From: Bacteroidota bacterium | GTDB taxonomy: Bacteria > Bacteroidota > Bacteroidia > Bacteroidales > UBA4417 | Assembly: GCA_022711175.1 (NCBI GenBank) | Contig: JAKLFM010000006.1 | Location: forward strand, 8,720-72,719 | Direction of reading: 5' to 3' | Length of the DNA: 64,000 nucleotides | Shown: piece after piece, positions 1 through 64,000 of the stretch | Layout: each line of letters opens with the position of its first letter | How positions within the stretch are numbered: the stretch's first letter is position 1 | Notes under the pieces: model-generated | Databases searched by the model: none | What the model saw: the letters and a program-made list of their open reading frames with translations, nothing else | What the model was told of the DNA's origin: nothing | Made by a program: the position numbers and the translations under genes

Positions 1-333
1 TTTGCGGATCATCTCTGCTATGGGGAAATTTTTAGCCCAGGGGAATGCGGCTTTTAGTGATTCTTCATGACGCAGACGAGCCTGATATTCATCATAACTA
101 CGCTGATTATTTATCCAGAAATTAGCAGGAATGCGTGTGACATTTTCGAATTGGACGGCCATATCTGCCGTGATGGAGCTGGCACCATTTATGACAGCGA
201 TAATTGTCTTTTCAGGTTTGCCTGAGCGTAGGGCAAATTCCTTTGGACCCATTCCCATTTCTTCAAGTTTCTCAGCGAGGGTTTCGCCAGGGTGTGAAAC
301 AGACTGCGGAAAATATTGATTTTGTTTTTCCAT
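1..333 (-). CDS. higA: HigA-family XRE/HTH antitoxin, partial (3' end lies beyond the window start)
   Basis: This ORF is absent from the ORF track because it is open to the window edge. My translation of the minus strand from the ATG at 333-331 gives MEKQNQYFPQSVSHPGETLAEKLEEMGMGPKEFALRSGKPEKTIIAVINGASSITADMAVQFENVTRIPANFWINNQRSYDEYQARLRHEESLKAAFPWAKNFPIAEMIRK (111 codons, no stop). It has a HigA-like HPGE.L.E start and an FW.N.Q..YD end around an HTH core. It starts 11 nt downstream of the higB stop. Confidence 0.75.
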   Translation of the reverse strand, partial: MEKQNQYFPQSVSHPGETLAEKLEEMGMGPKEFALRSGKPEKTIIAVINGASSITADMAVQFENVTRIPANFWINNQRSYDEYQARLRHEESLKAAFPWAKNFPIAEMIRK

Positions 334-344
334 GGTTGGGAATT

Positions 345-677
345 TTAATGGTAGTCTTTGATTTCTAAAATTTCGACGCCGTGTATTTCGAGCCAGATGT
401 ATTTACCGTTAGGATCTGTGGGAATCGGGTCTTCGTGGGGAGTGAATATCAGCCGGTAGGGTTGATCGAGATCACAGGCCCATTTTCCTTTGAGGTCGCC
501 GACCAGTTCGTGGTAATTGCCGGGCAAATCTTTAACATCATGCAGCGTATCGGCAGCATATAACTGAGTTAACCTAAGTTTAAACCTAACTGCCCTGTTT
601 TTGCCCATCATTTTAAGGCGTAACTTGTCATTGTTGGCCAGTTGCTCCAGTTCCTTATGCTTAAAAGTTATTTTCAC
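345..677 (-). CDS. higB: HigB toxin (RelE/ParE superfamily, plasmid-maintenance-system-killer type)
   Basis: 110 aa. The pattern F..K.L..L ... RL..L.....L.D....PGN..H.L.GDLKG.W...L...YRLIF is typical of HigB. The toxin-first order, with an HTH antitoxin immediately downstream, matches higBA. Confidence 0.8.
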   Translation of the reverse strand: MKITFKHKELEQLANNDKLRLKMMGKNRAVRFKLRLTQLYAADTLHDVKDLPGNYHELVGDLKGKWACDLDQPYRLIFTPHEDPIPTDPNGKYIWLEIHGVEILEIKDYH

Positions 678-686
678 TGCAAATAT

Positions 687-701
687 AGTTAAAAATTAAC
701 T
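687..701. promoter_or_regulatory. Perfect 6-3-6 palindrome AGTTAA-AAA-TTAACT, candidate higBA operator
   Basis: Read directly from the sequence: AGTTAAAAATTAACT at 687-701, 10 nt upstream of the higB start codon (677). An extra AGTTAA half-site sits at 715-720. TA operons are usually autoregulated through palindromes that overlap the promoter. Confidence 0.35.
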
Positions 702-742
702 TACAGGAAGTGTTAGTTAAAATAATTTAAGAAAGCTTGATT

Positions 743-1585
743 TTATTTAAGAGGAACTGCTACAAGCTTTTTTCGGTAGACTTCATCCAATGTCTGGCCT
801 TTATCATCTTTCCAGGTATCCCAGCCATTGTTGTTTGATCCTAAACAGTAAACGCTTGCACTACTTGGACTTGTAAAAACCATATCGATATTTAGAATCC
901 ATTTATCATCGTCCTGAATAGCAAATTCTTTCAATCTCCTTTCTCTTTCTTTTGGCCATGTGAATGAAGGAACTGTTTTCTGGGAAAGAATACTTCCTTT
1001 TAAAACAGTAAATCCATTATCATCATAAAAGCCTTTCGCCTGGCATGACTTGCTTTTGATGTAGAACAGATGTTTGTTTATGTGAACAGGAACATCAAAA
1101 ATGGGACAACCCACAAAGGAAGTGAGCAACCTTACATCTTCAAAAAATTCTTCGGTACTGCTCCGCTGGTGCTCAGGAAGATTAGGAGCTTTGGGAATTT
1201 GCTTGTTTTCCGAAATGTTGTAACGTTTGGTGGTTTGGGCGACCGCAACGGCCATGTGTTCGAGATACTGAACATCGGCTTTGGTCATGGCGCCGTCCTT
1301 GCTGATGAATACCAGGGCTTTTTGCCAGAATGTCTTTTTATAATCATGATCTTTGATGCGCTCGGCAAAGTTTTCAGTTTCTCCAATATAGGCTTTGGGT
1401 TGCTGATACTCATCTTCGCCAAGGAGCAGGTAAAAAGCCGGTGATTTCAGTTCATCCCTTTTATTGATTATATCAAGCGATGAGCGGGGGATGAGCATGA
1501 GGCTGCATATTTTATTGCTGATAAAGATATTTTGAACACCTTGTGGATGGCCGTCGAAAAGGTAGGTGGTGATTGTTTTGCCCAT
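743..1585 (-). CDS. GIY-YIG-like N-terminal domain plus DUF4357 C-terminal domain protein
   Basis: 280 aa. The N-terminus has FYLLLGE...AYIGETENFAERIKDH (GIY-YIG-like beta-hairpin and helix). The C-terminus has FTSPSSASVYCLGSNNNGWDTWK, which resembles DUF4357. This architecture is commonly seen beside R-M loci. Confidence 0.7.
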   Translation of the reverse strand: MGKTITTYLFDGHPQGVQNIFISNKICSLMLIPRSSLDIINKRDELKSPAFYLLLGEDEYQQPKAYIGETENFAERIKDHDYKKTFWQKALVFISKDGAMTKADVQYLEHMAVAVAQTTKRYNISENKQIPKAPNLPEHQRSSTEEFFEDVRLLTSFVGCPIFDVPVHINKHLFYIKSKSCQAKGFYDDNGFTVLKGSILSQKTVPSFTWPKERERRLKEFAIQDDDKWILNIDMVFTSPSSASVYCLGSNNNGWDTWKDDKGQTLDEVYRKKLVAVPLK

Positions 1586-1591
1586 GATTAG

Positions 1592-1726
1592 TTATATATC
1601 GAAGTACACATTCAGGAACCCTTCAGGTAATTTTAGCTTAGACACTATGTCCTTTATTATGTCCTTGGAATAGTTTATCATCATGTCCTTCATGGACAAT
1701 ATGACCATGAGATTGACCATGAGCAT
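1592..1726 (-). CDS. Candidate small ORF, Met-rich, no recognisable family (44 aa from ATG 1726; the ORF track gives 87 aa from 1855)
   Basis: The frame is open across both repeat copies. The ATG at 1726-1724 is preceded by AAGGAGGT, with 7 nt between the motif and the ATG. The stop lies 6 nt before the GIY-YIG start. Product: MLMVNLMVILSMKDMMINYSKDIIKDIVSKLKLPEGFLNVYFDI. The composition is low-complexity and SD motifs are weak predictors in Bacteroidota, so confidence is low. Confidence 0.2.
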   Translation of the reverse strand: MLMVNLMVILSMKDMMINYSKDIIKDIVSKLKLPEGFLNVYFDI

Positions 1727-1787
1727 CCTTTTAACCTCCTTTTTAACCTTCTTCATGGACACTATGACCATGAGAATGTCCATGAGC
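1688..1787. repeat. Two-copy imperfect direct repeat with 37-nt cores at 1688-1724 and 1751-1787 and a 63-nt period
   Basis: On the minus strand the cores read GCTCATGGACATTCTCATGGTCATAGTGTCCATGAAG and GCTCATGGTCAATCTCATGGTCATATTGTCCATGAAG, with 3 mismatches in 37. There are seven CATG tetramers between 1682 and 1790. The repeat lies in the 205-nt spacer between the deaminase-fusion stop and the GIY-YIG start. Confidence 0.8.
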
Positions 1788-1790
1788 TTC

Positions 1791-3296
1791 TTATTTGCTT
1801 TCCTTAGAAACATATCTAAAATCATGAGAAGTACTTGGTTTACCATTATCACCAATCAGTCCTAGCATTTTTAATTTTTTTAGCTGGTTTGAGGCTTTCT
1901 TTCTTTCAAACCCAAAATTATCCTCATATTCCTTTCTTGAAATTTCACCACGAGCTTTCACAAAATCAAGCCCTGCAAGTTCTTCATCATTAAGTTGGGA
2001 AAGAACCTCGGTATTATCGAGATTACGAACAGCTTCAGCAGAACGTGGAAAGGTAACAATGAGATCAGGTTCGTCATAAGTTATTATTGGCAGGGGCAAT
2101 TTATACTTGTCCCTCATCTCACGATAGGTATCCATTCCAAATTCAGCTTCCTCCATGAGCCCCATGCGGTTAAAAATCAAAGTCAGTTTTTTGTTCCTGC
2201 TGTATGACTTAGCAGTAAACTTTTGAAGTTTCTCAAGCGTATTGGGGTAAACGGGCAGACCAGGGCTTTTTATAATAATCATATCAGGGTAAATTTCAAG
2301 TTGAATTTTAGCCCCATCAATGGAATAATCTCTGTGAACGATAGCATTTACAATAGCTTCCCGAATAACTACCGGAGGAAAGAAAAGAACCTTTTCCCTG
2401 GTAAATGAGGAACGGTCAAAACTTTCCGGAATTACCTTTTTAACCCATGCTTCAACCTGGTCGGGAATTAAAACCAAGGCATCATCAAAACTTTGAACGT
2501 CACTTTCACCAGTACCATAATAAACCTTAGCTTTAACCGATGCCTGTGGGTATTTATTACGAGGGCTTTTGCCAAAAAGCAGGACAGCATTGCCTGTCGG
2601 GACAAGTGCCTGAGTAGCCTTATTGGTTTCCAGTAAGTCGCTTTCTAATAACTCCTGATAGAACCCGGGAGATTTATACTCCAATTTAAGCCCTGTCTTT
2701 TGCATGTACAATTGAAGGGCTTCATCTGATAAACTATCAATATTGGTATTCAGGGCTTGCTGGTACAAAAGCCCGGGGGCTTTTGCTTCTTCTTCAATTC
2801 TATGGTTTCGTTTCCATAATGCCCAATCATCAAAAGCTTTGTTGATTCGTTTTATCTCTTTTACAAGGTCAGAATCAAATTGTTCAACCTCAATCTTATT
2901 TTTTTGAAGGAAGGATACTCCACCGAAATCATCTTTTAAAGCCAAATCTTCTTCTCCGAACCATACTTTAGCAATCCGGGCATTAACAATACGTTCGGAG
3001 CAGGGAATTTTAGGTGCGTTTCTTGAACCGGGCGAACAGGGTTCAAGTGTTGCAAATAGCCAACACCCATCCAATGGGCGATGCCTGTTTTTCTTATCCA
3101 TTAGCGTATATTCAGCGTGATCCCCTTCACGAAGCTCACCTCTGTGGGCAATTTCAACCTCTCCATCGGGAAAAACCAACACAGCACCAACCATAGGGCT
3201 GGGATGGTCGTCACGTGCCTCTTGCTTAGATTTTTTCATGGCCTCAATTGCCATTGACATATATTCACGAGGTTCTTTTCGATTATCAGCTGCCAT
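1791..3296 (-). CDS. Zinc-dependent deaminase domain (RibD/dCMP-deaminase type) fused to a Schlafen/AlbA_2-family C-terminal module (HATPase_c_4 plus winged HTH)
   Basis: 501 aa. The zinc-deaminase signature is H60-A61-E62 (nt 3119-3111, checked as CAC GCT GAA) and P86-C87...C99 (nt 3041-3000). The context is VGAVLVFPDGEV..HRG before the signature and ARIAKVWFGEED after it. Further downstream are NAVLLFGKSPRNKYPQA, FPPVVIREAIVNAIVHRDY (HATPase_c_4 hallmark, about aa 305-395) and a C-terminal wHTH-like segment (GEISRKEYEDNFGFERKKASNQLKKLKMLGLI). Confidence 0.85.
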   Translation of the reverse strand: MAADNRKEPREYMSMAIEAMKKSKQEARDDHPSPMVGAVLVFPDGEVEIAHRGELREGDHAEYTLMDKKNRHRPLDGCWLFATLEPCSPGSRNAPKIPCSERIVNARIAKVWFGEEDLALKDDFGGVSFLQKNKIEVEQFDSDLVKEIKRINKAFDDWALWKRNHRIEEEAKAPGLLYQQALNTNIDSLSDEALQLYMQKTGLKLEYKSPGFYQELLESDLLETNKATQALVPTGNAVLLFGKSPRNKYPQASVKAKVYYGTGESDVQSFDDALVLIPDQVEAWVKKVIPESFDRSSFTREKVLFFPPVVIREAIVNAIVHRDYSIDGAKIQLEIYPDMIIIKSPGLPVYPNTLEKLQKFTAKSYSRNKKLTLIFNRMGLMEEAEFGMDTYREMRDKYKLPLPIITYDEPDLIVTFPRSAEAVRNLDNTEVLSQLNDEELAGLDFVKARGEISRKEYEDNFGFERKKASNQLKKLKMLGLIGDNGKPSTSHDFRYVSKESK

Positions 3297-3322
3297 AAAT
3301 TGATTTTTTAAAAATTATTTAC

Positions 3323-5086
3323 TTAATCTGCTGCCCATCTATATTCAAATGCTTCCTGACCCAAAGAAAGACCCGTTTTCAATCTTTGATTTACTTCAGT
3401 TCCACCCGGCATCATTGGCAACATTTGAAAATAGTTCCGAATTGCAAAATTTATCCCTGTTAAACAAGTTTTTGCCTTAATCCAATTTTGTGGACTAAAA
3501 ACTTTATTTGCAGGTTGTGTTTCATTCGCAGCTGCTTCCAAAGCCATATTCAAACTACTTCCTGCAATTTTTACAATATCAGTAACAAGATTGTTTGAAA
3601 CTGCTTGTTTAAGACACATACTTGGCGAAGGAACTCTATCAGACAAATTATTTACAATGGAAAAACACATAGAAACTGCATATAGCTGGTGATAAGGAGC
3701 ATATGCTTTCATTGCAAGTAAAGTTTGATTTAAGCCGAGTGGATTATCATTTGACCAAGATTTCCATACTTCTTTCATCCAAATGTTTAAGGCTTGAACG
3801 TCCTCCGGTTTATAATCACGTTTAAAAAGAATTTCAAAATATTTATCGAATATTTTGGTTTCACCATAAGAAATGTTCGGTCTTTGAGAATGCCAGGCTA
3901 TTAAGTATTTTCCAAAATCGGATAAATCTATAATAAAGTTCTTGTCTTTTGAAGCAGGTGAAATTTCTCCTCTTTTTGTGATGAAATATCCATTCGGATA
4001 TTTTAATTCAAATGCTCGTTTTAAATTTAGTATTCTTTTATCATTGCTTCTCAGATCTCTCGGTTTGACTGCACTCTGTGAATTTGTATTTATGCTAATA
4101 CGATCTGCCCGGTCACGCTGTGGTATTTCGTAAAACCTGCACATTACGTATGTCTCATCGAGCTTTTTAACGGTTTCACTACAATTCAAAATCGTATTTA
4201 AAGATTGGCATCCATTGACAACACTTAAACCTTTCATTGATACTTTGGAGTCTGCCAATACCAATTTATTACAAATAGCCGTAATGCCATTATGGAAAAA
4301 GAAAAAGTCTTTATGTTTATCACTGAGGATTGTATTTCGGATTCCTTTATTTACAGCATTACTTGTTCCCAAACTTTGGCGGACATTTTTTTGAAAGAGT
4401 GAACCATCCTTAATACCTGGAAATTTAATGCATTCCTTTAGAGGAACTGCTGCAATAATAACTTGAGTGCCAGCTATTGTTTCTTTTAAATATTTACAAT
4501 CTATCAAATTAAGATCGTAATTTATCAATGGATTATCAACTTCTAATGCTATATCATATCTTCTCTTTATTTCATCATCATCAATAACAGTAATCGTTGC
4601 ATCAAAATCATCTTTTTCAGATATTTCTGATAATTGTTTCTGAAAAGTCTCAAGATCATTCAATGCAGCAGGAGTTAATTTTGATGTTGTTATTAGTTCA
4701 AAATTAATCTCATAATCCTCATCCAAAGCATTTGCCACCTCAGAGAGTTTTCTCTGTAATTTTGAATTTGACACATTTTGCAATCTGACCAAATCGCGAA
4801 TCTGCATCCAGGCAGATAAAACTTCCCTTAGAGGCGTAGCATCTACAAATTCTCCCGAATAGAATTTACCCTGAATGATATTTATAATTGATTTATCATT
4901 ATCGATAACAATTGCATCAATTTGCTTATCATTTGCCCCATCAATAATATCATCTTTAGTTTCATTCATATCTCGTTTAAGGATGGAACGAAGATACCAG
5001 GCAACAAATCTTTGACCATCATTCGGAAAGTATTGTTGAAAAAAATCAGCTTTGATCTGTTCTTTAATTGTATCGTAAATTGTCAT
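3323..5086 (-). CDS. AIPR (abortive infection phage resistance) family protein
   Basis: 587 aa. The N-terminus FFQQYFPNDGQRFVAWYLRSIL...DDIIDGANDKQIDAIVID and the central FFFHNGITAICN...VVNGCQSLNTI match my recollection of AIPR hallmarks. The gene lies 10 nt downstream of res and 26 nt upstream of the deaminase fusion. Confidence 0.75.
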   Translation of the reverse strand: MTIYDTIKEQIKADFFQQYFPNDGQRFVAWYLRSILKRDMNETKDDIIDGANDKQIDAIVIDNDKSIINIIQGKFYSGEFVDATPLREVLSAWMQIRDLVRLQNVSNSKLQRKLSEVANALDEDYEINFELITTSKLTPAALNDLETFQKQLSEISEKDDFDATITVIDDDEIKRRYDIALEVDNPLINYDLNLIDCKYLKETIAGTQVIIAAVPLKECIKFPGIKDGSLFQKNVRQSLGTSNAVNKGIRNTILSDKHKDFFFFHNGITAICNKLVLADSKVSMKGLSVVNGCQSLNTILNCSETVKKLDETYVMCRFYEIPQRDRADRISINTNSQSAVKPRDLRSNDKRILNLKRAFELKYPNGYFITKRGEISPASKDKNFIIDLSDFGKYLIAWHSQRPNISYGETKIFDKYFEILFKRDYKPEDVQALNIWMKEVWKSWSNDNPLGLNQTLLAMKAYAPYHQLYAVSMCFSIVNNLSDRVPSPSMCLKQAVSNNLVTDIVKIAGSSLNMALEAAANETQPANKVFSPQNWIKAKTCLTGINFAIRNYFQMLPMMPGGTEVNQRLKTGLSLGQEAFEYRWAAD

Positions 5087-5096
5087 AATAATGAAT

Positions 5097-7736
5097 TTAT
5101 AGTTGCTTTATCAATTCTTTTGCTTTTTCAACTGTGTATGCTCCATCAATCGCTTTTTTGTCAAAAATCATGAAGTAGAAATAGCCATTACCGGCTAATT
5201 CTGCCCATTTGTTGCCCAGTCTGCATTTGGCTGTGCTATCTGAATTATCACGATCGTCGCCTTTGGTTTCGATAACGACAATTTTGCCTGTTTTGGTTAC
5301 TGCAATGAAATCAGGAAAGTGATTAGACTTGAAGCCGTTGATTGAAAAACCTTTGCCGCGGCCAAGGTTACGATGCCAGAAAGCGATATTGGGCAATGAA
5401 GAAATATCGGTAATAACCGATGCTTCGAAATTGTTCATGGTGCCTTCGCGCTCGTATAATGAATGGCTTATTGACGGGCCTACAGGACCCGGGACAATCA
5501 TATCGGGGAAGCTCCATGCTGGTTGTGTAACAACCTTACCAATTTTGATAAGATCATTGAACCGACCTTCAGCAAAGTTGTCGGCGTGTAACCTTATTTT
5601 GGACTTTATCCGATCAGAATAGCTCCATTTGCGAATTAGCATATCCTGTAGTTGCTCGGAGTTGAGCTGGTGGAGGATGCGTTCGATAAATGCCCTGATT
5701 TCCGGGTCTGGGATTGGATACATGTCGCCAATTAGCTGGACGAGCTGGTGTGAGATGTCTTTAATCTGTCCTTCTTTTGGTTTTGCCAGTATCAATTCAA
5801 CAATAGGGTCTTTGACCTGCATGTCTTCAATTTTAGTAAACCGGGGGGTGTATTCATCTTTTTTGACCTGCTCAATATCAACCTTGTATAAATCGGAAGA
5901 AACCTGTTCGAAATCAATCTTAGTGTCTTCGTTGCTGAGCTTAAAGTTGCCAAGCAATGATTCCTGGTTGAGGAGAATTTTATCGGTACCAAAGATGTCA
6001 CTCTGTAATACCTCTAAGAAAAATTGAGGGAGTTTAATAGCGGAGGCAACTGATTTGTTGGCCTCGACGATTGAATAGCGTTTTACTTTATCACCCATTT
6101 CCTGAAAAATATTTTCGTCAACAGGTTGCTGACTTTGTTTTTCAATGATACTTTCCATTTCACGGTTCTGCGTTTCGGCCATGTCCTGAATCTGGTCGAC
6201 TACCGAATTTGTAATCACTTGGGATTGCTGAACACCCGGAGTGAATGAAATTCGGGAGATTTCGATTTCATCTTCGGCTGCCTGAGTTTTTTCCTGCTCA
6301 GGGAACAGGAAAGCTTCGAGGGGTTTAACCGGTGCCTGCCTGATCTCCGTTTCGGACATCGTATCTTTTTGCCGGTAATCTTTTTCGCTGAAACCAGAAG
6401 CCAGCAACCCCTCCACGATATTCTGAAGCGTTTCGTTGAATTTAGCCGAAGCCGTGAGGACATATGAAACATTGAGCAAGGGAGCCGTGTGTTTTGTTAC
6501 ATAAGGCTGCCTTAATACCCTGCCCAGGATTTGTTCTACATCAACCGCCGATGATTTATCGGCCAGTGATGCAAGGATGTAGGCAAAGGGACAGTCCCAA
6601 CCTTCTTTCAGAGCATTGATGGTGATGATGTACCTTACGGGACAGTCTTTTGAACCGAGTGTGATTCCTTTCAACTCGTCCTTTTCGGCTGTTTTGATTT
6701 TAATTTGTTCTTCAGGAATGCCGACTTTTAATAGCTGTTCCTTCAGTTTATCGAAGGTAGTGTTATCGTCGCCGGTGCGGGGCTGAGCCTGGAAGAGTAC
6801 GATAGGCCGGATATATTTACCTCCGCTGCGCTCTTCTTCTTCGGCCAACAATTCAAGTTTGTGCTGCAAATGAAGGGCGCTGTTGATTACCTCTGTTTTA
6901 TCGTGATGATTGTAAACGATGACCGGAAGTTTCACCATGTGTTCTTTTTTGAGCTCAATGGCAGGCACCAGGCTCACGATGTTGCTGTTATCGCGAGGGG
7001 TGGCTGTGAGGTCCAGAACAAATGACGGATTGAGGGCATTGAGCATTTCGACACTTAGTTCGCTTTCGGCATTGTGACTTTCGTCGACCACGAGCACGGG
7101 CGTAAGACTGCGTATAACGTTGATAAGTGCAGTATCGTCAATATCATCGAGCAGCAATGATTTGTCTTTAAGCTGGCTTGCGAATGGCGCAAGCTGACCG
7201 TTTTCCTGGTACACTTTACGGTCCTCTTTGTTGCGTGCCCGAAGACTGGAAAAGCTCATCACCACAATGGTAAGCTGTTCTTTTACAACCGTTGGATTGA
7301 AATTGGAACCTTGCAACAGGTCTTTCTTTTCGTAAACTTCGACCCGGTTGTTGAAGAGGCTGTTGAGCTTTTGCCTGTATGGGTGATCGGGATTGCTGAG
7401 GTTGTTTACCGTTTGATCGAGCAGGTTGCTCCAGGGAACCAGCCAGACCACAAAACGCGGGACATCGGGCGAATAAGCGGTAAAAATGGAGTGCAACGCA
7501 TTACAGGCAATAAATGTTTTGCCACCGGCGGTTGGTACCTTAATGCATACATGCGGAGCATTGGGTATGGAGTTTTTATAGGGTTGCATCCCGCTACCTG
7601 AAATTGGATTGTAGGGGCCTATCCGATCTTCCCAGTACTTATTAAAAGCTGTATTGGTGGCTTTGTACTTCTGAATATAATCGAGGTACAATTCCAGGTC
7701 TTTTATGACTTTTTGCTGATAAGTTTTTAGTTCCAT
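5097..7736 (-). CDS. res: Type III restriction enzyme Res subunit (SF2 helicase plus C-terminal PD-(D/E)xK nuclease)
   Basis: 879 aa. It has Walker A VPTAGGKTF, motif II VVDESHN and motif VI-like QILGRVLRQP. The C-terminus has PDFIAV...VVIETKGDD, a PD...ExK nuclease core. It lies directly downstream of mod; the mod stop is at 7738-7740 and the res ATG at 7736-7734. Confidence 0.85.
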   Translation of the reverse strand: MELKTYQQKVIKDLELYLDYIQKYKATNTAFNKYWEDRIGPYNPISGSGMQPYKNSIPNAPHVCIKVPTAGGKTFIACNALHSIFTAYSPDVPRFVVWLVPWSNLLDQTVNNLSNPDHPYRQKLNSLFNNRVEVYEKKDLLQGSNFNPTVVKEQLTIVVMSFSSLRARNKEDRKVYQENGQLAPFASQLKDKSLLLDDIDDTALINVIRSLTPVLVVDESHNAESELSVEMLNALNPSFVLDLTATPRDNSNIVSLVPAIELKKEHMVKLPVIVYNHHDKTEVINSALHLQHKLELLAEEEERSGGKYIRPIVLFQAQPRTGDDNTTFDKLKEQLLKVGIPEEQIKIKTAEKDELKGITLGSKDCPVRYIITINALKEGWDCPFAYILASLADKSSAVDVEQILGRVLRQPYVTKHTAPLLNVSYVLTASAKFNETLQNIVEGLLASGFSEKDYRQKDTMSETEIRQAPVKPLEAFLFPEQEKTQAAEDEIEISRISFTPGVQQSQVITNSVVDQIQDMAETQNREMESIIEKQSQQPVDENIFQEMGDKVKRYSIVEANKSVASAIKLPQFFLEVLQSDIFGTDKILLNQESLLGNFKLSNEDTKIDFEQVSSDLYKVDIEQVKKDEYTPRFTKIEDMQVKDPIVELILAKPKEGQIKDISHQLVQLIGDMYPIPDPEIRAFIERILHQLNSEQLQDMLIRKWSYSDRIKSKIRLHADNFAEGRFNDLIKIGKVVTQPAWSFPDMIVPGPVGPSISHSLYEREGTMNNFEASVITDISSLPNIAFWHRNLGRGKGFSINGFKSNHFPDFIAVTKTGKIVVIETKGDDRDNSDSTAKCRLGNKWAELAGNGYFYFMIFDKKAIDGAYTVEKAKELIKQL

Positions 7737-7737
7737 A

Positions 7738-9378
7738 TTAGAACTGTGTTATATCTCGAGGAATTTTCTTGAAGATGATGTTTTTGAGTGTCATAAACTC
7801 TTTTGGAAGCAGGCAATTGTCGGCATAGATGACATACTGCGCTGCCGGTGTTTTGATTGTGGCCAATGAATCAAAATCAAGGGTGGTAAGCGAATGCTTT
7901 TCGTAAATGAAGTAGTAGGCCGAATCTTCCTTTTTGCCCAGGAAATATGGGTTATCGGCAGCCGGATCGGGTGGAGTGTAAGGCGTACGTGTTTCGCTGT
8001 ACCAAATGTATTCTCGTATTTTACCGGTTTCCACTTCTTCGTTCAGGAACTCGTTGTTTTCGCCTGTAAAAAGTGGTTTGCCAAGCTCGTAATAATCGAA
8101 ACCTCCGCCAGTACCTTCTTTGTCAGAATAGCCATTAATTACACGTTTTACCCGTTCGGCAGTAATGGTTTCGGCATAATCTTCCATTTCGACCAGGATA
8201 AATTTGCGGTTGCCGCCATCCTGTTTGTTGAGGTTTAAAACGGCATGAGCGGTAGTGCCTGAACCAGCGAAACTATCAATCACAATATCATTGTCTTTTG
8301 TAAACTGACCAATGAGTGAATGAATCAATGAGACAGGTTTTGCATATGAAAAAATAACATCTCCAAAAATATTCTTTAATAATCTTGTTCCTTCTTCATT
8401 TTTAGCAGTTTTTATGAAATGAGCATCCAATGTATCAATTTCCTGGTTTTGTTCAAAAATCCATGTTGATAAAGGCTTCCTGTCTCTTTTGGCGTCTTCA
8501 GGGAATGATTTAAGGCGAGGAGTTGTTAATTTTTTATCAGGAAAGTCCTCTGGAAATATTACTAGATTCTCGTCGACCTTTTGTTTCATTGTTGGTGGAT
8601 AAAACCCCCACACTCTTCCTTTTGCTGGCCAATATCCAGTTCCGGTTTTAGGATTTTTGAGTTCATACCATTGATTAGGTCGCATTTCTTTAGTCATACC
8701 AACAGTTAAAGGCATGCTCGCATAGAATCGGCCATCTCCATCAGACAAATTGTATTTTTCCATGTCTCTTTCTTCACCTCTAACAAAAACAGTATCGGGT
8801 GATTTTGAGTACGCAACAATATATTCGTGGTCTTTTGAAATCCAAGAATTGGCCATGCTTGAACTTACCCTTCTCCTCCAAACGAAATTGGCAAAGAATC
8901 CTTTAAATCCAAAGATTTCATCAAGAATCAGTTTCAAATATGTTAACTCGAAATCATCAATTGAAATCAAAAGAATTCCATCTTTATCCAAAAGTTTATG
9001 TAGAAGTTTTAACCGTGGATAAATCATGCATAGCCATTTATCATGCCGACTAAGATCTTCTCCCTCCTTACCTACAACTGAGTATAGCCATTTTTTTATT
9101 TTCGGATCATTTACATTATCGTTATAGGCCCAGTTTTCGTTGCCGGTATTGTACGGAGGATCGATGTAGATGCATTTGATTTTGCCTTCATACTCAGGCA
9201 GCAGGCTTTTTAGGGCTTCGAGGTTATCGCCGTGGATAATTTTATTACCGCTGCCTGTTGATTGAGGTTGTTCTCTATTATCGGCAGTATAACCGTATTG
9301 GTGTTCGAGGACGCGGTAAGGAACATCCTGGTGGTGGTTTATTACTTTTTCCTTACCGATCCAATTGAGTGTGGGCAT
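7738..9378 (-). CDS. mod: Type III R-M Mod subunit (beta-class N6-adenine/N4-cytosine DNA methyltransferase)
   Basis: 546 aa. The catalytic motif IV DPPY lies at nt 9162-9151 (checked). The AdoMet motif I, DSFAGSGTTAHAV, lies about 300 aa downstream, which is the IV-TRD-I order typical of type III Mod. The gene is coupled to res. Confidence 0.85.
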   Translation of the reverse strand: MPTLNWIGKEKVINHHQDVPYRVLEHQYGYTADNREQPQSTGSGNKIIHGDNLEALKSLLPEYEGKIKCIYIDPPYNTGNENWAYNDNVNDPKIKKWLYSVVGKEGEDLSRHDKWLCMIYPRLKLLHKLLDKDGILLISIDDFELTYLKLILDEIFGFKGFFANFVWRRRVSSSMANSWISKDHEYIVAYSKSPDTVFVRGEERDMEKYNLSDGDGRFYASMPLTVGMTKEMRPNQWYELKNPKTGTGYWPAKGRVWGFYPPTMKQKVDENLVIFPEDFPDKKLTTPRLKSFPEDAKRDRKPLSTWIFEQNQEIDTLDAHFIKTAKNEEGTRLLKNIFGDVIFSYAKPVSLIHSLIGQFTKDNDIVIDSFAGSGTTAHAVLNLNKQDGGNRKFILVEMEDYAETITAERVKRVINGYSDKEGTGGGFDYYELGKPLFTGENNEFLNEEVETGKIREYIWYSETRTPYTPPDPAADNPYFLGKKEDSAYYFIYEKHSLTTLDFDSLATIKTPAAQYVIYADNCLLPKEFMTLKNIIFKKIPRDITQF

Positions 9379-9629
9379 GCGAAGAAAAACAGATTTAGAT
9401 AAGAGTATAAGCTTAGAATAAATTAACAGTTCACATGCAAGTCAACAGATATGCACGGGCATGTCAAATATACTTAATAATTGAATATTGCAAGAGAGAC
9501 TTTCTCAATATCGTTATTTCATTGGACTTGGTTTGACCACACTTCGGTTTCGCTTAGTTTAAATGCATCCGTGCCACTGTGCAGAGGCAAAGGAAGGATT
9601 TTATAGAAAGGAGATTGTGTAAAGCCTTA

Positions 9630-11885
9630 CTAAATTTTAGTATAGCAACCATATTGCGGCTGGGATAAATAACGGCCATTAAGTTCTTTCAAAAGGCTAT
9701 CAACTGTCCGGACTGAAAGATTGAACGACTTGCCTAATTCCAATGCTTCGGCACGTTTGAAGTTAGCGGGCAGGGCGTAGAAGAACCTGCGTTTGTTGTC
9801 GCCGTTTTTAAAGACAGCAGTCTCGTTCTGTTTTGGCAGGTTGTGAAACATCAGCAGGCTGTGGTGCAGATAGAGGTCAGCCAGGGAAAGAGATGTTTCA
9901 AAATCAATGTCAGTGCAGGTTGCCTGTTTTGACATATCTCCATTTTCGACTTTGCGAAGTGCGGTGAAAATCATGGCTATGCGGTAGAGGATGGAACCAA
10001 GCCTTTTTACAATACTGGCGGCTTCGTCGTGGTTGAAGGTGACAACCTGGTACAGCCAATTGTCGAAAACGGCATTGAGGCGATCCCATTGGGCACGGGA
10101 AAGTTCAACAATGGTGGGGTACTGCTGCAGAAAACGTGAAATGTCGAAAGTTTGCTGCGAGAGAGCTGTAAAGTGATCGGTGAGGTTGATGTTGTTAGCA
10201 TAAGGCGAAACATCGCGCCAGTGTTGCTCAACTTTGAATGCATAAAATATAAACCGGCTAAACAGACCATCTTCAGCAGAGTTGATGAGGCCGGTAACCT
10301 GGCTGGGTGTACCTGAAAGCGCTACCGAAAGCCGGGGTTCGTTTACCTCAATGTACTCATTGTTGGTTTTCTTTGAGCTTGAAACACGCTCGTGGTGGAA
10401 TGCTTTTCGCAGCAAGTCGGAATAGCCGCCCCACTCTTGTTTGAGGACATTGCCCATGGTGTCGGCTTCGGTTTCACATATTATGCCCTCGCCATCGTTC
10501 TGTTCGAGATGAGTGAGAATTTTAGCATAACTTGTATTGGCGGGAATGTAAAGTACCCTGAAAGGAGGTGCTTCGGGCGGGTCCTCTAAAGGTTCATCTT
10601 TTTTGCGGGAGCGCTCACGGGCTTTGTATTGGTTCAATTCAGCATCATAGCGTTGTTTAGCCTCCTGACTGTCGCGGATCATGATCTCGTGGTGCTTGTC
10701 GGCCAGCATTTTGGCAAACTTCATGGCTCCTTTGCCGCTGGCAGCGGGAGCAATCACAAAGGCGAAAAGGTTAGGATAAGTTGTCTGCTGGGCATAAATG
10801 CCCCTGACATTGGGAAGGCAACCACTCAGAATTGACAATGCACCTGTAAGGAAAACATCGCGTTCGCGGGGATCAGCAAAAGCACCTGCCCCGGATTGCA
10901 ATAGTAAAGGGAGATTACTATAAACGGTGGCAGGGATCAAAGGTGAAGACTTCAGATAGTCTTCCTCGTCATTAGTGACAGTCTGGGAGAGGGGAGTTTG
11001 CGACTTTGCAGAGTTTGCAAACTTTGAAAATTCTACTGAATGGTTTGTATAAGCGCTACAGACAGAAGCTCTTATTTCCTTTTCAGCCAGGTCGAAATTT
11101 TGCTGGCAAAAGTCCAAAGTATCGCTTTCAGGGAGGCCTGCCCGGTTGCAATTAGAGGCAAGCAGATAAATATAATTATTACGGTTTCCATCGATGTAGG
11201 TTTCTTTTTGGTTCGTAAACTGAATTTGTTGTTCGAAAATGAAGAGGGAGTTCAGGTTTTCAGGCTCCTTGACATGAGTGAGTGTTGCAGAAGGTGTCTC
11301 AGGGTGCTTTTCTGACTCAAAAAATTCTGAAGCAGGCAGTTGAACCATGAACTTCTCGTTGTAGATGTTTTTATACATAGCCGGATCGTCACTCACAAAG
11401 CAAAGCCGGGTTATGTCCTTGCATTTGGGGTCACATGGTATGCCAAGTGATTGTTCATAGTAATCCTGTATCTGGCGATAGGCCGTATTGTGATGCACAG
11501 CAGTAGTATTGACCTCGACAAAAACCTTCAGGCCATTGCCACTGGGACTGCGAAAGCATCCGAAAGTGTACGGGATTTTGGAAATGCCTTCAAATGCTTC
11601 GTCCAACTGCCCGGGTGAGAGCTTGTCGAAATCAAGATGGACATATCCGCTATAGTTCTTCAGCAGATGTGCTTTGCGACCACCTTCGTAAGTTCCCGAT
11701 GGAGTGAATGCCGGAAGTTGCTTTTTGAGTTGATCGGCTTTATCGGAATCGCCCGAAGCTAAGATTGTGCGGAGGTGTTCGATTTCGGCTTTGTATTTGC
11801 CGTTACGGATGTCGTTCAGGATCAGGATAAGGGACCTGTTTTCAACCGGTTGGTTGAATCCTGAGAAAATGGTTGCTGTAGCCAT
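9630..11885 (-). CDS. Island replication protein: VirE_N/BT4734-like primase-type N-terminal domain plus DUF3987 P-loop helicase-like domain
   Basis: 751 aa. The N-terminus has LPAFTPSGTYEGGRKAHLLKNYSGYVHLDFDKL...GLKVFV (VirE N-terminal type). The central Walker A is FVIAPAASGKGAMKF. This is a typical neighbour of HTH_17 and integrase genes in Bacteroidota integrative elements. Confidence 0.75.
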   Translation of the reverse strand: MATATIFSGFNQPVENRSLILILNDIRNGKYKAEIEHLRTILASGDSDKADQLKKQLPAFTPSGTYEGGRKAHLLKNYSGYVHLDFDKLSPGQLDEAFEGISKIPYTFGCFRSPSGNGLKVFVEVNTTAVHHNTAYRQIQDYYEQSLGIPCDPKCKDITRLCFVSDDPAMYKNIYNEKFMVQLPASEFFESEKHPETPSATLTHVKEPENLNSLFIFEQQIQFTNQKETYIDGNRNNYIYLLASNCNRAGLPESDTLDFCQQNFDLAEKEIRASVCSAYTNHSVEFSKFANSAKSQTPLSQTVTNDEEDYLKSSPLIPATVYSNLPLLLQSGAGAFADPRERDVFLTGALSILSGCLPNVRGIYAQQTTYPNLFAFVIAPAASGKGAMKFAKMLADKHHEIMIRDSQEAKQRYDAELNQYKARERSRKKDEPLEDPPEAPPFRVLYIPANTSYAKILTHLEQNDGEGIICETEADTMGNVLKQEWGGYSDLLRKAFHHERVSSSKKTNNEYIEVNEPRLSVALSGTPSQVTGLINSAEDGLFSRFIFYAFKVEQHWRDVSPYANNINLTDHFTALSQQTFDISRFLQQYPTIVELSRAQWDRLNAVFDNWLYQVVTFNHDEAASIVKRLGSILYRIAMIFTALRKVENGDMSKQATCTDIDFETSLSLADLYLHHSLLMFHNLPKQNETAVFKNGDNKRRFFYALPANFKRAEALELGKSFNLSVRTVDSLLKELNGRYLSQPQYGCYTKI

Positions 11886-11888
11886 GAA

Positions 11889-12167
11889 TCAGGATTTAGC
11901 CGGTTTGTGGTGCTTATCGAGTAATGCAAGTATATCAGACAAGCGGTAATACACTTTAATGCCTACCTGTGAGTAAGCAATGATTCCTTCATCGCGCCAG
12001 GCTTGGGCTGTGCGCTTGCAGATATTCATGATTTGAATGAACTCCTGGTTGTCGAAAAAGACCTGGTCAGGATCGGTGCGCTGTTTCTTAGCGAGGATCT
12101 CCTCGAGGCGTTTAAGTCTCTCGGCCACCTTTTCCAGTGGTTCACGGCAGGTTTTACAATGTTCCAT
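11889..12167 (-). CDS. HTH_17 (excisionase/MerR-like) DNA-binding protein
   Basis: 92 aa. The C-terminal half IQIMNICKRTAQAWRDEGIIAYSQVGIKVYYRLSDILALL fits the HTH_17 pattern. The gene lies 3 nt upstream of the primase-helicase gene. Confidence 0.6.
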   Translation of the reverse strand: MEHCKTCREPLEKVAERLKRLEEILAKKQRTDPDQVFFDNQEFIQIMNICKRTAQAWRDEGIIAYSQVGIKVYYRLSDILALLDKHHKPAKS

Positions 12168-12169
12168 AC

Positions 12170-12472
12170 CTATCGCCTCCTTCCCCTGGTTAAATTCTCT
12201 GAAACCTGCTTTTCGATTTCTTCGGTGGTATCCTGGCGGTTACGCTGCAACCACTCATCGAGTTCAATACGTTTGAAATACAGCTTTTTGCCCTGGGGGC
12301 AGAAATGCGGAATCTGACGGGTTGAGGTCAGCTTGTAGAGGTGGGACGGGCTTACATCCAGATAGGAGCATGCTTCGTTGAAGTTAAGAACCGTTTTTTG
12401 CAACAGGTTCTGCTCATCCAGTTTTGTTGCGATCTCGGAGAGCTTGTTTAAGATCATTTCTTCGTGTGACAT
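12170..12472 (-). CDS. HTH_17 excisionase-family DNA-binding protein
   Basis: 100 aa. The segment FNEACSYLDVSPSHLYKLTSTRQIPHFCPQGKKLYFKRIELDEWL is the classic excisionase-type HTH_17 pattern. Confidence 0.65.
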   Translation of the reverse strand: MSHEEMILNKLSEIATKLDEQNLLQKTVLNFNEACSYLDVSPSHLYKLTSTRQIPHFCPQGKKLYFKRIELDEWLQRNRQDTTEEIEKQVSENLTRGRRR

Positions 12473-12574
12473 CTTTTTGATTATTAAATGATGCCGCGAA
12501 AGTCATAAACAGCTGATCCATAAAGGTTAAGGGGTTAAGCCCTTACTCAGATAACTGAATAATCTTAATGTTTT

Positions 12575-13642
12575 TTATTTCACTTGGTTGAAGATTCTGT
12601 CAATGGTAGCCTTTTCTTTAGGCTCTAACTTATTCTTTGAACTGCTGGCTGAAAGGTTGTTTGCCGTGATAGGATTATCATTTATAGAGAAGAAGATTTT
12701 TGATTTCTCGATATTTGAAAGGGAAAGGTTGCTGAAATAGGGCTGTAGCTTATCGATACAATATCGAAAGTGTTTTGTTTCACAGCCAATGTGAATTTTG
12801 GTACAGCCAGGAATAAGGCTCTTTGATGTCAATACTTTCAGCAAATCTTCAGCAGTGCATAGGTCTTCGTTTACTAATACAATCTGAAAGCAAAGCTGGG
12901 TAACAATATACGTTAGCTTTTCAGGATCATCTTTGAAGCCGAACCAAATTCTATCCTGATCTTTAATGGTTATATGTCCTCCCTCTTTATGATTTTCAGT
13001 TAAAATAACTGGTTTTAACTGGATCAGGTTTGAGATGGATTCTTCGAGATCCAGTAGATAGAAGTCTTCAAGAGTCGTGGTTTTGTCAAGACTATCTTTG
13101 AAATGTTCCTGAATACTGAAATAGAGCCGGATTAGGCTATGTTTTAGATGAAATAGTGCGAAATGTACAATATCACTTTGTTCATCTGGAGGGGTTGAAT
13201 AATCACGGTCCTTCAATTCAATACCTGTTTGTTTGGCAAGTACCCGGATATTTGTGAGTGTCTGGTTAACATTATATTGGACGTCGATAATGTCGGACCA
13301 GTTACCAGCCTGGTAAAGGAATGCATTGTAGAACCGGAGGGTTTCGGCAGTAATAAGTAAGTTATAAAAGTGAGTTACTGCATTATAGTATTTGGGCAAC
13401 TCAATATCAAAACGGAGTGGTTGGAGAGGATTCGGGCTTTTGGGTTCAAGAACTAACACTTTCTGCTGTATGGGGAAATCTGTCAGCAGGTAAGAAACCT
13501 GCCCGAATATGTCGGATAATGTTGACAGAGGAATTGCCTTTGCGTTCCTGACAATCTCAGTAAAGCGCCTGTTATTACTTATATCAACTTTCCAGGGTTT
13601 AAGTGTACCATGGAGAATATTATCCAGTATGATTATTTCCAT
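12575..13642 (-). CDS. Hypothetical protein, no family recognised
   Basis: 355-aa uninterrupted ORF lying 6 nt downstream of the integrase gene on the same strand. I could identify no catalytic or DNA-binding motif. I called it as a CDS from its length and its operon-like spacing only. Confidence 0.55.
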   Translation of the reverse strand: MEIIILDNILHGTLKPWKVDISNNRRFTEIVRNAKAIPLSTLSDIFGQVSYLLTDFPIQQKVLVLEPKSPNPLQPLRFDIELPKYYNAVTHFYNLLITAETLRFYNAFLYQAGNWSDIIDVQYNVNQTLTNIRVLAKQTGIELKDRDYSTPPDEQSDIVHFALFHLKHSLIRLYFSIQEHFKDSLDKTTTLEDFYLLDLEESISNLIQLKPVILTENHKEGGHITIKDQDRIWFGFKDDPEKLTYIVTQLCFQIVLVNEDLCTAEDLLKVLTSKSLIPGCTKIHIGCETKHFRYCIDKLQPYFSNLSLSNIEKSKIFFSINDNPITANNLSASSSKNKLEPKEKATIDRIFNQVK

Positions 13643-13648
13643 ACACGT

Positions 13649-14881
13649 TTATTTCAATTGGGTCAGCAAGTTAGCATATTCCAGCTTAACTTCATCGGTA
13701 AAGCTATCGAGATAGTTCTCGGTGACTAGTTCGGAGCTGTGCCCGAGGCTTTCTTTGATGAATGAAGTGGGAACGCCTTTTCTTTTAAGGACCGTTGAAA
13801 ATGAATGACGGGCAGCATACGTGCCGATCTTCATATCAATCTTCTTTTCCTGCCTGATTTCTTCCATATGTTTGTTCACCCATTTGATGAAACGCTGGCA
13901 ACGATGCTTCACTGTAACGGGGCTCAATCCGGCATCCAAAATCGGGAAGAGGAAGGGATTGGCGAGGGTAGTATTCTTTTGCCGGTTGATAATTTCAATG
14001 GCTTTGGGATTCAGCCCGACCTTGATGGGGCGCAGGTCTTTTTTCTTAGTGCGCTTGGTTTTCTGGCGGATGAAATACAAATAACTGCCTTGTATATTTT
14101 CCGGCTTCAGGTGGGCAATATCGGTGAAGTTTATACCATTGCAGAGGTAGGAGAGAACCCAGAAATCGATGGCTTTTTGCCGGTGGGGATCATCAGAAGT
14201 ATAATCCAGGAGTTTCTGAAGGTCATCAGAAGGAAGGGCTTTCTTAATGTTTCGGCCGGCTGGAATCTGATATTTCTTAAAAGGGTATTTGTCAGCCGAT
14301 AGCATATTATGCTCAATAGCCTGGTTGATGATAGCCCGCAGTTGCCTTAAGTAGATGCCTATTGAACTAACAGACTTGCCGGCATTAGTCATATAGTTTT
14401 CATAGGACAGCAGGAACTCGGGGGTTATATCGTAAATCGTGAGATTCTTTTTGAAGTCGCTAATTGAATTGATGGTAGTCTGATAGGAGATGGCGGTTCC
14501 TATCTGGCCATGTTCTTTAAGAATGTTTATATACCTATCGAACCAGTAAGAGAGTTTTGAGAGATGTTGTTCACCTGAGTTGGAGGAACGTTGGAAGAAG
14601 GCCTCTTCGAATGCGACGATAGAGAAAGGGTGGAGACTGTCGATAACCCCCTGGGCTTTGGTTTCGATAGCTTTGAGACGAGTTCTGAGGCTTTTCAGGT
14701 CATTATCGCGGAGGTTGGATGCGAAGAGTTTTTCCCATTCTTCCTTAGTGACAGATTCTTTGATGCCGTACTTTTTTTTGCCTTCGCCGTAGTAAATGTT
14801 TAACTTTACGGGATACTTACCATCCTTGTTTGCCTTGGTTCCTTCTATTACAAAGCCTACTGTTGCTGTGTTTTCTTTCAT
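13649..14881 (-). CDS. int: Tyrosine recombinase / integrase (Bacteroidota arm-binding plus SAM-like N-terminus type)
   Basis: 410 aa. The N-terminus TVGFVIEGTKANKDGKYPVKLNIYY is arm-DNA-binding type. The C-terminal catalytic boxes are YAARHSFSTVL and LGHSSELVTENYL (His...Tyr nucleophile). The gene lies about 160 nt from a tRNA 3' fragment. Confidence 0.9.
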   Translation of the reverse strand: MKENTATVGFVIEGTKANKDGKYPVKLNIYYGEGKKKYGIKESVTKEEWEKLFASNLRDNDLKSLRTRLKAIETKAQGVIDSLHPFSIVAFEEAFFQRSSNSGEQHLSKLSYWFDRYINILKEHGQIGTAISYQTTINSISDFKKNLTIYDITPEFLLSYENYMTNAGKSVSSIGIYLRQLRAIINQAIEHNMLSADKYPFKKYQIPAGRNIKKALPSDDLQKLLDYTSDDPHRQKAIDFWVLSYLCNGINFTDIAHLKPENIQGSYLYFIRQKTKRTKKKDLRPIKVGLNPKAIEIINRQKNTTLANPFLFPILDAGLSPVTVKHRCQRFIKWVNKHMEEIRQEKKIDMKIGTYAARHSFSTVLKRKGVPTSFIKESLGHSSELVTENYLDSFTDEVKLEYANLLTQLK

Positions 14882-15039
14882 AACTGATGTATAAAAATGC
14901 GACCAAAAATGCGACCATATCGATACACAAAGGTATGAAAAAAGAGATAAGAAAGGAAAGAAAGAGAAAAATAAACATTGGAAATCAGTATATTAAATAA
15001 TAAAAGCAGATAAGAGATAACAAGAGAAAAGTAAATTTA

Positions 15040-15084
15040 TGACTGTTAATCAGAGGGTCGCTGGTTCAAGTCCAGCAGGGGGAG
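15040..15084 (+). other. 3' fragment of tRNA-Asn(GTT), probable att scar at the island-chromosome junction; not an intact tRNA
   Basis: The anticodon loop is CTGTTAA (GTT at 15045-15047) and the variable loop is GGGTC. The T arm is GCTGG-TTCAAGT-CCAGC (15060-15076). The 3' acceptor strand is AGGGGGA followed by discriminator G (15077-15084). No complementary 5' acceptor strand (TCCCCCT) or D arm exists upstream; the upstream sequence is purine-rich island DNA. Confidence 0.6.
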
Positions 15085-15221
15085 CAAATATAATAAGGGT
15101 TTCAGAAGTTATATATCTGATGCCCTTTTTCTTTTTGCCCAACAATTTTACTAGTTTCCTCTTAAAACCTGATCAAAATCAAAGGAGTAAACACCGGGAA
15201 GTTGGTAATTTCCGAACATCC

Positions 15222-16163
15222 TTATGATATCAACGATTTAAAGTACCCGATGGTTTTTATCAAACCCTCTTCCAATTGAATTTTAGGTTCCCAATGGAGT
15301 TCTTCCCTTGCCAGGGTAATATCGGGCTGGCGTTGCGAAGGATCATCAGGAGGCAGGGGCAGTCTTATAATTTTCGACTTCGATCCTGTGAGTTTTATTA
15401 CTTTTTCAGCAAGTTCGAGAATAGTAAACTCATTTGGGTTACCGATATTTACCGGCCCGGTAAATTCGTCGCGCGAAGCCATCATCTTTATCATGCCATC
15501 GAGCAGGTCATCCACATACTGGAAACTGCGAGTTTGCGATCCGTCGCCGTAGATGGTAATTTCTTCGCCCCTGAGAGCCTGCATGATGAAGTTGGAAACC
15601 ACCCTTCCGTCGTTCGGGTGCATGCGCGGCCCGTAGGTATTGAAAATCCTGATGATCTTAATCTTTACGTTATTCTGTTTGTGGTAATTCACAAACAGCG
15701 TTTCGGCAGCACGCTTGCCTTCGTCGTAGCAGGAGCGTTCACCAATCGGGTTCACATGTCCCCAGTAAGTTTCCACTTGAGGATGAATTTGCGGGTCGCC
15801 GTAAACTTCGCTGGTTGAGGCCTGAAGTATCTTTGCCCTGATCCTTTTTGCCAGCCCAAGCATATTGATTGCTCCCATTACCGATGTCTTTACCGTTTTA
15901 ATGGCATTGTACTGGTAATGGATAGGCGAAGCAGGACAGGCGAGGTTATAAATTTCATCCACCTCGATAAAAAAAGGCATGGTAACATCGTGCCTTACCA
16001 GTTCAAAATAGGGATTTTTCAGCAGGTGCACTACGTTCTGCTTCTGCCCGGTGAAATAGTTATCGAGGCATACCACTTCATTTCCTTCGGCTAACAGCCT
16101 TTCGCAAAGGTGTGATCCTACAAACCCTGCACCTCCGGTAACAAGCACTTTTCTCCGGATCAT
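15222..16163 (-). CDS. UDP-glucuronate decarboxylase (UDP-xylose synthase), extended SDR
   Basis: 313 aa. It has the [11 protein letters not shown] Rossmann motif and the catalytic YDEGK (YxxxK). It resembles UXS end to end. Confidence 0.85.
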
Positions 16164-16217
16164 CGTAATACTTTTTTAAGGTTTATCTCCTTTGAATTAT
16201 TGGAACTTGTTCCCTGT

Positions 16218-17543
16218 TTATTTTTCTGTATCTACGCCGATACAGTAATAATCGAACCCGTTTTGCTTCATTTCTTTTCGGTCGTAAATATTACGTCCGT
16301 CGAACACAACTGCATTGTTGAGGAGCTTTTTCACGATTTTAAAGTTGGGAAACCTGAACTCTGGCCATTCAGTTACCAGTGCCAGTGCATCAGCATCAAT
16401 CAGGGCATCGTACATGTCTTCCGAATATGTTATGCTTTCGCCTAAGTGATGTTTTGCCTCGTTCATGGCGACAGGGTCATAAGCCTTAATTTTGGCACCG
16501 GCTTCCATGAGTTTCTTAATGATAACCAGCGACGGGGCTTCGCGCATATCATCGGTTTGCGGTTTGAAGGATAATCCCCAAACGGCAATGGTTTTCCCAT
16601 TCAGATTTCCTGTGAAATAACCATTTATTTTGTTGAAAAGCACTGATTTCTGGTCATTATTTACTGCTTCAACAGCTTTCAGTACCCGCAATTCATATCT
16701 AAACTCATTGGCTGTTCTTATAAGAGCCTGCACATCCTTTGGGAAACATGAGCCTCCATAACCTATTCCGGGATAAATGAACTTGGTGCCAATACGTGTA
16801 TCAGAACCTATACCTTTGCGCACCATGTTGATGTCGGCGCCAACAATTTCGCATAAGTTCGCGATATCGTTCATGAAACTGATCTTGGTAGCCAGCATCG
16901 AATTGGCTGCATATTTGGTCATTTCAGCGGAGGTAATATCCATGAAGATAACCGGGTGGCCGTTCAACGTGAAAGGTTTATAAAGGCTTTTCATCAGTTC
17001 TTCAGCCCTGGGGCTGTCAAGCCCGATAACGATACGATCGGGTTTGAGAAAATCTTCTACCGCAGCACCTTCTTTCAGGAATTCGGGGTTTGAGGCTACA
17101 TCGAAAGGAATGTCAACTCCTCTTTTATCAAGTTCTTCCTGCAGCGCCGCTTTAACCTTAGCAGCGGTTCCTACTGGCACAGTGCTCTTGGTTACCACGA
17201 GCAAATAGTCCTGCATATTCTTTCCGCACTCACGGGCAACAGCCAGTACATATTTAAGGTCGGCACTTCCATCCTCATCCGGAGGTGTTCCAACGGCAAT
17301 GAACAATACCTCGCTGTTTACAAGTGCTTCTTTGAGGCTGGTGGTAAAACTCAGGCGGCCTTTTTTCATGTTGCGGTGCACCATTTCTTCGAGGCCGGGC
17401 TCAAAAATGGGAATGATCCCTTTGTTGAGATTCTCGATTTTCTTTTGATCAATATCAACGCAAACTACGTCAATACCTACTTCTGAGAAGCATGTCCCTG
17501 TAACAAGTCCGACATATCCGCTTCCTACAACGGCAATTTTCAT
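16218..17543 (-). CDS. ugd: UDP-glucose 6-dehydrogenase
   Basis: 441 aa. It has the VVGSGYVGLV NAD motif and the catalytic cysteine motif GYGGSCFPKD. Confidence 0.9.
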   Translation of the reverse strand: MKIAVVGSGYVGLVTGTCFSEVGIDVVCVDIDQKKIENLNKGIIPIFEPGLEEMVHRNMKKGRLSFTTSLKEALVNSEVLFIAVGTPPDEDGSADLKYVLAVARECGKNMQDYLLVVTKSTVPVGTAAKVKAALQEELDKRGVDIPFDVASNPEFLKEGAAVEDFLKPDRIVIGLDSPRAEELMKSLYKPFTLNGHPVIFMDITSAEMTKYAANSMLATKISFMNDIANLCEIVGADINMVRKGIGSDTRIGTKFIYPGIGYGGSCFPKDVQALIRTANEFRYELRVLKAVEAVNNDQKSVLFNKINGYFTGNLNGKTIAVWGLSFKPQTDDMREAPSLVIIKKLMEAGAKIKAYDPVAMNEAKHHLGESITYSEDMYDALIDADALALVTEWPEFRFPNFKIVKKLLNNAVVFDGRNIYDRKEMKQNGFDYYCIGVDTEK

Positions 17544-17718
17544 AATAGTGTTAACGGGTTAGTAATTCCACAAAGATATTGATTGTTGCCAATAGCCCGA
17601 AAAATGAATGAATATATAATGAAAGCAAACCATTGGGGCAAAAGAAAGGGATTTCATGATTTCGTACTTTTACATGATTTTTAACAAGATTGGCATCTGA
17701 ATAAACAAAGACACAGCG

Positions 17719-18738
17719 ATGAATAAAATTCTTGTCACTGGTGGCGCAGGATATATCGGCTCACACACAGTTGTTGAATTACAGCAAAATGGTTTTGAGG
17801 TAATAATAGTCGATAATCTGTCTAACTCCTTAATAGAAGTTCTTGATAACATCCACTCCATAACCGGCATCAAGCCTCATTTTGAGCAGTTTGATCTGGC
17901 AGATCCACGGCTTACCGCAGATTTTTTTACACGTCATACTGATTTGTCAGGAATCATTCATTTTGCGGCTTATAAAGCGGTTGGGGAATCAATGGAAAAA
18001 CCGCTTGGTTATTACCGCAACAACCTGATGTCGCTTATCAACCTGCTGGAAGGCATGAAACTGCATGGTATAAATAATATTGTGTTTAGTTCGTCCTGCA
18101 CCGTTTACGGCCAGCCCGATGAACTTCCGGTTACTGAAAACGCACCTTTTAAACCCGCATTCTCAGCATATGGCAATACAAAGCAAATGTGCGAGGACAT
18201 CCTGAAATTCACTGTAAATGCGCATCCCGTTAAGGCCATTGCTCTCAGATATTTTAATCCAATCGGGGCACACCCTTCAGCACTTATTGGCGAACTGCCT
18301 TTGGGTATTCCGAATAACCTTGTTCCTTATATCACCCAAACGGGCATTGGCAAACGTGAATACCTGCGTGTTTTCGGAAATGACTATCCAACCCCCGACG
18401 GCACCGCCATCAGGGATTATATTCATGTGGTTGATCTGGCACAAGCCCATGTTGTGGCACTCAGACGGTTGATCGAAGGCCGTTCCAAAACAAATCCCGA
18501 AGTTTTTAACCTGGGGACTGGTAATGGTTTTTCGGTAATGCAGATTATTGAAGCATTTGAGCGTGTAAGCGGACTAAAACTTAATTACAGAATAGTTGAC
18601 AGGCGGGCGGGTGACATAGAGCAGGTGTGGGCCGATACCGGTTATGCAAATAATGAACTTGGATGGAAGGCTGAACGCACACTTGACGAGATGATGGCAT
18701 CGGCCTGGAGATGGGAAATGGCATTAGAAGGAAGGTAG
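17719..18738 (+). CDS. galE: UDP-glucose 4-epimerase
   Basis: 339 aa. It has VTGGAGYIGSH and YGNTK (YxxxK), plus a typical GalE C-terminus. Confidence 0.9.
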   Translation: MNKILVTGGAGYIGSHTVVELQQNGFEVIIVDNLSNSLIEVLDNIHSITGIKPHFEQFDLADPRLTADFFTRHTDLSGIIHFAAYKAVGESMEKPLGYYRNNLMSLINLLEGMKLHGINNIVFSSSCTVYGQPDELPVTENAPFKPAFSAYGNTKQMCEDILKFTVNAHPVKAIALRYFNPIGAHPSALIGELPLGIPNNLVPYITQTGIGKREYLRVFGNDYPTPDGTAIRDYIHVVDLAQAHVVALRRLIEGRSKTNPEVFNLGTGNGFSVMQIIEAFERVSGLKLNYRIVDRRAGDIEQVWADTGYANNELGWKAERTLDEMMASAWRWEMALEGR

Positions 18739-18765
18739 CAGGTTGCTCATGAGATATGAAAAAAG

Positions 18766-18790
18766 GCAGCCACCCAATAAAGGTGGCTGC
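18766..18790 (+). terminator. Stem-loop downstream of galE (9-bp perfect stem, 7-nt loop)
   Basis: GCAGCCACC (18766-18774), caataaa, GGTGGCTGC (18782-18790), starting 28 nt after the galE stop. No U-tract follows, so its function as a terminator is uncertain. Confidence 0.35.
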
Positions 18791-19054
18791 GCATGCAATC
18801 TAAGAATATACCTGCTCACATGGAAGTTAGAAGCAGGATGAAAAAACTCTTCATGGAAAACAATATACTCATTTCAAAAACTCACTTTATTGATGAAATG
18901 AATATGTTTATTAGAAAGCAAATGTATTGAATCACCCGTGCTTCTTGCATGGTTTTTTAGTGAACGGTAGGTTTGATTTAGCGAATGTGGGGTTTCGGCA
19001 GGTAAACGGTATTTGGCAATCCTTTTATAACCATAGACCGGCTGCTTTGACAAT

Positions 19055-22024
19055 TCAAATGTCGCTGCTGTTGGTAAGAAATGGCATCACAATGGTTACC
19101 CGCGTTCCGGGATTTGCTGTACCGGGAGTCAATTCCGAAAAATCGATTGAAGTTGTTGTATTGTATTTTTTACTTAACAGTTGTAGGCGCTTTTGAATAA
19201 TCTGCACACCAAGATGTTGTTTCTTTATGCGCGTCTCGTTGAGTTGCTTTGCCTTTTCAATACCAATACCATTATCCTCAATAACTAAACATAAGGAGTT
19301 GTTGCTGAAGGGTTTGAAAATAATATGAACAAACCCATTTCCATCGAGATTGGCCAGGCCATGCCATATTGAGTTTTCAACAAATGGCTGTATGATCATG
19401 CTTGGAATATAAATCCCAAAATCATTTAACGACTCATCGAATTGAACTGAATATTCAAATTTATCTCCCATCCGTTCCTTCTCAAGTTCAAGATAGTTTT
19501 CCAGCCGGTCAATTTCTTCATCGAGAAGTATCATGGGGGTGTCAATAACATCGAGGTTTTTGCGTATGAGCCTTGCGAATTTTGCTAGGTAAATAGCTGC
19601 ATCAGTACCTTTATTCTTAAGCAGGTAAGTCTGAATTGATCCAAGCGAATTGAAAATAAAATGCGGGTTCATCATTGATTGAAGCGCTTTCTGCTCCATA
19701 AGCACCAACTGATGATCCACCTCAATCTTTTTCATCCTTTGAAGTCTTGACCGGTTAACAATTAACAATACAAGACTTGCAGCCAATAATGCGATGAATG
19801 CCCAAAAAGCCGGCATTTTTAATAAAGTTTGTTTTATCTCAATCGGAATAGTCAGAGGTTCGCTCCATCCGGAGTTGTATTTGCGCGCCCTTACTTTTAA
19901 TTGATATTTCCCTTGTGGGAGACGTTGATAGTTCAGGTTGAGGCCATTGCCTGTAGCTATGGTCCAACCGGTATCAGCGCCTTCGAGCTTATAAGAATAA
20001 ATCACTGAAGCCGAAAAATAGCTAATACTCCCAAACATGAGATGGATATTATTGCTTCCTCTAAGCCGAAGCCCTTCGTTATCAACGGTTACAGGGATAT
20101 CATTCACCCTTATTGACTGTAGGAAAGGTATGGGTGGTATCGCTGGTTCTGTTACCGACCGGCTTGAGATTACAGTTAAACCCTCATCGCTGGCAATGTA
20201 TAACGAATCGTTGTAAACAAGTATGTCATTGATATTGTTAAAACTGATATTGAGGGGTTCGAGATGCACGGTTTCACCTTTGGTGACCCTGAAAAGATCA
20301 TTGCACTTGTATATCTCGCTAAGTGTGGCTATAAACAAGGTGGAATCAGCATAAGCACAACGGCGGATTTGCATTGAAACTGGTGCAGTGAATGCTTTTG
20401 ACAAATTGTACAGGCGGTTGTTCTGAAGCAGAAAAAGGCTGTCACCGTCAATGTTCAGCAATTCGGTACGCTCGTCAATAAAAAGATGGCTAAGCAAAAC
20501 CGAACCATCAAAACGACTGAGCAAAGGGTATGGTTCCAGTTTATTGTTTTTGAAAACATAATTGCGTTTTGAATTGACAATAAGACCATCGTTGTTGTCG
20601 AAGTAAACATTATTGATTCGCTCGCCGGTATTAACCATAGCTCTGAAAAACAAATCGGCAGATGAAGGACCGATAGTCAGGTATTCTTGCATAAATAAAC
20701 AAACTAACTTGCCAGATTTGTTGTTGATTATTCGTTTGATGAAAATATCATAAACTTTTTCAGATACAAACTCAATTTTTTTTTCTGAAATGCGAAAATG
20801 AGGGTGTCGAAATAAACCGATTTTGCTGTTTGCATTGCTTGAAATTACAAGAGTATTATCACTCAAAGTGAAGATTTGCTTGGCTGGTTGCAAATTGCCT
20901 GGTAATGGGAAAGTGTAGAAGTTGCTGTATTTATAAAGAATAGCCGAATTGTTTGTTGAAAACCATAATCCTGAACCTACTGAAAAATGAAGGCTGTTGA
21001 TTCCTGTGCCGCCAAACATACTCTTTTCGTAATGCCTTTCACTCAGAAAATCGTGGTTGATCACATAAATCCCATCATCAGAGCTTACCCAGATGTTTTT
21101 TTCATGATCTTCAAGCAATCCTAATGCTTTCTTAATATCCAGATGTTTTATAACCTGGTTGCCCGACATACAATAAACTCCCTCTTCATAAGCGGTTATC
21201 CAGACCTGTCCTTCGGAATCTTCGATGATGGTGCGTATTTTGTTAACATCGCAAGGAACATTAACCTTTTCTTTAACAAAGTTGCTGCTAACTTTCAACA
21301 AACCCTGATCATAGGTAATTAAATAATACCGACCTTCATTGGCTGCGAAAACGCTCTTACATAACACATGACTGTCAATCAACGATATCTTTCGAAGTCT
21401 GGAATCAAATCGGTATAAACCTCCACTGGTCCATAAAATCCTTTCATCCAGTGATTTTTCATAAATTTGGTAAACACGGATATTTTCAAGCTCAAAATCT
21501 AATTTTGGCACTATGGTATTATTTTGAGTAAATAACTCTTGCTTCTGAATGTTGTTATTTTTATCAAGAGTAAAAACCTCTCTTTGCCAATTATAGAAGT
21601 TGATGGATTGATCTGATGATATATAAAAATCAAGGATAAAACCTTTGCCTTCGAGATATTTCAAAAACGGAGCATTTGTGGTATTATACATAATATTATT
21701 CTGGATGAAATTTACTGAAGAATTATAGCTAAAAAACCATAAACGACCATATGGGTCCTCTTTTATCCTCACAATATCGTTGCTGCTAAGTCCGTCTTTC
21801 TTCCGGTAGGTGGTAAAGTTAGTACCGTCAAATTTGGTAACGCCGGCATCCGAAGCAAACCACAAAAACTTTTTACTGTCCTGGTAAATCTGGTAAATAG
21901 TATTCGACGGCAGGCCATTCTGCGTAGTATAATGCTTGATGTAAGGGTTTTGTGCAGTTACCTGCAAAACCGGAAACAGCAAGATGAAAGCGACCAGGTG
22001 TCTTTTGGACCTTGTATTAATCAA
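19055..22024 (-). CDS. Sensor histidine kinase with periplasmic beta-propeller repeats and a Y_Y_Y domain, and a LytS/YehU-type (His_kinase) transmitter
   Basis: 989 aa with a signal peptide. It has repeated propeller-like segments, a Y_Y_Y-like segment (YSYKLEGADTGW), one TM segment, the NPHFIFNSL motif of PF06580 kinases and a C-terminal HATPase. It overlaps the upstream LytTR regulator gene by 8 nt. Confidence 0.8.
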   Translation of the reverse strand: MINTRSKRHLVAFILLFPVLQVTAQNPYIKHYTTQNGLPSNTIYQIYQDSKKFLWFASDAGVTKFDGTNFTTYRKKDGLSSNDIVRIKEDPYGRLWFFSYNSSVNFIQNNIMYNTTNAPFLKYLEGKGFILDFYISSDQSINFYNWQREVFTLDKNNNIQKQELFTQNNTIVPKLDFELENIRVYQIYEKSLDERILWTSGGLYRFDSRLRKISLIDSHVLCKSVFAANEGRYYLITYDQGLLKVSSNFVKEKVNVPCDVNKIRTIIEDSEGQVWITAYEEGVYCMSGNQVIKHLDIKKALGLLEDHEKNIWVSSDDGIYVINHDFLSERHYEKSMFGGTGINSLHFSVGSGLWFSTNNSAILYKYSNFYTFPLPGNLQPAKQIFTLSDNTLVISSNANSKIGLFRHPHFRISEKKIEFVSEKVYDIFIKRIINNKSGKLVCLFMQEYLTIGPSSADLFFRAMVNTGERINNVYFDNNDGLIVNSKRNYVFKNNKLEPYPLLSRFDGSVLLSHLFIDERTELLNIDGDSLFLLQNNRLYNLSKAFTAPVSMQIRRCAYADSTLFIATLSEIYKCNDLFRVTKGETVHLEPLNISFNNINDILVYNDSLYIASDEGLTVISSRSVTEPAIPPIPFLQSIRVNDIPVTVDNEGLRLRGSNNIHLMFGSISYFSASVIYSYKLEGADTGWTIATGNGLNLNYQRLPQGKYQLKVRARKYNSGWSEPLTIPIEIKQTLLKMPAFWAFIALLAASLVLLIVNRSRLQRMKKIEVDHQLVLMEQKALQSMMNPHFIFNSLGSIQTYLLKNKGTDAAIYLAKFARLIRKNLDVIDTPMILLDEEIDRLENYLELEKERMGDKFEYSVQFDESLNDFGIYIPSMIIQPFVENSIWHGLANLDGNGFVHIIFKPFSNNSLCLVIEDNGIGIEKAKQLNETRIKKQHLGVQIIQKRLQLLSKKYNTTTSIDFSELTPGTANPGTRVTIVMPFLTNSSDI

Positions 22025-22811
22025 TGGTTAATGTATATTGTTTTATCCTCTCTCTGAATTCCTGTATTTTGCGACGGGAGATATCATGCCTGCTTCCATC
22101 ACTCATTTCTGCAAAGTTGCCCTGAATACTAGAGTAGCCTGCCAGGAAATTGAGGTTAATGATTGTTGATTTGTGAATTCTGAAAAACTGCGGCATTTCC
22201 AGTATTTTTTCAAAATCGCCCAGCGTGCGCGTTGCCATTATTTTCTGGTTTCCGGTAACGCTTAATATAGTATAGCTGTTGTTAGCCTGCAAATACATGA
22301 TATCTTCTACATTTACAATCCTGAATCCTGACTGCTCGGTGATTGTAAGGCGCGAAATTACAGGAGAAGTTGCCCGCATATTCTCCTGCAAATTACTGAG
22401 TGATTGATTGTAAATATCGTTAGCTTCAGCGAATTTCTGCCTTAGCTCATGATTATAAATTGCTTTGGCAACTGCCTCCTTTAACTCAACAGGATTAATC
22501 GGCTTAAGCAGATAATCAACTGCATTGGCTTTGAAAGCCCGCAAAGCATGTTCCTGAAAGGCTGTTGCAAAAATCACACTATAATTGCCGGAGGGTATTG
22601 AGCGAAGAAATGTAAAACCATCTTCCCTGGGCATTGAAATGTCAAGGAAGATTATCTCAACCTTTTGGTTGTTAAGCAATATTCTTGCTTCGGCAGCCGA
22701 AGCCGCCATCCCGCATAAATCTATTTCAGGGCAGTACTGGCTGAGTAATATAGCCATCGCCTCACGTATATTTTGCTCATCATCAACAATGATTGCCGTG
22801 TACTTTTTCAT
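22017..22811 (-). CDS. LytTR-family response regulator
   Basis: 264 aa. The receiver domain has IVDDE and FLDISMP. The C-terminal LytTR DNA-binding domain has FFRIHKSTIINL. Confidence 0.85.
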   Translation of the reverse strand: MKKYTAIIVDDEQNIREAMAILLSQYCPEIDLCGMAASAAEARILLNNQKVEIIFLDISMPREDGFTFLRSIPSGNYSVIFATAFQEHALRAFKANAVDYLLKPINPVELKEAVAKAIYNHELRQKFAEANDIYNQSLSNLQENMRATSPVISRLTITEQSGFRIVNVEDIMYLQANNSYTILSVTGNQKIMATRTLGDFEKILEMPQFFRIHKSTIINLNFLAGYSSIQGNFAEMSDGSRHDISRRKIQEFRERIKQYTLTID

Positions 22812-23017
22812 CTGATAAAGATATAATTTCCATGTACTGAAAACTATTTTCTAAACTGATTTCTTTTGAAAGAATGCAATTCCGACAGCAGGTTACCACC
22901 AACAAGTAATTTCTGATTCATAAATATTACGATATTTGTGACTTACCTAAACTACGAATCATAACATTCTGATTTCCCAATAGTAATCTCTTCCCGCAGG
23001 GGCAAATATTCACAATC

Positions 23018-23905
23018 ATGAAACATACCGATTTCATTTTTCCTGCCGATAGTAAAAAGAGCCTGAAAGATTTCGATCCTGCATCATCGGGGAAATACAA
23101 AAGCAAAAAAAGTGCTGAGAAAGATCTCGAAAGAGGCATTGAGAAACTGGCCAGGATTCAGGATTTGCTGTATGCACACGACCAATATTCGGTTCTGCTG
23201 ATTTTCCAGGCAATGGATGCAGCAGGTAAGGATGGAACGATCAAGCACGTGATGTCGGGCGTCAATCCCCAGGGGTGCCAGGTTACCAGTTTCAAGGTGC
23301 CGTCGGCCGAAGAGCTAGATCATGATTTCCTTTGGCGATGTGTAAAGCAATTACCCGAACGCGGACGCATCGGTATTTTCAACCGCTCGTATTACGAAGA
23401 GGTGCTTGTAACAAGAGTACATCCGCAAATACTTCAAAACCAAAAGCTTCCGGATTTATCCAAATCGCCTGAAAAAGATCCGAAATTCTGGAAACAACGC
23501 TTCGACGACATCAATAATTTTGAAAAATACCTGCACAACCAGGGGACGGTTATCCTGAAATTTTTCCTGCACGTGTCGCCCGACGAACAAAAAAAACGAC
23601 TGCTTGAGCGCATCGCCGACCCGGCAAAAAACAGGAAATTTTCAATCGGCGATGTTCACGAACGCGCGCTTTGGCCAAAATACATGGAAGCTTATGAGGA
23701 AATACTTAAACATACTTCAACCGAAGTTGCACCCTGGTATGTGATTCCTGCAGATAAAAAATGGTTTATGCGGACCGCCGTCAGCGATATCATTGTTGAA
23801 CGGCTTGGGCAGCTAAAATTGCACTATCCGCTCTTAAACAAGGAACAAAAAGCCGATCTTCTGAAAGCCAAAGAAATACTTGACAACGAGGGAAATGCAA
23901 AATAA
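23018..23905 (+). CDS. ppk2: Polyphosphate kinase 2 family protein
   Basis: 295 aa. It has the PPK2 P-loop FQAMDAAGKDGT, plus FNRSYYE and the conserved lid region. Confidence 0.85.
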   Translation: MKHTDFIFPADSKKSLKDFDPASSGKYKSKKSAEKDLERGIEKLARIQDLLYAHDQYSVLLIFQAMDAAGKDGTIKHVMSGVNPQGCQVTSFKVPSAEELDHDFLWRCVKQLPERGRIGIFNRSYYEEVLVTRVHPQILQNQKLPDLSKSPEKDPKFWKQRFDDINNFEKYLHNQGTVILKFFLHVSPDEQKKRLLERIADPAKNRKFSIGDVHERALWPKYMEAYEEILKHTSTEVAPWYVIPADKKWFMRTAVSDIIVERLGQLKLHYPLLNKEQKADLLKAKEILDNEGNAK

Positions 23906-23991
23906 TGTCCTGAGTTATTCGTTTTGCGACCAGTTAGTTCTCCTAAGCTTTCTCTTTTTTATACTTTTTACTGTTTAATACTTGCCATACA

Positions 23992-25515
23992 ATGAGTCCT
24001 CGGCACAACAATCTTTATTACCGCAAGAAACGATGGAAGCTTTTCCTGCTGTTTGCTGCTGTGCTTATTGTTGTGGCATCGCTGTGGTACTCAAATATCC
24101 TGGTGCATAAAATTGCGCAGGACGAGAGAGCAAAAATTCAGACCTGGGCTAATGCCATCAATCACAGGCTTACCCTTGTAAACTCTACCAGCAAGTTTTT
24201 CGGGCAAATAAGGACCGAAGAAAGAAAACGTGTTGAATTGTATGCCGAAGCTCAAAAAAGAGCCAGCCAGGCATCCATTGATGATGAATCGCTGTCATTT
24301 TATTACCAGATTATTGAAAACAACACTTCAATACCGGTTATTCTAACCGATGAAGCCGGGAATATCAACACCACAAGAAATGTTGATTTTGATACCGATA
24401 AGGTGAAAAAGATGACTCCCGGGCTCAAAAAAGAATACTCGGTTTATCCGCCTATAGTATTTGATTATTACCAGGGCCACCTGAATTATATGTATTACAA
24501 GGATTCAAAACTGTTTACTGAAGTACAAAAGGTTTTAGATGATATTGTTAATTCGTTTTTTCGCGAAGTGGTTGAAAATTCGGCTGCCGTGCCGGTAATC
24601 ATTACTGACAGTACCCGCCGGAATGTGATTGCCTCAGGAAATGTGGACGCCGAGAAACTCACAGATACTTTATACCTGAAGCGTCTTACTGCTGAAATGG
24701 CTTCGCAAAACGATCCTATCGAAATCATGGTAGCCGACCGGGGTAAAAACTTCATTTATTACAAGGACTCTTATACACTCACCCAACTCAGGTATTTGCC
24801 TTATTTTCTGTTTGCCATTATTGGCGTTTTCCTGCTTGTAGCTTATGTATTATTCAGCATGTCGCGCCGATCGGAGCAAAACCAGGTGTGGGTAGGTCTA
24901 GCCAAGGAAACAGCCCACCAATTGGGTACACCGCTTTCGAGCATGATGGCATGGATTGATTACCTTGAAACCAAAGGTGTTGACAACGAAACTATCAGTG
25001 AATTGCAAAAAGATGTCAACAGGCTGCAGACCGTCACCGAAAGGTTCTCAAAAATAGGCTCAACACCTGTATTAAAACCCGAAAATGTGGTTGCATTGGT
25101 GTATAATGCCATTGAATACCTCAAGACCCGCACATCGCAAAAGGTGCAGTTTTCAATAAATGTTACCGACGACAAGGTTATCATGGCTCCGCTCAACTAC
25201 CAGCTTTTTGACTGGGTGATTGAGAACCTGGTAAAGAATGCCGTTGATGCCATGTCAGGGAAAGGAAAAATAAAGATTGACCTTTTTGAGGATGAAACTT
25301 CCGTGAGAATCGACATTCAGGATACAGGTAAGGGAATAGCGAGGAATATGTTTCAAACCATTTTTAACCCGGGATTTTCGAGCAAACAGCGTGGTTGGGG
25401 ACTGGGACTTTCGCTCTCCCGGCGTATTATCAGTGAGTACCACAGAGGCAAAATCTTTGTTAAAGAATCAACCCTTGGAAAAGGAACTACTTTCAGGATT
25501 GTATTGAAGAAATAG
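23992..25515 (+). CDS. Membrane sensor histidine kinase (HisKA-like H-box plus HATPase_c)
   Basis: 507 aa with two TM segments. The H-box is ETAHQLGTPLSS, the N-box is ENLVKNAVDA, and the G-boxes are DTGKGI and GWGLGLS. Confidence 0.8.
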   Translation: MSPRHNNLYYRKKRWKLFLLFAAVLIVVASLWYSNILVHKIAQDERAKIQTWANAINHRLTLVNSTSKFFGQIRTEERKRVELYAEAQKRASQASIDDESLSFYYQIIENNTSIPVILTDEAGNINTTRNVDFDTDKVKKMTPGLKKEYSVYPPIVFDYYQGHLNYMYYKDSKLFTEVQKVLDDIVNSFFREVVENSAAVPVIITDSTRRNVIASGNVDAEKLTDTLYLKRLTAEMASQNDPIEIMVADRGKNFIYYKDSYTLTQLRYLPYFLFAIIGVFLLVAYVLFSMSRRSEQNQVWVGLAKETAHQLGTPLSSMMAWIDYLETKGVDNETISELQKDVNRLQTVTERFSKIGSTPVLKPENVVALVYNAIEYLKTRTSQKVQFSINVTDDKVIMAPLNYQLFDWVIENLVKNAVDAMSGKGKIKIDLFEDETSVRIDIQDTGKGIARNMFQTIFNPGFSSKQRGWGLGLSLSRRIISEYHRGKIFVKESTLGKGTTFRIVLKK

Positions 25516-25645
25516 AAGAAGACCCTGTATTCCATTGAATGGAAGCTTTCGGGAATGGTTAGTGCCTGTTTTGTACGTGTAAAATCGCTGGTTTTAAGGA
25601 TAAAGAACTATTAACCGATAACTTATAACTTTATCTCCTATCCCT

Positions 25646-26776
25646 ATGGCGGGTATTTACATACATTTTCCTTTTTGCAGGCATAAGTGCAATTACTGCA
25701 ACTTTTACTCACTTGCCACTTCAAAACATCACGATGAACTTTTGATTGCCCTTTTAAAGGAAATAGAGTTACAGCAGGATTATCTTCAAGGTGAAAACAT
25801 TGAAACAATTTATCTCGGCGGCGGAACACCGTCGTTGCTGAAGGCCGCTGAAATTGAACAGTTATTACATGCTGTTTACAAACTATTTACTGTTATTGAT
25901 GAAGCGGAGATAACGCTCGAAGCCAATCCCGATGACCTTCGTGCACCAAAACTCCGGGAATTGAAACAAGCCGGCATAAACCGGCTCAGTATCGGGGTAC
26001 AGTCGTTTCAGGATGAAGACCTCCGCTATCTTCAACGTATCCATACTGCAAACCAGGCACGCAACAGCATTAAGCGGGCGCAGGATGCCGGTTTTAGCAA
26101 CATCAGCATTGATCTGATATACGGCATCCCCACTCTCAGTAGCACCGGATGGGAGTTTAACCTGCTTGATGCCATGGGTTTGGGTGTGCCACATATTTCA
26201 GCCTACGCACTTACCATTGAAGACAAAACACCAATGGCGCTGCAAATAAAGCGCGGAAAACTTCCTGATGTAAATGATGAAGACCAGTTGCAGCAGTTTA
26301 TTATCCTTACCGACCTCATACAAGCAAACGGTTATCTGCATTACGAAATATCGAATTTCTGCACTCCGGGTATGTTTTCAAAACACAACACGGCTTACTG
26401 GCAGGGTAAGAAATATCTTGGTATAGGCCCCTCGGCTCATTCCTACAATACAACATCAAGGCAATGGAACATTGCCGGTATAGGGCAGTACCTCACCGCA
26501 GTTAAAAGTGGCAAATTGCCCTTTGAGCAGGAAATTCTAACCATACCGCAGCGATTCAATGAGTACATCATGACTTCACTGCGAACCATGTGGGGCTGTA
26601 ACCTTGATATAGTTGAAAGGGATTTCGGGGTCGACTGGACGAATCAGGCACTTGCTGATGCTCAGCAGTTTATTGATAATGGCTCACTGATTCAAAAAGG
26701 CAGGATACTGGTGTTAAGCCAAAAGGGCTTATTTCATGCCGATGGCATAGCTGCTGAATTATTCAGAATTGACTGA
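25646..26776 (+). CDS. hemW: Radical SAM heme chaperone HemW (HemN-like, coproporphyrinogen III oxidase family)
   Basis: 376 aa. It has the CxxxCxxC cluster motif CRHKCNYC near the N-terminus and HemN-family architecture. Confidence 0.85.
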   Translation: MAGIYIHFPFCRHKCNYCNFYSLATSKHHDELLIALLKEIELQQDYLQGENIETIYLGGGTPSLLKAAEIEQLLHAVYKLFTVIDEAEITLEANPDDLRAPKLRELKQAGINRLSIGVQSFQDEDLRYLQRIHTANQARNSIKRAQDAGFSNISIDLIYGIPTLSSTGWEFNLLDAMGLGVPHISAYALTIEDKTPMALQIKRGKLPDVNDEDQLQQFIILTDLIQANGYLHYEISNFCTPGMFSKHNTAYWQGKKYLGIGPSAHSYNTTSRQWNIAGIGQYLTAVKSGKLPFEQEILTIPQRFNEYIMTSLRTMWGCNLDIVERDFGVDWTNQALADAQQFIDNGSLIQKGRILVLSQKGLFHADGIAAELFRID

Positions 26777-26796
26777 TTTGCCCAATCGGTTAGCCC

Positions 26797-27909
26797 CTAC
26801 TTTAGTTTAACAACCATACCAACCGGCTGATGGTCGGAGTAATTGAATCCCGATTCAATGGTCTGAACAAAGCGCAGTTCGATGTTCGGCGAAAGCACAA
26901 AAAAATCCAGTGTTGTAACCGGCGTCTGGCCTTTATGATAAGGTTTATCAACATTGCGGTTGGTTGGTACATCAGGATCGTATGCCCATTCCCAGTTCGC
27001 AGGCAAAAAATGCTCAGCAATACCCGGTCGGATACAATATGCCTGGTTTTCTTTTATTACTGATGTTGAATCGAAAGGGAGCGGATTTTGATTCCAGTCG
27101 CCGCCAGCGATTACATAATTTCCTTTTGCAAACTCCTTTATCATCAAATCCTTCAAAGGATTCATTTCTTTCTCGCGCATTTTTAAAGCGTCATCAGAAG
27201 CTGAATTATGGAGGTTAATCAAAATTAATTGTTTGCCATTCGTTGTCTTAAAGCGGGATAAAATGAAGCACCGGTGGGGCATGAAAAGGCTTTTCGGCCA
27301 GCGATATGAAGAAGGATAAGCATACCGCACAGATTCTTCGGGCTGATACCGGCTGAGAGACAACTGTCCGGAAACTACTTTTCCGAGGGCGTGAAATAGC
27401 GGCAAAGGAAAATATTTAACATTGTGATTGATGGCATAAGCAGATGTAAACTGCGGGAAGCTTAATGCTATTCTTTTACACTGGTTATCGTTGTACGATC
27501 GTTTTGCCAGGCTGTCAACTTCCTGTAGCAGAATGAAATCAGGGCGGTCGAGCGTAGTTAATTGATAAACAACGCCTTCGCGATATTTTTTTGCCAGTTC
27601 TTTAGTCGGTCGAACCATTTTCCCGCCTTCATAAACGAAATCCATCTCTTTGCCAAGACCACAATAACCAATATTCCAGGTGTAAAATACCAGACTTGTA
27701 TCCGTTGGAACCGCGTTGTGTTGACCTTCGCCAGAAGCAAGTATATTTTCAACTAAAGCTGGTTTGTAATCAGTTAATTCTGAATAAATTATGAAGCCAG
27801 CAACGATGGAAGCAATGGCAACAACCGGCCATAGTATTGCATGGGTAAGCACTCGTTTGTTGATTTTCATATAACAGGATCGAATATAACTTTCATAGAT
27901 CTGATTCAC
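26797..27909 (-). CDS. Endonuclease/exonuclease/phosphatase (EEP) family protein, membrane-anchored
   Basis: 370 aa. It has an N-terminal TM segment and the EEP motifs LLQEVD, NLHNSA, GGDWNQ and SDHQPV. The start could instead be the internal Met at 27870. Confidence 0.7.
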   Translation of the reverse strand: MNQIYESYIRSCYMKINKRVLTHAILWPVVAIASIVAGFIIYSELTDYKPALVENILASGEGQHNAVPTDTSLVFYTWNIGYCGLGKEMDFVYEGGKMVRPTKELAKKYREGVVYQLTTLDRPDFILLQEVDSLAKRSYNDNQCKRIALSFPQFTSAYAINHNVKYFPLPLFHALGKVVSGQLSLSRYQPEESVRYAYPSSYRWPKSLFMPHRCFILSRFKTTNGKQLILINLHNSASDDALKMREKEMNPLKDLMIKEFAKGNYVIAGGDWNQNPLPFDSTSVIKENQAYCIRPGIAEHFLPANWEWAYDPDVPTNRNVDKPYHKGQTPVTTLDFFVLSPNIELRFVQTIESGFNYSDHQPVGMVVKLK

Positions 27910-28009
27910 ATCAAGCCGATTACTTCAGCTGCGACAAAGGCGATGAGTAAGGCGAATTTAAAAAAATATTATTTTCGCTTTTCATTTGATTTTCAAAACA
28001 GCGACATCA

Positions 28010-29548
28010 ATGCCCATTTTAGGATCAATCATCAAAGGCGCAATTGAAGTAGGCAGCCGCATTCCCGTCAATAAACTAAAACCGCAGGATCCATACAAAG
28101 CCCAGGTACGCACATTAAAGAAACTTTTAAGAACAGCCCAGCTTACCTTTTTTGGTGAGGAATATGGCTTTTCCCAAATGCTTCACAATGAAAATATTGT
28201 AAAGAGTTTTCAGCAAAAAGTCCCGACTCACGACTATAATTCGATGCATCGCCGCTGGTGGTACCGTACCCTAAACGGCGAAGCTTTTGTTTGCTGGCCC
28301 GGTCAGGTAAAGCATTTTGCATTAAGTTCGGGTACATCCGAGGCATCGAGCAAGTATATACCTGTAACTCCTGCCATGCTTAAGGCGATACAGAGAACAA
28401 GTATTAAACAATTGCTTTCGCTTGCCAAGTACGATTTCCCTCCCGAGTTTTTTCAAAAAGGTGTACTCATGCTTGGAGGCAGCACCCACCTGCAATTTAA
28501 CGGCACCTATTACGAAGGCGACCTTTCGGGAATCACCACGGGCAATCTCCCATTCTGGTTTCAGCATTTTTATAAACCGGGCAACCGGATTTCGAAAGAA
28601 AGGAACTGGACAAACAAGCTGGAAGAAATTGTGAAGAAAGCTCCCGAATGGGATATCGGTGTAATTGTTGGCGTACCGGCCTGGCTGCAAATTCTGCTCG
28701 AAAAGATAATTGAACAGTATAACCTGAACACCATTCACGATTTGTGGCCGAATCTGTCGATTTATGTGCACGGCGGCGTATCGTTTGCTCCTTATATCAA
28801 AGGTTTTGAGAAGCTGCTTTCGCATCCTCTCACTTATATGGAAACCTATCTCGCCAGCGAAGGTTTTATTGCATACCAAAGCAGGCCGGGCACAAATTCA
28901 ATGGAATTGGTACTCGACAATGGTCTCTTTTACGAGTTCGTACCCTTTAATGAACAGAATTTTGACGATGACGGCAACCTGAAACCAAATGCCGAACCAT
29001 TGACAATAAACCAGGTGGAAGAAGGCCGCGAGTATGCATTGCTGCTATCGAGCTGCGCCGGGGCATGGCGCTACCTCATTGGCGATACCATCAAATTCAC
29101 CTCAAAACAATTATCCGAAATCGTAATTACCGGTCGTACCAAGCACTACCTGAGCCTCTGCGGCGAACATCTTTCGCAGGAAAATATGAATCGGGCGGTT
29201 GAAATGCTTGAACATGAGCTCAATATCTCTGTCCGAGAATTTACGGTTGCCGGTATTAGTCACAGCAGCATGTTTGCCCATAAATGGTACCTGGGAACCA
29301 ACGACAAAATAGATGTAATGCTTGCTTCAAATAAAATTGATGAATACCTGAAAATACTTAACGACGATTACCGGACCGAACGCCTTCATGCCATCCGCGA
29401 TGTTTTTGTCGAAATTATTCCACCCGAAGTGTTCTACGACTGGATGCGCCTGCAGGGCAAAGAAGGTGGCCAACACAAGTTCCCACGGGTATTGAAGAAT
29501 GCAAAATATGAACAATGGGAAGAATACCTCAAATCCATTGCAAAATAA
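28010..29548 (+). CDS. GH3 (auxin-responsive promoter) family acyl-adenylate-forming protein
   Basis: About 512 aa from the ATG at 28010; the ORF-track start at 27986 is TTG. The sequence FALSSGTSEASSKYIPVT fits a GH3/ANL adenylation P-loop, and the protein resembles bacterial GH3 homologues end to end. Confidence 0.8.
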   Translation: MPILGSIIKGAIEVGSRIPVNKLKPQDPYKAQVRTLKKLLRTAQLTFFGEEYGFSQMLHNENIVKSFQQKVPTHDYNSMHRRWWYRTLNGEAFVCWPGQVKHFALSSGTSEASSKYIPVTPAMLKAIQRTSIKQLLSLAKYDFPPEFFQKGVLMLGGSTHLQFNGTYYEGDLSGITTGNLPFWFQHFYKPGNRISKERNWTNKLEEIVKKAPEWDIGVIVGVPAWLQILLEKIIEQYNLNTIHDLWPNLSIYVHGGVSFAPYIKGFEKLLSHPLTYMETYLASEGFIAYQSRPGTNSMELVLDNGLFYEFVPFNEQNFDDDGNLKPNAEPLTINQVEEGREYALLLSSCAGAWRYLIGDTIKFTSKQLSEIVITGRTKHYLSLCGEHLSQENMNRAVEMLEHELNISVREFTVAGISHSSMFAHKWYLGTNDKIDVMLASNKIDEYLKILNDDYRTERLHAIRDVFVEIIPPEVFYDWMRLQGKEGGQHKFPRVLKNAKYEQWEEYLKSIAK

Positions 29549-29653
29549 ACTCTTATTTACTCCGTTGAAACGACAGTGTTACTCAGCAGAATATGCAACT
29601 GTTTTAAAACCCTGATTATTTCATTAATTAAATAACCAAAAGCAATCAGTGAG

Positions 29654-30277
29654 ATGCATCCTTTGATACAAGGCATGATCCTTGGGTTAACCCTGGCAGC
29701 CCTGTTAGGCCCTGCAGTTTTCACCTTGCTGCAAACCAGCATACACCGCGGGTGGAGATCGGGATTGTTCCTGGCATCCGGCATCATTTTGAGCGATTTC
29801 ACGGTTCTCATGTTGGCATACCTTGGTGCATTACAGCTTATTAACAAGAAGGACAACTACCTGCTTGCCGGAATTATAGGCGGCATTATCCTTATCATGT
29901 TTGGAGTTTATACCTTTAACCGTAAAGTGCATTTTGACGAGAACAACAATCCGGTCGAAATCAGGGTTGCCGGTCCGCTTACCTACATCCTGAAAGGATA
30001 TTTTCTCAATATCATGAATCCGTTTGTGTGGTTCTTCTGGATTTCGGCCATGGTAGGAGTGAGCTCAAATTTTGGAGAGGATAAACACGGAATTGTAATA
30101 TTTTTTACCGGCACATTGGCTGTTGTTTATGCAACCGATATTCTTAAAGTGCTTGTTGCCAGTAAGTTGAAAAGCTATCTTAACAGGAAGATCCTGCTTT
30201 TCATAAACAGAATCGTTGGTCTGATTTTGGTTTGTTTCGGACTTTTTTTGATGGTCAGAACCATCATTCATTTCTGA
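29654..30277 (+). CDS. LysE-family amino-acid exporter
   Basis: 207 aa with about 6 TM segments. The N-terminal G..LG..L....GP is typical of LysE/RhtB translocators. Confidence 0.8.
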   Translation: MHPLIQGMILGLTLAALLGPAVFTLLQTSIHRGWRSGLFLASGIILSDFTVLMLAYLGALQLINKKDNYLLAGIIGGIILIMFGVYTFNRKVHFDENNNPVEIRVAGPLTYILKGYFLNIMNPFVWFFWISAMVGVSSNFGEDKHGIVIFFTGTLAVVYATDILKVLVASKLKSYLNRKILLFINRIVGLILVCFGLFLMVRTIIHF

Positions 30278-30338
30278 TCTGCTGATAAAACTTATGGTGG
30301 TGTATAGGAAGGATTTTCCGGTACAACAGGCATTGAAT

Positions 30339-32105
30339 TTATTCTTCCGAAAACTGAATATCCTTGATATTTAGCTGGATAGACTTATTGCCATTCCATT
30401 CATTTTCCTCGATATGATAACAGATGTCCATAGGGCGGCCCCGCTGAATATCGCTGTATTTTTCGCCCTGCTGAAACGCAATAGCTGAAAAAGGATCACT
30501 GCGTACCGATTCCTGGAAAACGGTCATTTTCACATGGTTTTTACCCACGATGCGTGCATAGCCGGTGTCGCGCGTACGCGGGGTCACAAAAACAGGCGAC
30601 ATATTACCGGGGCCGAAAGGAGCAAACTGCTTTAGAATGCGCAGAAATTTTGGCGTAATCTGCCGCAGGTCAAGTTCGAGGTCAATTTCAACTTCAGGAA
30701 CCAGCATGTGTTCTTTAATAGAGTTAGCAACAATATGCTCAAACTTCTTCCTGAAAGTCTCCAGATTCTCCGGCTTGAGCGACAAACCGGCTGCATAGGT
30801 GTGTCCGCCAAAATGTTCAAGCAGGTCACTGCATGCGTCAATGGCATCGTAAATATCAAAATCTTTCACTGAGCGGGCCGAACCTGTAATCAGTCCGTTC
30901 GACTGGGTGAGCACAATGGTGGGCCTGTAGTACGATTCGGTGAGCCTTGATGCTACAATACCGATTACGCCCTTATGCCACGCCTCATTAAAAACCACAG
31001 TTGACCTCAGCTCAGGGTGCTGTTTATCCGACGCAATCATATCGAGCGCTTCCTGGGTAATTTGAGAATCGAGGTCACGGCGGGTTATATTGAAATCGTT
31101 GATTTGCCTTGCAATGCTTTCGGCATCGGCAAGGCTTGCGCTGATAAGCAACTGCACTGAGTTGCGCCCGCTTTCGATGCGTCCGGCAGCATTAATGCGA
31201 GGGCCAATAACAAAAACAAGGTCGTTGATGGTAAGTTCGCGCGAGAAAATACCCGTATCATTAATTGGCAGGTTCTCAGATTCTTCGCGGCGCATAATAT
31301 TTGCAACATTTAAAATTGCTTCAATGCCGGGTCTTGGACAAGTATTTATCAATTTCAAACCGTAATAGGCGAGTATCCTGTTTTCTCCGGTTATAGGCAC
31401 AATATCCGACGCAATGCTTACAGCAACGAGGTCGAGGTATTCATAAAGATCTTCAAAAGCGATGCCTGTTTGTTGTGCATAGGCTTGAATAAGTTTAAAG
31501 CCTACTCCGCACCCCGAAAGTTCATCGAACGGATACGCCGAATCGTTGCGCTTTGCATCGAGCACAGCAACAGCTCTGGGTAGCTCATCGCCGGGCCGGT
31601 GGTGATCGCAAATAATAAATTCAATACCTTTTTCGAGGGCATAATCAACTTTTTCCACAGCTTTGATGCCGCAATCTAGAGCGATAATGAGACCAAATCC
31701 GTTCTCCGATGCAAAATCAATCCCTTTGATGGATACGCCATATCCTTCGCTGTAACGGTTTGGGATATAAAAATCGATGTTCTCGAATCCGTGTTTTTTA
31801 AAGAAAGTATAAACCAGGGCAACAGCGGTGGTACCGTCAACATCGTAATCGCCGTAAACGAGTATTTTTTCTTTGTGTTCCCGGGCTTTTAAAATGCGGT
31901 TTACCGCAACATCCATGTCACTAAGCAGGAATGGATTGTGAAGGTTGAGAAGATCGGGACGGAAAAAATCGCGCGCTTCTTCAAATGTATTTATCCCGCG
32001 CTGTATGAGCAATTCAGCCAGGGATTTCTCAATACCCAAACTACCCGCCAGGTTGTTAACCGGTTCAGCATCATACCTTTCCTTAAATACCCAGTGTTTT
32101 TCCAT
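30339..32105 (-). CDS. recJ: Single-stranded-DNA-specific exonuclease RecJ
   Basis: It has the DHH-family motifs VYGDYDVDGTT, LDCG and ICDHHRP, and the DHHA1 motif FGGHTYAAG. I start it at MEKHWVF (32105). The ORF-track start at 32213 adds 36 poorly fitting residues. Confidence 0.9.
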   Translation of the reverse strand: MEKHWVFKERYDAEPVNNLAGSLGIEKSLAELLIQRGINTFEEARDFFRPDLLNLHNPFLLSDMDVAVNRILKAREHKEKILVYGDYDVDGTTAVALVYTFFKKHGFENIDFYIPNRYSEGYGVSIKGIDFASENGFGLIIALDCGIKAVEKVDYALEKGIEFIICDHHRPGDELPRAVAVLDAKRNDSAYPFDELSGCGVGFKLIQAYAQQTGIAFEDLYEYLDLVAVSIASDIVPITGENRILAYYGLKLINTCPRPGIEAILNVANIMRREESENLPINDTGIFSRELTINDLVFVIGPRINAAGRIESGRNSVQLLISASLADAESIARQINDFNITRRDLDSQITQEALDMIASDKQHPELRSTVVFNEAWHKGVIGIVASRLTESYYRPTIVLTQSNGLITGSARSVKDFDIYDAIDACSDLLEHFGGHTYAAGLSLKPENLETFRKKFEHIVANSIKEHMLVPEVEIDLELDLRQITPKFLRILKQFAPFGPGNMSPVFVTPRTRDTGYARIVGKNHVKMTVFQESVRSDPFSAIAFQQGEKYSDIQRGRPMDICYHIEENEWNGNKSIQLNIKDIQFSEE

Positions 32106-32270
32106 AAAATATTGTCGTATTCGCAAAGTTAACGAAAAGGCGATAGCACCAACAAAATTTGTTAAATAAGCCCATACTGACCTGCAAGGCTGGTAATAAT
32201 CAATTGATATCAATAACCCATGATCTTCGAATTATCAGTATCCGGGTCAGTTAATAAGAATACCTGTATT

Positions 32271-33518
32271 TCAGAAGGTTGACCTCATGGCTTCAACCGG
32301 ATCAAGACGGGAAGCCGACCAGGCAGGAAACAGCCCTGAAACCAGGCCAATAAATGCCGAAACCGACAATCCAAGAATGATATTTCCCGACGTAAGCATC
32401 AGGGGCATATCAATCATACGTGAGATAATTACTGTGCCTGAATAAATGATAAGCAGCCCGAGCGCTCCGCCAAGCAGAGCAAGGAAAACTGCTTCGAAAA
32501 GGAACTGCAGTAAAATGAAATAGTTTTTTGCCCCCAGCGATTTTTGGATGCCAATTTGAGCCGTCCGCTCTTTAACCGAAACAAACATAATATTGGCAAT
32601 TCCAAAACCGCCGACAAGCAGCGAAAATCCTCCCACTATCCATCCCACTATGGCTATCACCCTGAAAATCTGGTCGAACCCCTGTGTAATAATGCTCATT
32701 TCATTTATGGAGAAGTTATCTTCAGCCGATGGTTTAAGTTTGCGGATCGAACGCATGATTCCGGTGAGTTCATCACGGAGTTCATCATTTGATATATTGG
32801 GTTTGCCTCTGACCAGTATTGCCGATTCGATATTGAAGCCGTTCATGTCAATGAAATTCCTGCCAAAATTTACAGGTAGCAACATCCATTTGTCCATTGA
32901 CTGGCCGAAGTTATCGTTGCCTTCTTTCTTGAAAGTACCAATAATCTGAACTTTGCGGCCAAAAATAAGCATCTGCTTACCAATTGGATCAGCATTGCCC
33001 ATGAGTTCCGAAGTAATATCATGCCCGACAATGGCTACAGGCTTACCTGTTTGCGATTCCTGAAAGGTAAAATACCGGCCTACGTCAATATTGAATGACT
33101 GCACTTTGTCATAGCTGTGCGAAACGGCCACCACAACCGCATTGTCATAACTGTTCCCCTGGTATTTTATACTTCTGTTTGTAGCAACATAGTAGCCGGC
33201 AGCGTCGGTGAGTGAGCTGCGTTTTTCAATTTCGGCAAGCTCGTTCAGGCGGGTTTCGGGGCGTTTCAAATATTTCCACCAGGGATAATCACTGCCCATG
33301 CTCCACGGCCATTTCTGTATGAAAAGCACGTTGCTGCCAAGCGACTCAATATTTTTCCTGATCGTAATCTCAATACTGTCGAAAACCGTCAGCACCGAAA
33401 TCACGGAAAATATCCCGATGGTAATTCCCATGAGCGAAAGAAATGTACGCACTTTATTCACGGCTATAGCCTTGATGGCGAAAAGATAACTTTCGCGAAA
33501 CAGTTTGAGAAATAGCAT
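32271..33518 (-). CDS. ABC transporter permease, MacB/FtsX family
   Basis: 415 aa. It has an N-terminal TM segment, a large periplasmic domain (MacB_PCD-like) and a C-terminal FtsX 3-TM bundle (IGIQKSLGA). Confidence 0.8.
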   Translation of the reverse strand: MLFLKLFRESYLFAIKAIAVNKVRTFLSLMGITIGIFSVISVLTVFDSIEITIRKNIESLGSNVLFIQKWPWSMGSDYPWWKYLKRPETRLNELAEIEKRSSLTDAAGYYVATNRSIKYQGNSYDNAVVVAVSHSYDKVQSFNIDVGRYFTFQESQTGKPVAIVGHDITSELMGNADPIGKQMLIFGRKVQIIGTFKKEGNDNFGQSMDKWMLLPVNFGRNFIDMNGFNIESAILVRGKPNISNDELRDELTGIMRSIRKLKPSAEDNFSINEMSIITQGFDQIFRVIAIVGWIVGGFSLLVGGFGIANIMFVSVKERTAQIGIQKSLGAKNYFILLQFLFEAVFLALLGGALGLLIIYSGTVIISRMIDMPLMLTSGNIILGLSVSAFIGLVSGLFPAWSASRLDPVEAMRSTF

Positions 33519-33690
33519 GTTAAATATTTTCTAATGTTTGCCGGGAAATAAATGAAAATCTGCACTCAAGAACTCCCGAAATGTAAAATTACTTCTTTTG
33601 GAATAAGTTTACCGCTTCGTATTCAATTTTTAACAACCGGCATACGGTAACGCCATTTTTAATATACTTGCACTCTTATCAAACAACGCT

Positions 33691-35217
33691 ATGCACGACA
33701 TAAAAGCCATAAAGTCAGCGCTTATTTCGGTTTATCATAAGGACGGGGTTGACACAATTGCCAGGATGCTTCACCATTTAGGTGTAAACTTGTATTCAAC
33801 AGGCGGTACTTTCGATTTTATCCGGTCGCTGGGGTTGCCTTGCCTGTCGGTTGAAAGTATCACAGGATTTCCTTCCATATTCGGCGGCAGGGTAAAAACA
33901 TTGCATCCGGCCGTTTTTGGCGGAATATTGTTTCGCCGCGATAATGCCGGCGACCAGGCTGAGCGCGAAGCCCATTCCATCCCGCCCATCGACCTAGTGA
34001 TTGTTGACCTTTATCCCTTTGAAAACACGGTTTCGTCAGGCGCCGCGCACGAAGATATTATCGAGAAAATTGACATCGGAGGTATTTCGCTGATACGTGC
34101 GGCTGCTAAAAATTACAACGATGTAGTCATCGTTTCCTCCACCAGCCAATACGCAGAACTTATCCGGTTGCTCGACGAGAAAAAAGGCAGTACCTCATTG
34201 GAAGACCGATACAGGTTTGCAGCCCAGGCCTTCAATGTAAGTTCGCATTACGACAGTGCAATCTTTAACTATTTAAACCGCGAAGGTGAAATCGCGGCTT
34301 TCAAAGCCAGCATGCAGAAAAGCAACACGTTGCGTTACGGTGAGAATCCGCACCAGAAAGGGTTGTTTTTCGGCGACCTGAACCAGGTTTTTGATCAGCT
34401 TCATGGCAAAGAAATTTCGTACAATAACCTCGTTGACCTTGAAGCAGCTATTTCGCTGATTGATGAATTTGCGAAACCAGCCTTTGCTGTGATCAAACAT
34501 ACAAATGCCTGCGGGCTGGCAACGAGAAACTCGCTGTTACAAGCCTGGCTTGATGCCCTGGCATGTGATCCGGTTTCGGCATATGGTGGCGTAATTGCTG
34601 CAAATCGTGTGATTGATGAAGAAACCGCCGCCGAAATGAACAAGTTGTTCATGGAGATTGTAATAGCTCCCGGTTACGAAAAAAATGCACTGGAAATCCT
34701 TAAATCAAAGAAAAATAGAATACTTTTGCAGCGCAAAAATGCTGATTTTCAGGCTTCACAGTTTCGGTCAATCCTGAATGGAATTTTGGTTCAGGATAAA
34801 GACCGGGTTTCCGAAACACCTGAAATGCTGAAAGTTGTCACCCATTCGGCCCCAACGGCAGAACAGGTTGATGATTTGTTGTTTGCAAACATTGCGGTAA
34901 AACACCTGAAGTCGAATGCCATTGTGCTCGCCCGCAACGGGCAGTTGCTGGGCACGGGTTGCGGAATGACATCGCGGGTTGATGCACTTAAACATGCCAT
35001 AAGCAAAGCCCATGAATTCGGCTTTGACTTAAACGGCGCGGTTATGGCTTCGGATGCATACTTTCCGTTTGCCGATTCGGTTGAAATTGCATACAACGAA
35101 GGCATCAATGCAGTGATCCAGCCAGGCGGTTCGGTTCGCGACGATGACAGTATCAGCTTTTGCAACCAACACAGCATGTGCATGGTTTTTACCGGAATAA
35201 GGCATTTTAAACATTAA
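33691..35217 (+). CDS. purH: Bifunctional AICAR transformylase / IMP cyclohydrolase
   Basis: 508 aa. It matches PurH end to end (ALISVYHKDG..., GGTFDFI, VKTLHP, VDLYPF, ...MVFTGIRHFKH). Confidence 0.95.
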   Translation: MHDIKAIKSALISVYHKDGVDTIARMLHHLGVNLYSTGGTFDFIRSLGLPCLSVESITGFPSIFGGRVKTLHPAVFGGILFRRDNAGDQAEREAHSIPPIDLVIVDLYPFENTVSSGAAHEDIIEKIDIGGISLIRAAAKNYNDVVIVSSTSQYAELIRLLDEKKGSTSLEDRYRFAAQAFNVSSHYDSAIFNYLNREGEIAAFKASMQKSNTLRYGENPHQKGLFFGDLNQVFDQLHGKEISYNNLVDLEAAISLIDEFAKPAFAVIKHTNACGLATRNSLLQAWLDALACDPVSAYGGVIAANRVIDEETAAEMNKLFMEIVIAPGYEKNALEILKSKKNRILLQRKNADFQASQFRSILNGILVQDKDRVSETPEMLKVVTHSAPTAEQVDDLLFANIAVKHLKSNAIVLARNGQLLGTGCGMTSRVDALKHAISKAHEFGFDLNGAVMASDAYFPFADSVEIAYNEGINAVIQPGGSVRDDDSISFCNQHSMCMVFTGIRHFKH

Positions 35218-35281
35218 CAAATTAACAAGTTATCAGCAACAACGCTGGTAGTGGTTACAAAAAAGAAATTCATTACTCCCG

Positions 35282-36304
35282 ATGGGCTTATTTTCCTTCC
35301 TCACGAAAGAAATTGCGATGGACCTTGGCACTGCCAACTCCATCATTATTTATAACGACAAAGTTGTAGTTGACGAACCAAGCATCATAGCCATTGAACG
35401 CAATACCGGCAAGGTGCTGGCTGTGGGCAAAAAGGCCCAGATGATGCATGGCAAAACGCATGAGAACATAAAAACCATTCGCCCGCTGCGCGACGGTGTG
35501 ATTGCCGATTTTCAGTCGGCTGAATACATGATCCGCGAATTCATCAAAATGATCGGTACCAGCCGCAGTCTGTTTCCGCCGGCTTTGCGAATGGTTATCT
35601 GCATTCCTTCGGGCATTACCGAAGTGGAAGAAAGGGCGGTGAAAGATTCAGCCGAGCAAGCCGGTGCCAAGGAAGTACGCCTGATCCATGAGCCCATGGC
35701 TGCCGCTATTGGCATAGGCATTGATGTGCTCGAACCAACCGGCAACATGATTATTGACATAGGCGGCGGAACCAGCGAAATTGCCGTAATTGCCCTTGGC
35801 GGTATCGTTAACAACAAGTCAATACGAATTGCCGGCGACGATTTTAATGCCGATATCGAGGAATACATGCGCAAACAGCATAATATCAATATTGGCGAAC
35901 GTTCATCGGAAATGATAAAAATTGAAGTTGGCGCTGCGCTCACCGAAATTGACAATCCTCCGCCCGACTATGCCGTTCACGGTCGCGATATGCTTACCGG
36001 CATCCCCAAGGAAATTTATGTAAACTACGCCGAGATAGCCCATGCCCTTGACAAGAGCATCTCGAAGATTGAAGCTGCCGTTCTCAACGCATTGGAGATG
36101 ACGCCTCCCGAACTGGCTGCCGATATTTTTAAAACCGGGATATACCTGGCTGGCGGCGGTTCGTTGCTGCGCGGGCTCGACAAGCGCCTGCACCTTAAAA
36201 CCAAACTGCCTGTGCATGTGGCCGACGACCCCCTGCATGCCGTTGCCCGCGGCACCGGCATTGCCCTCAAGAATTTCGATAAATTTACCTTCCTAATCAA
36301 GTAA
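35282..36304 (+). CDS. mreB: Rod shape-determining protein MreB
   Basis: 340 aa. It has the actin-fold motifs DLGTANS and DIGGGTSE, and a typical MreB sequence throughout. Confidence 0.95.
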   Translation: MGLFSFLTKEIAMDLGTANSIIIYNDKVVVDEPSIIAIERNTGKVLAVGKKAQMMHGKTHENIKTIRPLRDGVIADFQSAEYMIREFIKMIGTSRSLFPPALRMVICIPSGITEVEERAVKDSAEQAGAKEVRLIHEPMAAAIGIGIDVLEPTGNMIIDIGGGTSEIAVIALGGIVNNKSIRIAGDDFNADIEEYMRKQHNINIGERSSEMIKIEVGAALTEIDNPPPDYAVHGRDMLTGIPKEIYVNYAEIAHALDKSISKIEAAVLNALEMTPPELAADIFKTGIYLAGGGSLLRGLDKRLHLKTKLPVHVADDPLHAVARGTGIALKNFDKFTFLIK

Positions 36305-36333
36305 GATTCAGGAAGGTACATCCGCATCTGCCC

Positions 36334-37173
36334 ATGCGAAACATTCTGGCTTTCATAGTCCGGTTTCATTTTCTGCTGCTTTTTGTTTTACTCGAAGTAG
36401 TCGCATTGGCTATGTTTGTTAATTCAACCTATTTTCAGCAATCGGCAGTGCTCAATTCGGGAAATGTCATAACCGGGAAGTTTTATACTTCGGCCAGCAA
36501 CATTACCGGTTATTTTAAACTTCGCCGTACCAACGAGTTACTTTCAATCGAAAACGCTATCCTCCGGCAGGGTTCTGACCTGTCGTTTCTCAAAACCGAC
36601 AGCACTTCTTTCTGGAAAAAGGACACTCTTTACAGGCAACAATACAAATATGTTATCGCCAGAGTCATTCATAATTCGGTTGGCAAACGTAACAACTACA
36701 TAATGCTTGATAAAGGTAAACGTTTTGGAATTGAGAAAGATATGGCGGTAATAACACCAAATGGCATTGCCGGAACCGTTATTAGCGTTTCGGAGAACTT
36801 CGCCTGGGTGATGAGTGTCCTGAACAAACATACCCGCATCAGCGCCCGTATCAGGAAAAACGACCAGATGGGAACCGTGGTTTGGAACGGCATTGACCCA
36901 TCGGTCGGCACGCTTACCGATATTCCTGCCCATGTAAAGCTATCACGTGGCGACACCATCGTTACTTCAGGTTTTTCAAATATTTTTCCCGCAGGACTTA
37001 TGCTTGGCACTATCAACGATTTCAGGGTTGAGCAGGGTGAACATTTTTACCTGATTCCCTTTACTTTCAGCGTTGATTTCAATAGTCTCGATTACGTTTA
37101 CATTGTTAAAAACCTGATGAAGGAAGAACAGGATAAGCTAATGCAAACAACTGAAAACCAAGCCAATGAATAG
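36334..37173 (+). CDS. mreC: Rod shape-determining protein MreC
   Basis: 279 aa. It has an N-terminal TM segment and an MreC beta-barrel region (GIAGTVISVSENFAWV, VVTSGFSNIFPAGLMLG). It lies immediately downstream of mreB. Confidence 0.85.
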   Translation: MRNILAFIVRFHFLLLFVLLEVVALAMFVNSTYFQQSAVLNSGNVITGKFYTSASNITGYFKLRRTNELLSIENAILRQGSDLSFLKTDSTSFWKKDTLYRQQYKYVIARVIHNSVGKRNNYIMLDKGKRFGIEKDMAVITPNGIAGTVISVSENFAWVMSVLNKHTRISARIRKNDQMGTVVWNGIDPSVGTLTDIPAHVKLSRGDTIVTSGFSNIFPAGLMLGTINDFRVEQGEHFYLIPFTFSVDFNSLDYVYIVKNLMKEEQDKLMQTTENQANE

Positions 37174-37684
37174 ACTTGTATTTCAGAATATTATAAGGTT
37201 TCTGCTTCTTGTTTTGTTGCAGGTGCTCTTGCTTAACAAAATCAACCTTTACGGGTACCTTAATCCATTTGTTTATATCCTTTTTATTCTTCTGCTTCCT
37301 TTTGAAACTCCCGGCTGGCTGCTTCTGGTGCTTAGTTTTATAACGGGATTTACCATCGACATTTTTTCGGGTACACCTGGGCTTCACACTGCTGCTACGG
37401 TGTTGGCTGGATTTGCGAGGCCGGCTGTTATAAAATTGGTTGGTGAACGCGAAGAGTATGATGCGTCAATGTATCCGTCGCTGCAAAATATGGGACTGAA
37501 ATGGTTTCTGACTTACACTGTAATACTTGTTTTTTTACATCACGCAGCGCTCAATTTTCTCGATGTATTTTCATTTACCGAGTTTTTCAGGACACTCTTA
37601 AGGATTATCATCAGTACAGCATTCACGGTTCTGTTTATCATCCTGTTGCAGTATATCATCGTTTCGCGAAAAGGAAAAAGATAA
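37166..37684 (+). CDS. mreD: Rod shape-determining protein MreD
   Basis: 172-aa polytopic membrane protein that overlaps the mreC stop by 8 nt. The call rests mostly on position and topology. Confidence 0.7.
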   Translation: MNRLVFQNIIRFLLLVLLQVLLLNKINLYGYLNPFVYILFILLLPFETPGWLLLVLSFITGFTIDIFSGTPGLHTAATVLAGFARPAVIKLVGEREEYDASMYPSLQNMGLKWFLTYTVILVFLHHAALNFLDVFSFTEFFRTLLRIIISTAFTVLFIILLQYIIVSRKGKR

Positions 37685-37791
37685 ATCCCGCCGGATAACC
37701 TTCTGTAAATGTCGCCCTTTTCAACAGTAAGCTGTCACAGGGCCGGATTAAATTTTTCGATACTTTTAATCCCTGAATTTAAAACCACATC

Positions 37792-38907
37792 ATGATGAAA
37801 CAACTTTGCTTCCTGGTTGTAATTGCTACAATCATTTTTTCGGGCTGCAGGCACAAGGAGCAGTCGGGGTACACGATTAACGGAACCATTGCCGGCGCCG
37901 ATTCGGGCTGGGTGCTGCTAAAAACACGCGACGGTTTCGACCTAAAAACGATTGATTCTGCTGCGATTAAGGACGGAAAATTTGTTCTGAACGGAGCAGT
38001 AACACTGCCTGAGATGCGTTTTGTTACGATAAAAGGAAAAGACGGTTATTTTGGATTTTTCATTGAAAATTCTGCCCTTACCATGACGCTTTATGCTGAC
38101 AGCCTCAGGCAATCGGTAGTTACCGGCTCAAAAACGCAGGATGTTCTTATGACCTACAAGAGCAAAGAAAAAAGCTTTGAGCAACTTATTGAAAATGAAT
38201 ATAATAAATATCGCGCAGCTTCCGATACAGGTGATACGGTTTCGGCAAAACGAGCACAGCAAAACTTCGATTCCATTCAGGAGTTACTCAATGATTACCA
38301 GAAGGATTTCATTCTTAAAAACGGTAACAGCATCGTAGCGCCTTATTTAACCATGCAGAATGCCTATATGTTTAATCTGCAGGATCTCGAAAAGATTGAC
38401 AAAGTTGTTGATACTTCTTTCTCCCGTTCTTCTTATGTAATTGACCTTAAAAAGCGCATTGGCACACTTATGGCTGTTGAACCCGGCAAAGCAGCTCCCG
38501 AATTTACCATGAAAGATACTGCCGGCATCCCGGTTTCGCTTTCATCGTTTAAAGGTAAGGTGTTGTTGATTGATTTCTGGGCATCGTGGTGCGGGCCATG
38601 CCGTCACGAAAACCCGAATGTGGTGGCAGCATACAGGCAATTTAAAGACAAAGGTTTTTATGTGCTGGGCGTTTCGCTCGACACTGACAAATCGAAATGG
38701 ATTGAAGCCATACATAAGGACGGACTCACCTGGACGCATGTAAGTGACCTGCAGGGATGGAAAAACGAAGTTTCCAACCTCTATGGCGTTATGGCTATTC
38801 CTTCAAATTTCCTGCTCGACAGGGATGGGAAGATTATAACTGCAGGCATCGAAGGCAAAGATTTACCCGCAAAAATAGCCGAAGCGCTTGCCCCGGCTGT
38901 AAAGTAG
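37792..38907 (+). CDS. DUF4369 plus TlpA-like thioredoxin-fold lipoprotein (thiol:disulfide oxidoreductase)
   Basis: 371 aa. It has a lipoprotein signal (IIFSGC) and a C-terminal redox motif, DFWASWCGPCR. Confidence 0.8.
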   Translation: MMKQLCFLVVIATIIFSGCRHKEQSGYTINGTIAGADSGWVLLKTRDGFDLKTIDSAAIKDGKFVLNGAVTLPEMRFVTIKGKDGYFGFFIENSALTMTLYADSLRQSVVTGSKTQDVLMTYKSKEKSFEQLIENEYNKYRAASDTGDTVSAKRAQQNFDSIQELLNDYQKDFILKNGNSIVAPYLTMQNAYMFNLQDLEKIDKVVDTSFSRSSYVIDLKKRIGTLMAVEPGKAAPEFTMKDTAGIPVSLSSFKGKVLLIDFWASWCGPCRHENPNVVAAYRQFKDKGFYVLGVSLDTDKSKWIEAIHKDGLTWTHVSDLQGWKNEVSNLYGVMAIPSNFLLDRDGKIITAGIEGKDLPAKIAEALAPAVK

Positions 38908-38966
38908 CAGTCTGATGAAAAAAACATCCCGGCAGCTTTCCTGCCGGGATGTTTTATTTTGGTCGG

Positions 38967-39827
38967 TTACTTTTTATCCTCTTCAACCTTTTTTTCGATG
39001 ATGATCACGCGCCTCTCGTTCTTCTCAGGACTTCGTTCTTCTACTTGTACCTCAACCTGTTTACGGCCGTCGGGATTTTCATACCTGTATTGCCTGTGGC
39101 GCTGCTGGGGGCGTGGTTCACCGGCACGGTCACGGTAAATGATAATTTCCTCATTTTTTAGATTCTCATCCTCATCCTCGTAAGTGATAATCACTTTTTT
39201 GCCGTTGCGTTTTTTATGGATGATAACCTTTTCGGGACGGCTATTTCCAATAAACGGCTCTATATCGCTACCCGGGAACTGCTCATAAAACAAACCGGGT
39301 AATTTCCTGCTGCCGAACGGGCAGCAACCGGGGCGGCATTTATTTCCAGGGTGCTTAAGTTGAAGTTCAAATTGTTGATCATCAGGGTTTCCGAACTGAT
39401 AATTCCAATTAAAATCCTGATGTTCTGATAGTTTCTTCTGAATGTCACCGTAGGTTCGTTGTAATCGCCGCACCAATGTGTCGAATTCAATGCTATCAGG
39501 GAAAAATGAAAAATGCTCATTGAAACCCGGCCATTCGAAATTAAGATTTCCGGGCATCCGATTATCCCGGTGGCGGGGAGGAGAATGCTGAAGATCTTTC
39601 TGTTCAAAGAAAGCATCAACATCAAAATCGCTGTATGCCTCAAAAGTAGTGTCGTATTGAATGGTTTCACCATTCACCTCTTTATTTATATGAATGGTAA
39701 TCAACGATTTATCACCCGTTGCGGCTTTTTCCTTTTCCTGTGCCATCACTGAAAGCCCTGAAAAAAGGAGTGACAGCAGAAAAATGAAAGGGATAAGGAT
39801 ACCCTTGAAGTTGATCGGACGTTTCAT
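38967..39827 (-). CDS. Hypothetical secreted protein with a highly charged C-terminus
   Basis: 286 aa with a signal peptide ending SVMAQ. No family was recognised. Confidence 0.5.
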   Translation of the reverse strand: MKRPINFKGILIPFIFLLSLLFSGLSVMAQEKEKAATGDKSLITIHINKEVNGETIQYDTTFEAYSDFDVDAFFEQKDLQHSPPRHRDNRMPGNLNFEWPGFNEHFSFFPDSIEFDTLVRRLQRTYGDIQKKLSEHQDFNWNYQFGNPDDQQFELQLKHPGNKCRPGCCPFGSRKLPGLFYEQFPGSDIEPFIGNSRPEKVIIHKKRNGKKVIITYEDEDENLKNEEIIIYRDRAGEPRPQQRHRQYRYENPDGRKQVEVQVEERSPEKNERRVIIIEKKVEEDKK

Positions 39828-40053
39828 TTCTGAGGAGTTGAGTTGAACATTTATGGTTTACAGTCATTCAAATTTATCACGAAATCAGGCAGATATGTGC
39901 TATCAAACGTTAAGAAGTGTTAATAAAGGTTAACAGCGTAAATACTGTTTCACCTTTTCTTCAAACTGCTTCAGGCTGATATCCTTCTTAAATTCGTTAC
40001 TTTTGAAAATTGCAACAGAGGACATTCTTGTTTATTCGTTCTTCATCAATCCT

Positions 40054-41313
40054 ATGAGCTTGTATTACACCGCGTTGGTGATTTTTATTATTACCTACAC
40101 CGGAATCATATTCACACGTCTGCCACGGATGAACATTGATCGTCCGTCGGCGGCCTTTTTTGGAGCAGTGGCTATGATACTGTTCGGGGTAATTGATTTT
40201 GATGAAGCGATACGGGCCATTGATTTCAATACCATTGCGTTGCTGCTCGGAATGATGATTGTGATTGCAACCCTTGAACTCGACGGTTTTTTCTCGTTCA
40301 TAGCCTCCAAAACCATGTCGTTGGCTAAAACGCCCTTCAGGTTGCTGGCGATCATTACATTTATTACAGGTATTGCCAGTGCATTCCTGGTAAATGACGC
40401 CGTGGTGCTGTTGTTCACACCGGTAATAATCCTGATTTGCCGGTCGTTGCGAACCAATCCGCTGCCATACCTTATTGCCGAAATACTGGCGTCAAATATC
40501 GGCTCAGCGATGACCATAACCGGGAATCCCCAAAATATGCTTATCGGGATTACTTCGGGCATAAAGTATAGCACTTTCCTGTGGCATTTGTTGCCGGTTT
40601 CGCTTATTGGGATGGTAATTGTAATAGTCGTTATTCGATGGATTTATCGCAAGGATTTGAAATTTAGCCCTTTACCGGAAGCCAATTTACCTGACGCAGG
40701 GAATGAGAGGTTTGAGTATAACTTCAAATCAATGCGCACATCGGTGCCTATTTTCCTGCTGGTGGTCATATTGTTTTTCATAAGCCACAGGATCGGGTTG
40801 TCAATCCCGGTGATTGCCCTGCTGGGAGGTTCATTGATAATGCTTTTGGGTAATATCAAACCTTCGTTGATCATAAGAAAAGTTGACTGGGTGCTGCTGC
40901 TTTTCTTTGCTTCACTCTTCATCGTGGTACGAGGCATTGAGAAGGTTGGAATTATGGATACGCTGGTTCACGGCATTGCAATGCAGGCCGATACTGCAGG
41001 CCTGGCAACCATTCACATCACTAGCCTCGTATTGTCGCAGGTGGTTAGTAATGTGCCATTTACCATTGTGATGCTGCCTGTGATGAAAGACGTAAATTCC
41101 GAAATGCTTTGGCTGGCTCTCGCTTCAGCCTCAACGCTGGCGGGAAATGCGACCATCATCGGAGCCATGGCCAATCTCATTGTTATTGAATCGGCCGGCA
41201 GTAAAGGCGTGAGAATAAAGTTTATGGAATTTCTTAAAACCGGAATTATCGTAACGTTGCTCACCCTTGCGCTGTCGTTTGTTATCCTTTACCTCAAATT
41301 CATGATAAACTGA
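40054..41313 (+). CDS. ArsB/NhaD-superfamily anion permease (CitMHS-like)
   Basis: About 419-aa polytopic membrane protein from the ATG at 40054; the ORF-track start at 40003 is TTG. The motif ASNIGSAMTITGNPQN is characteristic of the ArsB/NhaD permease fold. Confidence 0.75.
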   Translation: MSLYYTALVIFIITYTGIIFTRLPRMNIDRPSAAFFGAVAMILFGVIDFDEAIRAIDFNTIALLLGMMIVIATLELDGFFSFIASKTMSLAKTPFRLLAIITFITGIASAFLVNDAVVLLFTPVIILICRSLRTNPLPYLIAEILASNIGSAMTITGNPQNMLIGITSGIKYSTFLWHLLPVSLIGMVIVIVVIRWIYRKDLKFSPLPEANLPDAGNERFEYNFKSMRTSVPIFLLVVILFFISHRIGLSIPVIALLGGSLIMLLGNIKPSLIIRKVDWVLLLFFASLFIVVRGIEKVGIMDTLVHGIAMQADTAGLATIHITSLVLSQVVSNVPFTIVMLPVMKDVNSEMLWLALASASTLAGNATIIGAMANLIVIESAGSKGVRIKFMEFLKTGIIVTLLTLALSFVILYLKFMIN

Positions 41314-41407
41314 CAAAGAGAGGATTGCGGATGCAGGGAGTAAAAACTCAGTGGCAGATTACAAGAGATTAATTTTTCTAAATTTGGCAAAAATCAACAT
41401 CATCAAT

Positions 41408-43390
41408 ATGTCAGACCACGAAACCGGCCCAATCAAAGGGCTTCCCGAGAACGCTTACAAAGAGCTGAAAGAAGGCGAAAGCTATGAACCTATTATGTCG
41501 CCGCATAAGGTGTATTCCGAAGTGAACACCTGGAGTGTGTTATGGGGAATTGTCATGGCCGTTATTTTTTCAGCCGCTGCGGCTTACCTCGGTTTGAAGA
41601 TTGGCCAGGTTTTTGAAGCGGCGATTCCCATTGCAATAATTGCTGTCGGGCTTTCAACGGTGTTCAACCGAAAAGGCGCGCTGGGCGAAAACGTGATCAT
41701 CCAGAGCATAGGTGCCAGTTCAGGGGTAATAGTGGCAGGTGCAATATTCACCTTACCGGCGCTTTACATTCTCAATCTCGAAGCGCAGTTTTACCAGGTA
41801 TTTCTCTCCTCGTTGCTGGGTGGTTTTCTGGGGATATTGTTCCTGATTCCTTTCCGCAAGTATTTTGTAAGCGAAATGCATGGGAAGTACCCTTTTCCTG
41901 AAGCCACTGCCACCACCGAAGTGCTCGTTTCGGGCGCCAAAGGCGGCAGCCAGGCCAGGTTGCTGCTCGTAGCCGGGCTTATCGGAGGTGTTTATGATTT
42001 TGTTATTGCAACTTTCGGCTGGTGGGCCGAAGTGTTTACAACCCGTGTTATCCCTGTCGGACAAATGATCGCCGACAAAGCCAAGATCGTGTTCAAACTA
42101 AATGTTGGCGCTGCTGTTGTGGGCCTTGGCTATATTATCGGGCTCAAATATGCTGCCATTATTTGTGCAGGCTCCTTTGTCGGCTGGTATGTTATCATTC
42201 CCATAATTAACTATTTTGCTGACGGACAAACCATTGCAATTGGCACCAATATCACTTCCCTCATAGGCCAGATGACGGCCGAACAGATCTTCACCGCCTA
42301 TGTTCGCCCGATTGGAATCGGCGGGATAGCCATGGCCGGTATTATTGGCATCATCAAATCGAGCAAGATCATTAAATCAGCGGTATCGCTGGCAGGGAAA
42401 GAAATCTTCGGTAAACATGAAGGGACAAAAACCAATATCCGTACCCAGCGCGATCTGCCAATGGCTATTATTGCCGGCGGCATTCTCCTTACTGCACTCG
42501 TCATTTTTATATTCTTCCAGTTTGGCGTGGTTCACAACCTTACTCATGCTTTCGTGGGCCTTGCCATTGTTATGATCATTGCTTTTCTTTTCACCACAGT
42601 TGCGGCCAATGCCATTGCCATTGTTGGCACAAACCCGGTAAGCGGCATGACCCTGATGACGCTGATCATTTCATCGCTCATACTGGTTTCAGTCGGACTC
42701 AAAGGCACTTCGGGGATGATTGCCGCTCTGGTTATCGGTGGCGTTGTTTGCACTGCACTCTCGATGGCCGGTGGCTTTATAACCGACCTTAAAATCGGCT
42801 ATTGGTTAGGTTCATCGCCTTATAAACAGCAAACCTGGAAATTCCTTGGAACATTTGTATCGGCCATCACTGTTGGTGGTGTGATTATGGTGCTGAACAA
42901 AACCTACGGTTTTACCGGCGAAAATGCCATGGTTGCGCCACAGGCAAATGCTATGGCTGCTGTTATTGGCCCGATGATGAGCGGACAGCCGGCTCCCTGG
43001 ATGCTGTATGCAGCAGGAGCTTTTCTTTCGCTTATACTTACCATGATCGGTGTTCCGGCACTGGCATTTTCACTCGGAATGTTCATTCCGCTGCAATTAA
43101 ATACTCCATTATTGCTGGGCGGTATCATTGCTCATTTTGTAGGTAACCGCAGCAAGGATGAGAAACTCAACCAGGCCCGCCGTGAACGCGGCACGCTTAT
43201 CGCTTCGGGGTTCATTGCCGGCGGTGCGCTTATGGGTGTTATCAGTGCTATACTTGCCAACTTCGGTATTAATTTCGTGAATAAGGAATGGTTCGAATCG
43301 CACTCGGCCGAAGCCCTTGCCCTGCTGATGCTCATTGTGCTTTGCAGCTATTTTATCTGGGAAAGCCTTAGGGCAAAAAAGGAGGAATAG
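41408..43390 (+). CDS. OPT-family oligopeptide transporter
   Basis: About 660 aa with 14 or more TM segments and typical OPT sequence (ELKEGESYEP, FPEATATTEVL). I start it at the ATG at 41408; the ORF-track start at 41351 is GTG. Confidence 0.85.
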   Translation: MSDHETGPIKGLPENAYKELKEGESYEPIMSPHKVYSEVNTWSVLWGIVMAVIFSAAAAYLGLKIGQVFEAAIPIAIIAVGLSTVFNRKGALGENVIIQSIGASSGVIVAGAIFTLPALYILNLEAQFYQVFLSSLLGGFLGILFLIPFRKYFVSEMHGKYPFPEATATTEVLVSGAKGGSQARLLLVAGLIGGVYDFVIATFGWWAEVFTTRVIPVGQMIADKAKIVFKLNVGAAVVGLGYIIGLKYAAIICAGSFVGWYVIIPIINYFADGQTIAIGTNITSLIGQMTAEQIFTAYVRPIGIGGIAMAGIIGIIKSSKIIKSAVSLAGKEIFGKHEGTKTNIRTQRDLPMAIIAGGILLTALVIFIFFQFGVVHNLTHAFVGLAIVMIIAFLFTTVAANAIAIVGTNPVSGMTLMTLIISSLILVSVGLKGTSGMIAALVIGGVVCTALSMAGGFITDLKIGYWLGSSPYKQQTWKFLGTFVSAITVGGVIMVLNKTYGFTGENAMVAPQANAMAAVIGPMMSGQPAPWMLYAAGAFLSLILTMIGVPALAFSLGMFIPLQLNTPLLLGGIIAHFVGNRSKDEKLNQARRERGTLIASGFIAGGALMGVISAILANFGINFVNKEWFESHSAEALALLMLIVLCSYFIWESLRAKKEE

Positions 43391-43431
43391 ATATCAAATC
43401 CTTACATCTTGAAATCTTAAACTTAACGACT

Positions 43432-44664
43432 ATGAAACAGCAAATCCTTGAACGTTTCCTTCGCTATATAAGCATTGATACCCAAAGCGACGAATCATCC
43501 ACAACTTTCCCCAGTACATCGAAGCAGTTTGATCTGCTGAAATTATTGCGCGATGAACTGCTGTCATTCGGGTTGAAGGATGTAACCCTTGATGAGTTTG
43601 GCTATGTTATGGCTACATTGCCCGCCAATACTACAAAACATGTGCCTGTCATAGGATTTATAGCCCATGTTGATACAGCTCCCGATATGAGCGGAGCAAA
43701 TATCAAACCAAGGCTGGTCGAAAAGTACGACGGTTCAGAAGTCATATTAAACAGTGAGCTGAACATTGTGCTTTCGCCGCATGATTTTCCGGAAATGAAG
43801 GATTATTCCGGTCAAACACTCATTGTTACCGACGGTACAACGCTTTTGGGTGCCGACGATAAAGCCGGTGTTACTGAAATTATGGCTGCTGTTGAGTACC
43901 TTGTCAATCATCCTGAGATCGAGCATGGAACGATAAAAATTGGCTTCACACCTGATGAGGAAATAGGCCGGGGTGTTGATAAATTTGAGGTTGAGCGGTT
44001 CGGTGCCGATTTTGCTTACACCATGGATGGCGGAGGTGTTGGCGAGCTTGAATATGAAAACTTTAATGCCGCCGGCGCAAAAGTTTTTATCCAGGGCCGG
44101 AATATACATCCCGGGTACGCAAAAAACAAAATGAAGAATGCTATCCTTATAGCAATGGAATTCAATGCATTGCTTCCTGTGAATGAGCGGCCTGAATTCA
44201 CACAGGATTATGAAGGATTTTACCATGTGGTGAGAACCGAAGGTACGGTTGAACATGCTATGCTTCAGTATATTATTCGGGACCACGACAGGCAGAAGTT
44301 TGAGCAGAAAAAGGAGACGTTTAAGAACTGCATTAACTATATGAACCAACGGTACGGTAATGATACCTTCAAACTCGAGCTTAAAGATCAGTACTTTAAC
44401 ATGCGCGAACAAGTGGAGCCGGTATATCATATTGTTGAAACAGCCCGACAGGCAATGGTTGAACTAGGAATTGAGCCCAGGGTTGTACCAATACGCGGCG
44501 GTACTGATGGTGCAAGACTGTCGTACATGGGATTGCCCTGCCCGAATATTTTTGCCGGTGGGCATAATTTTCACGGCAAGCTGGAGTATGTTCCGCTTGA
44601 GTCAATGGTAAAAGCAACCGAGGTGATTCTAAAAATATCAGAACTCTATGTAAAGAAAGCCTGA
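43432..44664 (+). CDS. pepT: Peptidase T (tripeptide aminopeptidase, M20B)
   Basis: 410 aa. It has FLRYISIDTQSD, IAHVDTAPD, GADDKAG and PDEEIGRG, a typical PepT motif set. Confidence 0.9.
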   Translation: MKQQILERFLRYISIDTQSDESSTTFPSTSKQFDLLKLLRDELLSFGLKDVTLDEFGYVMATLPANTTKHVPVIGFIAHVDTAPDMSGANIKPRLVEKYDGSEVILNSELNIVLSPHDFPEMKDYSGQTLIVTDGTTLLGADDKAGVTEIMAAVEYLVNHPEIEHGTIKIGFTPDEEIGRGVDKFEVERFGADFAYTMDGGGVGELEYENFNAAGAKVFIQGRNIHPGYAKNKMKNAILIAMEFNALLPVNERPEFTQDYEGFYHVVRTEGTVEHAMLQYIIRDHDRQKFEQKKETFKNCINYMNQRYGNDTFKLELKDQYFNMREQVEPVYHIVETARQAMVELGIEPRVVPIRGGTDGARLSYMGLPCPNIFAGGHNFHGKLEYVPLESMVKATEVILKISELYVKKA

Positions 44665-44691
44665 TGGTTGCTCCCCGGATTACGAGGATTG

Positions 44692-45576
44692 TTAGTCCTC
44701 TCGCTTTTGATATACCCTTATCCAGTCAATTTCCATCTGGTTGGGAATCACTGTTTTCTCGTCCGGCGCCTTGGTAAACGGCGTTGTATTTGTGCCCACT
44801 GCCAGGTTTACGATAATTTTCAGCTTTTCTCCATCAGGAGGCCATGCCTGCTGAATTTTATATTTTCCGGCTGCGATTTCACAATCCTTCAGCGTTTTGC
44901 CCCGCTTGTTCAAATACCGGCTTATTCGCCAGACTTCAAGACTGTCAACCCCGATGCGTATGAAGTTCTCATCCCAATCCATTGAGAAAATATGAAAACC
45001 GTCAGAAAGGTCGGTTCGTGTGCGCAGGCCTTTGTCAAAGCTGTTCCCGTTTTTCCACGTTTTAATTCCCATATGGAGATGCCTCGGTCTCTGCATTCCG
45101 GCTTCTAAAACATCAATTTCGGTAGCTTTTTCGCCAAACATCCAGAATGCAGGCCAAAATCCCATTCCATTGGGAAGTTTGCATCGGATTTCGTAACGGC
45201 CATGACCAAATGCTTCTTTTGAATGAATCATTCCCGAAGTGTATTCTCTTGAGGCATCAAACCATGTGGCCTGCTCACGGCGGGCATACAATTTAAGGGT
45301 TCCTCCGCCGGGTTCAACATTGGCATCCATGTACACCTGGCCCTCGTTGCCATGAGTGCGGCAAAAATCGCAATTGTCGCTGCCGTCGTTTGAATAAGGA
45401 TACCATGTCACCCATTTTGTTCGGTCGAGACTACGGTCGTTAAGTTCATCCGAAAAGATGAGCCTCCAGCCACCCTTGTTGCAAAGATTCATCGCAGGAA
45501 GTGTTGTGTCGCGCTGGCCAAAGGCTGTGACTGCCTGAGAAACCGTAAGGAGCAAAATAATGGTGAGTTGTTTCAT
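44692..45576 (-). CDS. Glycoside hydrolase family 16 (beta-glucanase/laminarinase-like), secreted
   Basis: 294 aa with a signal peptide. The GH16 catalytic motif ExDxxE is present as EIDVLE, along with WPAFWM. Confidence 0.8.
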   Translation of the reverse strand: MKQLTIILLLTVSQAVTAFGQRDTTLPAMNLCNKGGWRLIFSDELNDRSLDRTKWVTWYPYSNDGSDNCDFCRTHGNEGQVYMDANVEPGGGTLKLYARREQATWFDASREYTSGMIHSKEAFGHGRYEIRCKLPNGMGFWPAFWMFGEKATEIDVLEAGMQRPRHLHMGIKTWKNGNSFDKGLRTRTDLSDGFHIFSMDWDENFIRIGVDSLEVWRISRYLNKRGKTLKDCEIAAGKYKIQQAWPPDGEKLKIIVNLAVGTNTTPFTKAPDEKTVIPNQMEIDWIRVYQKRED

Positions 45577-45681
45577 CTGAAAACAGGGAATGATTTCTTC
45601 AAATATACAATTTCGTGCTGTTGAAGAAAAACCATCACAGCAGCAAAAAACATCAAACCGGATAGTATTATCAGACTGCTG

Positions 45682-47406
45682 TCAGAGAAACAAACCCATT
45701 GTCAGGTTAAGCCTCATCACCATCCCGATATGCCATTCTTCACGGTTATCCAGATAACCATGACTGAAGGAAAAATCGTCGAGGTTATAGGAAGTATTAT
45801 CTAATGAGAATTTTCCGTAGGATGCTCCCAGCGAGAAGTTAATATCCAGGCCAACTGCCTTACCTGCCGAAAATTGACCAATATTAAATGCCAGCTGATA
45901 GTATGTATCTGTTGGGTTAAATAATACCGCCGTCTGGGTTAAACCCGTTGAAAGGCTGGTGACATCGCTGGTAATATCCGACAGTTTCCTGCTTGAGTAA
46001 CCAAACTGTGGTCCGAAATAGGTTGTGGAACTTTTCTTGCTGAAGACGTCCGGGCTAAAACGAAATGATATATCAATCTGCTGGCCGCTCCAGTAATATT
46101 TGTCGCTCGAATTGTCTTCCACTTCCTTGAAAAACATGTCTGTCCAGGCGTACAAGTTTTTACGAACTTCCATATAAGAGCCCAGCAACATAAATTTACC
46201 GGCTGATATTCCGGCAACACCGCCGTAGTCGCGGTAATTTTTATGACCAATAAACCTCAGCGGGTAGGTTCCAAGGTAAAGGTGAACACCACCGCCGGCC
46301 GATCGTAAAGCACTTTTTGCTGCTTGTTGATTGCATTTCAAGGCTTTATGGCTAAAGATTTCAGCCTGGCCGGTATTCCCAAGGTTGCTGTATAAACCCG
46401 ACAGTTTTTCCAACTCGCCGCAATTGAGAGTAGATGAAGCTGCAAGCATATCACATGCCCGGCCTTTAAGGGTGCGGCTGCTGTATTCACCCGACGAAGC
46501 AAGTTCGAACAGGAAGTCCTTATTTCTGTTTCCTGCATCCAGCGTTCTCTGGTAAGCCTTGGCAGCCAGTTCTTTATCGCCGGCCTTAACAAGCAGTGAT
46601 GCGGCTCTTGAGAATGCAGTTGCAGCATCACCGCTCGAAGCGTTCCTGTCAAAAGCATCGGTAAGGTAATTCCACCCCTTTTTGTAATTTGCGTTAAATG
46701 AATCGACCAGTTTTTTGTCATCACTGTTTAGATTATTATATCCGGCCATCATATTCAGCGACTGCTCCACCATTTCATTGTCAAACTGCCCGAGTTTGGA
46801 TTTCGTGCTGAGCAGGAAATTAAACGAAAGCATCTTCAGAAATGCGTCACCGGTTAAAATTACCGCCTGCCTGCTGCTTTCGATGGCCAGGTCATAATTG
46901 TTTTGTTTTACAGCGCCTTCGGCAAGCGCTGTGTAAAACTGGCCCCGCGTATAGCTGAAATCTTCGTACTTAATGATGTAATTTTTACTCTCGAACTTAT
47001 ATCGCAACGGAAAGTATGAAGAACCCGACTGATCAAAGAACTCCTTGCAGGTTGCAAGCAGTTCCATCATGCGGCTGTTATGCCCATATATACCATATAA
47101 AAATCCGTTCTGGTACCTCAGGTTATTTGAGAAGTACCTGACTACTTTCAATTGGTCATCCGTTTCAGGATCAACAATGCCTGAGAGTATTGCCAAGCTT
47201 TCGTTAATGCGGTTTTCAACCCGTTTTAAATCAGGCTGTGTTCGTTGTGTATTAAACTGTAATAGATCTACCTCAGCTTTTATTTCGTTGTAGATTTTAA
47301 CCGCGTTCTCTATTTTCAAATCATTTTCAGTGGACACCTGAGCTTTAATCTGAGTGGTGAAACAGATGAAAATTGATGTGATAAAGAATGTAAAATGTGA
47401 TCTCAT
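45682..47406 (-). CDS. Hypothetical secreted protein (helical-repeat N-terminal half, beta-rich C-terminal half)
   Basis: 574 aa with a signal peptide ending IKAQ. The N-terminal half is TPR-like by composition. The C-terminal half has alternating patterns and ends in ...LTMGLFL. No family was recognised. Confidence 0.5.
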   Translation of the reverse strand: MRSHFTFFITSIFICFTTQIKAQVSTENDLKIENAVKIYNEIKAEVDLLQFNTQRTQPDLKRVENRINESLAILSGIVDPETDDQLKVVRYFSNNLRYQNGFLYGIYGHNSRMMELLATCKEFFDQSGSSYFPLRYKFESKNYIIKYEDFSYTRGQFYTALAEGAVKQNNYDLAIESSRQAVILTGDAFLKMLSFNFLLSTKSKLGQFDNEMVEQSLNMMAGYNNLNSDDKKLVDSFNANYKKGWNYLTDAFDRNASSGDAATAFSRAASLLVKAGDKELAAKAYQRTLDAGNRNKDFLFELASSGEYSSRTLKGRACDMLAASSTLNCGELEKLSGLYSNLGNTGQAEIFSHKALKCNQQAAKSALRSAGGGVHLYLGTYPLRFIGHKNYRDYGGVAGISAGKFMLLGSYMEVRKNLYAWTDMFFKEVEDNSSDKYYWSGQQIDISFRFSPDVFSKKSSTTYFGPQFGYSSRKLSDITSDVTSLSTGLTQTAVLFNPTDTYYQLAFNIGQFSAGKAVGLDINFSLGASYGKFSLDNTSYNLDDFSFSHGYLDNREEWHIGMVMRLNLTMGLFL

Positions 47407-47586
47407 AATGGCTGGTGTTTGTTGGTAGATTTTTGATGAAATAGAACATGCCTGCAGTCGGAATGTTCAGACTTTTACCTGAATAATGAGCCAATCATAC
47501 TTACAGATGCAGGTATTTCGATATTTCGCTTGATACTTCAATGCAAATTGTTCTAACTTTGAAGAGTATAATCAAATATTTCTTCT

Positions 47587-48660
47587 ATGAAAAGCATCCT
47601 GGTAATTTATCCCGAGCCTGATATCACTAAGATTGCCGTTTACCGGAATACCAGCCTTATTTTTCTAAAATCGATCAGGCACAAGCCTGAGGATTTGGCG
47701 GCATATGCCGATGTTACCGATCAGTTGGATTATCGTACCGGCCTTATCATGGAAGAGTTGGTGAATAACCAGATCGAATTATCGGAAATAGCTGTGGTGA
47801 TGGCGCGCGGCGGTCTTATAAAGCCTCTAAGGTCAGGCATATACAAAGTAAATGAAACCATGAAGCATGACCTAAGGGTTGGAGTGATGGGCCGCCATGC
47901 AACAAATTTAGGTGGATTGATAGGCGATAAAATAGCTGCGTTGCTGCCCGATGCTTCAGCCTATCTCGCCGACCCGGTAGTTGTTGATGAACTTGAACCC
48001 ATAGCCAGGGTATCAGGATTACCGCAAATTGAGAGAACCTCAGTGTTCCATGCGCTGAATCATAAAAATGTATCGCGTGAGTATGCTGCAAGTATAAACC
48101 GGAAGTATGAAGACCTTAAACTCATCGTTGTTTATATTGGCAGTGGCGGCGTTTCGGTTGGCGCCCACAGCGGAGGAAAAGTAATTGATGTAAACCAGGC
48201 CTTTGACGGTGATGGCCCTTTTTCAATGACCCGAGCCGGTAGTTTGCCTGTGGGCCAGGTTATTGATCTTTGCTTCAGCGGTAAATATAGCCGCGAAGAA
48301 ATGCGCCGGCTTATTACCGAACAGGGCGGCATTTTAGGCTATCTCGGCACTAAGTCGCTCGGGCAGGTACTGGCGATGGTTGATGAAGGCGACGAGCAGG
48401 CAACATTTATCCTTGATGCCATGGTATATCAAATAGCCAAGGAAATAGGCGCAATGGCAACGGTTCTCGAAGGCAATGTTGATGCCATTCTGGTGATGGG
48501 TGCTATCATGAACAGCAGGTTTTTCAGCAAGCAGTTGCTCAGGAGGATTGAGAAAATTGCCCCTGTCTCGGTATATCCCATCGTAAACGACCTTGATTCT
48601 CTTGCCATGAATGGCGTGAATATCATACGCGGCGAAGCCGAAATACTGGAGTATAAGTAG
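47587..48660 (+). CDS. buk: Butyrate kinase homologue with divergent nucleotide-binding loops
   Basis: 357 aa. It is collinear with Buk (ARGGLIKP, GRHATNLGG, DPVVVDELE, SVFHALNHK, VGAHSGGKVIDVNQAFDGDGPFS, AMVYQIAKEIGAMATVL). The expected INPGSTSTK reads IYPEPDITK, and the expected LTGGLA reads VMGAIM. Confidence 0.75.
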   Translation: MKSILVIYPEPDITKIAVYRNTSLIFLKSIRHKPEDLAAYADVTDQLDYRTGLIMEELVNNQIELSEIAVVMARGGLIKPLRSGIYKVNETMKHDLRVGVMGRHATNLGGLIGDKIAALLPDASAYLADPVVVDELEPIARVSGLPQIERTSVFHALNHKNVSREYAASINRKYEDLKLIVVYIGSGGVSVGAHSGGKVIDVNQAFDGDGPFSMTRAGSLPVGQVIDLCFSGKYSREEMRRLITEQGGILGYLGTKSLGQVLAMVDEGDEQATFILDAMVYQIAKEIGAMATVLEGNVDAILVMGAIMNSRFFSKQLLRRIEKIAPVSVYPIVNDLDSLAMNGVNIIRGEAEILEYK

Positions 48661-48810
48661 CCTTATTATCTTTCAGTTCAGCCCTCACATTCAATTTCCG
48701 GTTTATTTTCACCTTTTCGAAAAAAACATAAAACCTTAATATTGAAGGTTTAAAATATTGTTTCTGGTACATTTCTTGCGGCAGTTTGTATGTTTATTAA
48801 CTACACAGCC

Positions 48811-49344
48811 ATGAAAAAAAGTGCGATTATAATGCTGGCAATGTTTCTAACAATGAACCTTGCAGCTCAAAAGCCGGGAAATGCCCCAAAGACAAAGGAA
48901 CAAAAAGCGGCAGAAAGAGAGGCGAGGTTCGTGGGGATACAACATCTTCTTGAAGATCAAGCTTTTGTATTGGAAGCCGATTTTCTCGGAAATGGTTTTG
49001 ACCGGCGTCCTGTGGTCGCATCCCTGAATTTTATTCTGGTTGATTCATCAGCATCGGTGGTGCAGACAGGCAATAATTTTGGCATCGGGTATAATGGAGT
49101 GGGTGGACTTACCGTTGAAGGCCGCATATCAAAGTACAATATAGTGCGTGATAAGAAGAGAAAATTCTTTACAGTAAACTGGAACATGTCTTCAGCCATC
49201 GGGTTTTATACGATTTCGATGCATGTTTCGGCATCGGGCAGAGCAACTGCAACACTCACCGGCAACACCTCAGGCCGGTTGGTTTACGACGGATGGCTTA
49301 TTCCTGCTGATGAAAGCCGCACTTTCACAGGAAGCAAACTATAA
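48811..49344 (+). CDS. DUF4251-like secreted protein
   Basis: About 177 aa from MKKSAIIMLAMF, with a signal peptide. The family assignment is from memory and is not strong. Confidence 0.5.
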   Translation: MKKSAIIMLAMFLTMNLAAQKPGNAPKTKEQKAAEREARFVGIQHLLEDQAFVLEADFLGNGFDRRPVVASLNFILVDSSASVVQTGNNFGIGYNGVGGLTVEGRISKYNIVRDKKRKFFTVNWNMSSAIGFYTISMHVSASGRATATLTGNTSGRLVYDGWLIPADESRTFTGSKL

Positions 49345-49457
49345 GCTTGTTGAACGACAGATGCTGGTGTCATCTTCATTATGATTGACTGGGCAAACAA
49401 TCCTTGTTTATATTTGTTACTGATAATCAATGAATCATAAACCCTAATCTACCTGTC

Positions 49458-49865
49458 ATGGATTTTTCGACATTAAACTGGCTGGCAATCATTGTTTCAG
49501 CCCTGGCTTTTTTTGCTCTCGGTTCAATCTGGTACAATCCTAAAGTGTTTGGCACAATGTGGATGAAAGAAACCGGTGTTACCAATGAAGATGCCAAAAA
49601 GGCCAATATGGCCAAAACCTTTGGTCTCACGCTGGTGTTTTCATTCATCATGTCTCTGAACCTCGGGCTCATGCTTAATTCTCCCGAAATTGACGCGGTA
49701 AAAGGTGCTATGTATGGTTTCTTTGCCGGTTTCGGCTGGGTAGCCATGTCCATCTTCATTTTCGGGCAATACGAATTCCGCACTACGCGCTATATGCTAA
49801 TCAACGCGGGATATACCACGGTGGGTTTAACGCTGATGGGACTAATACTCGGCGCCTGGAAATAG
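49458..49865 (+). CDS. DUF1761 family membrane protein
   Basis: 135 aa with 4 TM segments. The N-terminal NWLAIIVSALAFFALGSIWYNPKVFG..W pattern is typical of DUF1761. Confidence 0.6.
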   Translation: MDFSTLNWLAIIVSALAFFALGSIWYNPKVFGTMWMKETGVTNEDAKKANMAKTFGLTLVFSFIMSLNLGLMLNSPEIDAVKGAMYGFFAGFGWVAMSIFIFGQYEFRTTRYMLINAGYTTVGLTLMGLILGAWK

Positions 49866-49949
49866 CTTTTCCTGAACTTTTGAGGCTTTTCAGAGTATTA
49901 CGAAACGGCGGCGCCGAAAATTCTTACATTTGTTTTCTTTGCATAACAG

Positions 49950-51347
49950 ATGAAGATACCGGGCCGTAGTTTTGTTTTTATTGCCGTTTCGGTAATCACA
50001 TTGGTCATTTTCTTTAACCTGGGGGATCATTATAACCTGTGGCATGTTGATGAAATGGCACTAACTGCCAGCCGGTGGATCGCCATTTCAGTACTTGTAT
50101 GGTATGCCTTCAGGCGAAAATCGCTTACCACCTGGATACTCATCAGCATGGTGATGGGGGCCGAATTTGGGCATGATTTTCCTTCGATTGCCGTTCATCT
50201 TAATATTTTCAGTAAGATTTTCCTCAGGATGGTGAAAACCATCATTGCGCCCTTGCTATTTGCCACATTGGTGGTCGGTATTGCCGGGCACTCTAACCTG
50301 AAACAGGTAGGCCGAATGGGCTGGAAGTCGCTTGTTTATTTTGAAGTGGTATCAACAATTGCCTTGTTCATCGGGTTGTTTGCCATCAATTTGAGTAAAG
50401 CCGGTGTCGGAGTTGTGATACCTCCCGAAATGGCTCTACAGGGTGTTCCTGATGTTAAACCGCAGACGTTTGAAGAAATTGTACTGCACATTTTCCCTGA
50501 AAATATTGCCAAAGCCATCTACGAAGGACAGGTTCTTCAGATTGTGGTTTTCAGCATTTTGTTCGGGATAGCAGTTGCCATGCTGAAGGAACAGCACCGC
50601 AAACGGATGGTGAATTTTGCCGAAAGCCTTTCCGAAGCCATGTTCAAATTCACCAACCTGGTGATGTACCTGGCGCCCATCGCGGTATTTGCTGCCATTG
50701 CTTATTCGGTTGGGCATATGGGGCTTGGAATTCTTGCCAACCTTTTCAAACTGCTGGCAACATTATATGTGGCACTTTTGATCTTTCTGCTTGGTGTGCT
50801 GCTGCCGGTTGCCTTGTTGTTAAAAATTCCGGTACGGAATTTCGTACGTGCAGTTTCCGAGCCGGCAACCATTGCATTTGCAACAACCAGTTCCGAATCG
50901 GCACTGCCGCGTGCAATGGAAGCTATGGAAAAGTTCGGAGTACCGCGAAAAATTGTGGCTTTCGTCATCCCGACCGGTTACAGTTTCAATCTCGATGGAA
51001 CAACGCTCTACCTTTCATTGGCAACAATTTTCGTTGCCCAGGTCGCGGGCATTCACCTGTCGCTGAGCCATCAGTTGTTAATTGTTTTTACACTAATGCT
51101 CACAAGCAAAGGCGTTGCAGGAGTTCCCAGGGCGTCGCTGGTAATTTTGCTGGGCACGGCTGCCAGTTTTGGTCTACCGGCATGGCCGATTTTTATCATT
51201 CTTGGCATTGATGAGTTGATGGATATGGCACGCACCGCCGTGAATGTGATCGGCAATTGCTTAGCTACCGCTGTAATTGCGCGCTGGGAAAAAGAATTTG
51301 ATGAAACTGCTGCCAATAATTTCAGTACGGAAATGATTGATAGATAA
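49950..51347 (+). CDS. Dicarboxylate/amino acid:cation symporter (DAACS, GltP/DctA-like)
   Basis: 465 aa. It has DAACS motifs including ATTSSESALP and the C-terminal DMARTAVNVIGN. The start may be an internal Met. Confidence 0.85.
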   Translation: MKIPGRSFVFIAVSVITLVIFFNLGDHYNLWHVDEMALTASRWIAISVLVWYAFRRKSLTTWILISMVMGAEFGHDFPSIAVHLNIFSKIFLRMVKTIIAPLLFATLVVGIAGHSNLKQVGRMGWKSLVYFEVVSTIALFIGLFAINLSKAGVGVVIPPEMALQGVPDVKPQTFEEIVLHIFPENIAKAIYEGQVLQIVVFSILFGIAVAMLKEQHRKRMVNFAESLSEAMFKFTNLVMYLAPIAVFAAIAYSVGHMGLGILANLFKLLATLYVALLIFLLGVLLPVALLLKIPVRNFVRAVSEPATIAFATTSSESALPRAMEAMEKFGVPRKIVAFVIPTGYSFNLDGTTLYLSLATIFVAQVAGIHLSLSHQLLIVFTLMLTSKGVAGVPRASLVILLGTAASFGLPAWPIFIILGIDELMDMARTAVNVIGNCLATAVIARWEKEFDETAANNFSTEMIDR

Positions 51348-51382
51348 TAGTTTAAGGTTAAGTTATATCGATTGATAGTTTT

Positions 51383-51772
51383 ATGCCACTTGTAAGGATA
51401 GAAATGTACAAAGGAAAGGAGAAAGCTTATAAGCAGGCGATTTTCGAAGGGGTTCACAAGGCTCTTGTATCTGCATTCAGAATACCGGACAACGACCGCA
51501 ACCAGCTTATTTATGAACTGGATGAAGAAAATTTTGAGAGAAATACAAATAAGTCCGGCCAATTTACCATCATAGAAATCACCGCTTTCAAAGGAAGAAG
51601 CCTGGAAGCCAAGCGGAACCTGTACCGTGAGATTTTCAATAATCTGAAACTCGACGCGGGAATTTCGGAAAGCGATATTCTGGTTTATATCAATGAACCA
51701 CAACTTGAGAATTGGGGAATCAAAGGTTTACCGGCCAGCGAAACAGATATTGGATTTGAAATCAAAGTTTAA
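51383..51772 (+). CDS. Tautomerase-superfamily protein (Pro-1 type)
   Basis: 129 aa beginning MPLVRIEM, which places the catalytic Pro directly after the initiator Met. The size and pattern resemble Tautomerase_2. Confidence 0.7.
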   Translation: MPLVRIEMYKGKEKAYKQAIFEGVHKALVSAFRIPDNDRNQLIYELDEENFERNTNKSGQFTIIEITAFKGRSLEAKRNLYREIFNNLKLDAGISESDILVYINEPQLENWGIKGLPASETDIGFEIKV

Positions 51773-51810
51773 ACTGTAATTTCCCAATATTTAAAGTAAG
51801 ACTCATAGCC

Positions 51811-52170
51811 ATGAAAACCGAAATCTTCTCTGCCGAAGGAACCAATATTGCTGAAATTACTTCTGACAAAATCCTCATTCGAACAATCCAGGATGCTCTT
51901 GACCTGATGGTTAACTGTGTTTACCAGGGGGCTGACAAGATTATTCTTCACCAGGAGAATATTGTCCCTGAGTTTTTCGACCTCAAAACAAGGCTGGCAG
52001 GCGAGATACTGCAGAAATTTTCGAACTATCGTGCAAGGCTTGCCATCGTGGGCGATTTTGCAGATGTGAAAAGTAAAAGCCTTCGTGACTTCATTCGCGA
52101 AAGCAACAAGCACGGACAGGTTGTTTTTGTGACGACAACCGAGGAAGCAAAGGAGAAACTGGCGAAATAA
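51811..52170 (+). CDS. DUF4180 domain protein
   Basis: 119 aa. The pattern IQDALDL...FFDLKTRLAGEILQKFSNYRARLAIVGDF...SKSLRDFIRESN matches my recollection of DUF4180. Confidence 0.6.
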   Translation: MKTEIFSAEGTNIAEITSDKILIRTIQDALDLMVNCVYQGADKIILHQENIVPEFFDLKTRLAGEILQKFSNYRARLAIVGDFADVKSKSLRDFIRESNKHGQVVFVTTTEEAKEKLAK

Positions 52171-52237
52171 GTTGTTTCACTCAAAGCCGCAGAGGCGCAA
52201 AGTGTTATTTTTTAAATTTTTCGACTGATAAAACAAA

Positions 52238-52281
52238 GATGACTGGCCCTTAGCATTTTCGTTGCTCAACGGCCTGTCATC
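52238..52281. terminator. Hairpin between convergent genes (11-nt arms, 10 of 11 paired, 22-nt loop)
   Basis: GATGACTGGCC (52238-52248) pairs with GGCCTGTCATC (52271-52281) with one T-T mismatch. It lies between the 3' ends of the DUF4180 gene and the HEFGH lipoprotein gene. Confidence 0.3.
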
Positions 52282-52316
52282 ATTATGGCTTTAGAATAAA
52301 TCAGCCTGATTCGTGC

Positions 52317-54362
52317 TTACTTTATAACGGTAAGCGCTTCATCAACAGCTTTGAGCATCGGCTCCACCGAAATGGTACTGCCAACAGCGCCTTTCATCCA
52401 CACCTGCGGAACTAGTCGTCCCTGTGTGTACATGCGGTCAACCTCTTTGGCGAAGTTCTTGTCTATGATGTATCCGTCAACCTGGAAATCAATCAAATGG
52501 CCGACAGGATAATTCGAAAGGTATAGTGGATTATCAATCATATGCGAATAAATGGCAAGGATCGGTTCATCCTTTGTCCCGAAAACGGGAGCATAATATT
52601 TATTCCATACATCTTTTGCGATGGTTATCACCGATTCCTTGAGTTGGGCCGGAGTGGCGTTGGGATTGTCGTACATCCACTTCCAAACCTGCATGTCAAC
52701 CAGCGAAACGCCCATGATCTCGTAGCACGACCAAATGGCATCCAAAGCGGCAAGATGTTCCTTGTTCGGGTCATTGTCGTTAATTCCAAGCAGGTATAGG
52801 TCGCGTTTCTGGAACAGGAAAGCCAGGGCTTCGGTAAAAGCTGTGTTGGGAACGCCCTGCATCATGTAGTTGTCAATGTCGTATAGGTCAATGGTTTGTT
52901 CAACATTATGCCCGAATTCATGGGTGGCGATGTTGTATCCTTTGTAATTCATGCCTTGCGGTGTTAGACGTGTACGCAACCGGGCCTTGTCGCCCCTCAT
53001 AGCAGCGCCTGCTGCATGTCCTGAACCGCGTGCCGGATCAACCTGCACTTTCGATGCGATATAATCGGCTCTTTCGGGGCTCCAGCCCAGCTTACGGAGA
53101 ATGTTCGGCATGTCCTTTTCAAAAGCTTTGGCATCGGGATAGAGTCCGGTTGTTTTAACCGTCAGTTCATCTTCGTTGATACTGCTTCTGGCTTTGAAAC
53201 CGTCGTACCAGATGTCGAAAGGTTCAAGGTTGCGGCCAAGCCTTTTGCTGATCAGGGCACCAACTTGTTTGATCTCCGGTGAGGTGATGAGGCTGATGAA
53301 TAGTTTTTCGACATCGGCTTCCGGTATTTCCATGCCCAGTTCAAAAGCGCGCTGGCTGAAGGTGGGATATGCCGGGTAGTATGGATCGACCGATTTCATG
53401 GCTTTAAAATTATTCAGCAGCATCTCGTAACGGGTTTCGGGCTCCGGCTTGAAAGTAACTTCCTTGCCATCCTTCAATATTTTGTTGTCAGCGGGATTCC
53501 ACCGGAATTCCTTGTTGTTGATCACTTCCTGAGGGATACTCTGGTCGATGATGCGCTTCATCACGGTATAAACCATCTTTTGCTTTTCCAGTCCGTCGGG
53601 TTTGCCGTAATGCGATTTCAATTCATCACGAAGCCCCCAGTGGGTGATCAGTTTCATGTCGGCAGGGAAATATGTTTTCCCTGAGGCATCCACCAGGTTG
53701 CCCATCATAATATTGTATTCCGAGATATACATGTCGCTTTTGGCAAGGGCATCCGCAACTTTCTGGTTCAGTTCGGCAGGCACGCGTGATGTGAAAACAT
53801 CACCCATCCTGGCATAAGCCCATTGGGTGCGGTTCCAGTTGGCTCCCATTTCGGTTTTTTCGGCCAGTGAATAAAATGGGAAGTTCAGCGCGGTAATAAA
53901 GGCAATTTTATTCTGGAAAAGGTCGTCGGTAAGGTGCGCCGAAGGCGAGAAGGAAGCAAAGATTTCATCCACGGGAGTAAGTTCAGGGCCGTCGAGGTCA
54001 ACAGGAACCCGCAGGTCCATTCCCATTTTGTTGAAGTTACCGTAAAGCACCTCGAAAGCATTCTGCAGTTTCTCAAAGAGAACCTGCAATTTAGCTGAGT
54101 CGGCAATGAAATTCCCGGTGCAGAAAGCTGCAAATTCATCGGCAGTGCCATCCTCTTGCTGCCAAAGCGATGCGGCTTGTTTCACCCCGCGTTCGATGCG
54201 GAATTTTGCCTGTTCGCCGCATGAGTCAGTAAGTTGTTTGATCACCTTGTCCATAGTTGCCTGGTTAATAAACGAAACCGTTGCGCCCGACTTTCCGGCA
54301 GGCTGTTTACATCCTGCAATTACTAAAAGCAGCAATGCAGGCAGGAGAATGAGTTTCTTCAT
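52317..54362 (-). CDS. Putative zinc metallopeptidase lipoprotein (HExxH)
   Basis: 681 aa. It has a lipoprotein signal (LLLVIAGC) and a single HEFGH zinc-binding motif (NIATHEFGHNVEQ). The subfamily was not identified. Confidence 0.6.
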   Translation of the reverse strand: MKKLILLPALLLLVIAGCKQPAGKSGATVSFINQATMDKVIKQLTDSCGEQAKFRIERGVKQAASLWQQEDGTADEFAAFCTGNFIADSAKLQVLFEKLQNAFEVLYGNFNKMGMDLRVPVDLDGPELTPVDEIFASFSPSAHLTDDLFQNKIAFITALNFPFYSLAEKTEMGANWNRTQWAYARMGDVFTSRVPAELNQKVADALAKSDMYISEYNIMMGNLVDASGKTYFPADMKLITHWGLRDELKSHYGKPDGLEKQKMVYTVMKRIIDQSIPQEVINNKEFRWNPADNKILKDGKEVTFKPEPETRYEMLLNNFKAMKSVDPYYPAYPTFSQRAFELGMEIPEADVEKLFISLITSPEIKQVGALISKRLGRNLEPFDIWYDGFKARSSINEDELTVKTTGLYPDAKAFEKDMPNILRKLGWSPERADYIASKVQVDPARGSGHAAGAAMRGDKARLRTRLTPQGMNYKGYNIATHEFGHNVEQTIDLYDIDNYMMQGVPNTAFTEALAFLFQKRDLYLLGINDNDPNKEHLAALDAIWSCYEIMGVSLVDMQVWKWMYDNPNATPAQLKESVITIAKDVWNKYYAPVFGTKDEPILAIYSHMIDNPLYLSNYPVGHLIDFQVDGYIIDKNFAKEVDRMYTQGRLVPQVWMKGAVGSTISVEPMLKAVDEALTVIK

Positions 54363-54529
54363 GTTTCCGTAGGATTGATTTTGAAAGGAATACGGTGTAA
54401 AATTAGAGAGAATATCTCTTAGAAAATGGTAAGAGGAATTGTTTTTTGTTGAGCATAATTTGCTTTTCGTTTTTGAAAAAAACTAACTTGCGGTGTCATT
54501 TTACATAATTGAAATTTAAGTTATACCCA

Positions 54530-55276
54530 ATGAAACGCATCACATTTATTCTGAGCTCTGTAGTAATCAGCTTATATTGCTTTGGGCAGAATGCAGAAGC
54601 TACCAAGAGCTATAATCAGGGTAATAAGTATTTTAAGCAGAAGGATTTCAATACAGCTATTGAGTGTTACTCATTATCATTAATAAAAGGTCCTAATGCT
54701 GATGCTTATCTCAAAAGGGCATTATCATATTTAAATTTACACGATACTTGTAGCTATTGTAAGGATTTGAAATTAGCATATATGTATGATAACCAGGATG
54801 CTGAAAAAATGTACAATAAAAATTGTGTGTTACATGATACAGTTTTCGAAACTACTGACTCGATCAAAGAAGAATTCCCTGGTTACTATTATTCTGTCGT
54901 GACACGATTTAAAGACACAGCCATAACACATGTAACTTGTTTTGACAAACAAAACAAAGAGATTGAAAGCATTTATAATATTCCTCCTGAATTCCCTGGA
55001 GGTGATGAGGCAAGAATAAGATTTCTTCAAAAGAACATAATTTATCCCCAGGAGGCTAGGGTATACGGAATACATGGCACTGTTTATGCCAAGTTTATTG
55101 TTACAAAAAACGGCCTAATAAAAAACATTGAAATTATTAAGTCAGTTGGTGGAGGTTGCGACGAAGAATTTATCCGTATTCTAAAATTAATGCCACGCTG
55201 GAAACCGGGTACTAGCAAAGGGAAACCGATTGACGTGCCTTTTTTTATGTCTTTAAAGTTTTCTCTATCTGGATAG
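54530..55276 (+). CDS. TonB C-terminal-domain protein with a TPR-like N-terminal region
   Basis: It starts at MKRITFIL (ATG at 54530; the ORF-track start at 54509 is TTG). The C-terminus PEFPGGDEARIRFLQKNIIYPQEARVYGIHGTVYAKFIV...G is a TonB_C signature. Confidence 0.7.
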   Translation: MKRITFILSSVVISLYCFGQNAEATKSYNQGNKYFKQKDFNTAIECYSLSLIKGPNADAYLKRALSYLNLHDTCSYCKDLKLAYMYDNQDAEKMYNKNCVLHDTVFETTDSIKEEFPGYYYSVVTRFKDTAITHVTCFDKQNKEIESIYNIPPEFPGGDEARIRFLQKNIIYPQEARVYGIHGTVYAKFIVTKNGLIKNIEIIKSVGGGCDEEFIRILKLMPRWKPGTSKGKPIDVPFFMSLKFSLSG

Positions 55277-55314
55277 GAGGGTATTGCCTAGTTATTGAAT
55301 AATTTAGGCAGTTA

Positions 55315-55854
55315 TTAATAAAATGTCACAATTTCCTCCATCGGTTTCCTGATCTTTTTCCGAAGGGTGTAACCTTCTTCAGCATAACCGAGGCTTATCA
55401 CCAGCCCGACGGTTTTGTCACCGGGAATATTCAGTGCTTTTTTAAGCTCCTTTTCGTTGTACCAGCCCATCATGCAGGTGCCAAGTCCCTCCTCAGCTGC
55501 CTGCAGGCAAAAATGCTCAGCGGCGATGCCAATGTCGATGAGTTTCCATTCTTTTTTCTTCAGTATCATGGCGATACGGTTTAGCATCCTGGGTTTTTCA
55601 AGCAACATGACCACAAGCACCGGCGCCTGCATAGTGAATTTGTTGAATTTTACCGCCCCCGAAAAAGTAGCTTTTGCTACTTCGGTTCTTAAAGGTTCTT
55701 CCTGCACAACAATGAAGTGCCATGGTTGCGAATTGCTCGCCGACGGCGCCATCCGGGCAGCTTCGAGGCAACGCTGCAACTTGTCTTTTTCAACAGGTTT
55801 TGAAGAATATTTTCTTACACTCTGGCGAGTATTGATGAGTTCGTGAAATGCCAT
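55315..55854 (-). CDS. Nitroreductase family protein
   Basis: 179 aa. It has TRQSVRKYS, APSASNSQPW and other nitroreductase-fold motifs. Confidence 0.8.
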   Translation of the reverse strand: MAFHELINTRQSVRKYSSKPVEKDKLQRCLEAARMAPSASNSQPWHFIVVQEEPLRTEVAKATFSGAVKFNKFTMQAPVLVVMLLEKPRMLNRIAMILKKKEWKLIDIGIAAEHFCLQAAEEGLGTCMMGWYNEKELKKALNIPGDKTVGLVISLGYAEEGYTLRKKIRKPMEEIVTFY

Positions 55855-55896
55855 TTTACTATTGATCCTATTCTGAAATTGAAGTAACTTTATCGT

Positions 55897-57426
55897 ATGA
55901 AAACTACTTCGGCAAAAGTACGATTTTTAGCGGCAGCGCTGTTACTCGCTTTGAGTTCGGCCTGTCATCCAAGGACCAATCCCACCCTCATCATGAATGA
56001 ACCTGATACTTTAATTAATCGCCGGCCGGCGGTTGCAGGGCAATTTTACCCCGGCACCGCGGCCGAACTGCAGCAAACTATGGAAAAGATGTTTGCCAAA
56101 GCACCTAAAGCGGTGAATAGTGCTGAGGTAAAAGCCATAATTGTTCCGCATGCGGGCTATGTCTTTTCAGGCGAAGTGGCGGCGGCCGCTTTTAACCAGG
56201 CTGATCCTCTCAAAGAGTATAAAACCGTGTTTATTATCGGATGCAGCCACCGCAATTCATTTGCCGGAGCATCAGTTTACAGCATAGGCAATTATATCAC
56301 ACCATTTGGCGAAGCGCCGGTCGATCTCGAAACAGCCCGCCAGCTTAGTATTGCGAATAAAGTAATGTCGTTCGATCCGGCCTACCAGCAGAACGAGCAC
56401 AGTGTTGAAGTGCAGGTGCCATTTGTGCAGTATTTTCTGAAAAAAGGCGTGAAGATTGTACCGATACTCCTGGGAACACAGGACCCGTCGGTCTGCAAAA
56501 AAATTGCAGAAGCGTTGAAACCATACTTCAACGATGAAAATCTTTTTGTGATCAGCACCGATTTTTCGCATTACCCGGCTTACGATGAAGCTGTTAAGGT
56601 TGATAAATCAATTGCTGATGCCATATGCACAAATAAGCCATCTCGACTGATTGATGCTGTAAGTGCCTGCATGAAGAAACCGGTTGAAAACCTTGCCACA
56701 GGCTGCTGTTCGTGGCCATCGGTGCTCACACTCATGTACCTTACTGAGGAAGCGAATGATGTTACATACAAACAGCTGATATACCGTAATAGCGGCGACT
56801 CACCCTATGGCGATAAAGACCGTGTGGTGGGATATTGGGGAATCGTTATCAGCCAGCCTATACAGGAAAACGGCTTCAGCCTCACTGAAAGCGAAAAACA
56901 GCAACTGCTGGGCATTGCAAGAAATACGATCAATGAGTACGTCAGGAGCGAAAAGGTTCCGGAGCTGTCACCCTCAAAACTGACTGACGCCCTGATGCAA
57001 AAAGCAGGTGCATTTGTAACCCTCCGAAAACACGGCGACCTGAGAGGTTGCATCGGGCATTTCGATGCTGATCAGCCTCTATACAGCATTGTTCAGCAAA
57101 TGGCTGTAGCCTCATCGACACAGGATTACCGGTTTTCGCCTGTGCAGCCTGATGAAATGAAGGATATTAAAATAGAAATATCAGTGCTTACACCAATGAA
57201 GAAAATTTCTTCGGTAAGCGAAATTAAACTTGGCCGCGACGGCATTTATGTCCGCAAAGGAGCCCGCGCCGGGACTTTCCTGCCCCAGGTAGCCACCGAA
57301 ACCGGCTGGGGTCTTGAAGATTTCCTGGGGCATTGTGCCCGCGACAAAACCGGCATTGGATGGGACGGCTGGAAAGACAAGGATACGGAGATTTTTACTT
57401 ATCAGGCTTACGTCTTTTCAGAATAA
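55897..57426 (+). CDS. Fused AmmeMemoRadiSam system protein B (MEMO1-like) and protein A (AMMECR1)
   Basis: 509 aa with a lipoprotein-like signal (LALSSAC). The Memo motif is IVPHAGYVFSG in the N-terminal half. The AMMECR1 motif is LRGCIGHF in the C-terminal half. Confidence 0.85.
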   Translation: MKTTSAKVRFLAAALLLALSSACHPRTNPTLIMNEPDTLINRRPAVAGQFYPGTAAELQQTMEKMFAKAPKAVNSAEVKAIIVPHAGYVFSGEVAAAAFNQADPLKEYKTVFIIGCSHRNSFAGASVYSIGNYITPFGEAPVDLETARQLSIANKVMSFDPAYQQNEHSVEVQVPFVQYFLKKGVKIVPILLGTQDPSVCKKIAEALKPYFNDENLFVISTDFSHYPAYDEAVKVDKSIADAICTNKPSRLIDAVSACMKKPVENLATGCCSWPSVLTLMYLTEEANDVTYKQLIYRNSGDSPYGDKDRVVGYWGIVISQPIQENGFSLTESEKQQLLGIARNTINEYVRSEKVPELSPSKLTDALMQKAGAFVTLRKHGDLRGCIGHFDADQPLYSIVQQMAVASSTQDYRFSPVQPDEMKDIKIEISVLTPMKKISSVSEIKLGRDGIYVRKGARAGTFLPQVATETGWGLEDFLGHCARDKTGIGWDGWKDKDTEIFTYQAYVFSE

Positions 57427-57477
57427 ATACCGGCGTTATAACCATTCATATACTAATTTCCGTATCCTGAATTCCTG

Positions 57478-60042
57478 ATGGATAAACCATACGCCGTTCT
57501 TAGCATACCTATCATCAGCCTGGTTGTTTATCTTGCATCCTTGCTGGCTATAAGATTGGGTGTGTTCAGCAAAGATACGCATCGGAAATTCTGGAATATA
57601 TTTTTACTGGCAGCTTTTGCCGGAGCAGCCGGATTGGGATTCCTGCTCGCACTGCAGGTCAATTACAAATTCGACCTGCTTACAGCCGCAACGTTTCTCA
57701 AGGTTCATGTGGATTTCGGCATTGCTCTGCTTGTGATAGCATTGCTTCACTTTTTAAGGCATCTCACCTATTACCTGAAAATTATTAAACCGCGGCATGA
57801 AAAAAAGGCGGTTGAACAGAACCAGAGTGAAACGATAACTAAGAATAGCGGCACTGACGGTGAAATAAAAAGTTCAAGCAGTTACTGCTTTCTGTTACCA
57901 TTCTGCCTGGGGCTAACGTCCATGTCGGCCCAAATTATCCTGCTCAGGGAATTTCTTTCGGTTTTCAATGGCAACGAACTTGTTATAGGAGTTGTTCTGG
58001 CCAACTGGATGTTGCTCACCGGCGCCGGGGCATGGCTCGGAAGGTTCACATTTAAGCAAAGGCCGACGGATGCAGGTCCTGCTTCAGCAATAACCGCACT
58101 TGCAGGAGCTGCCCCTGCTACTTTGTTTGCCCTTGATGCTTTGCGAAATGTTCTGTTCACCGCCGGCAGCATGGTGGGGATTTTGGAAGTGTATCTCGCC
58201 TCATTAATACTATTGGCGCCATTTTGCCTCACATCGGGATTGCTTTTCACCCGGCTGACGGCACTTAATGCGCTTTGGCCCGACAAAAGCTCCATTGGGA
58301 AAGTTTATGCCTGGGAAAGCATCGGGAGTGTGGCCGGTGGTGCGCTGTTCAACTTTGTACTTGTGTTTTTCCTCAGGCCATTCGAGGCTTTCGGGATTAT
58401 CATAGCCGTAAACGCCCTGCTTCTGGGGATTTGGGCTTTCACATCAGGGGTAAGGAGTCTGCTGCGAAGTGCTATGTTCATTGGCTTCGTTTTCTCTGGA
58501 GTCATCGTTTTCCTGAATCCTGACATTGCCGCTAAAAAGCTACTTCTGCCGGGCCAGCAAATTCTGAAATACACAAATTCACCTTTTGGTGATATCGTTT
58601 TCTCCGGGAGCGAAGGTCAAATGAATCTATACGAAAACAATACGCTGATCTACACTACCAACAACATTATTTCGAACGAGGAATCGGTCCATTATGCGAT
58701 GCTTCAGCGCGATAACCCGAAGAATGTGCTGCTTATCGGCGGCTGTTTCCCGGGTGTGATAGGTGAAGTATTGAAATATCCCGTCAAAAAGATTGATTGC
58801 ATAGAAATGAGCCGCCGGCTGCTCGAAGAAACAAAAAGTACACTGGGAATGCCGGATGATAAACGATTCAATGTTATTACAGGTGATCCGGTTTTGAATT
58901 TGCGTAAAAACATACAAAAGGTGAGATATGATAACCAGGATGGTAGTTCCAGAGTTAAGTACGATGTCGTTCTGCTGAATCTCCCTGATCCTTACACCCT
59001 TCAGCTGAACCGCTTTTATTCGCTGGAGTTCATGCAGCTGTTAAAACCCCTGATGACCGATGATGGCGTGGTTTCGCTCAGCCTGACCGCCACAGCCGAT
59101 TACATGGGATTCAGCTCCCGGAAGGTACAGTCGGTGATGTATGCAACCCTGAAACATATATTCAGTAATGTGATGGTGATTCCCGGCGACAGGAATCATT
59201 TCGTTGCTTCCGATAGCCCTGTAAGGATTGATGTTGCTGCACTTCAGGTGGAAAGAGGAATAGAAACGCAATATGTAAATCCATATTACATTGACGATCA
59301 GTCGATAAGCGAGCGCAGCCAGGTGTTGATGAAAGCCATTGATGCCGAGGCGCCGGTAAATCACGATTTTGAACCGGTTGCATTTAAAAGCCAACTCGAT
59401 TACTGGCTCGATTATTTCGGCATCAGCCTGCGACTGCTGCCTGTTGTGCTGCTGCTTGTAATACTGGCAGTGCTTTTGAGGAGCGATGGCATTGGTGCAG
59501 GAGTGTTTATGGCCGGTTTTGCAGCTTCAGCTTCCGAAATAGCTGTTCTGCTCGCATTCCAGGTCCTGTATGGCTATGTTTTTATTGCTGCTGGCATGTT
59601 CATCACGCTCTTCATGCTGGGTCTGGCCATTGGCGCAGTACTTGGACACAGGTATTTTGTGAATCCTTCCTTCAAGGCCGTCACCTGGTTACAGGTTTGT
59701 ATGTCGGTTGCGATGCTTGCAGTTTCGGGTGTCATCTATGGTTTTTACAAGGTTCATTGGAGCGTAGCAATCATCCATATTGGATTCGGGCTTATTTTAC
59801 TGGCTATCGCTATGCTCACCGGTATTATCTTCCAGGTAACGTCGGTAGTGAAAAAAGGTGAAGTAAAGACCGTGGCCGGTTCGCTCTATGGTTCCGATTT
59901 GCTGGGATCGGCAATCGGGGCTCTCCTTATGAGCATCTTCATGATCCCGGAACTGGGCTTGTTCAAATCTTTGCTTTCTCTGACTGTGCTGTGCCTGTTT
60001 TCAGTATTAGTTATGTTGTTGAAAAGGAAGCCGGTATTGTAA
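57478..60042 (+). CDS. Polytopic membrane protein with an embedded spermidine-synthase-like (aminopropyl/methyltransferase-fold) domain
   Basis: 854 aa with about 10 N-terminal TM segments. The soluble core VLLIGGCFPGVIGEVLKYPVKKIDCIEMS...YDVVLLNLPDP resembles SpeE GGG(D/x)G and D..DP motifs. About 6 further TM segments follow. Confidence 0.75.
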   Translation: MDKPYAVLSIPIISLVVYLASLLAIRLGVFSKDTHRKFWNIFLLAAFAGAAGLGFLLALQVNYKFDLLTAATFLKVHVDFGIALLVIALLHFLRHLTYYLKIIKPRHEKKAVEQNQSETITKNSGTDGEIKSSSSYCFLLPFCLGLTSMSAQIILLREFLSVFNGNELVIGVVLANWMLLTGAGAWLGRFTFKQRPTDAGPASAITALAGAAPATLFALDALRNVLFTAGSMVGILEVYLASLILLAPFCLTSGLLFTRLTALNALWPDKSSIGKVYAWESIGSVAGGALFNFVLVFFLRPFEAFGIIIAVNALLLGIWAFTSGVRSLLRSAMFIGFVFSGVIVFLNPDIAAKKLLLPGQQILKYTNSPFGDIVFSGSEGQMNLYENNTLIYTTNNIISNEESVHYAMLQRDNPKNVLLIGGCFPGVIGEVLKYPVKKIDCIEMSRRLLEETKSTLGMPDDKRFNVITGDPVLNLRKNIQKVRYDNQDGSSRVKYDVVLLNLPDPYTLQLNRFYSLEFMQLLKPLMTDDGVVSLSLTATADYMGFSSRKVQSVMYATLKHIFSNVMVIPGDRNHFVASDSPVRIDVAALQVERGIETQYVNPYYIDDQSISERSQVLMKAIDAEAPVNHDFEPVAFKSQLDYWLDYFGISLRLLPVVLLLVILAVLLRSDGIGAGVFMAGFAASASEIAVLLAFQVLYGYVFIAAGMFITLFMLGLAIGAVLGHRYFVNPSFKAVTWLQVCMSVAMLAVSGVIYGFYKVHWSVAIIHIGFGLILLAIAMLTGIIFQVTSVVKKGEVKTVAGSLYGSDLLGSAIGALLMSIFMIPELGLFKSLLSLTVLCLFSVLVMLLKRKPVL

Positions 60043-60152
60043 ATTATCAGTAGGTCGAAATAAAATTTTGAATCAACAGCCTCAACATAAACACCGGTTC
60101 AGTGACGACTGAGCTTCTTCATGACGTAACTTTGTTGGTGAAGCTTCAATAA

Positions 60153-61289
60153 ATGGATAAAAGAGTCTTTATTAAATCGGTTTTTGCTGCAGCAGGTTGC
60201 TTTGCCTGTGGCCTGAACCGCTCTTTTTCCGAAGCAAATAATTTCATTGCTGAAACGCCTGCGGGCGGAGACTTGTGGAAATGGAACCATGAAGCCTATC
60301 ATTACAAAGTTACCGAAAGAGGAGTTGAATGCACCAATTGTCCCAACGGATGCACATTAAAACGAAAGGAAACCAGCAAATGCCGAAACCGCATCAACAT
60401 TGGCGATAAGCTTTACAGCATTGCTTATGGCAATCCATGTGCGGTTCACATTGACCCTATCGAGAAAAAGCCATTCTTTCATTTTCTGCCTTTGTCCAGG
60501 GCGTTTTCGATAGCCACAGCCGGCTGCAACCTCGCATGCCTGAATTGCCAGAACTGGGAAATTTCACAGAAAAGTCCCAGGGAGACCACCAATTATGACC
60601 TTATGCCGGCCATGGTGGTGGATGAGGCTCTTAATAACAATTGCGAAAGTATTGCATACACCTATTCGGAACCGACCACATTTTACGAATACGTATATGA
60701 TACGGCCGTGATTGCCCGCAGTAAAGGTATCAGGAATGTTTATAAATCAAACGGTTACATCAACGAGAAGCCAATCAGGATGCTGAGTAAATACCTTGAT
60801 GCAGCCAACATTGACCTGAAAGGATTTACTGAAGCCTCGTATCTCAAGTTGAATTCGGGGAAACTGGCACCTGTGCTCAGGACATTGCAGGTGCTAAAAG
60901 AAGAAGGCGTGTGGCTCGAAATCACCAACCTCGTTATTCCCACCTGGACAGATAATCTGGATATGATTAAAAACATGTGTAACTGGCTGGTGAAGAACAA
61001 CATGGCTGATTGCCCGCTGCATTTCAGCCGTTTCACGCCCTTGTACAAACTCACCCAACTGCCTTCCACGCCGGTGCAGGTTTTGCAAAAAGCACGTAAT
61101 ATTGCCCTTTCGGAGGGAATGAAGTATGTTTATGTCGGGAATGTTCCCGGCACCGATCTGGAGAATACCATTTGCCCGAAATGCAGGAAAACCGTGGTTC
61201 AACGAAAAGGATTTGTTGTTACGGCCAATAACTTAGTAGATGGAGCTTGTAGATTCTGTCATCAGAAAATCGCCGGAACCTGGAACTAA
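60153..61289 (+). CDS. AmmeMemoRadiSam system radical SAM enzyme (PFL-activase-like)
   Basis: 378 aa. The radical SAM cluster motif is CNLACLNCQNW. It has an N-terminal Cys-rich segment (CTNCPNGC...C) and C-terminal CPKC...C..C. Confidence 0.85.
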   Translation: MDKRVFIKSVFAAAGCFACGLNRSFSEANNFIAETPAGGDLWKWNHEAYHYKVTERGVECTNCPNGCTLKRKETSKCRNRINIGDKLYSIAYGNPCAVHIDPIEKKPFFHFLPLSRAFSIATAGCNLACLNCQNWEISQKSPRETTNYDLMPAMVVDEALNNNCESIAYTYSEPTTFYEYVYDTAVIARSKGIRNVYKSNGYINEKPIRMLSKYLDAANIDLKGFTEASYLKLNSGKLAPVLRTLQVLKEEGVWLEITNLVIPTWTDNLDMIKNMCNWLVKNNMADCPLHFSRFTPLYKLTQLPSTPVQVLQKARNIALSEGMKYVYVGNVPGTDLENTICPKCRKTVVQRKGFVVTANNLVDGACRFCHQKIAGTWN

Positions 61290-61321
61290 AACCAACTGTT
61301 AATTTATTGTTATTCAATTGT

Positions 61322-62020
61322 ATGAAAATTGTTTCTCTTCTTGAAGATTTCATCTCGTTCTTCTATCCAAACACATGCTTTGCCTGCGGTAATTCGTTGT
61401 TTAAGCATGAGAAGATTTTATGCACCCATTGCCTTCATAATCTGCCAAAGACCAATTACCATATGCACCCCGGTAACCCGCTCGATAAGGTTTTCTGGGG
61501 CAGGGTGAAGATTGAACAGGCCACCGCCCTGTATTATTTCAGCAAGGGCGGCAAAGTTCAGCACCTGATTCACCAGCTCAAATACAGGGGCAAGAAGGAG
61601 ATCGGGGTTTATCTGGGCAAATTGCTGGGCAACGAACTGAAAGAAATTCCTTCCTTTCACGAAATCAGTGCTGTGGTGCCTGTGCCTTTACACCCGCGCA
61701 AGCAGCGAAAACGCGGCTATAACCAGAGCGAACAGTTTGCCATCGGGCTCGCCGAAGCAATGGGAATTAAACTGGAAACCAAATCGTTTATCCGTAAAGT
61801 TGCCACCGAAACACAAACCAAGAAATCACGGTTTGCCCGTTGGGAAAATGTGAAGGAAATATTTAGCGTTACTGACCCGGCAAAACTCGAAGGCCGTCAT
61901 TTGCTTTTGGTGGATGATGTGGTGACAACCGGAGCCACCATCGAATCGTGTGCCAACATTTTGCTGGCGTTGCCTGGTGTGAAGCTGAGCATTGCTTCAA
62001 TTGCTTTTGCTCATGAATAA
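61322..62020 (+). CDS. comF: ComF-family phosphoribosyltransferase-fold protein
   Basis: It has N-terminal zinc-finger-like CFAC...CTHC and a C-terminal PRTase motif, LLLVDDVVTTGATI. I start it at the ATG at 61322; the ORF-track start at 61307 is TTG. Confidence 0.8.
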   Translation: MKIVSLLEDFISFFYPNTCFACGNSLFKHEKILCTHCLHNLPKTNYHMHPGNPLDKVFWGRVKIEQATALYYFSKGGKVQHLIHQLKYRGKKEIGVYLGKLLGNELKEIPSFHEISAVVPVPLHPRKQRKRGYNQSEQFAIGLAEAMGIKLETKSFIRKVATETQTKKSRFARWENVKEIFSVTDPAKLEGRHLLLVDDVVTTGATIESCANILLALPGVKLSIASIAFAHE

Positions 62021-62026
62021 CTTCGA

Positions 62027-64000
62027 CTAGAGTTTTCCTGCAACAACAGTCGTCTTTTTGAAACGCTTGACGTCACCCTGCAGGTCGAATATTTCGATAT
62101 AAACAACATACCTGCCGATGGCAGCTTTGGTATTGTCATCGGTGATGCCATCCCAGGTAAAGGCTCCTGAAATGCCGCATAATTCGTTGTTTACAAGCTT
62201 GCGCACCTGCCGCCCTGTGGCATCATAAATTGTGACGCGGGCATTGTAACCTGGTTCGTCGAATGCATAGGCGATTGTAAGGTAATCATCTTTGCCGTCG
62301 TTGTCGGGTGAAATGATATCCGGTGAGAGCAGTATTTCATTGCCAGAATTATCCACTATGCCAAATTGCGAATTCTGATAAGCAGGCGTTGCAAAACCTG
62401 CCGTTTGCGAAGCCGAATGCCAGTTCGAAACCTGGTCCCATGGCAGGTTTGGATTGATTCGCTCAAGCGAAACCCCCTCAGCATTTGTCAATAATGGGTA
62501 TTGCATTTTATCATTATAGGCGAAGCGGTCGATCACCAAGCCGGTCTTTAATGCCAGCGCAATTGCCCCTTCATCGTCGTTCATTGAAGGCAAGTCATCA
62601 ACCTGCACAAATCCGGCAGGGTTGGTGGTGATATAAAAGGCTTTAACGGCTGCCGTATCTGTTGTCAGAACCAGGTAATCACCCGGCAGGATGAGTCTCG
62701 ATTCGCTGCTCAGGTTCGATTCATCACTCAATATTAATGTGGCAGTATCACAGGTGGCTAAAATAAGCCACTGCAAATCAAAGACATCTGTAGTTCTGTT
62801 AAGGATTTCAACAAAATCAACGCATCCCGGAGCGGGATTGTAAAGCACTTCGTTGATAACGATGTCATCAGGTCTGGCCACTGAAGGTATGGCGAACCGG
62901 GCTGTGGCCGATGATGAGATCACATTGCCCGCACAATCGCTAAATGAACCGCTGAGCGTGAGAGTATAAACCGTTCCCTGAACGATGGGATTGGCAAGTA
63001 TCATGACAACTTTCCGGTAATCGGGACCTGTAAGTAATACTGCAGCAGGATTTCCAATGCCATTATCAATGTTGTAATTAGCAGGATTTGAGATCGTTGT
63101 GCTATCCATCGATTCCGAAAACCATACCGGGATTTGGTATGGAGTATCTACGCCTACTCTTAGGATTTCAGGCAAAGTGTAATCGGGATTTGAAGCGCCG
63201 GCGTTGTTAATTCTGCCCGGTGTGCCTCCCGATGCATCGTTTGAGGCAGTCCAGTTGGCGGCATCGCCGCAGGGATTCAAAGGGTCGATCTGCTCCAGCG
63301 ACCAGCCTCCATCTTTTTTATAATCACTTCCGTACCAGTCGTCAGTGAATGTGACCGAATGAATCATACGTCCGCCGGCGTCAGTAAGCGTTATGGTGGT
63401 TCCTGTATTTACCACCGAAAAGCTCGAGAATCCTAAACATGGGCCATATGCTGATAGTGCTGGCTGCGCGGCGGCTGATCCTATAATGAGGTAATCGCCA
63501 GCAGGAAGAGAATAGGATGGAAAGGTCTTCACACTGCTGCCAAGCGTTAGCGTCCAGTTTTCAAGATCAATGTCAAAGTTCCTCCGGTTAAATATCTCAA
63601 TGTACTCTTCGTCGGGCAGTCCCACAACTGGATTCGGATCGGCCATAATTTCGTTGATGAGCACATCAAATTGTTTCACTTGGTGCCAGCCTACAGCGAT
63701 TTGAGCATTTTGCATCACATTGCCTGCCAGGTCTTTAATTCCGTCGGCTGATAAAATGTAAGCAACATCCGGTGTAAAATCAGTATCAAAAAGCAGGTGT
63801 ATAAGCGAAAAATCCTGCGCATCGCGAACGGCAATGCTGGGATTACCGATCGCCTGGTCAACGGAGTAGTTGGTCGCTTTCTCTGCGCTTGCCTGGTCGA
63901 GACTTTCGGAAAAATGCAAGTCTATAGTGTTGGCCGACAGCACGTTGGCCGTGAGTAAAGTTGGCGGGGTTTTATCAACGATTACCTCGCCTGCATACAC
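62027..64000 (-). CDS. Lamin-tail-domain (LTD) repeat protein, partial (N-terminus beyond the window end)
   Basis: At least 657 aa, open to the window edge. Two LTD signatures are present: LINEIMADPNP...EYIEIFN and VINEVLYNPAPGCVDFVEILN. They are interleaved with Ig-like segments, and a C-terminal beta-sandwich sorting-type tail follows (DDYLTIAY...GRYVVYIEI). Confidence 0.7.
   Translation of the reverse strand: MYAGEVIVDKTPPTLLTANVLSANTIDLHFSESLDQASAEKATNYSVDQAIGNPSIAVRDAQDFSLIHLLFDTDFTPDVAYILSADGIKDLAGNVMQNAQIAVGWHQVKQFDVLINEIMADPNPVVGLPDEEYIEIFNRRNFDIDLENWTLTLGSSVKTFPSYSLPAGDYLIIGSAAAQPALSAYGPCLGFSSFSVVNTGTTITLTDAGGRMIHSVTFTDDWYGSDYKKDGGWSLEQIDPLNPCGDAANWTASNDASGGTPGRINNAGASNPDYTLPEILRVGVDTPYQIPVWFSESMDSTTISNPANYNIDNGIGNPAAVLLTGPDYRKVVMILANPIVQGTVYTLTLSGSFSDCAGNVISSSATARFAIPSVARPDDIVINEVLYNPAPGCVDFVEILNRTTDVFDLQWLILATCDTATLILSDESNLSSESRLILPGDYLVLTTDTAAVKAFYITTNPAGFVQVDDLPSMNDDEGAIALALKTGLVIDRFAYNDKMQYPLLTNAEGVSLERINPNLPWDQVSNWHSASQTAGFATPAYQNSQFGIVDNSGNEILLSPDIISPDNDGKDDYLTIAYAFDEPGYNARVTIYDATGRQVRKLVNNELCGISGAFTWDGITDDNTKAAIGRYVVYIEIFDLQGDVKRFKKTTVVAGKL

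Follow-up and report, generated by a model that had tools for sequence, protein, structure and literature searches.

A zinc deaminase joined to a GHKL ATPase and a winged helix: an old protein family with its own 3′ hairpin array and a possible role in phage defence

The gene described here lies on the minus strand of a 64,000-nt stretch of a Bacteroidota bacterium contig (JAKLFM010000006.1; the whole stretch is called the window hereafter). It starts with ATG and encodes a 501-aa protein that was confirmed to consist of three parts, that is, a zinc deaminase head of the CDA fold, a GHKL ATPase (PF13749) and a C-terminal winged helix (Table 1). Judged from sequence comparisons, this deaminase-GHKL-wHTH fusion is an old and large family, and a one-off or recent head swap is excluded. 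The gene is directly followed by a conserved array of hairpin repeats. We hold with about even confidence that the protein is a self-contained effector of defence islands, in which the deaminase would be gated by ATP-driven oligomerisation, and that the gene and its 3′ array are moved as a cassette by mobile islands.

Table 1. Features of the deaminase-GHKL-wHTH locus (window coordinates)
Feature	Position	Strand	Evidence
Deaminase-GHKL-wHTH gene	1791..3296	-	ORF; Pfam PF00383 + PF13749; ~1,900 clusters with like layout; AF2
Zinc deaminase domain, aa 1-160, RibD-like clade of CDA fold	2817..3296	-	Pfam, NCBIfam, PDB, Foldseek
Middle alpha/beta linker domain, aa ~175-300	2397..2774	-	PADLOC match; 3lmm alignment of whole body
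GHKL (Bergerat-fold) ATPase domain, aa ~305-420	2037..2384	-	PF13749 E 6.9e-14; invariant residues
C-terminal winged helix-turn-helix, aa ~430-497	1806..2009	-	AF2 secondary structure; homologue HTH matches; PADLOC
Repeat unit 1	1749..1789	-	CM R1 49.1 bits, E 1e-12; repeat family D2
Repeat unit 2, 63 nt after unit 1	1686..1726	-	CM R1 42.7 bits, E 1.6e-10
Partial third unit, GGACA-N7-GGACATAGTGTC	1641..1663	-	CM R1 partial, positions 10-32, 21.8 bits; D1/D4 repeats
AIPR/AbiU-like; type III Res; type III Mod	3323-5086; 5097-7736; 7738-9378	-	Pfam, PADLOC
DUF4357/PDC-S14 gene (743-1585), HigB-like toxin gene (345-677)	345..1585	-	Pfam, PADLOC

The head carries the deaminase superfamily motifs H-x-E and P-C...C on a deaminase fold. 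Counting codons from nt 3296 placed H60-A61-E62 at nt 3119-3111 and P86-C87...C99 at nt 3041-3000, exactly where a prior sequence-only reading had located an intact zinc-deaminase signature. The same reading had called the head RibD-N/dCMP-deaminase-like, and this was borne out by Pfam dCMP_cyt_deam_1 (PF00383; aa 10-114, E 2.6e-11, 43.7 bits against a cut-off of 25 bits) as well as by a PDB sequence search, in which aa 11-155 matched RibD deaminase domains (E 1.9e-7). Starting from the AlphaFold2 (AF2) model of the protein (pLDDT 82.5), Foldseek aligned the head with B. subtilis RibG/RibD (rmsd 2.8 Å over 155 columns, 26% identity) and further with dCMP deaminase, yeast cytosine deaminase (yCD) and TadA. 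H60, A61, E62, P86, C87 and C99 were invariant in 60 homologues (53-89% identity), and among 66 homologues reaching down to 24% identity, H60, E62, P86, C87 and C99 were each conserved in at least 90%. The NCBIfam RibD model (TIGR00326) scored the head at 48.2 bits, below its cut-off of 156.35 bits, and neither a reductase domain (Pfam, AF2 model) nor a P-loop domain (Pfam) was found in the 501-aa protein. RibD has a conserved His listed as a feature of the insert between PC and C (PMC3239186); in the present head this insert reads SPGSRNAPKIP (PCSPGSRNAPKIPC) and the His is missing. The family consensus retains basic residues in the insert and RibD's 'D-x-N-P' ribosyl-binding motif in the form ED-x-NP, at which place the window's own protein reads EDLAL. 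On account of this motif and the basic residues, a small substrate bearing a ribose phosphate would be expected rather than a polynucleotide, and the sequence points to a cytosine-type or a guanine-type 2-amino-4-oxo-pyrimidine nucleotide as candidates.

The body had been read as HATPase_c_4 followed by a C-terminal winged HTH, and it is. Pfam HATPase_c_4 (PF13749) matched aa 328-416 (E 6.9e-14, 52 bits against a cut-off of 26 bits), a PDB sequence search matched aa 297-390 to 3lmm, and Foldseek aligned the modelled body with the same structure (E 1.2e-11). Structure comparison of the two halves returned a deaminase-fold head and a 3lmm-like body, in agreement with the division first proposed. 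Five residues (E313, N317, H321, Y324 and G346) were invariant in 66 diverse homologues. GHKL motif I, E313...N317, lies at nt 2346-2360, and these two residues correspond to E314/N318 of RzAgo, which bind the ATP gamma-phosphate and Mg. In RzAgo, an SLFN-pAgo, ATP binding by PF13749 leads to tetramerisation, which activates the effector head; such ATP-driven oligomerisation activating a head is known only for RzAgo. The term 'sensor body' used in the sequence-only reading thus holds in so far as HATPase_c_4 is present and is a GHKL ATPase, an oligomerisation switch in SLFN-pAgo, but the sensor role itself is something that we only infer.

The middle domain (aa ~175-300) is one common to Schlafen-GHKL proteins, and a PADLOC SIR2-Schlafen-APAZ-type model matched aa 134-346 (E 2e-16). 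Its identity as AlbA_2 is excluded: Pfam gave no AlbA_2 (PF04326) match in the whole protein, and none at E <= 10 in aa 151-501 or aa 151-299, so that an AlbA_2 domain hidden between head and ATPase was rejected. The deaminase does occupy the place normally held by AlbA_2, as had been claimed. At the C-terminus the AF2 secondary structure (H437-449, H454-461, H465-477, E481-483, E495-497) is that of the winged helix, homologues match HTH_DeoR, HTH_24, TrmB, MarR and DIP2311-like_C, and the PADLOC Csa3/CARF wHTH models match aa 421-487. All five PADLOC matches on the protein fall within aa 134-487; none is a deaminase system, and the head is matched by no PADLOC model.

Homologous clusters with the deaminase-GHKL-wHTH layout numbered 1,891 at E <= 1e-3, and 496 of 600 candidate metagenome stretches were confirmed as relatives. 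Among the nearest body homologues 63 of 66 carried a deaminase and only one an AlbA_2 domain. The earlier idea of a head swap is correct in that a deaminase stands where AlbA_2 would be expected, but the swap is not recent, nearly all of the closest bodies bearing the deaminase. Since a scan of a genome collection with the single protein as query gave only 8 close relatives, the wider family survey drew on metagenome contigs. No phage-borne homologues of the protein were found in IMG/VR, and INPHARED and PLSDB returned only distant matches, to the body alone. The family bears two database names, 'RecG helicase' and 'ATP-binding protein', both of which are wrong. The architecture is undescribed in the literature searched, which together with the lack of a PADLOC model for the head agrees with its having been regarded as new among defence genes.

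Upstream of the deaminase gene, AIPR, Res and Mod genes are co-directional and tightly packed, the AIPR gene adjoining it with a 26-nt gap. For the window, the first reading's connection with AIPR and type III R-M is sound, but it does not extend to the family: the AIPR-Res-Mod order is present in 90%-identical loci and otherwise not conserved, and AIPR neighbours the deaminase gene in only 2 lineages. A survey of 71 distinct lineages revealed BREX settings in 4 (PglX at -1, PglZ at +1, BrxL at +2), type III Mod/Res nearby in 4-6, type IIG R-M with PLD-SNF2 in 4-7, and a long-B pAgo downstream in 6, the window's lineage included. R-M genes of type III or type IIG recur in front of the gene, and a small DprA-like gene recurs behind it; Bro-N/PDC-S13, HigB, AIPR and AlbA_2 genes occur in the vicinity as well. 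No partner is common to all lineages. That is, the deaminase gene is found with many different systems or alone, and its flanks vary widely, 122 neighbours representing 148 Pfam families. Homologues had been expected beside defence genes rather than riboflavin genes, and the recurrent BREX, R-M and pAgo loci agree with this, a riboflavin operon setting never being seen across the surveyed lineages; some homologues, however, have non-defence surroundings, adjoining trmE/def/ruvX or lying inside a glycosyltransferase cluster. A promoter/terminator scan of the operon gave counts that were not above those of shuffled controls.

In the window's lineage the recurrent downstream neighbour is a long-B pAgo, its gene sitting just beyond window position 1. 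An identical contig (L009) runs on into an M78 antitoxin and then a 685-aa Piwi protein (L009 5585-7642). An insertion of the DUF4357/PDC-S14 and HigB-like genes separates the repeat array from the pAgo in this lineage, and in the P0003 loci the array is followed by the pAgo directly.

Also missed at first was the hairpin array directly 3′ of the gene. Its unit 1 begins 2 nt past the stop codon (CTCATGGACA-TTCT-CATGGTCA-TAG-TGTCCATGAAG), and unit 2 is a D2 copy with 87% identity and 63-nt spacing. At least 46 of 69 lineages have 1-4 tandem units of ~63 nt beginning at the stop codon, and detectable units are lacking in 23. Each unit comprises three arms of 9-10 nt, N4-GGACA twice and TGTCC-N4′ once, with covarying flanks, and the inner arms form a 9+3+9 palindrome (GGACA-N3-TGTCC). 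The covariation of the flanks (87% of cells paired, 69 double changes) was matched by none of 500 shuffles. Within one locus the units differ in their flanks, yet each is self-complementary, which argues for intramolecular pairing. All 126 nhmmer matches in 1.14 Mb of host DNA were located at the 3′ end of the deaminase gene, and neither the rest of the 64-kb window nor ~1.1 Mb of flanking host sequence contained a further copy of the array. Wobble pairs showed no excess on the sense strand (11 G.T versus 23 A.C), and the window's array folds with a z-score of only -2.25. The array is probably the protein's own nucleic-acid ligand, regulatory or inhibitory, and is a candidate for acting either as RNA or as DNA.

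Several other identities were considered for the array and rejected. A generic host terminator or REP-like repeat is contradicted by the zero copies elsewhere in the window or the host flanks, a known RNA by the absence of any Rfam match at E <= 1, and an integron attC by motifs that, on inspection, do not fit. Some observations had hinted at coding: positions 1592-1855 contain an 87-aa ORF, the in-frame reading is rich in His, and most of the motif offsets are divisible by 3. Coding or stop-codon read-through was nevertheless discarded: stops occur in all three frames at many loci, the open-frame lengths after the stop are alike for frames 0 and 1, and stop-codon usage is unremarkable (TAA 47, TAG 11, TGA 5).

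Similar hairpins are present in contigs of phages, a notable site being the interval between SSB and UvsX-like genes. The hairpin type is enriched in viral contigs (at least 120 versus 46 for a control pattern), and 394 kb of control viral DNA contained none. These phage hairpins resemble ordinary terminators and are followed by a T-run. In the first 100 kb of a cultured relative of these phages, Flavobacterium phage immuto, there is no hairpin element, and the SSB and recombinase genes abut.

In the reading that we prefer, infection would switch the deaminase on, a nucleotide pool would be corrupted and phage replication would be halted. Oligomerisation would assemble or unmask the effector head, and the winged helix would supply nucleic-acid recognition. 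An oligomeric working state is typical of CDA-fold deaminases. The substrate, the trigger and the oligomerisation proposed for the protein are deduced by analogy. The DcdV deaminase, which defends by depleting dCTP/dCMP and is restrained by a neighbouring non-coding RNA, is a precedent. The reading as a self-contained effector is supported by the intact catalytic sites, the unity of the family, its embedding among defence genes, the GHKL switch and the specificity of the array. Counting against it are that RibD enzymes of biosynthesis are the closest relatives of the deaminase, that winged helices are typical of plain transcription factors, that some surroundings are not those of defence and the flanking genes are so varied, that the head matches no defence-system model, that EDLAL deviates from the consensus, and that the array has no surplus of G.U wobble pairs on its sense strand.

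A bolder version, to which we give only a small chance, takes gene and array as a nucleic-acid-gated abortive-infection module. The array hairpins, as RNA or extruded ssDNA, would bind the protein body and keep the RibD-like deaminase off; phage hairpins, e.g. at the SSB-UvsX junction of Bacteroidota phages, could compete the enzyme off the array and so trigger it or, alternatively, could be antitoxin mimics serving the phage. The substrate might here be a guanine-type or modified nucleotide (e.g. of the 7-deazaguanine pathway), in which case the gene would be an add-on to R-M, BREX and pAgo, systems that modified phage DNA may evade. Related to this is a toxin-antitoxin-like abortive-infection module in which repeat RNA or hairpin DNA silences a deaminase toxin, on the models of DifV with DcdV and ToxI with ToxN, the phage hairpins again being triggers or antitoxin mimics. 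The co-inheritance of tandem structured repeats with the gene, and their presence nowhere else in the 1.14 Mb, speak for it, as do the differing but self-complementary flanks within a locus, the precedent of DcdV as an RNA-inhibited deaminase toxin, and the viral enrichment of a hairpin type missing from the control viral DNA. We nonetheless consider it improbable, since the repeats follow the gene on its 3′ side whereas DifV lies 5′, an RNase domain for processing repeats is absent from the protein, one third of the lineages (23 of 69) have no detectable units, G.U wobble is not preferred on the sense strand, the z-score is only -2.25, and the phage hairpins look like terminators with a T-run after them. 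ToxI, too, sits 5′ of its toxin gene.

Similarly low is the probability that the deaminase protein serves as effector to the neighbouring long-B Argonaute, itself catalytically inactive, whose guide-based sensing of invader DNA would activate the deaminase. In 6 lineages a Piwi protein of 680-697 aa, with the long-B proteins AfAgo, RsAgo and EcAgo as closest relatives, is encoded 167-505 nt downstream, just past the repeats, and Schlafen-GHKL modules are known fused to pAgos and also in APAZ partners. Deaminases with 76-90% identity are accompanied by pAgos with only 35-51%, and one pair shows the reverse (91% versus 61%). This mismatch indicates that the pairing has been re-made several times and not merely inherited, and the divergence of the one gene does not track that of the other. 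However, ~90% of lineages have no nearby pAgo, the gene is equally placed inside BREX or after R-M genes, and in the window's lineage three unrelated genes separate it from the pAgo. The partners of long-B pAgos elsewhere are nuclease, SIR2 or membrane proteins and are encoded downstream of the pAgo, whereas the deaminase gene is upstream. Less probable still is a transcription factor or metabolic enzyme, with a RibD-like deaminase working in pyrimidine or pteridine-type metabolism, a winged helix regulating the neighbours and the GGACA-N3-TGTCC palindromes as operators for downstream genes. The closest enzymes are indeed riboflavin-pathway deaminases, the wHTH is akin to DeoR, MarR and TrmB regulators, the 9+3+9 palindrome stands upstream of co-directional genes, and housekeeping genes surround some homologues; but the head falls short of the RibD cut-off (48 versus 156 bits) with neither reductase domain nor riboflavin operon, and the downstream genes vary between loci. 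Moreover, a single DNA-binding specificity would not maintain differing flanks within one locus, and metabolism can hardly explain the repeated placement in BREX, R-M and pAgo loci.

Schlafen-GHKL modules were demonstrated as immune effectors only in 2026. The present family shows that this same ATP-switch body has long been used with an entirely different enzyme, which makes 'effector swapping' on a scaffold testable. The known deaminase branch of phage defence comprises DcdV, dCTP deaminase, RADAR and Cad1, to which the family is a candidate addition; its head most resembles deaminases of the 2-amino-pyrimidine (RibD) type, so that the nucleotide pool it attacks may be one that is new as a defence target. 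The array, being gene-specific, covarying and recurrent in phage genomes, offers a direct experimental handle, and it hints at nucleic-acid-based control or sensing, possibly a new regulatory principle.

Among known systems, Schlatpase (COG2865; DIP2311/3lmm; RzAgo) shares with the family the middle domain, the size of ~500 aa and the R-M, BREX and pAgo neighbourhoods. Of its defining parts, the PF13749 GHKL domain with E-x3-N and the C-terminal winged helix with the 3lmm fold were found here, whereas its N-terminal SLFN_AlbA_2 (PF04326) nuclease head is replaced by the zinc deaminase; the predicted output is therefore base deamination and not tRNA cleavage. The deaminase family also has a 3′ hairpin array of its own. 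DcdV-DifV of Vibrio cholerae likewise combines a PF00383-type CDA-fold deaminase with a nucleotide-binding regulatory domain in a defence-island setting, with an adjacent non-coding element that is known for DcdV and suspected here. Its regulatory domain, however, is a P-loop kinase instead of GHKL and wHTH, DifV is 5′ and forms no tandem hairpin array, and the present head is RibD-like. RibD/RibG gives the best match in sequence and structure, including the long insert between PC and C and R-D-P-N-P as the counterpart of E-D-x-N-P in the family consensus, from which the family differs by its sub-cut-off score, the missing insert His, and the lack of a reductase domain and riboflavin gene context. 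In ToxIN, a type III toxin-antitoxin, tandem RNA repeats adjoin the toxin gene, and the repeat RNA is processed by the toxin and inhibits it; phages can bear look-alikes of such repeats. The array here is downstream and has only 1-4 units of ~63 nt, its RNA role is putative and its protein is no endoribonuclease, but the two have in common short tandem structured repeats on the same strand, beside the gene of a potentially toxic enzyme in defence islands.

The 501-aa ORF and its HAE and PC...C motifs agree to the nucleotide with the sequence-only reading, which had proposed a zinc deaminase head in the place usually held by the Schlafen/AlbA_2 head. Pfam searches with this protein returned dCMP_cyt_deam_1 on aa 10-114 (E 2.6e-11) and HATPase_c_4 on aa 328-416 (E 6.9e-14), and no AlbA_2 signal was found at E ≤ 10 ahead of the ATPase, that is, between it and the head. 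By sequence, the head aligns with RibD deaminase domains of known structure (E 1.9e-7) and the body with DIP2311/3lmm, the AlbA_2-GHKL-HTH protein whose structure has been solved. An AlphaFold2 model built from 60 homologues (pLDDT 82.5) gave the same picture in Foldseek: the body superposed on 3lmm (E 1e-11) and the head on B. subtilis RibG (rmsd 2.8 Å, 155 columns, 26% identity), which ranked better than dCMP deaminase, yeast cytosine deaminase and TadA. Residues H60, A61, E62, P86, C87 and C99 are unchanged in 60 of 60 homologues, and in 66 far more distant ones all of these except A61 show at least 90% conservation, so that the deaminase is expected to be active. In the GHKL domain, E313, N317, H321, Y324 and G346 are invariant in the homologue alignment. 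PADLOC matches to the SIR2-containing, Argonaute-associated model Aga_SIR2-PNTD1-PNTD2 (which we take as the SIR2-Schlafen-APAZ group of the literature) and to a 1,121-aa pAgo model fell on the shared body; no PADLOC model matched the deaminase head.

A search with the full protein gave 1,891 matches among 90%-identity clusters, and of the best 120, 119 combine a length of about 500 aa with both domains. Of 600 candidate stretches from a metagenome scan, 496 proved to be relatives. The cluster proteins are annotated at source as 'RecG helicase', 'ATP-binding protein' or 'hypothetical', under names from Bacteroidota, Ignavibacteria, Deltaproteobacteria, Candidatus Scalindua and one alphaproteobacterial MAG. 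The body alone (aa 165-501) gave 92 matches at E ≤ 1e-30 among 1.8 billion 50%-identity representatives, and 63 of the 66 nearest full-length proteins carry the deaminase, AlbA_2 being present on only one. The deaminase-GHKL-winged-helix proteins are a large and old family rather than the product of a recent head swap. IMG/VR viral contigs yielded no relative, and plasmid and phage collections none of full length. Deaminase defence and Schlafen-GHKL defence are each known already; no description of their fusion was found in the searchable literature, as the sequence-only reading had surmised. What makes the system interesting is that the family is large and mis-annotated and that it shares an unexpected hairpin array with phages.

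This array, which had been overlooked, consists of tandem units of ~63 nt that start directly past the stop codon of the deaminase gene, each with three 9-10-nt arms, [N4-GGACA]-N3-[N4-GG(A/T)CA]-N3-[TGTCC-N4']. Other loci (L002-L104) likewise carry it at the 3′ end of their homologue. Of 69 lineages, at least 46 have one to four units; in 27 lineages the first unit begins between -14 and +9 nt relative to the stop, and the modal spacing is 63 nt. The N4 flanks of the arms covary: outer and inverted arms were paired in 87% of cells (69 double-change cells) and inner and inverted arms in 83% (57 double-change cells), levels reached in 0 of 500 shuffles and falling to 26-38% when the arms were slid. 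The outer arm played no part in the search pattern for the units, which makes its conservation a separate line of evidence. Half-sites for a single protein would be one explanation of such repeats; within one locus, though, the flanks differ between units (ACTT, TCAT, ATCA, ATCT) and yet every unit is self-complementary, a sequence pattern that favours intramolecular pairing. Searches of 0.9-1.14 Mb of host DNA with a covariance model and an HMM gave matches only 3′ of the deaminase gene, and 115 of 126 nhmmer matches were on the same strand and at most 600 nt from the stop, the others being the palindrome's mirror image or belonging to one frameshifted gene. No Rfam match was obtained. The array is not coding. 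An 87-aa 'ORF' (1592-1855, minus strand) and its 80-168-aa counterparts in other loci are repeat-array artefacts, and their Met/Ile/Asp-rich 'peptides' such as KDIIKDIVS result from GGACAT repeats read in frame +1. The array may act as RNA or as DNA; G.T pairs are not favoured on the sense strand (11 vs 23 A.C), and the folding z-score of the window array is -2.25.

The pattern GGACA-N7-GGACAT-N2-TGTCC occurred in at least 120 viral stretches (46 for the reversed control), and 23 of 80 fetched viral loci reached at least 35 bits with complementary flanks; no hairpin match was found in 394 kb of control viral DNA. In 13 of the best 26 matches the hairpin lies just downstream of the stop codon that ends a gp32-like SSB gene, ahead of a UvsX-like recombinase gene, and several inspected phage hairpins are followed by a T-run. 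The phage hairpin looks like a terminator; the bacterial one is tied to one gene family. The phage UvsX-like recombinase is 42% identical to that of Flavobacterium phage immuto, and the hairpin-bearing phages are therefore probably Bacteroidota phages; the first 100 kb of immuto contain no hairpin element. In two viral loci (L147 and L156) the hairpin is in a long intergenic region beside GTAGAACTA iterons that looks like an origin. Phage immuto, a cultured relative of these hairpin-bearing phages (NC_055915.1, L271 18607-37015), encodes a full 7-deazaguanine DNA-modification set (FolE, QueD, QueE, QueC, QueF, DpdA), which bears only on a speculative guanine-derived or modified-nucleotide target of the RibD-like deaminase.

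Coordinates of the genes and repeats discussed (window positions unless a locus is named)
Feature	Coordinates	Strand	Remark
Deaminase-GHKL-wHTH gene	1791-3296	-	ORF, 501 aa
Hairpin units	1749-1789; 1686-1726; partial third 1641-1663	-	window copies
DUF4357/GIY-YIG-like gene and HigB-like toxin gene	345-1585	-	
DUF3987 + BT4734_N (VirE_N-type) protein	9630-11885	-	integrative-element backbone (9630-14881)
Two HTH_17 excisionase-like genes	11889-12472	-	integrative-element backbone
Tyrosine integrase	13649-14881	-	integrative-element backbone
Divergent long-B-type Argonaute genes	L009 5585-7642; L011 11743-13788; L002 11668-13734; L032 4830-6923; L039 12003-14045		L009 gene just past window position 1
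DprA-like genes	L020 9667-10203; L062 11648-12112; L090 11625-12092		and 9 more lineages
Viral hairpins (L105-L184), examples	L175 741-781; L129 1371-1411; L115 4772-4812; L147 2152-2192		uncultured phage contigs

In the window, type III Mod and Res genes, an AIPR/AbiU-like gene and the deaminase gene are tightly packed in one direction and ride on an integrative element with an integrase, HTH_17 genes and a DUF3987/BT4734_N protein, whose VirE_N-type family has been reported near long-B pAgos as orthogroup og_54; no tRNA gene was found within the window. Across 71 distinct lineages, to which 104 surveyed loci were reduced, the deaminase gene has no constant partner. It lies within a BREX operon in 4 lineages (PglX at -1, PglZ at +1, BrxL at +2), downstream of type III Mod/Res in 4-6 and of a type IIG R-M with PLD-SNF2 in 4-7, upstream of a 680-697-aa pAgo in 6, next to a ~155-aa DprA-like (PsyrA-like) gene at +1 in 12, and near Bro-N/PDC-S13 in 5. 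The defence setting proposed earlier holds in that BREX, R-M and pAgo loci recur and defence families are the commonest among 122 flanking proteins, but 148 different Pfam families are represented in these proteins, some homologues lie amid housekeeping or glycosyltransferase genes, and AIPR lies next to the gene in only 2 lineages. The DprA-like gene (DNA_processg_A/PsyrA-like) is located directly past the repeat array in its 12 lineages, is fused to DUF3293 in one (L072) and is absent from the window; in that subfamily its product may act as a partner or an antitoxin.

On the contig with an identical protein (L009), an M78 antitoxin and a 685-aa Piwi protein are encoded beyond window position 1, and in the 90%-identical (P0003) loci the Piwi gene directly follows the deaminase gene and is itself followed by a gene for a 2,705-aa DEAD/UvrD-type giant helicase. 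Comparison with these loci indicates that the DUF4357 gene, which matches the PADLOC candidate PDC-S14 (E 8e-80), and a HigB-like toxin gene appear to be insertions that separate the deaminase cassette from the pAgo. The pAgos downstream of deaminase genes are closest to AfAgo, RsAgo and EcAgo, all of them long-B pAgos. We keep the pAgo link as a rival reading, or as a lineage-specific addition: the enrichment of pAgo beside the deaminase gene is real, but it concerns only about one-tenth of lineages, and known long-B partners are encoded downstream of the pAgo whereas here the deaminase gene is upstream. Among six pAgo lineages the pAgos are only 35-51% identical and the deaminases 76-90% (one pair showing the reverse); the pairing has thus arisen anew repeatedly. 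Overall, the deaminase gene looks like an autonomous cassette for which defence loci are preferred, not required.

AlbA_2 plus PF13749 has been named the 'Schlatpase' supradomain; in RzAgo, a SLFN-pAgo, PF13749 is a GHKL ATPase whose ATP binding (E314, N318) leads to tetramerisation and an active Schlafen tRNase, and Schlatpase modules are swapped among pAgo, NACHT and R-M systems (2026 preprint, 10.64898/2026.05.29.728809). By analogy with RzAgo and DcdV, we propose that the deaminase-GHKL-winged-helix protein is an ATP-gated deaminase effector, in which GHKL-driven oligomerisation would control the deaminase head, the winged helix would recognise nucleic acid, probably the hairpin, and the output would be nucleotide-pool deamination. 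The head is like that of RibD but scores 48 bits against a RibD cut-off of 156, and both the reductase domain and the insert His of RibD are missing. Where RibD has R-D-P-N-P, the family consensus is E-D-x-N-P (EDLAL in the window protein), and R92 and K96 of the insert are invariant in the family alignment. Since the R-D-P-N-P-type motif holds the ribosyl phosphate in RibG complex structures, these retained residues would favour a small phosphorylated substrate. RibD takes the 2-amino group off a guanine-derived ring and, speculatively, a guanine-type substrate may for that reason be as plausible as a cytosine-type one.

What the first reader, a model, noticed from the sequence alone, without database searches (positions are those of the whole stretch)
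1791..9378. Type III R-M, AIPR and the deaminase fusion are packed as one co-directional operon with a mosaic base composition
**Seen**
- mod, res, AIPR and the deaminase fusion follow each other on the minus strand with gaps of 1, 10 and 26 nt. There is no room for internal promoters or terminators, and the only long upstream spacer is 9379-9629.
- Hand counts of single 60-nt lines show strong compositional heterogeneity inside this one transcription unit:
  - res line 6961-7020: 36/60 G+C
  - res line 5701-5760: 32/60 G+C
  - AIPR line 4501-4560: 15/60 G+C
  - AIPR line 4681-4740: 19/60 G+C
  - deaminase line 2821-2880: 20/60 G+C

**Inference**
- AIPR and the deaminase fusion were appended to a pre-existing R-M module from a different, more AT-rich source.
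- They may act as a second abortive layer that is transcriptionally slaved to the R-M system.
- Alternatively, AIPR and the deaminase fusion may form a two-gene system in their own right.
Basis: partly seen in the sequence, partly recalled or inferred. Interest (0 to 1): 0.65.

Follow-up and report, generated by a model that had tools for sequence, protein, structure and literature searches.

The report
Restriction operon with two swapped-in backup effectors
A type III restriction-modification operon on a mobile defence island carries two unrelated add-on genes, an AIPR protein and a deaminase fusion, which arrived together by recombination but are not partners. The deaminase gene brings its own unreported array of 9-bp DNA boxes.

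Summary
Four minus-strand genes (mod, res, AIPR, deaminase fusion) are separated by 1, 10 and 26 nt, and all five hand GC counts are exact. AIPR is the most AT-rich stretch of the 64-kb window.

The mosaic is real. AIPR and most of the deaminase gene (about 1950-5150) are 92-95% identical in DNA to related islands. res, mod and the DUF3987 gene upstream are only 67-73% identical. The identity step falls at the res/AIPR junction.

AIPR and the deaminase fusion are not a two-gene system:
- AIPR lies next to a deaminase homologue in 1 of 77 genomic loci, and that locus is the same island type.
- The near-identical AIPR also occurs as mod-res-AIPR-Fic, without the deaminase.

Each gene is an independent cassette that recurs inside methylation-based defence operons. 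The deaminase fusion sits between hsdR and hsdM, between pglX and pglZ, or after res.

The fusion has a RibD/dCMP-type zinc deaminase where related defence proteins carry a Schlafen RNase, followed by the same HATPase_c_4 and winged-helix (wHTH) domains.

One new feature: the deaminase gene is followed by an array of 9-bp boxes (two direct, one inverted). The box sequence co-varies with the wHTH recognition helix.

Function is inferred, not shown.

The parts
9379..9629 (-). 251-nt spacer upstream of mod; the likely promoter region, with a Bacteroidetes-type -7 box TATATTTG at 9472-9465
   Evidence: the box lies 94 nt upstream of the mod start. No such box lies within 270 nt upstream of the res, AIPR or deaminase starts. 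This is a weak consensus match only. Relatives carry a 99-aa HTH gene here, which the window lacks.
7738..9378 (-). mod, the type III DNA methyltransferase (546 aa); its central part, about 8288-8907, is a swapped target-recognition domain
   Evidence: PF01555, and MTase_III at 7.7e-179; 8288-8907 does not align with L002, L008 or L078, while both flanks align at 71-75%.
5097..7736 (-). res, the type III restriction helicase-nuclease subunit (879 aa); a GC-richer, diverged allele
   Evidence: ResIII and REase_III; 73% DNA identity to every related res, while those are 80-99% identical to each other. GC is 0.446 here against 0.37-0.38 in the relatives.
3323..5086 (-). AIPR / AbiU-like protein (587 aa), an independent cassette
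   Evidence: PF10592 at 3.9e-36, AbiU at 4e-36; 94% DNA identity to L001 and L078; also found with Fic, or alone, in other contexts.
1791..3296 (-). Deaminase fusion (501 aa). Domains: RibD/dCMP-type zinc deaminase (aa 1-165, nt 3296-2802); degenerate Schlafen-like linker (aa 166-300); HATPase_c_4 (aa 328-416, nt 2315-2049); MarR-like winged helix (aa 436-496, nt 1991-1809)
   Evidence: H59, E61, C86 and C98 are invariant. The model has pLDDT 84. Fold matches are RibD/RibG for the N-terminus and 3lmm for the rest.
1636..1785 (-). Array of three units of 9-bp boxes (box, 3 nt, box, 3 nt, inverted box). Units are at 1785-1753, 1722-1690 and 1668-1636 (the third degenerate); the first two are 63 nt apart
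   Evidence: This architecture occurs nowhere else in the 64-kb window, and 101 of 107 instances in 1.30 Mb lie just 3' of a deaminase-fusion gene.
1950..5150 (.). Recombination patch: AIPR plus most of the deaminase gene, shared at 92-95% DNA identity with a lower-GC island lineage
   Evidence: Identity to L001 drops from about 0.92 to 0.73 between 4950 and 5550. The alignment ends at 1950, inside the winged-helix coding part.
9630..14881 (-). Backbone of the integrative element: DUF3987/BT4734 primase-like gene (9630-11885), two HTH_17 genes, DUF6617 and a tyrosine integrase (13649-14881)
345..1585 (-). Further island cargo downstream: PDC-S14 (DUF4357 with a weak sub-threshold GIY-YIG match, 743-1585) and a HigB-like toxin (345-677). 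An M78 peptidase gene and a Piwi (pAgo) gene follow beyond the left edge of the window
   Evidence: source contig L327.

Best explanation
**What it is.** A defence island on a Bacteroidota-type integrative element. A type III restriction-modification pair (mod, res) is followed, in one tightly packed co-directional string, by two unrelated and individually mobile add-on effector genes.
- The first is an AIPR/AbiU-like protein.
- The second is a RibD/dCMP-type zinc deaminase fused to a HATPase_c_4 ('minimal histidine kinase') domain and a winged helix (wHTH). This is the chassis of the bacterial Schlafen-HisKinase-HTH defence proteins, with a deaminase where the RNase would be.

**Shown here.**
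- Gene order, gaps and composition.
- AIPR plus most of the deaminase gene form a patch exchanged by recombination with a lower-GC relative of the same island.
- The slot after res is variable: AIPR, a caspase-domain protein, SIR2-HerA, or Fic after AIPR.
- The two genes do not travel as a pair.
- The deaminase fusion recurs inside type I, type III, BREX and related operons.
- The deaminase gene carries a 3' array of 9-bp boxes whose sequence tracks the wHTH recognition helix.

**Inferred.**
- The string is transcribed from one promoter in 9379-9629.
- Restriction is the first line of defence. AIPR and the deaminase act as back-up, abortive-type effectors expressed with it.
- Once triggered, the deaminase most likely deaminates deoxycytidine nucleotides (dCMP/dCTP). 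It is less likely to act on cytosines in nucleic acid.
- The wHTH binds the 9-bp boxes as double-stranded DNA.
For: - **Layout and identities:**
- **Composition:**
- **Recombination patch:**. AIPR is 94% and res 73% identical; the step lies between about 4950 and 5550.
- **Conserved junctions:**
- **Variable slot after res:**
- **No pairing of AIPR and the deaminase:** (1 of 77 loci; AIPR with Fic in at least 24 contigs).
- **Embedding of the deaminase fusion:**. In 21 of 66 informative loci it sits in a co-directional run with hsdR/M/S, mod/res, BREX, SNF2-PLD plus Eco57I methylase, or DUF1156/DUF499 genes. In 15 of these it is immediately adjacent to such a gene.
- **Domains:**
- **Precedent:** Schlafen-HisK-wHTH proteins embedded in BREX loci of at least 1017 taxa (PMC12839542). 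The HisKinase-HTH fusion is the second most frequent bacterial Schlafen architecture, at 19% (bioRxiv 10.1101/2025.07.24.666596). [quoted passage not shown]
- **Array:** for specificity; for box/helix co-variation; for conservation (boxes 91% identical, spacers 38-49%).
- **Single promoter:** a -7 box only upstream of mod, and no terminator signal above chance.
Against: - There are no transcript data. Promoters inside coding sequence cannot be excluded, and the promoter evidence is one 8-nt consensus match at near-chance density.
- No phenotype or enzyme activity was tested. The substrate guess rests only on the nearest folds (RibD, then dCMP deaminase, then TadA), and TadA-like enzymes edit nucleic acids.
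- Box/helix co-variation could partly reflect physical linkage, because the wHTH coding region adjoins the array.
- Similar single triple-box units occur in more than 200 metagenomic and viral places without the gene. The motif type is therefore not exclusive to this protein.
- About two thirds of the deaminase loci show no recognised restriction-type neighbour. That count is a lower bound, since only neighbour clusters found in several loci were annotated.
Confidence: 0.6

Rival explanations
1. AIPR and the deaminase fusion are a dedicated two-gene system that happens to sit next to a restriction-modification system.
For: They are adjacent, 26 nt apart. They share the same high-identity patch in the window and in L001.
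Against: - AIPR is next to a deaminase homologue in only 1 of 77 loci, and that locus is the same island.
- In L002 the AIPR slot holds a caspase-domain gene. In L008 it holds SIR2-HerA and others.
- AIPR at 98% identity occurs as mod-res-AIPR-Fic in at least 24 contigs, and other AIPRs stand alone.
Confidence: 0.03
2. The deaminase fusion is mainly a DNA-binding regulator of the operon it sits in, not an immune effector. It would bind the 9-bp boxes to control read-through or a downstream promoter, and the deaminase-like domain would be a ligand sensor.
For: - It has a C-terminal MarR-like wHTH and a cognate box array.
- The array often lies just upstream of the next operon gene: hsdM, pglZ, or here PDC-S14.
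- Relatives of this chassis are routinely annotated as transcriptional regulators.
Against: - The catalytic H, E and two C residues are invariant in 59 diverse homologues, which argues for an active enzyme.
- Arrays are also present where the next gene is convergent: L016, L025, L037, L048.
- The chassis is described in the literature as carrying effectors.
Confidence: 0.15
3. The box array works as RNA. It would be a structured 3' UTR or an antitoxin-like RNA that holds the deaminase inactive, as AvcI does for AvcD or ToxI for ToxN.
For: - Each unit can fold into a hairpin with a 9-bp stem, and complementarity is kept while the sequence changes.
- The array lies on the same strand, directly after the stop codon.
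- Deaminase toxins with RNA antitoxins are known (own knowledge).
Against: - Mismatches show no G-U bias. Inner stems give G-U 26, A-C 48, other 61. The outer pairing is the same.
- The third, direct copy of the box and the 63-bp (six helical turns) phasing fit protein sites on duplex DNA better.
- There is no Rfam match.
Confidence: 0.15
4. The GC mosaic reflects intrinsic composition of the gene families rather than a transfer event. AIPR would be AT-rich everywhere.
For: AIPR is at GC 0.33-0.37 in every context examined, and the deaminase gene at 0.39-0.42.
Against: The DNA-identity step (94% against 73%) at the same junction is independent of composition and requires recombination. The GC step is large only in this window, because only here is res GC-rich.
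Confidence: 0.07

Closest known systems
Bacterial Schlafen-HisKinase-HTH proteins (AlbA_2 / HATPase_c_4 / wHTH), described as back-up effectors embedded in BREX and related loci (PMC12839542; bioRxiv 10.1101/2025.07.24.666596)
   Same: - The same C-terminal chassis: HATPase_c_4 and a wHTH, with a fold match to DIP2311 (3lmm).
- The same habit of sitting inside BREX and restriction operons.
   Different: - There is no Schlafen RNase. There is no Pfam SLFN_AlbA_2 hit and no Ex4(E/D)xK motif.
- A RibD/dCMP-type deaminase occupies the N-terminus instead.
- A cognate 3' box array was found here. I did not find one reported for the Schlafen proteins, and none follows the AlbA_2 gene in L008.
PrrC anticodon nuclease in the EcoprrI type Ic restriction operon (own knowledge)
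   Same: An abortive-type effector gene placed inside a restriction-modification operon and co-expressed with it. The hsdR-deaminase-hsdM-hsdS order seen in nine loci mirrors this.
   Different: The effector chemistry differs: a deaminase rather than a tRNA nuclease. Here the host is a type III system. No evidence was obtained that the R-M proteins silence the effector.
AIPR (PF10592) / AbiU genes in restriction-modification operons (PMC2292703; PMC5608340)
   Same: The AIPR gene matches the family well above threshold and sits in an R-M operon, as already described.
   Different: Nothing notable. This is an ordinary member, apart from its recent exchange by recombination.
Nucleotide-depleting deaminase defences: dCTP deaminase, and AvcD with AvcI (own knowledge)
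   Same: A zinc cytidine/dCMP-type deaminase fold in a defence island, with intact catalytic residues.
   Different: - There is no N-terminal P-loop kinase-like domain as in AvcD.
- The nearest fold is RibD, not dCMP deaminase.
- It is fused to HATPase_c_4 and a wHTH.
- No RNA antitoxin is evident.

Membership tests
Type III restriction-modification | Mod subunit: an N6/N4 DNA methyltransferase with type III architecture | tested here: met
   PF01555 at 124.5 bits; PADLOC MTase_III covers residues 1-545 of a 542-position profile, E = 7.7e-179.
Type III restriction-modification | Res subunit with a superfamily 2 helicase core | tested here: met
   ResIII at 57.2 bits; REase_III at E = 1.8e-74.
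Type III restriction-modification | C-terminal endonuclease motif in Res | not tested
   The motif was not examined.
Type III restriction-modification | mod directly upstream of res in one unit | tested here: met
   a 1-nt gap. The same junction occurs in L078.
Type III restriction-modification | Methylation and restriction activity | not testable with these tools
   Needs methylome sequencing and phage or plasmid restriction assays.
AIPR (PF10592) / AbiU | Match to the family profile above the curated threshold | tested here: met
   125.7 bits against a cut-off of 25. AbiU at E = 4.2e-36.
AIPR (PF10592) / AbiU | Abortive-infection phenotype | not testable with these tools
   Needs a phage challenge.
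Bacterial Schlafen-HisKinase-HTH defence proteins | HATPase_c_4 ('minimal histidine kinase') domain | tested here: met
   52.1 bits against a cut-off of 26; fold match to 3lmm, E = 1.3e-10.
Bacterial Schlafen-HisKinase-HTH defence proteins | C-terminal winged helix | tested here: met
   MarR-family match over residues 443-497; three helices followed by strands in residues 436-496 of the model, read here as a wHTH.
Bacterial Schlafen-HisKinase-HTH defence proteins | Schlafen RNase domain with the Ex4(E/D)xK motif | tested here: not met
   no SLFN_AlbA_2 hit at E <= 0.01; no motif in residues 150-310 of the window protein. The protein is therefore not a member, only built on the same chassis.
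Bacterial Schlafen-HisKinase-HTH defence proteins | Embedding in BREX or restriction loci | tested here: met
AvcD-type / dCTP deaminase defence | Zinc deaminase motifs H-A-E and P-C...C | tested here: met
   H59, A60, E61, P85, C86 and C98 are invariant.
AvcD-type / dCTP deaminase defence | N-terminal P-loop NTPase domain (AvcD) | tested here: not met
   no such domain. The deaminase is at the N-terminus.
AvcD-type / dCTP deaminase defence | Small-RNA antitoxin | tested here: inconclusive
   A structured array follows the gene, but it shows no wobble-pair signature and has no Rfam match.
AvcD-type / dCTP deaminase defence | Deamination of dCMP or dCTP | not testable with these tools
   Needs an enzyme assay or nucleotide-pool measurement.
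   1 of 77 loci. AIPR without the deaminase in at least 24 contigs.

The most novel reading that the evidence does not exclude
The deaminase-HATPase_c_4-wHTH gene and its 3' array of cognate 9-bp boxes form a self-contained, undescribed defence module that inserts into methylation-based defence operons. Its winged helix reads a box type that also occurs in phage genomes, for example between the SSB-like and Sak4-like genes of a widespread phage group. The protein could therefore sense phage DNA directly, with its own array acting as a docking or silencing site.
Probability: 0.15. Interest if true: 0.8.

Novelty: new variant of a known kind. Interest (0 to 1): 0.5.

Why it matters
Extra effectors embedded in restriction operons are a known theme, and AIPR is an ordinary example. 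On that score the finding as written is modest.

Three things are worth carrying forward.
- **A dated exchange.** The identity step gives a clean case of a cargo patch swapped between two versions of one defence island, with breakpoints at or close to gene borders.
- **An untested effector family.** The deaminase fusion belongs to a large family: about 2,100 proteins matched, and the 120 best-scoring hits keep the same roughly 500-residue length, 119 of them with both domains, in several bacterial phyla. I found no publication on it. It is an effector swap on the Schlafen-HisKinase-HTH chassis. It would add a deaminase to the set of back-up effectors attached to type I, type III and BREX systems.
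- **A testable handle.** The box array, with a recognition-helix-to-box correspondence, offers a direct way to ask what the sensor half of this chassis recognises. That is currently unknown even for the Schlafen versions.

Tried and rejected
- **Sigma-70 promoter and intrinsic terminator scans.** Counts were at chance (30 against 24.4; 9 against 8.7), and the promoter model does not suit Bacteroidota.
- **Full Bacteroidetes promoter pattern TTTG-N17-23-TANNTTTG.** 3 matches against 3.6 expected; uninformative.
- **Plasmid collection search with 12 kb.** Only a weak methylase match.
- **tRNA scan for an attachment site.** None found.
- **Rfam on 1-10 kb.** Nothing relevant.
- **orf87 (1592-1855) as a small gene.** Rejected. 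It overlaps the deaminase 3' end and the box array, its second codon positions are 10% GC, and its 'homologues' are array sequences in L002 and L067.
- **His-rich peptides read in frame after the stop codon.** These are a by-product of CATGGNCAT boxes.
- **RNA-hairpin reading of the array.** Tested with wobble-pair asymmetry, with no support.
- **Exclusivity of the box motif.** Rejected. Only 28 of 123 metagenome matches, and 0 of 126 viral matches, lie next to the deaminase family.
- **A single conserved partner gene for the deaminase.** None found. 132 unannotated run neighbours match 186 Pfam families, none in more than two proteins. A Piwi gene is nearby in 5 of 77 loci, and in the source contig beyond the window.
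- **HTH controller gene in the mod upstream spacer.** Present in L078 and absent here, with no remnant.


Full report
**1. Observation**

The gaps are 1, 10 and 26 nt, and a 251-nt spacer (9379-9629) lies upstream of mod.

Profile searches confirm the gene identities:
- mod: PF01555, and PADLOC MTase_III over its full length (7.7e-179).
- res: ResIII and REase_III.
- AIPR: PF10592 (125.7 bits) and AbiU.
- The last gene: PF00383 (cytidine/dCMP deaminase zinc region, residues 10-114) plus PF13749 HATPase_c_4 (residues 328-416).

All five hand GC counts are exact. The composition figures are:

| Gene | GC | GC3 | GC3 z-score vs 34 chromosomal ORFs |
|---|---|---|---|
| mod | 0.395 | 0.369 | -2.1 |
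| res | 0.446 | 0.493 | +0.3 |
| AIPR | 0.330 | 0.238 | -4.7 |
| deaminase | 0.406 | 0.337 | -2.8 |

GC and GC3 are; z-scores are. Codon-usage distance is z = 3.6 for AIPR. The AIPR region is the GC minimum of the whole window: 0.326 against a mean of 0.436 and an sd of 0.031. The step at the res/AIPR border is sharp.

**2. Context**

The string is cargo of a Bacteroidota-type integrative element:
- tyrosine integrase, 13649-14881;
- DUF6617;
- two HTH_17 genes;
- a DUF3987/BT4734 primase-like gene, 9630-11885.

Chromosomal sugar-nucleotide genes start at 15222.

The source contig is JAMIIG010000064.1 of assembly GCA_035913675.1 (L327). It shows what lies beyond the left edge of the window. 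After the deaminase gene come PDC-S14 (DUF4357), HigB, an M78 peptidase, a 685-aa Piwi protein and then an RHS toxin gene.

**3. Is it an operon?**

- The gaps leave no room for intergenic signals.
- A terminator scan finds nothing above chance.
- The only Bacteroidetes-type -7 box near a start codon is TATATTTG, 94 nt upstream of mod.
- The mod/res and res/AIPR junctions are conserved almost base for base in related islands.

This fits a single transcription unit but does not prove it. Promoters inside coding sequence remain possible.

**4. The mosaic is a recombination patch**

A scan of one genome per species returned 77 loci that encode a relative of the deaminase fusion. Three carry the same mod-res backbone: L001, L002 and L008.

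DNA comparison gives a clear result:
- Against L001, the window is 92-95% identical from 1950 to about 5100. This covers most of the deaminase gene and all of AIPR.
- Beyond that point, through res and mod, identity is 72-76%.
- Against L078, a mod-res-AIPR-Fic island, AIPR is 90-96% identical and res 65-76%.
- The window's res is 73% identical to every other res. Those are 80-99% identical to each other and all have GC 0.37-0.38. The window's res has GC 0.446.
- The DUF3987 gene is also only 67-70% identical.

So the backbone has diverged uniformly, in a GC-richer lineage. A 3.2-kb patch was exchanged recently with the AT-rich lineage.

The second breakpoint, near 1950, lies inside the winged-helix coding part of the deaminase gene. 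The mod centre (8288-8907) does not align with any relative. This is the usual sign of a swapped target-recognition domain, and it explains the low GC of mod.

**5. AIPR and the deaminase are not partners**

- Among the 77 loci, AIPR is found only in L001.
- In L002 the slot between res and the deaminase holds a caspase-domain gene.
- In L008 the slot holds SIR2, HerA, an unknown gene and a Schlafen/AlbA_2 gene.
- An AIPR 98% identical to the window's occurs in at least 24 contigs as DUF3987-HTH-mod-res-AIPR-Fic, with the same 10-nt res/AIPR gap and no deaminase.
- More distant AIPRs stand alone in other islands or near a prophage lysis module.
[quoted passage not shown] A Prevotella R-M operon with AIPR is also published (PMC5608340).

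**6. What the deaminase fusion is**

About 2,100 database proteins match. The 120 best-scoring hits are full-length or nearly so (85-100% of the query covered), and 119 of them keep both Pfam domains.

In an alignment of 59 members, H59, A60, E61, P85, C86 and C98 are invariant. The zinc site and the catalytic glutamate are therefore intact.

A profile search of solved structures puts the deaminase domain nearest RibD (2.6e-11), then TadA.

An AlphaFold model was built (pLDDT 84, pTM 0.81). By Foldseek:
- the N-terminal 155 residues match RibD/RibG (rmsd 2.5 A, 27-28% identity), then dCMP deaminases, then TadA;
- the remaining two thirds match DIP2311 (3lmm), an uncharacterised AlbA_2/HATPase_c_4/wHTH protein.

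This chassis is known. [quoted passage not shown] HisKinase-HTH fusions make up 19% of bacterial Schlafens, some of which defend against phages (bioRxiv 10.1101/2025.07.24.666596).

The window protein has no Schlafen profile match and no Ex4(E/D)xK motif. It is an effector swap on that chassis, not a Schlafen. Two literature searches for the deaminase together with HATPase_c_4 or AlbA_2 found nothing relevant.

**7. Where the deaminase fusion lives**

Neighbour clustering and Pfam annotation show it in these arrangements:
- between hsdR and hsdM-hsdS of type I systems (nine loci), or elsewhere in type I operons (five more loci);
- after type III res (L001, L002, L008 and the window);
- between pglX and pglZ of type 1 BREX (L012, L018);
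- after an SNF2-PLD helicase and an Eco57I-type methylase (L014, L021, L062);
- next to DUF1156/DUF499/helicase genes (L055, L068, L077).

By a strict rule (same strand, gaps of 300 nt or less), 21 of 66 informative loci qualify, and in 15 the gene is immediately adjacent to a restriction-type gene. These are lower bounds.

The remaining neighbours are very diverse: 186 Pfam families among 132 proteins, none in more than two. Many are defence-type, including SIR2, reverse transcriptase, caspase, HD-CE, GmrSD and type ISP.

A Piwi gene is close by in five loci and in the source contig.

**8. An unreported feature: the box array**

Directly after the deaminase stop codon lies an array. Each unit is a 9-bp box, 3 nt, the same box, 3 nt, then the inverted box. 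There are usually two units, 63 nt apart, starting about 17 nt after the stop.

In the window the units are at 1785-1753, 1722-1690 and 1668-1636, the third being degenerate.

The architecture is specific to this position:
- A sequence-agnostic detector for it finds 107 instances in 1.30 Mb. Of these, 101 lie within 450 nt 3' of a deaminase-fusion gene, and two of the other six are also in that region.
- A narrower pattern gives 88 of 90 hits in the first 250 nt after the stop, in 50 of 77 loci.

The outer five bases of the box differ between loci while the three copies stay alike. In loci with the same box class, boxes are 91% identical but the spacers only 38-49%. This points to selection on the boxes.

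The box class tracks the wHTH recognition helix (window residues 466-472, KKASNQL):

| Helix residues | Box |
|---|---|
| AQRH | CTTGGACA |
| AERH / AERQ | TCGCGACA |
| AERL | TCTCGCCA |
| ASRH / TSRH | CATAGACA |
| ANRH | CTTCGACA |
| AYRH / ASNQ | CATGGACA |

The correspondence is not strict: two AQRH proteins have the CATGGACA box. Among pairs matched for N-terminal identity, the odds ratio is about 11 (computed from the 0.50-0.60 identity stratum). Of the 25 alignment columns most informative about box class, 17 fall in residues 420-499.

Mismatches between arms show no G-U excess. There is no Rfam match. I therefore read the boxes as duplex-DNA sites for the wHTH rather than as an RNA hairpin. 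This is an inference, and linkage between the wHTH coding region and the array could contribute.

The motif type is not exclusive. Only 28 of 123 metagenome matches, and none of 126 viral matches, lie next to this gene family. The largest other context is an intergenic site between an SSB-like gene (ending ...DDLPF) and a Sak4/RecA-like gene in one phage group. There the unit is followed by a T-run.

**9. How it most likely works**

Shown: the layout, the patch exchange, the independence of the two cassettes, their recurrent embedding in methylation-based defence operons, an intact deaminase site, and the box array.

Inferred:
- one promoter upstream of mod drives all four genes;
- restriction acts first, and AIPR and the deaminase are back-up, abortive-type effectors expressed with it, following the PrrC/EcoprrI precedent and the Schlafen-in-BREX pattern;
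- the deaminase acts on deoxycytidine nucleotides (nearest folds are RibD and dCMP deaminase), although nucleic-acid editing is not excluded;
- the HATPase_c_4-wHTH half is the sensor or regulator and binds the boxes.

**10. Verdict**

As written, the finding is a fairly ordinary defence-island arrangement. The deaminase fusion as an effector-swapped relative of the Schlafen-HisKinase-HTH proteins, and its cognate box array, are the parts that deserve follow-up.

Noticed in passing
window 1636-1785 (minus strand): An array of three units of 9-bp boxes (box, 3 nt, box, 3 nt, inverted box) lies directly after the deaminase stop codon, with the first two units 63 nt apart. The same architecture follows the homologous gene in 50 of 77 loci. 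The box sequence co-varies with the winged-helix recognition helix.
   Followed up: yes
window 1592-1855 (minus strand): The 87-aa ORF overlapping the deaminase 3' end is almost certainly not a gene. It runs through the box array and has 10% GC at second codon positions. In-frame 'HGHSHGHSV' peptides after the stop codon are a by-product of CATGGNCAT boxes.
   Followed up: yes
L207-L326 (viral contigs), e.g. L219, L240, L252: Single triple-box units of the TGGACA class are common in viral contigs. They occur especially between an SSB-like gene (C-terminus DDLPF) and a Sak4/RecA-like gene of one phage group. There the unit is followed by a T-run, and a fourth half-site often overlaps the next start codon. 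Their function and any relation to the defence gene are unknown.
   Followed up: partly
window 8288-8907: The central part of mod does not align with any related mod, while both flanks do (71-75%). This is a swapped target-recognition domain, so this island probably methylates a different site from its relatives.
   Followed up: partly
window about 1950; deaminase residues about 450-501: A second recombination breakpoint lies inside the deaminase gene. The winged-helix tail and the array differ from L001. They resemble those of a distant homologue (L041, Omnitrophota MAG), which has the same box, including the GGTCA variant in the middle copy.
   Followed up: partly
L327 12589-16913 (source contig; window 1-1585 and beyond the left edge): Downstream of the deaminase gene the island carries PDC-S14 (DUF4357), HigB, an M78 peptidase and a 685-aa Piwi protein. 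In L001, L002, L008 and L010 a Piwi gene follows the deaminase more closely. PADLOC also matches the deaminase fusion's middle part to an Argonaute-associated protein profile (2e-16). A functional link to pAgo is possible but was not tested.
   Followed up: partly
window 9379-9629 versus L078 2124-2555: Relatives carry a 99-aa HTH_31 gene, a possible controller protein, between DUF3987 and mod. The window has no such gene and no remnant of it.
   Followed up: yes
L078 8788-8955; L004 5573-5738: There are possible deletion scars. The 55-aa ORF after AIPR in L078 begins MTETKRHK, like the deaminase N-terminus MTADKRK. L004 keeps a 167-nt remnant of the mod/res junction just upstream of its deaminase gene.
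   Followed up: no
L012, L018: The deaminase fusion is inserted between pglX and pglZ of complete type 1 BREX operons (brxA, brxB, brxC, pglX, deaminase, pglZ, brxL).
   Followed up: partly

Follow-up and report, generated by a model that had tools for sequence, protein, structure and literature searches.

The window, i.e. the whole 64,000-nt stretch of Bacteroidota DNA analysed here, contains three consecutive open reading frames on the plus strand, which encode a fused Memo-AMMECR1 protein, a polytopic membrane protein with an embedded SpeE-like domain, and the cognate radical SAM enzyme (hereafter rSAM; Table 1). Direct reading of the sequence confirmed this layout as it had been described in an initial annotation, including the coordinates, the gaps and the diagnostic motifs. 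The intergenic gaps measure 51 nt (fusion to membrane gene) and 110 nt (membrane gene to rSAM); neither contains a terminator-like site on the plus strand, and a sigma-70 promoter scan, the consensus of which is unsuited to Bacteroidota, remained at chance level. Among orthologous loci the median gaps amount to about 30 nt and 78 nt, with overlaps of 4 and 8 nt, and this close spacing is compatible with co-transcription. The ComF-like phosphoribosyltransferase gene downstream is probably no member of the system and was rejected as such, since its position next to the rSAM gene is limited to L001, L002, L003 and L008, the four closest relatives.

Table 1. Features of the locus; positions are counted from the first letter of the window.
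Feature	Position	Strand	Details and basis
Memo-AMMECR1 (AmmeMemoRadiSam B-A) fusion	55897..57426	+	509 aa; TIGR04336 and TIGR04335 above cutoff, Pfam Memo and AMMECR1
Fusion signal peptide with lipobox-like Cys23, MKTTSAKVRFLAAALLLALSSAC	55897..55965	+	sequence reading; orthologue signal scores
Membrane protein with 17 helices, 'fused MFS/spermidine synthase' family	57478..60042	+	854 aa; homologues, AF2 model
Optional N-terminal 3-TM module with conserved His (HRKFWN, HVDFG, HxxWH)	57478..57786	+	part of the membrane protein
TM block 1: six-helix repeat unit (aa 138-326) and extra helix TMg (aa 326-346)	57880..58545	+	hhalign, hydropathy, K/R parity
SpeE-fold domain, predicted periplasmic	58546..59427	+	Foldseek, PDB alignments, family residue table, topology
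TM block 2: extra helix TMh (aa ~648-668), second six-helix unit, K/R-rich C-terminal tail	59428..60042	+	hydropathy, AF2, hhalign
AmmeMemoRadiSam radical SAM enzyme	60153..61289	+	378 aa; TIGR04337 above cutoff
Tat-type signal peptide of rSAM, KR variant of the twin-arginine motif, MDKRVFIKSVFAAAGCFACGLNRSFSEA	60153..60236	+	orthologue motif comparison
ComF-like phosphoribosyltransferase	61307..62020	+	17 nt downstream of rSAM; TIGR00201 103.6 bits, below cutoff

Canonical AmmeMemoRadiSam is a soluble three-gene system. Conservation of two of its components, Memo and AMMECR1, extends from archaea to humans, and both have links to human disease. Extended gene contexts of Memo and AMMECR1 are reportedly covered by Burroughs et al. 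2019 (JBC). Literature searches for AmmeMemoRadiSam, for AMMECR1 with spermidine synthase and for fused MFS-spermidine synthase found nothing relevant. The locus in the window resembles the canonical system in that TIGR04335 (AmrA/AMMECR1), TIGR04336 (AmrB/Memo) and TIGR04337 (AmrS) all score above their curated cutoffs and the corresponding genes are clustered. On the other hand, it differs by holding a fourth gene, that of the polytopic SpeE-like membrane protein, and by its N-termini: the rSAM has a Tat-type extension, which canonical amrS lacks, and the fusion has a lipoprotein signal.

Within the fusion, which contains both the IVPHAGYVFSG and the LRGCIGHF motif, Memo spans aa 44-316 according to PF01875 (197 bits) and aa 42-318 according to TIGR04336 (240.3 bits, cutoff 26), while AMMECR1 spans aa 340-507 according to PF01871 (176 bits) and aa 336-507 according to TIGR04335 (172.6 bits, cutoff 99). 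Its N-terminus, MKTTSAKVRFLAAALLLALSSAC, features a hydrophobic core and ends in Cys23 (...LLLALSSAC23); the protein bears a lipoprotein-type signal, and its acylation is predicted. As called, 50 of 57 orthologous fusions are signal-positive, and the remaining seven comprise five that turn positive with non-ATG starts, one with a short hydrophobic N-terminus only and one that is truncated. A lipobox-like Cys is present in 28 of the 50 signal-positive orthologues, and the relatives with non-ATG starts have ...FFSNC. The fusion as such is no novelty: it has been on record since 2007 (PMC2034487) and also exists without the membrane gene, e.g. in Ideonella and Segatella.

The rSAM attains 340 bits with TIGR04337 (cutoff 220) and contains the CNLACLNCQNW motif, with CX3CX2C located at aa 125-132. 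In an alignment C125, C129 and C132 are invariant, and all invariant columns are common to the rSAM and canonical amrS. Since all radical SAM motifs are kept, an exported rSAM should still need SAM. The N-terminal extension of 45-55 aa, which is absent from the amrS of Ideonella, Segatella and Trichlorobacter, shows a [KR]R-x-F-[LI]-K motif with a moderately hydrophobic region in 56 of 59 orthologues (7 RR, 49 KR), and the motif in the window, D-K-R-V-F-I-K, is of the KR type, the reference pattern for Tat substrates being S/T-R-R-x-F-L-K. The h-region has KD values of 1.2-2.0 in Tat-type rSAMs versus 2.6-3.6 in Sec-type homologues, and the c-region holds a basic residue. In these features as well as in the Fe-S cargo, the window-type rSAM resembles Tat-exported Fe-S proteins, from which it differs by the cargo being a radical SAM enzyme and by motifs that are mostly KR instead of RR. 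The Tat pathway exports folded, cofactor-loaded proteins. Judged from its sequence, the rSAM appears to carry a conserved Tat-type signal and is predicted to be exported, although the presence of KR in 49 of the 56 motifs weighs against this model. We know of no periplasmic SAM pool and no exported radical SAM enzyme, and no precedent for either was found in the searchable literature.

The initial annotation had proposed that the membrane gene constitutes a conserved insertion, and two independent neighbourhood surveys bore this out and rejected an idiosyncratic adjacency. The first survey covered 80 genomes picked by the membrane protein alone. Of its 62 informative loci, 55 had the B-A fusion upstream and 54 of 62 had the rSAM downstream; among the 48 fully informative ones, 41 had both partners in the same order. 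The second survey comprised 80 metagenome loci picked by the rSAM alone, which were counted if at least 4 kb were available on both sides. Here, 13 of 16 rSAMs with a signal were accompanied by the membrane protein, as compared with 1 of 7 rSAMs that lack one (Fisher p = 0.005, a value that overstates the support since the loci are not phylogenetically independent), and the membrane gene was missing within 4 kb in the other 3 of the 16. Gene order varies among the loci chosen by rSAM, opposite strand included. Moreover, the neighbourhood is kept down to 34% identity and in several phyla-level groups, and the same three-gene order in dozens of genomes is far beyond chance. A fifth conserved gene inside the cluster was rejected, the 45 extra ORFs being heterogeneous and many of them mobile- or toxin-antitoxin-like. 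The best reading is a single conserved three-gene module that represents an envelope form of AmmeMemoRadiSam with a fourth, membrane-embedded component; the membrane or envelope setting to which the insertion had been taken to point is likewise supported.

For the membrane protein 573 homologues were found. The MFS label of this family stems from NCBI protein names alone: no MFS Pfam match was obtained in 16 family members at E up to 5, a PDB profile search with the membrane protein returned no transporter at E up to 10, so that neither Pfam (0/16) nor the PDB profile search supports the view of the TM core as a transporter. The AF2 model (pLDDT 87.6, pTM 0.86) consists of 3 + 7 helices, a SpeE fold and another 7 helices, and PF01564 matches at aa 401-535 (54.6 bits, cutoff 22.9), between two hydrophobic blocks. 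An internal repeat (aa 138-326 versus aa 673-853; hhalign probability 97.6%, E 4.8e-12) divides 12 TM helices into two homologous six-helix halves, a layout shared with MFS transporters, and in the 7 + 7 arrangement of the AF2 model two helices fall outside this repeat. The N-terminal 3-TM module is missing in family members of about 715 aa, has no Pfam match, and occurs elsewhere as a stand-alone protein or behind a secreted 4-Cys motif. Its assignment as DUF4405 was rejected; the match was single and weak (E = 0.027), concerned 1 of 16 members and came without a position within the protein.

A periplasmic location of the SpeE-like domain is suggested by the parity of basic residues, by the repeat with its extra helices and by a marker domain in giant variants of the protein. 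Odd loops that exceed a few residues in length carry 1.9-5.9 K/R, while the even loops carry about none, with the exception of one in the N-terminal module (1.4). Hydropathy, AF2 and hhalign agree on a parallel six-TM repeat plus two strongly hydrophobic extra helices, which are predicted to thread the SpeE-fold domain through to the membrane face that lies away from the K/R-rich loops, i.e. into the periplasm. In the three giant variants (L143, L153 and L154), which resemble NapH-like/NosR-type proteins, the core is fused to one TM, an FMN_bind domain and, where the contig allows, Fer4_5, so that exactly one TM lies between the K/R-rich C-terminus of the core and FMN_bind, a domain that is extracytosolic in NapH-like proteins (PMC8238504). 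The predicted periplasmic domain and the Tat-type signal of the rSAM are features beyond the account of the initial annotation.

Foldseek against the PDB retrieved SpeE and thermospermine synthase structures at a target-normalised TM-score of about 0.7. The window domain shares the fold, the glycine loop, E443, D470 and the E...H motif with SpeE (PF01564, TIGR00417), and TM block 1 together with the domain aligns to the membrane-anchored PRK03612-type proteins (NF002956) over aa 164-535; unlike in SpeE and PRK03612, however, a TM block flanks the domain on either side, and its predicted location is the periplasm. PDB alignments reveal that E401, H405, E443 and D470 are retained. E443 and D470, both nearly invariant in the family, align to D/E and D of the SpeE enzymes of T. 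thermophilus and P. calidifontis, the positions of the ribose-binding acid after strand 2 and the adenine-binding Asp after strand 3, respectively. GGG[D/E]G, the acid of which, according to structural work on SpeE, contacts the amine of the aminopropyl group in dcSAM and keeps SAM out, is replaced by GGCFPG with a hydrophobic residue in the window, and position 424 is never acidic (I, L, V, F, A, S, T or P in 38 of 38 tabulated family members). The catalytic Asp, i.e. the first D of D-[LS]-[TS]-D-P, corresponds to N501 in the window and to N, D, H, Q, A, L, I or S in the family. The equivalog HMMs stay far under their cutoffs (TIGR00417, 50.6 versus 249.55; PRK00811, 53.8 versus 260; PRK03612, 106.4 versus 472). 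The polyamine-related, aminopropyltransferase role proposed in the initial annotation is rejected on these grounds. Loss of the cofactor-binding residues had been named there as an observation that would refute the proposal; the dcSAM acid and the catalytic Asp are indeed lost, while the adenosine-binding residues are kept. The latter leaves room for a SAM-related role, and judging by these residues, the most likely ligand of the domain is SAM or else an adenosyl by-product (such as 5'-deoxyadenosine or MTA).

Architectures combining FMN_bind and Fer4_5 have been described for electron transfer across the membrane to extracytosolic redox enzymes (PMC8238504, in which the terms radical SAM, Memo, AMMECR1 and DUF4405 do not occur). 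Apart from the giant variants, only isolated redox-related neighbours stood out near the clusters, including one gene with DsbD_2. The window protein is devoid of a NapH-like/FMN module and has the His-rich 3-TM module instead. At the giant-variant loci the membrane protein is present and the rSAM lacks a signal; E443, D470, E401 and H405, which are conserved in loci with exported rSAM, are degraded there. SAM supply would thus not be the sole role of the membrane protein, since the giant variants pair it with a signal-less rSAM.

The lipoprotein signal of the fusion, the Tat-type signal of the rSAM and the predicted topology of the SpeE-like domain would make three different targeting routes converge on one compartment. 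We favour, with a probability of roughly 0.45, the prediction of an envelope AmmeMemoRadiSam module with a membrane subunit that serves adenosyl ligand and electrons. This subunit would supply an adenosyl ligand, probably SAM, as well as reducing power to the envelope-located system. The 12-helix core would most likely move the ligand across the membrane and hand it to the exported rSAM, and accessory modules would bring reducing power outside. In the window protein this task would fall to the His-rich module at the N-terminus, and in other lineages to a NapH-like/FMN module within the same protein or to the product of a DsbD-like gene next door. The substrate of the pathway would be an envelope component. 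More tentative, and somewhat unlikely as a whole, is the specific form in which the rSAM is Tat-exported in the folded state and works outside the cytoplasm, the membrane protein delivers SAM or removes 5'-deoxyadenosine, redox modules deliver electrons, and the rSAM together with the lipoprotein Memo-AMMECR1 modifies an envelope component.

Alternatively, the membrane protein itself might be an enzyme of the pathway: its periplasmic domain of SpeE/class-I-methyltransferase fold would use SAM or dcSAM, possibly imported through the TM core of the protein, to alkylate the envelope substrate on which the other three activities also act. This reading, a refined form of the idea in the initial annotation, accommodates the complete SpeE fold, the conserved adenosine-binding residues, the conserved family-specific motif N511-R512-x-Y514 beside the pocket, an N-L-P-x-P motif in the place of the catalytic D-x-x-D-P of SpeE, and a match of two family members to the small methyltransferase domain PF05175. 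We consider it rather unlikely, given the variable catalytic position 501, the absence of the dcSAM-specific acid throughout and the low SpeE equivalog scores (50.6 versus 249.55; 106 versus 472), while a SAM source outside the cytoplasm is equally a problem here.

It is improbable, furthermore, that the rSAM is Tat-exported with bound SAM as a regenerated cofactor, which would render SAM supply needless, and that the membrane protein flips or presents a lipid-like or polymer substrate, with the SpeE-like domain binding this substrate or docking the enzymes. Tat does take folded proteins with their cofactors, the giant variants combine signal-less rSAMs with a degraded ligand site, and at some loci the B-A fusion is exported by its signal and the rSAM has none, a combination that implies passage of the substrate through the membrane. 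However, binding of a non-adenosyl substrate does not account for ribose- and adenine-binding residues that are strictly conserved at loci with exported rSAM, and SAM regeneration by the AmmeMemoRadiSam rSAM family is without evidence.

The N-terminal segments could also act as mere membrane tethers, with the SpeE-like domain in the cytoplasm and the system at the inner face of the membrane, using cytoplasmic SAM and reductants. Neither SAM nor low-potential electrons would then be needed outside the cell, KR is more frequent than RR in the motif, and the Sec-type signals borne by some rSAM homologues, which as signals on Fe-S proteins are hard to reconcile with export, make better sense as anchors. 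Nevertheless, this arrangement is quite improbable: the positive n-regions predict N-in, C-out, the B-A fusions have lipobox cysteines, and an outside location of the domain follows from K/R parity over 17 helices as well as from the pair of extra hydrophobic helices and from the FMN_bind marker. Incidental adjacency, in which an ordinary AmmeMemoRadiSam operon would have received the membrane gene without any functional relation, can draw on orphan membrane genes (L030, L032 and L064) and on the unrelated mobile-type genes that do enter the cluster, but is most improbable, as it is contradicted by the surveys, by recurrence of the association in differing gene orders and by conservation down to 34% identity across phyla-level groups.

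Envelope-targeted soluble parts and a dedicated membrane partner narrow the search for the function of this system to an envelope substrate and to the binding or transport of an adenosyl ligand. If the rSAM is active in the periplasm, radical SAM chemistry could no longer be assumed to be a purely cytoplasmic affair, and export of SAM and of low-potential electrons would be implied.

By sequence, the window locus is a genuine representative of the AmmeMemoRadiSam system, which comprises AMMECR1 (AmrA), Memo (AmrB) and a radical SAM enzyme (AmrS, rSAM); it matches each of the defining models. In the first gene product, the Memo half (PF01875 at aa 44-316) scores 240 bits with TIGR04336 and the AMMECR1 half (PF01871 at aa 340-507) 172.6 bits with TIGR04335, both exceeding the curated cutoff. 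The second gene encodes a membrane protein whose spermidine-synthase-type domain PF01564 (aa 401-535, 54.6 bits) is bordered by a hydrophobic block on each side. The initial annotation had placed the three plus-strand ORFs at exactly these coordinates; they are separated by 51 and 110 nt, and a scan of both gaps found no terminator-like site on the plus strand. The closest protein matches stem from Bacteroidales and Lentimicrobiaceae MAGs.

Features of the window locus and of one related locus
Feature	Location	Strand	Remark
ORF1, Memo-AMMECR1 fusion, 509 aa	55897-57426	+	domain matches
ORF2, membrane protein, 854 aa	57478-60042	+	PF01564
N-terminal 3-TM module of ORF2	57478-57786	+	four conserved His (HRKFWN, HVDFG, FHxxWHxxYY)
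ORF3, radical SAM enzyme, 378 aa	60153-61289	+	TIGR04337, 340 bits (cutoff 220)
ComF-like phosphoribosyltransferase, N-terminal double zinc ribbon	61307-62020	+	begins 17 nt past radical SAM gene
Large surface protein, lamin-tail + Big_5 + CHU_C (type IX secretion) domains	62027-64000	-	continues beyond window end
DsbD_2/CcdA-type membrane protein (PF13386, 64 bits)	L107:9002-9703		between rSAM and membrane gene; this locus only

The genes flanking the cluster, encoding a nitroreductase (minus strand), a TonB-C/TPR protein, the ComF-like protein and the T9SS-tagged surface protein, are unrelated to it. The ComF-like gene follows the rSAM gene only in the four closest relatives, and the surface protein fits the Bacteroidota origin of the DNA. 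Two large minus-strand ORFs of the window, at 52317-54362 (681 aa) and 45682-47406 (574 aa), did not match any Pfam family at E<=1e-5; the former starts with a lipoprotein-type N-terminus, MKKLILLPALLLLVIAGC.

Insertion of the membrane gene, whose possible conservation had been raised in the initial annotation, proved to be widespread rather than idiosyncratic to this genome. A first survey started from aligned membrane proteins (alignment A1) and covered 80 genome loci of 34-69% identity labelled as Bacteroidales, Lentimicrobiaceae, Prolixibacteraceae, Rikenellaceae, Ignavibacteriota, Melioribacter, Chlorobi, Zhuqueibacter and a few Terriglobia MAGs. Among loci with sufficient flanking sequence, the fusion gene lies directly upstream in 55/62 and the rSAM gene downstream in 54/62, and 41 of 48 contain the two together. 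The first junction spans a median of about 30 nt and the second 78 nt; in certain genomes the genes overlap by 4 or 8 nt. A second survey reversed the selection, starting from a diverse rSAM alignment (A3) that led to 80 metagenome loci of 41-61% identity, and only loci having at least 4 kb on each side were counted. Here, a membrane protein whose architecture matches from end to end was encoded near 13 of 16 rSAMs with an N-terminal signal and near one of seven signal-less ones (Fisher p = 0.005, for loci that are phylogenetically non-independent). Moreover, gene order varies among the distant loci of this survey, with rSAM first, with the membrane gene downstream, or with that gene on the other strand, which favours functional linkage over inherited synteny.

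Several deviations were also recorded. The membrane gene is an orphan at L030, L032 and L064, where Memo, AMMECR1 and rSAM genes are absent within up to 10 kb, and a single MAG holds a clustered long and a separate short copy (L019, L047). Small unrelated genes interrupt some clusters without altering their order (L056:2308-2924, L072:12157-12773, L029:12462-13331, L031:3160-3861, L051:12457-13218, L036:9196-9933, L037, L043, L074); domain search identified none of them, and several look toxin-antitoxin or phage-type.

The membrane protein belongs to a family of 573 matches labelled 'fused MFS/spermidine synthase' by NCBI. An MFS nature of its TM core could not be confirmed from sequence: MFS Pfam models matched none of 16 family members, and a PDB profile search returned no transporters. 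A confident AF2 model of ORF2 built from 90 sequences (pLDDT 87.6, pTM 0.86) has groups of three and then seven helices, followed by a full SpeE fold (aa ~357-650) and a further seven helices. Profile comparison revealed that aa 138-326 and aa 673-853 are homologous units of six helices each (probability 97.6%, E 4.8e-12), so that the core constitutes a parallel 6+6 repeat. Since both units share one orientation, the two extra, strongly hydrophobic helices flanking the SpeE-like domain (aa 326-346 and ~648-668) must take it across the membrane and back. In addition, family-averaged K/R counts alternate cleanly between odd loops (2.7, 5.9, 3.5, 1.9, ..., 3.1, 1.9, 1.0) and even loops (near 0, except for 1.4 in one loop of the N-terminal module). 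A third marker comes from giant variants at L143, L153 and L154, in which exactly one TM lies between the K/R-rich C-terminus of the core and an FMN_bind domain, which is extracytosolic in NapH-like proteins (PMC8238504). All three lines predict a periplasmic SpeE-like domain.

Both soluble proteins bear signals, predicted to be lipoprotein-type on the fusion and Tat-type on the rSAM; the latter, like the topology of the SpeE-like domain, was overlooked in the initial annotation. The window rSAM starts with MDKRVFIKSVFAAAGCFACGLNRSFSEA, and 56/59 orthologues feature [KR]R-x-F-[LI]-K (7 RR, 49 KR) ahead of a moderately hydrophobic stretch. The 45-55-aa N-terminal extension is missing from AmrS of Ideonella, Segatella and Trichlorobacter, and the signal-bearing enzymes retain all radical SAM motifs. 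The N-terminal signal peptide of the fusion, MKTTSAKVRFLAAALLLALSSAC, runs to a lipobox-like Cys23. Fifty of 57 orthologues are signal-positive as called; five others become so with non-ATG starts, one has a short hydrophobic N-terminus only and one is truncated, and a lipobox-like Cys occurs in 28. Together with the topology of the membrane protein, these signals would represent three targeting routes to one compartment. Some rSAM homologues carry a very hydrophobic Sec-type signal (L107:7815-9002, L129:2000-3115, L130:7905-8993, and at L111, L115, L119, L125, L140, L157 and L158), which is puzzling in an iron-sulfur enzyme and difficult to reconcile with insertion of its Fe-S cluster.

Annotated plasmid loci that lack the membrane gene offer a contrast. 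On an Ideonella dechloratans plasmid, a signal-less fusion directly precedes signal-less amrS. On the Segatella hominis plasmid NZ_CP137560.1 (L082, 4408-6825), the fusion has a hydrophobic, signal-like N-terminus and again directly precedes signal-less amrS, whose C-terminal CxxC...CxxC region is missing; L102 and L105 resemble it in signals and gene content. At these three loci, fusion and rSAM would sit on opposite sides of the membrane, which points to a substrate that crosses it.

Foldseek matched the SpeE-like domain to SpeE and thermospermine synthase structures (target-normalised TM-score near 0.7). Alignment to Thermus thermophilus and Pyrobaculum calidifontis SpeE, along with a table of 38 family members, shows that E443 and D470 are shared with SpeE, as are the E401...H405 motif and a glycine loop (G422, G426), whereas a hydrophobic or small residue always stands in for the acidic position of GGG[D/E]G (F424 in the window) and the catalytic Asp position is N501, variable in other members. 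In line with SpeE crystal structures, E443 is taken to be the ribose-binding acid and D470 the adenine-binding Asp, and the other site roles are likewise assumed. Of the cofactor-binding residues, whose inspection the initial annotation had suggested, those for adenosine are kept, while the dcSAM-specific acid is lost, as is the catalytic Asp. The domain probably binds an adenosyl ligand, and classical aminopropyl transfer is unlikely; SpeE equivalog models also score ORF2 far under cutoff, and the polyamine role once proposed is not upheld.

Redox-related modules accompany some members of the family. The giant variants (1034-1307 aa; L143:10772-14692, L153:3623-6724, L154:3185-6631) end in one TM, FMN_bind and, where the contig reaches far enough, NapH-type Fer4_5 iron-sulfur motifs (PF12801); their neighbours are an rSAM lacking a signal and a Memo-AMMECR1 fusion anchored by its N-terminus. 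Such NapH-like architecture has been described as a modular device that carries electrons through the membrane to redox enzymes outside the cytosol (PMC8238504); the window protein has the His-containing 3-TM module instead. That module, without a Pfam match, defines an unnamed family (525 representatives at E<=1e-3, e.g. P0248, P0249, P0251, P0242, P0271), which stands alone, opens the membrane proteins or forms the C-terminal part of secreted proteins (~240 aa) that carry C-x6-C-x3-C-x12-C; a redox role for it is a guess. Individual clusters contain a further radical SAM protein, equipped with Fer2_4 and Fer4 domains (L117:10926-12194), or a DUF362 protein with a Tat-like RRSF N-terminal motif (L148:6602-7603).

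The analysis supports gene linkage, signals on both soluble proteins, a predicted periplasmic domain, and loss of aminopropyltransferase residues with retention of adenosine-binding ones. Our preferred reading, held tentatively at a probability of about 0.45, is an envelope-located AmmeMemoRadiSam variant whose membrane protein is a service subunit and not a polyamine enzyme. The TM core would move SAM, or remove 5'-deoxyadenosine, the SpeE-like domain would dock the adenosyl ligand for the exported rSAM, accessory modules would supply electrons, and the substrate would be an envelope molecule. The three giant variants, which are paired with a signal-less rSAM, have lost E443 and H405, a small point of agreement with this mechanism. 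A genuine periplasmic alkyltransferase, compatible with the retained adenosine-binding residues and set against the altered acid and Asp positions, is the foremost, though unlikely, competitor. Less probable still, SAM might travel bound to the rSAM through Tat, as its predicted signal would allow, leaving the membrane protein to handle the substrate. That the signals are tethers and all parts cytoplasmic is improbable beside the predicted periplasmic domain, and coincidental adjacency can practically be dismissed in view of both surveys.

Burroughs et al. 2019 reportedly extended Memo-AMMECR1 gene contexts towards isoprenoid modification. A 2007 paper had already described the fusion with its radical SAM neighbour and put forward a modification of RNA bases (PMC2034487). 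In the papers searched, there was no mention of the membrane SpeE-like partner, of a Tat-type signal on the rSAM or of the periplasmic topology; Burroughs et al. 2019 may already describe part of this. The locus offers a concrete and testable way into a function that has long resisted explanation, and it suggests, surprisingly, that radical SAM chemistry might also take place beyond the cytoplasm.
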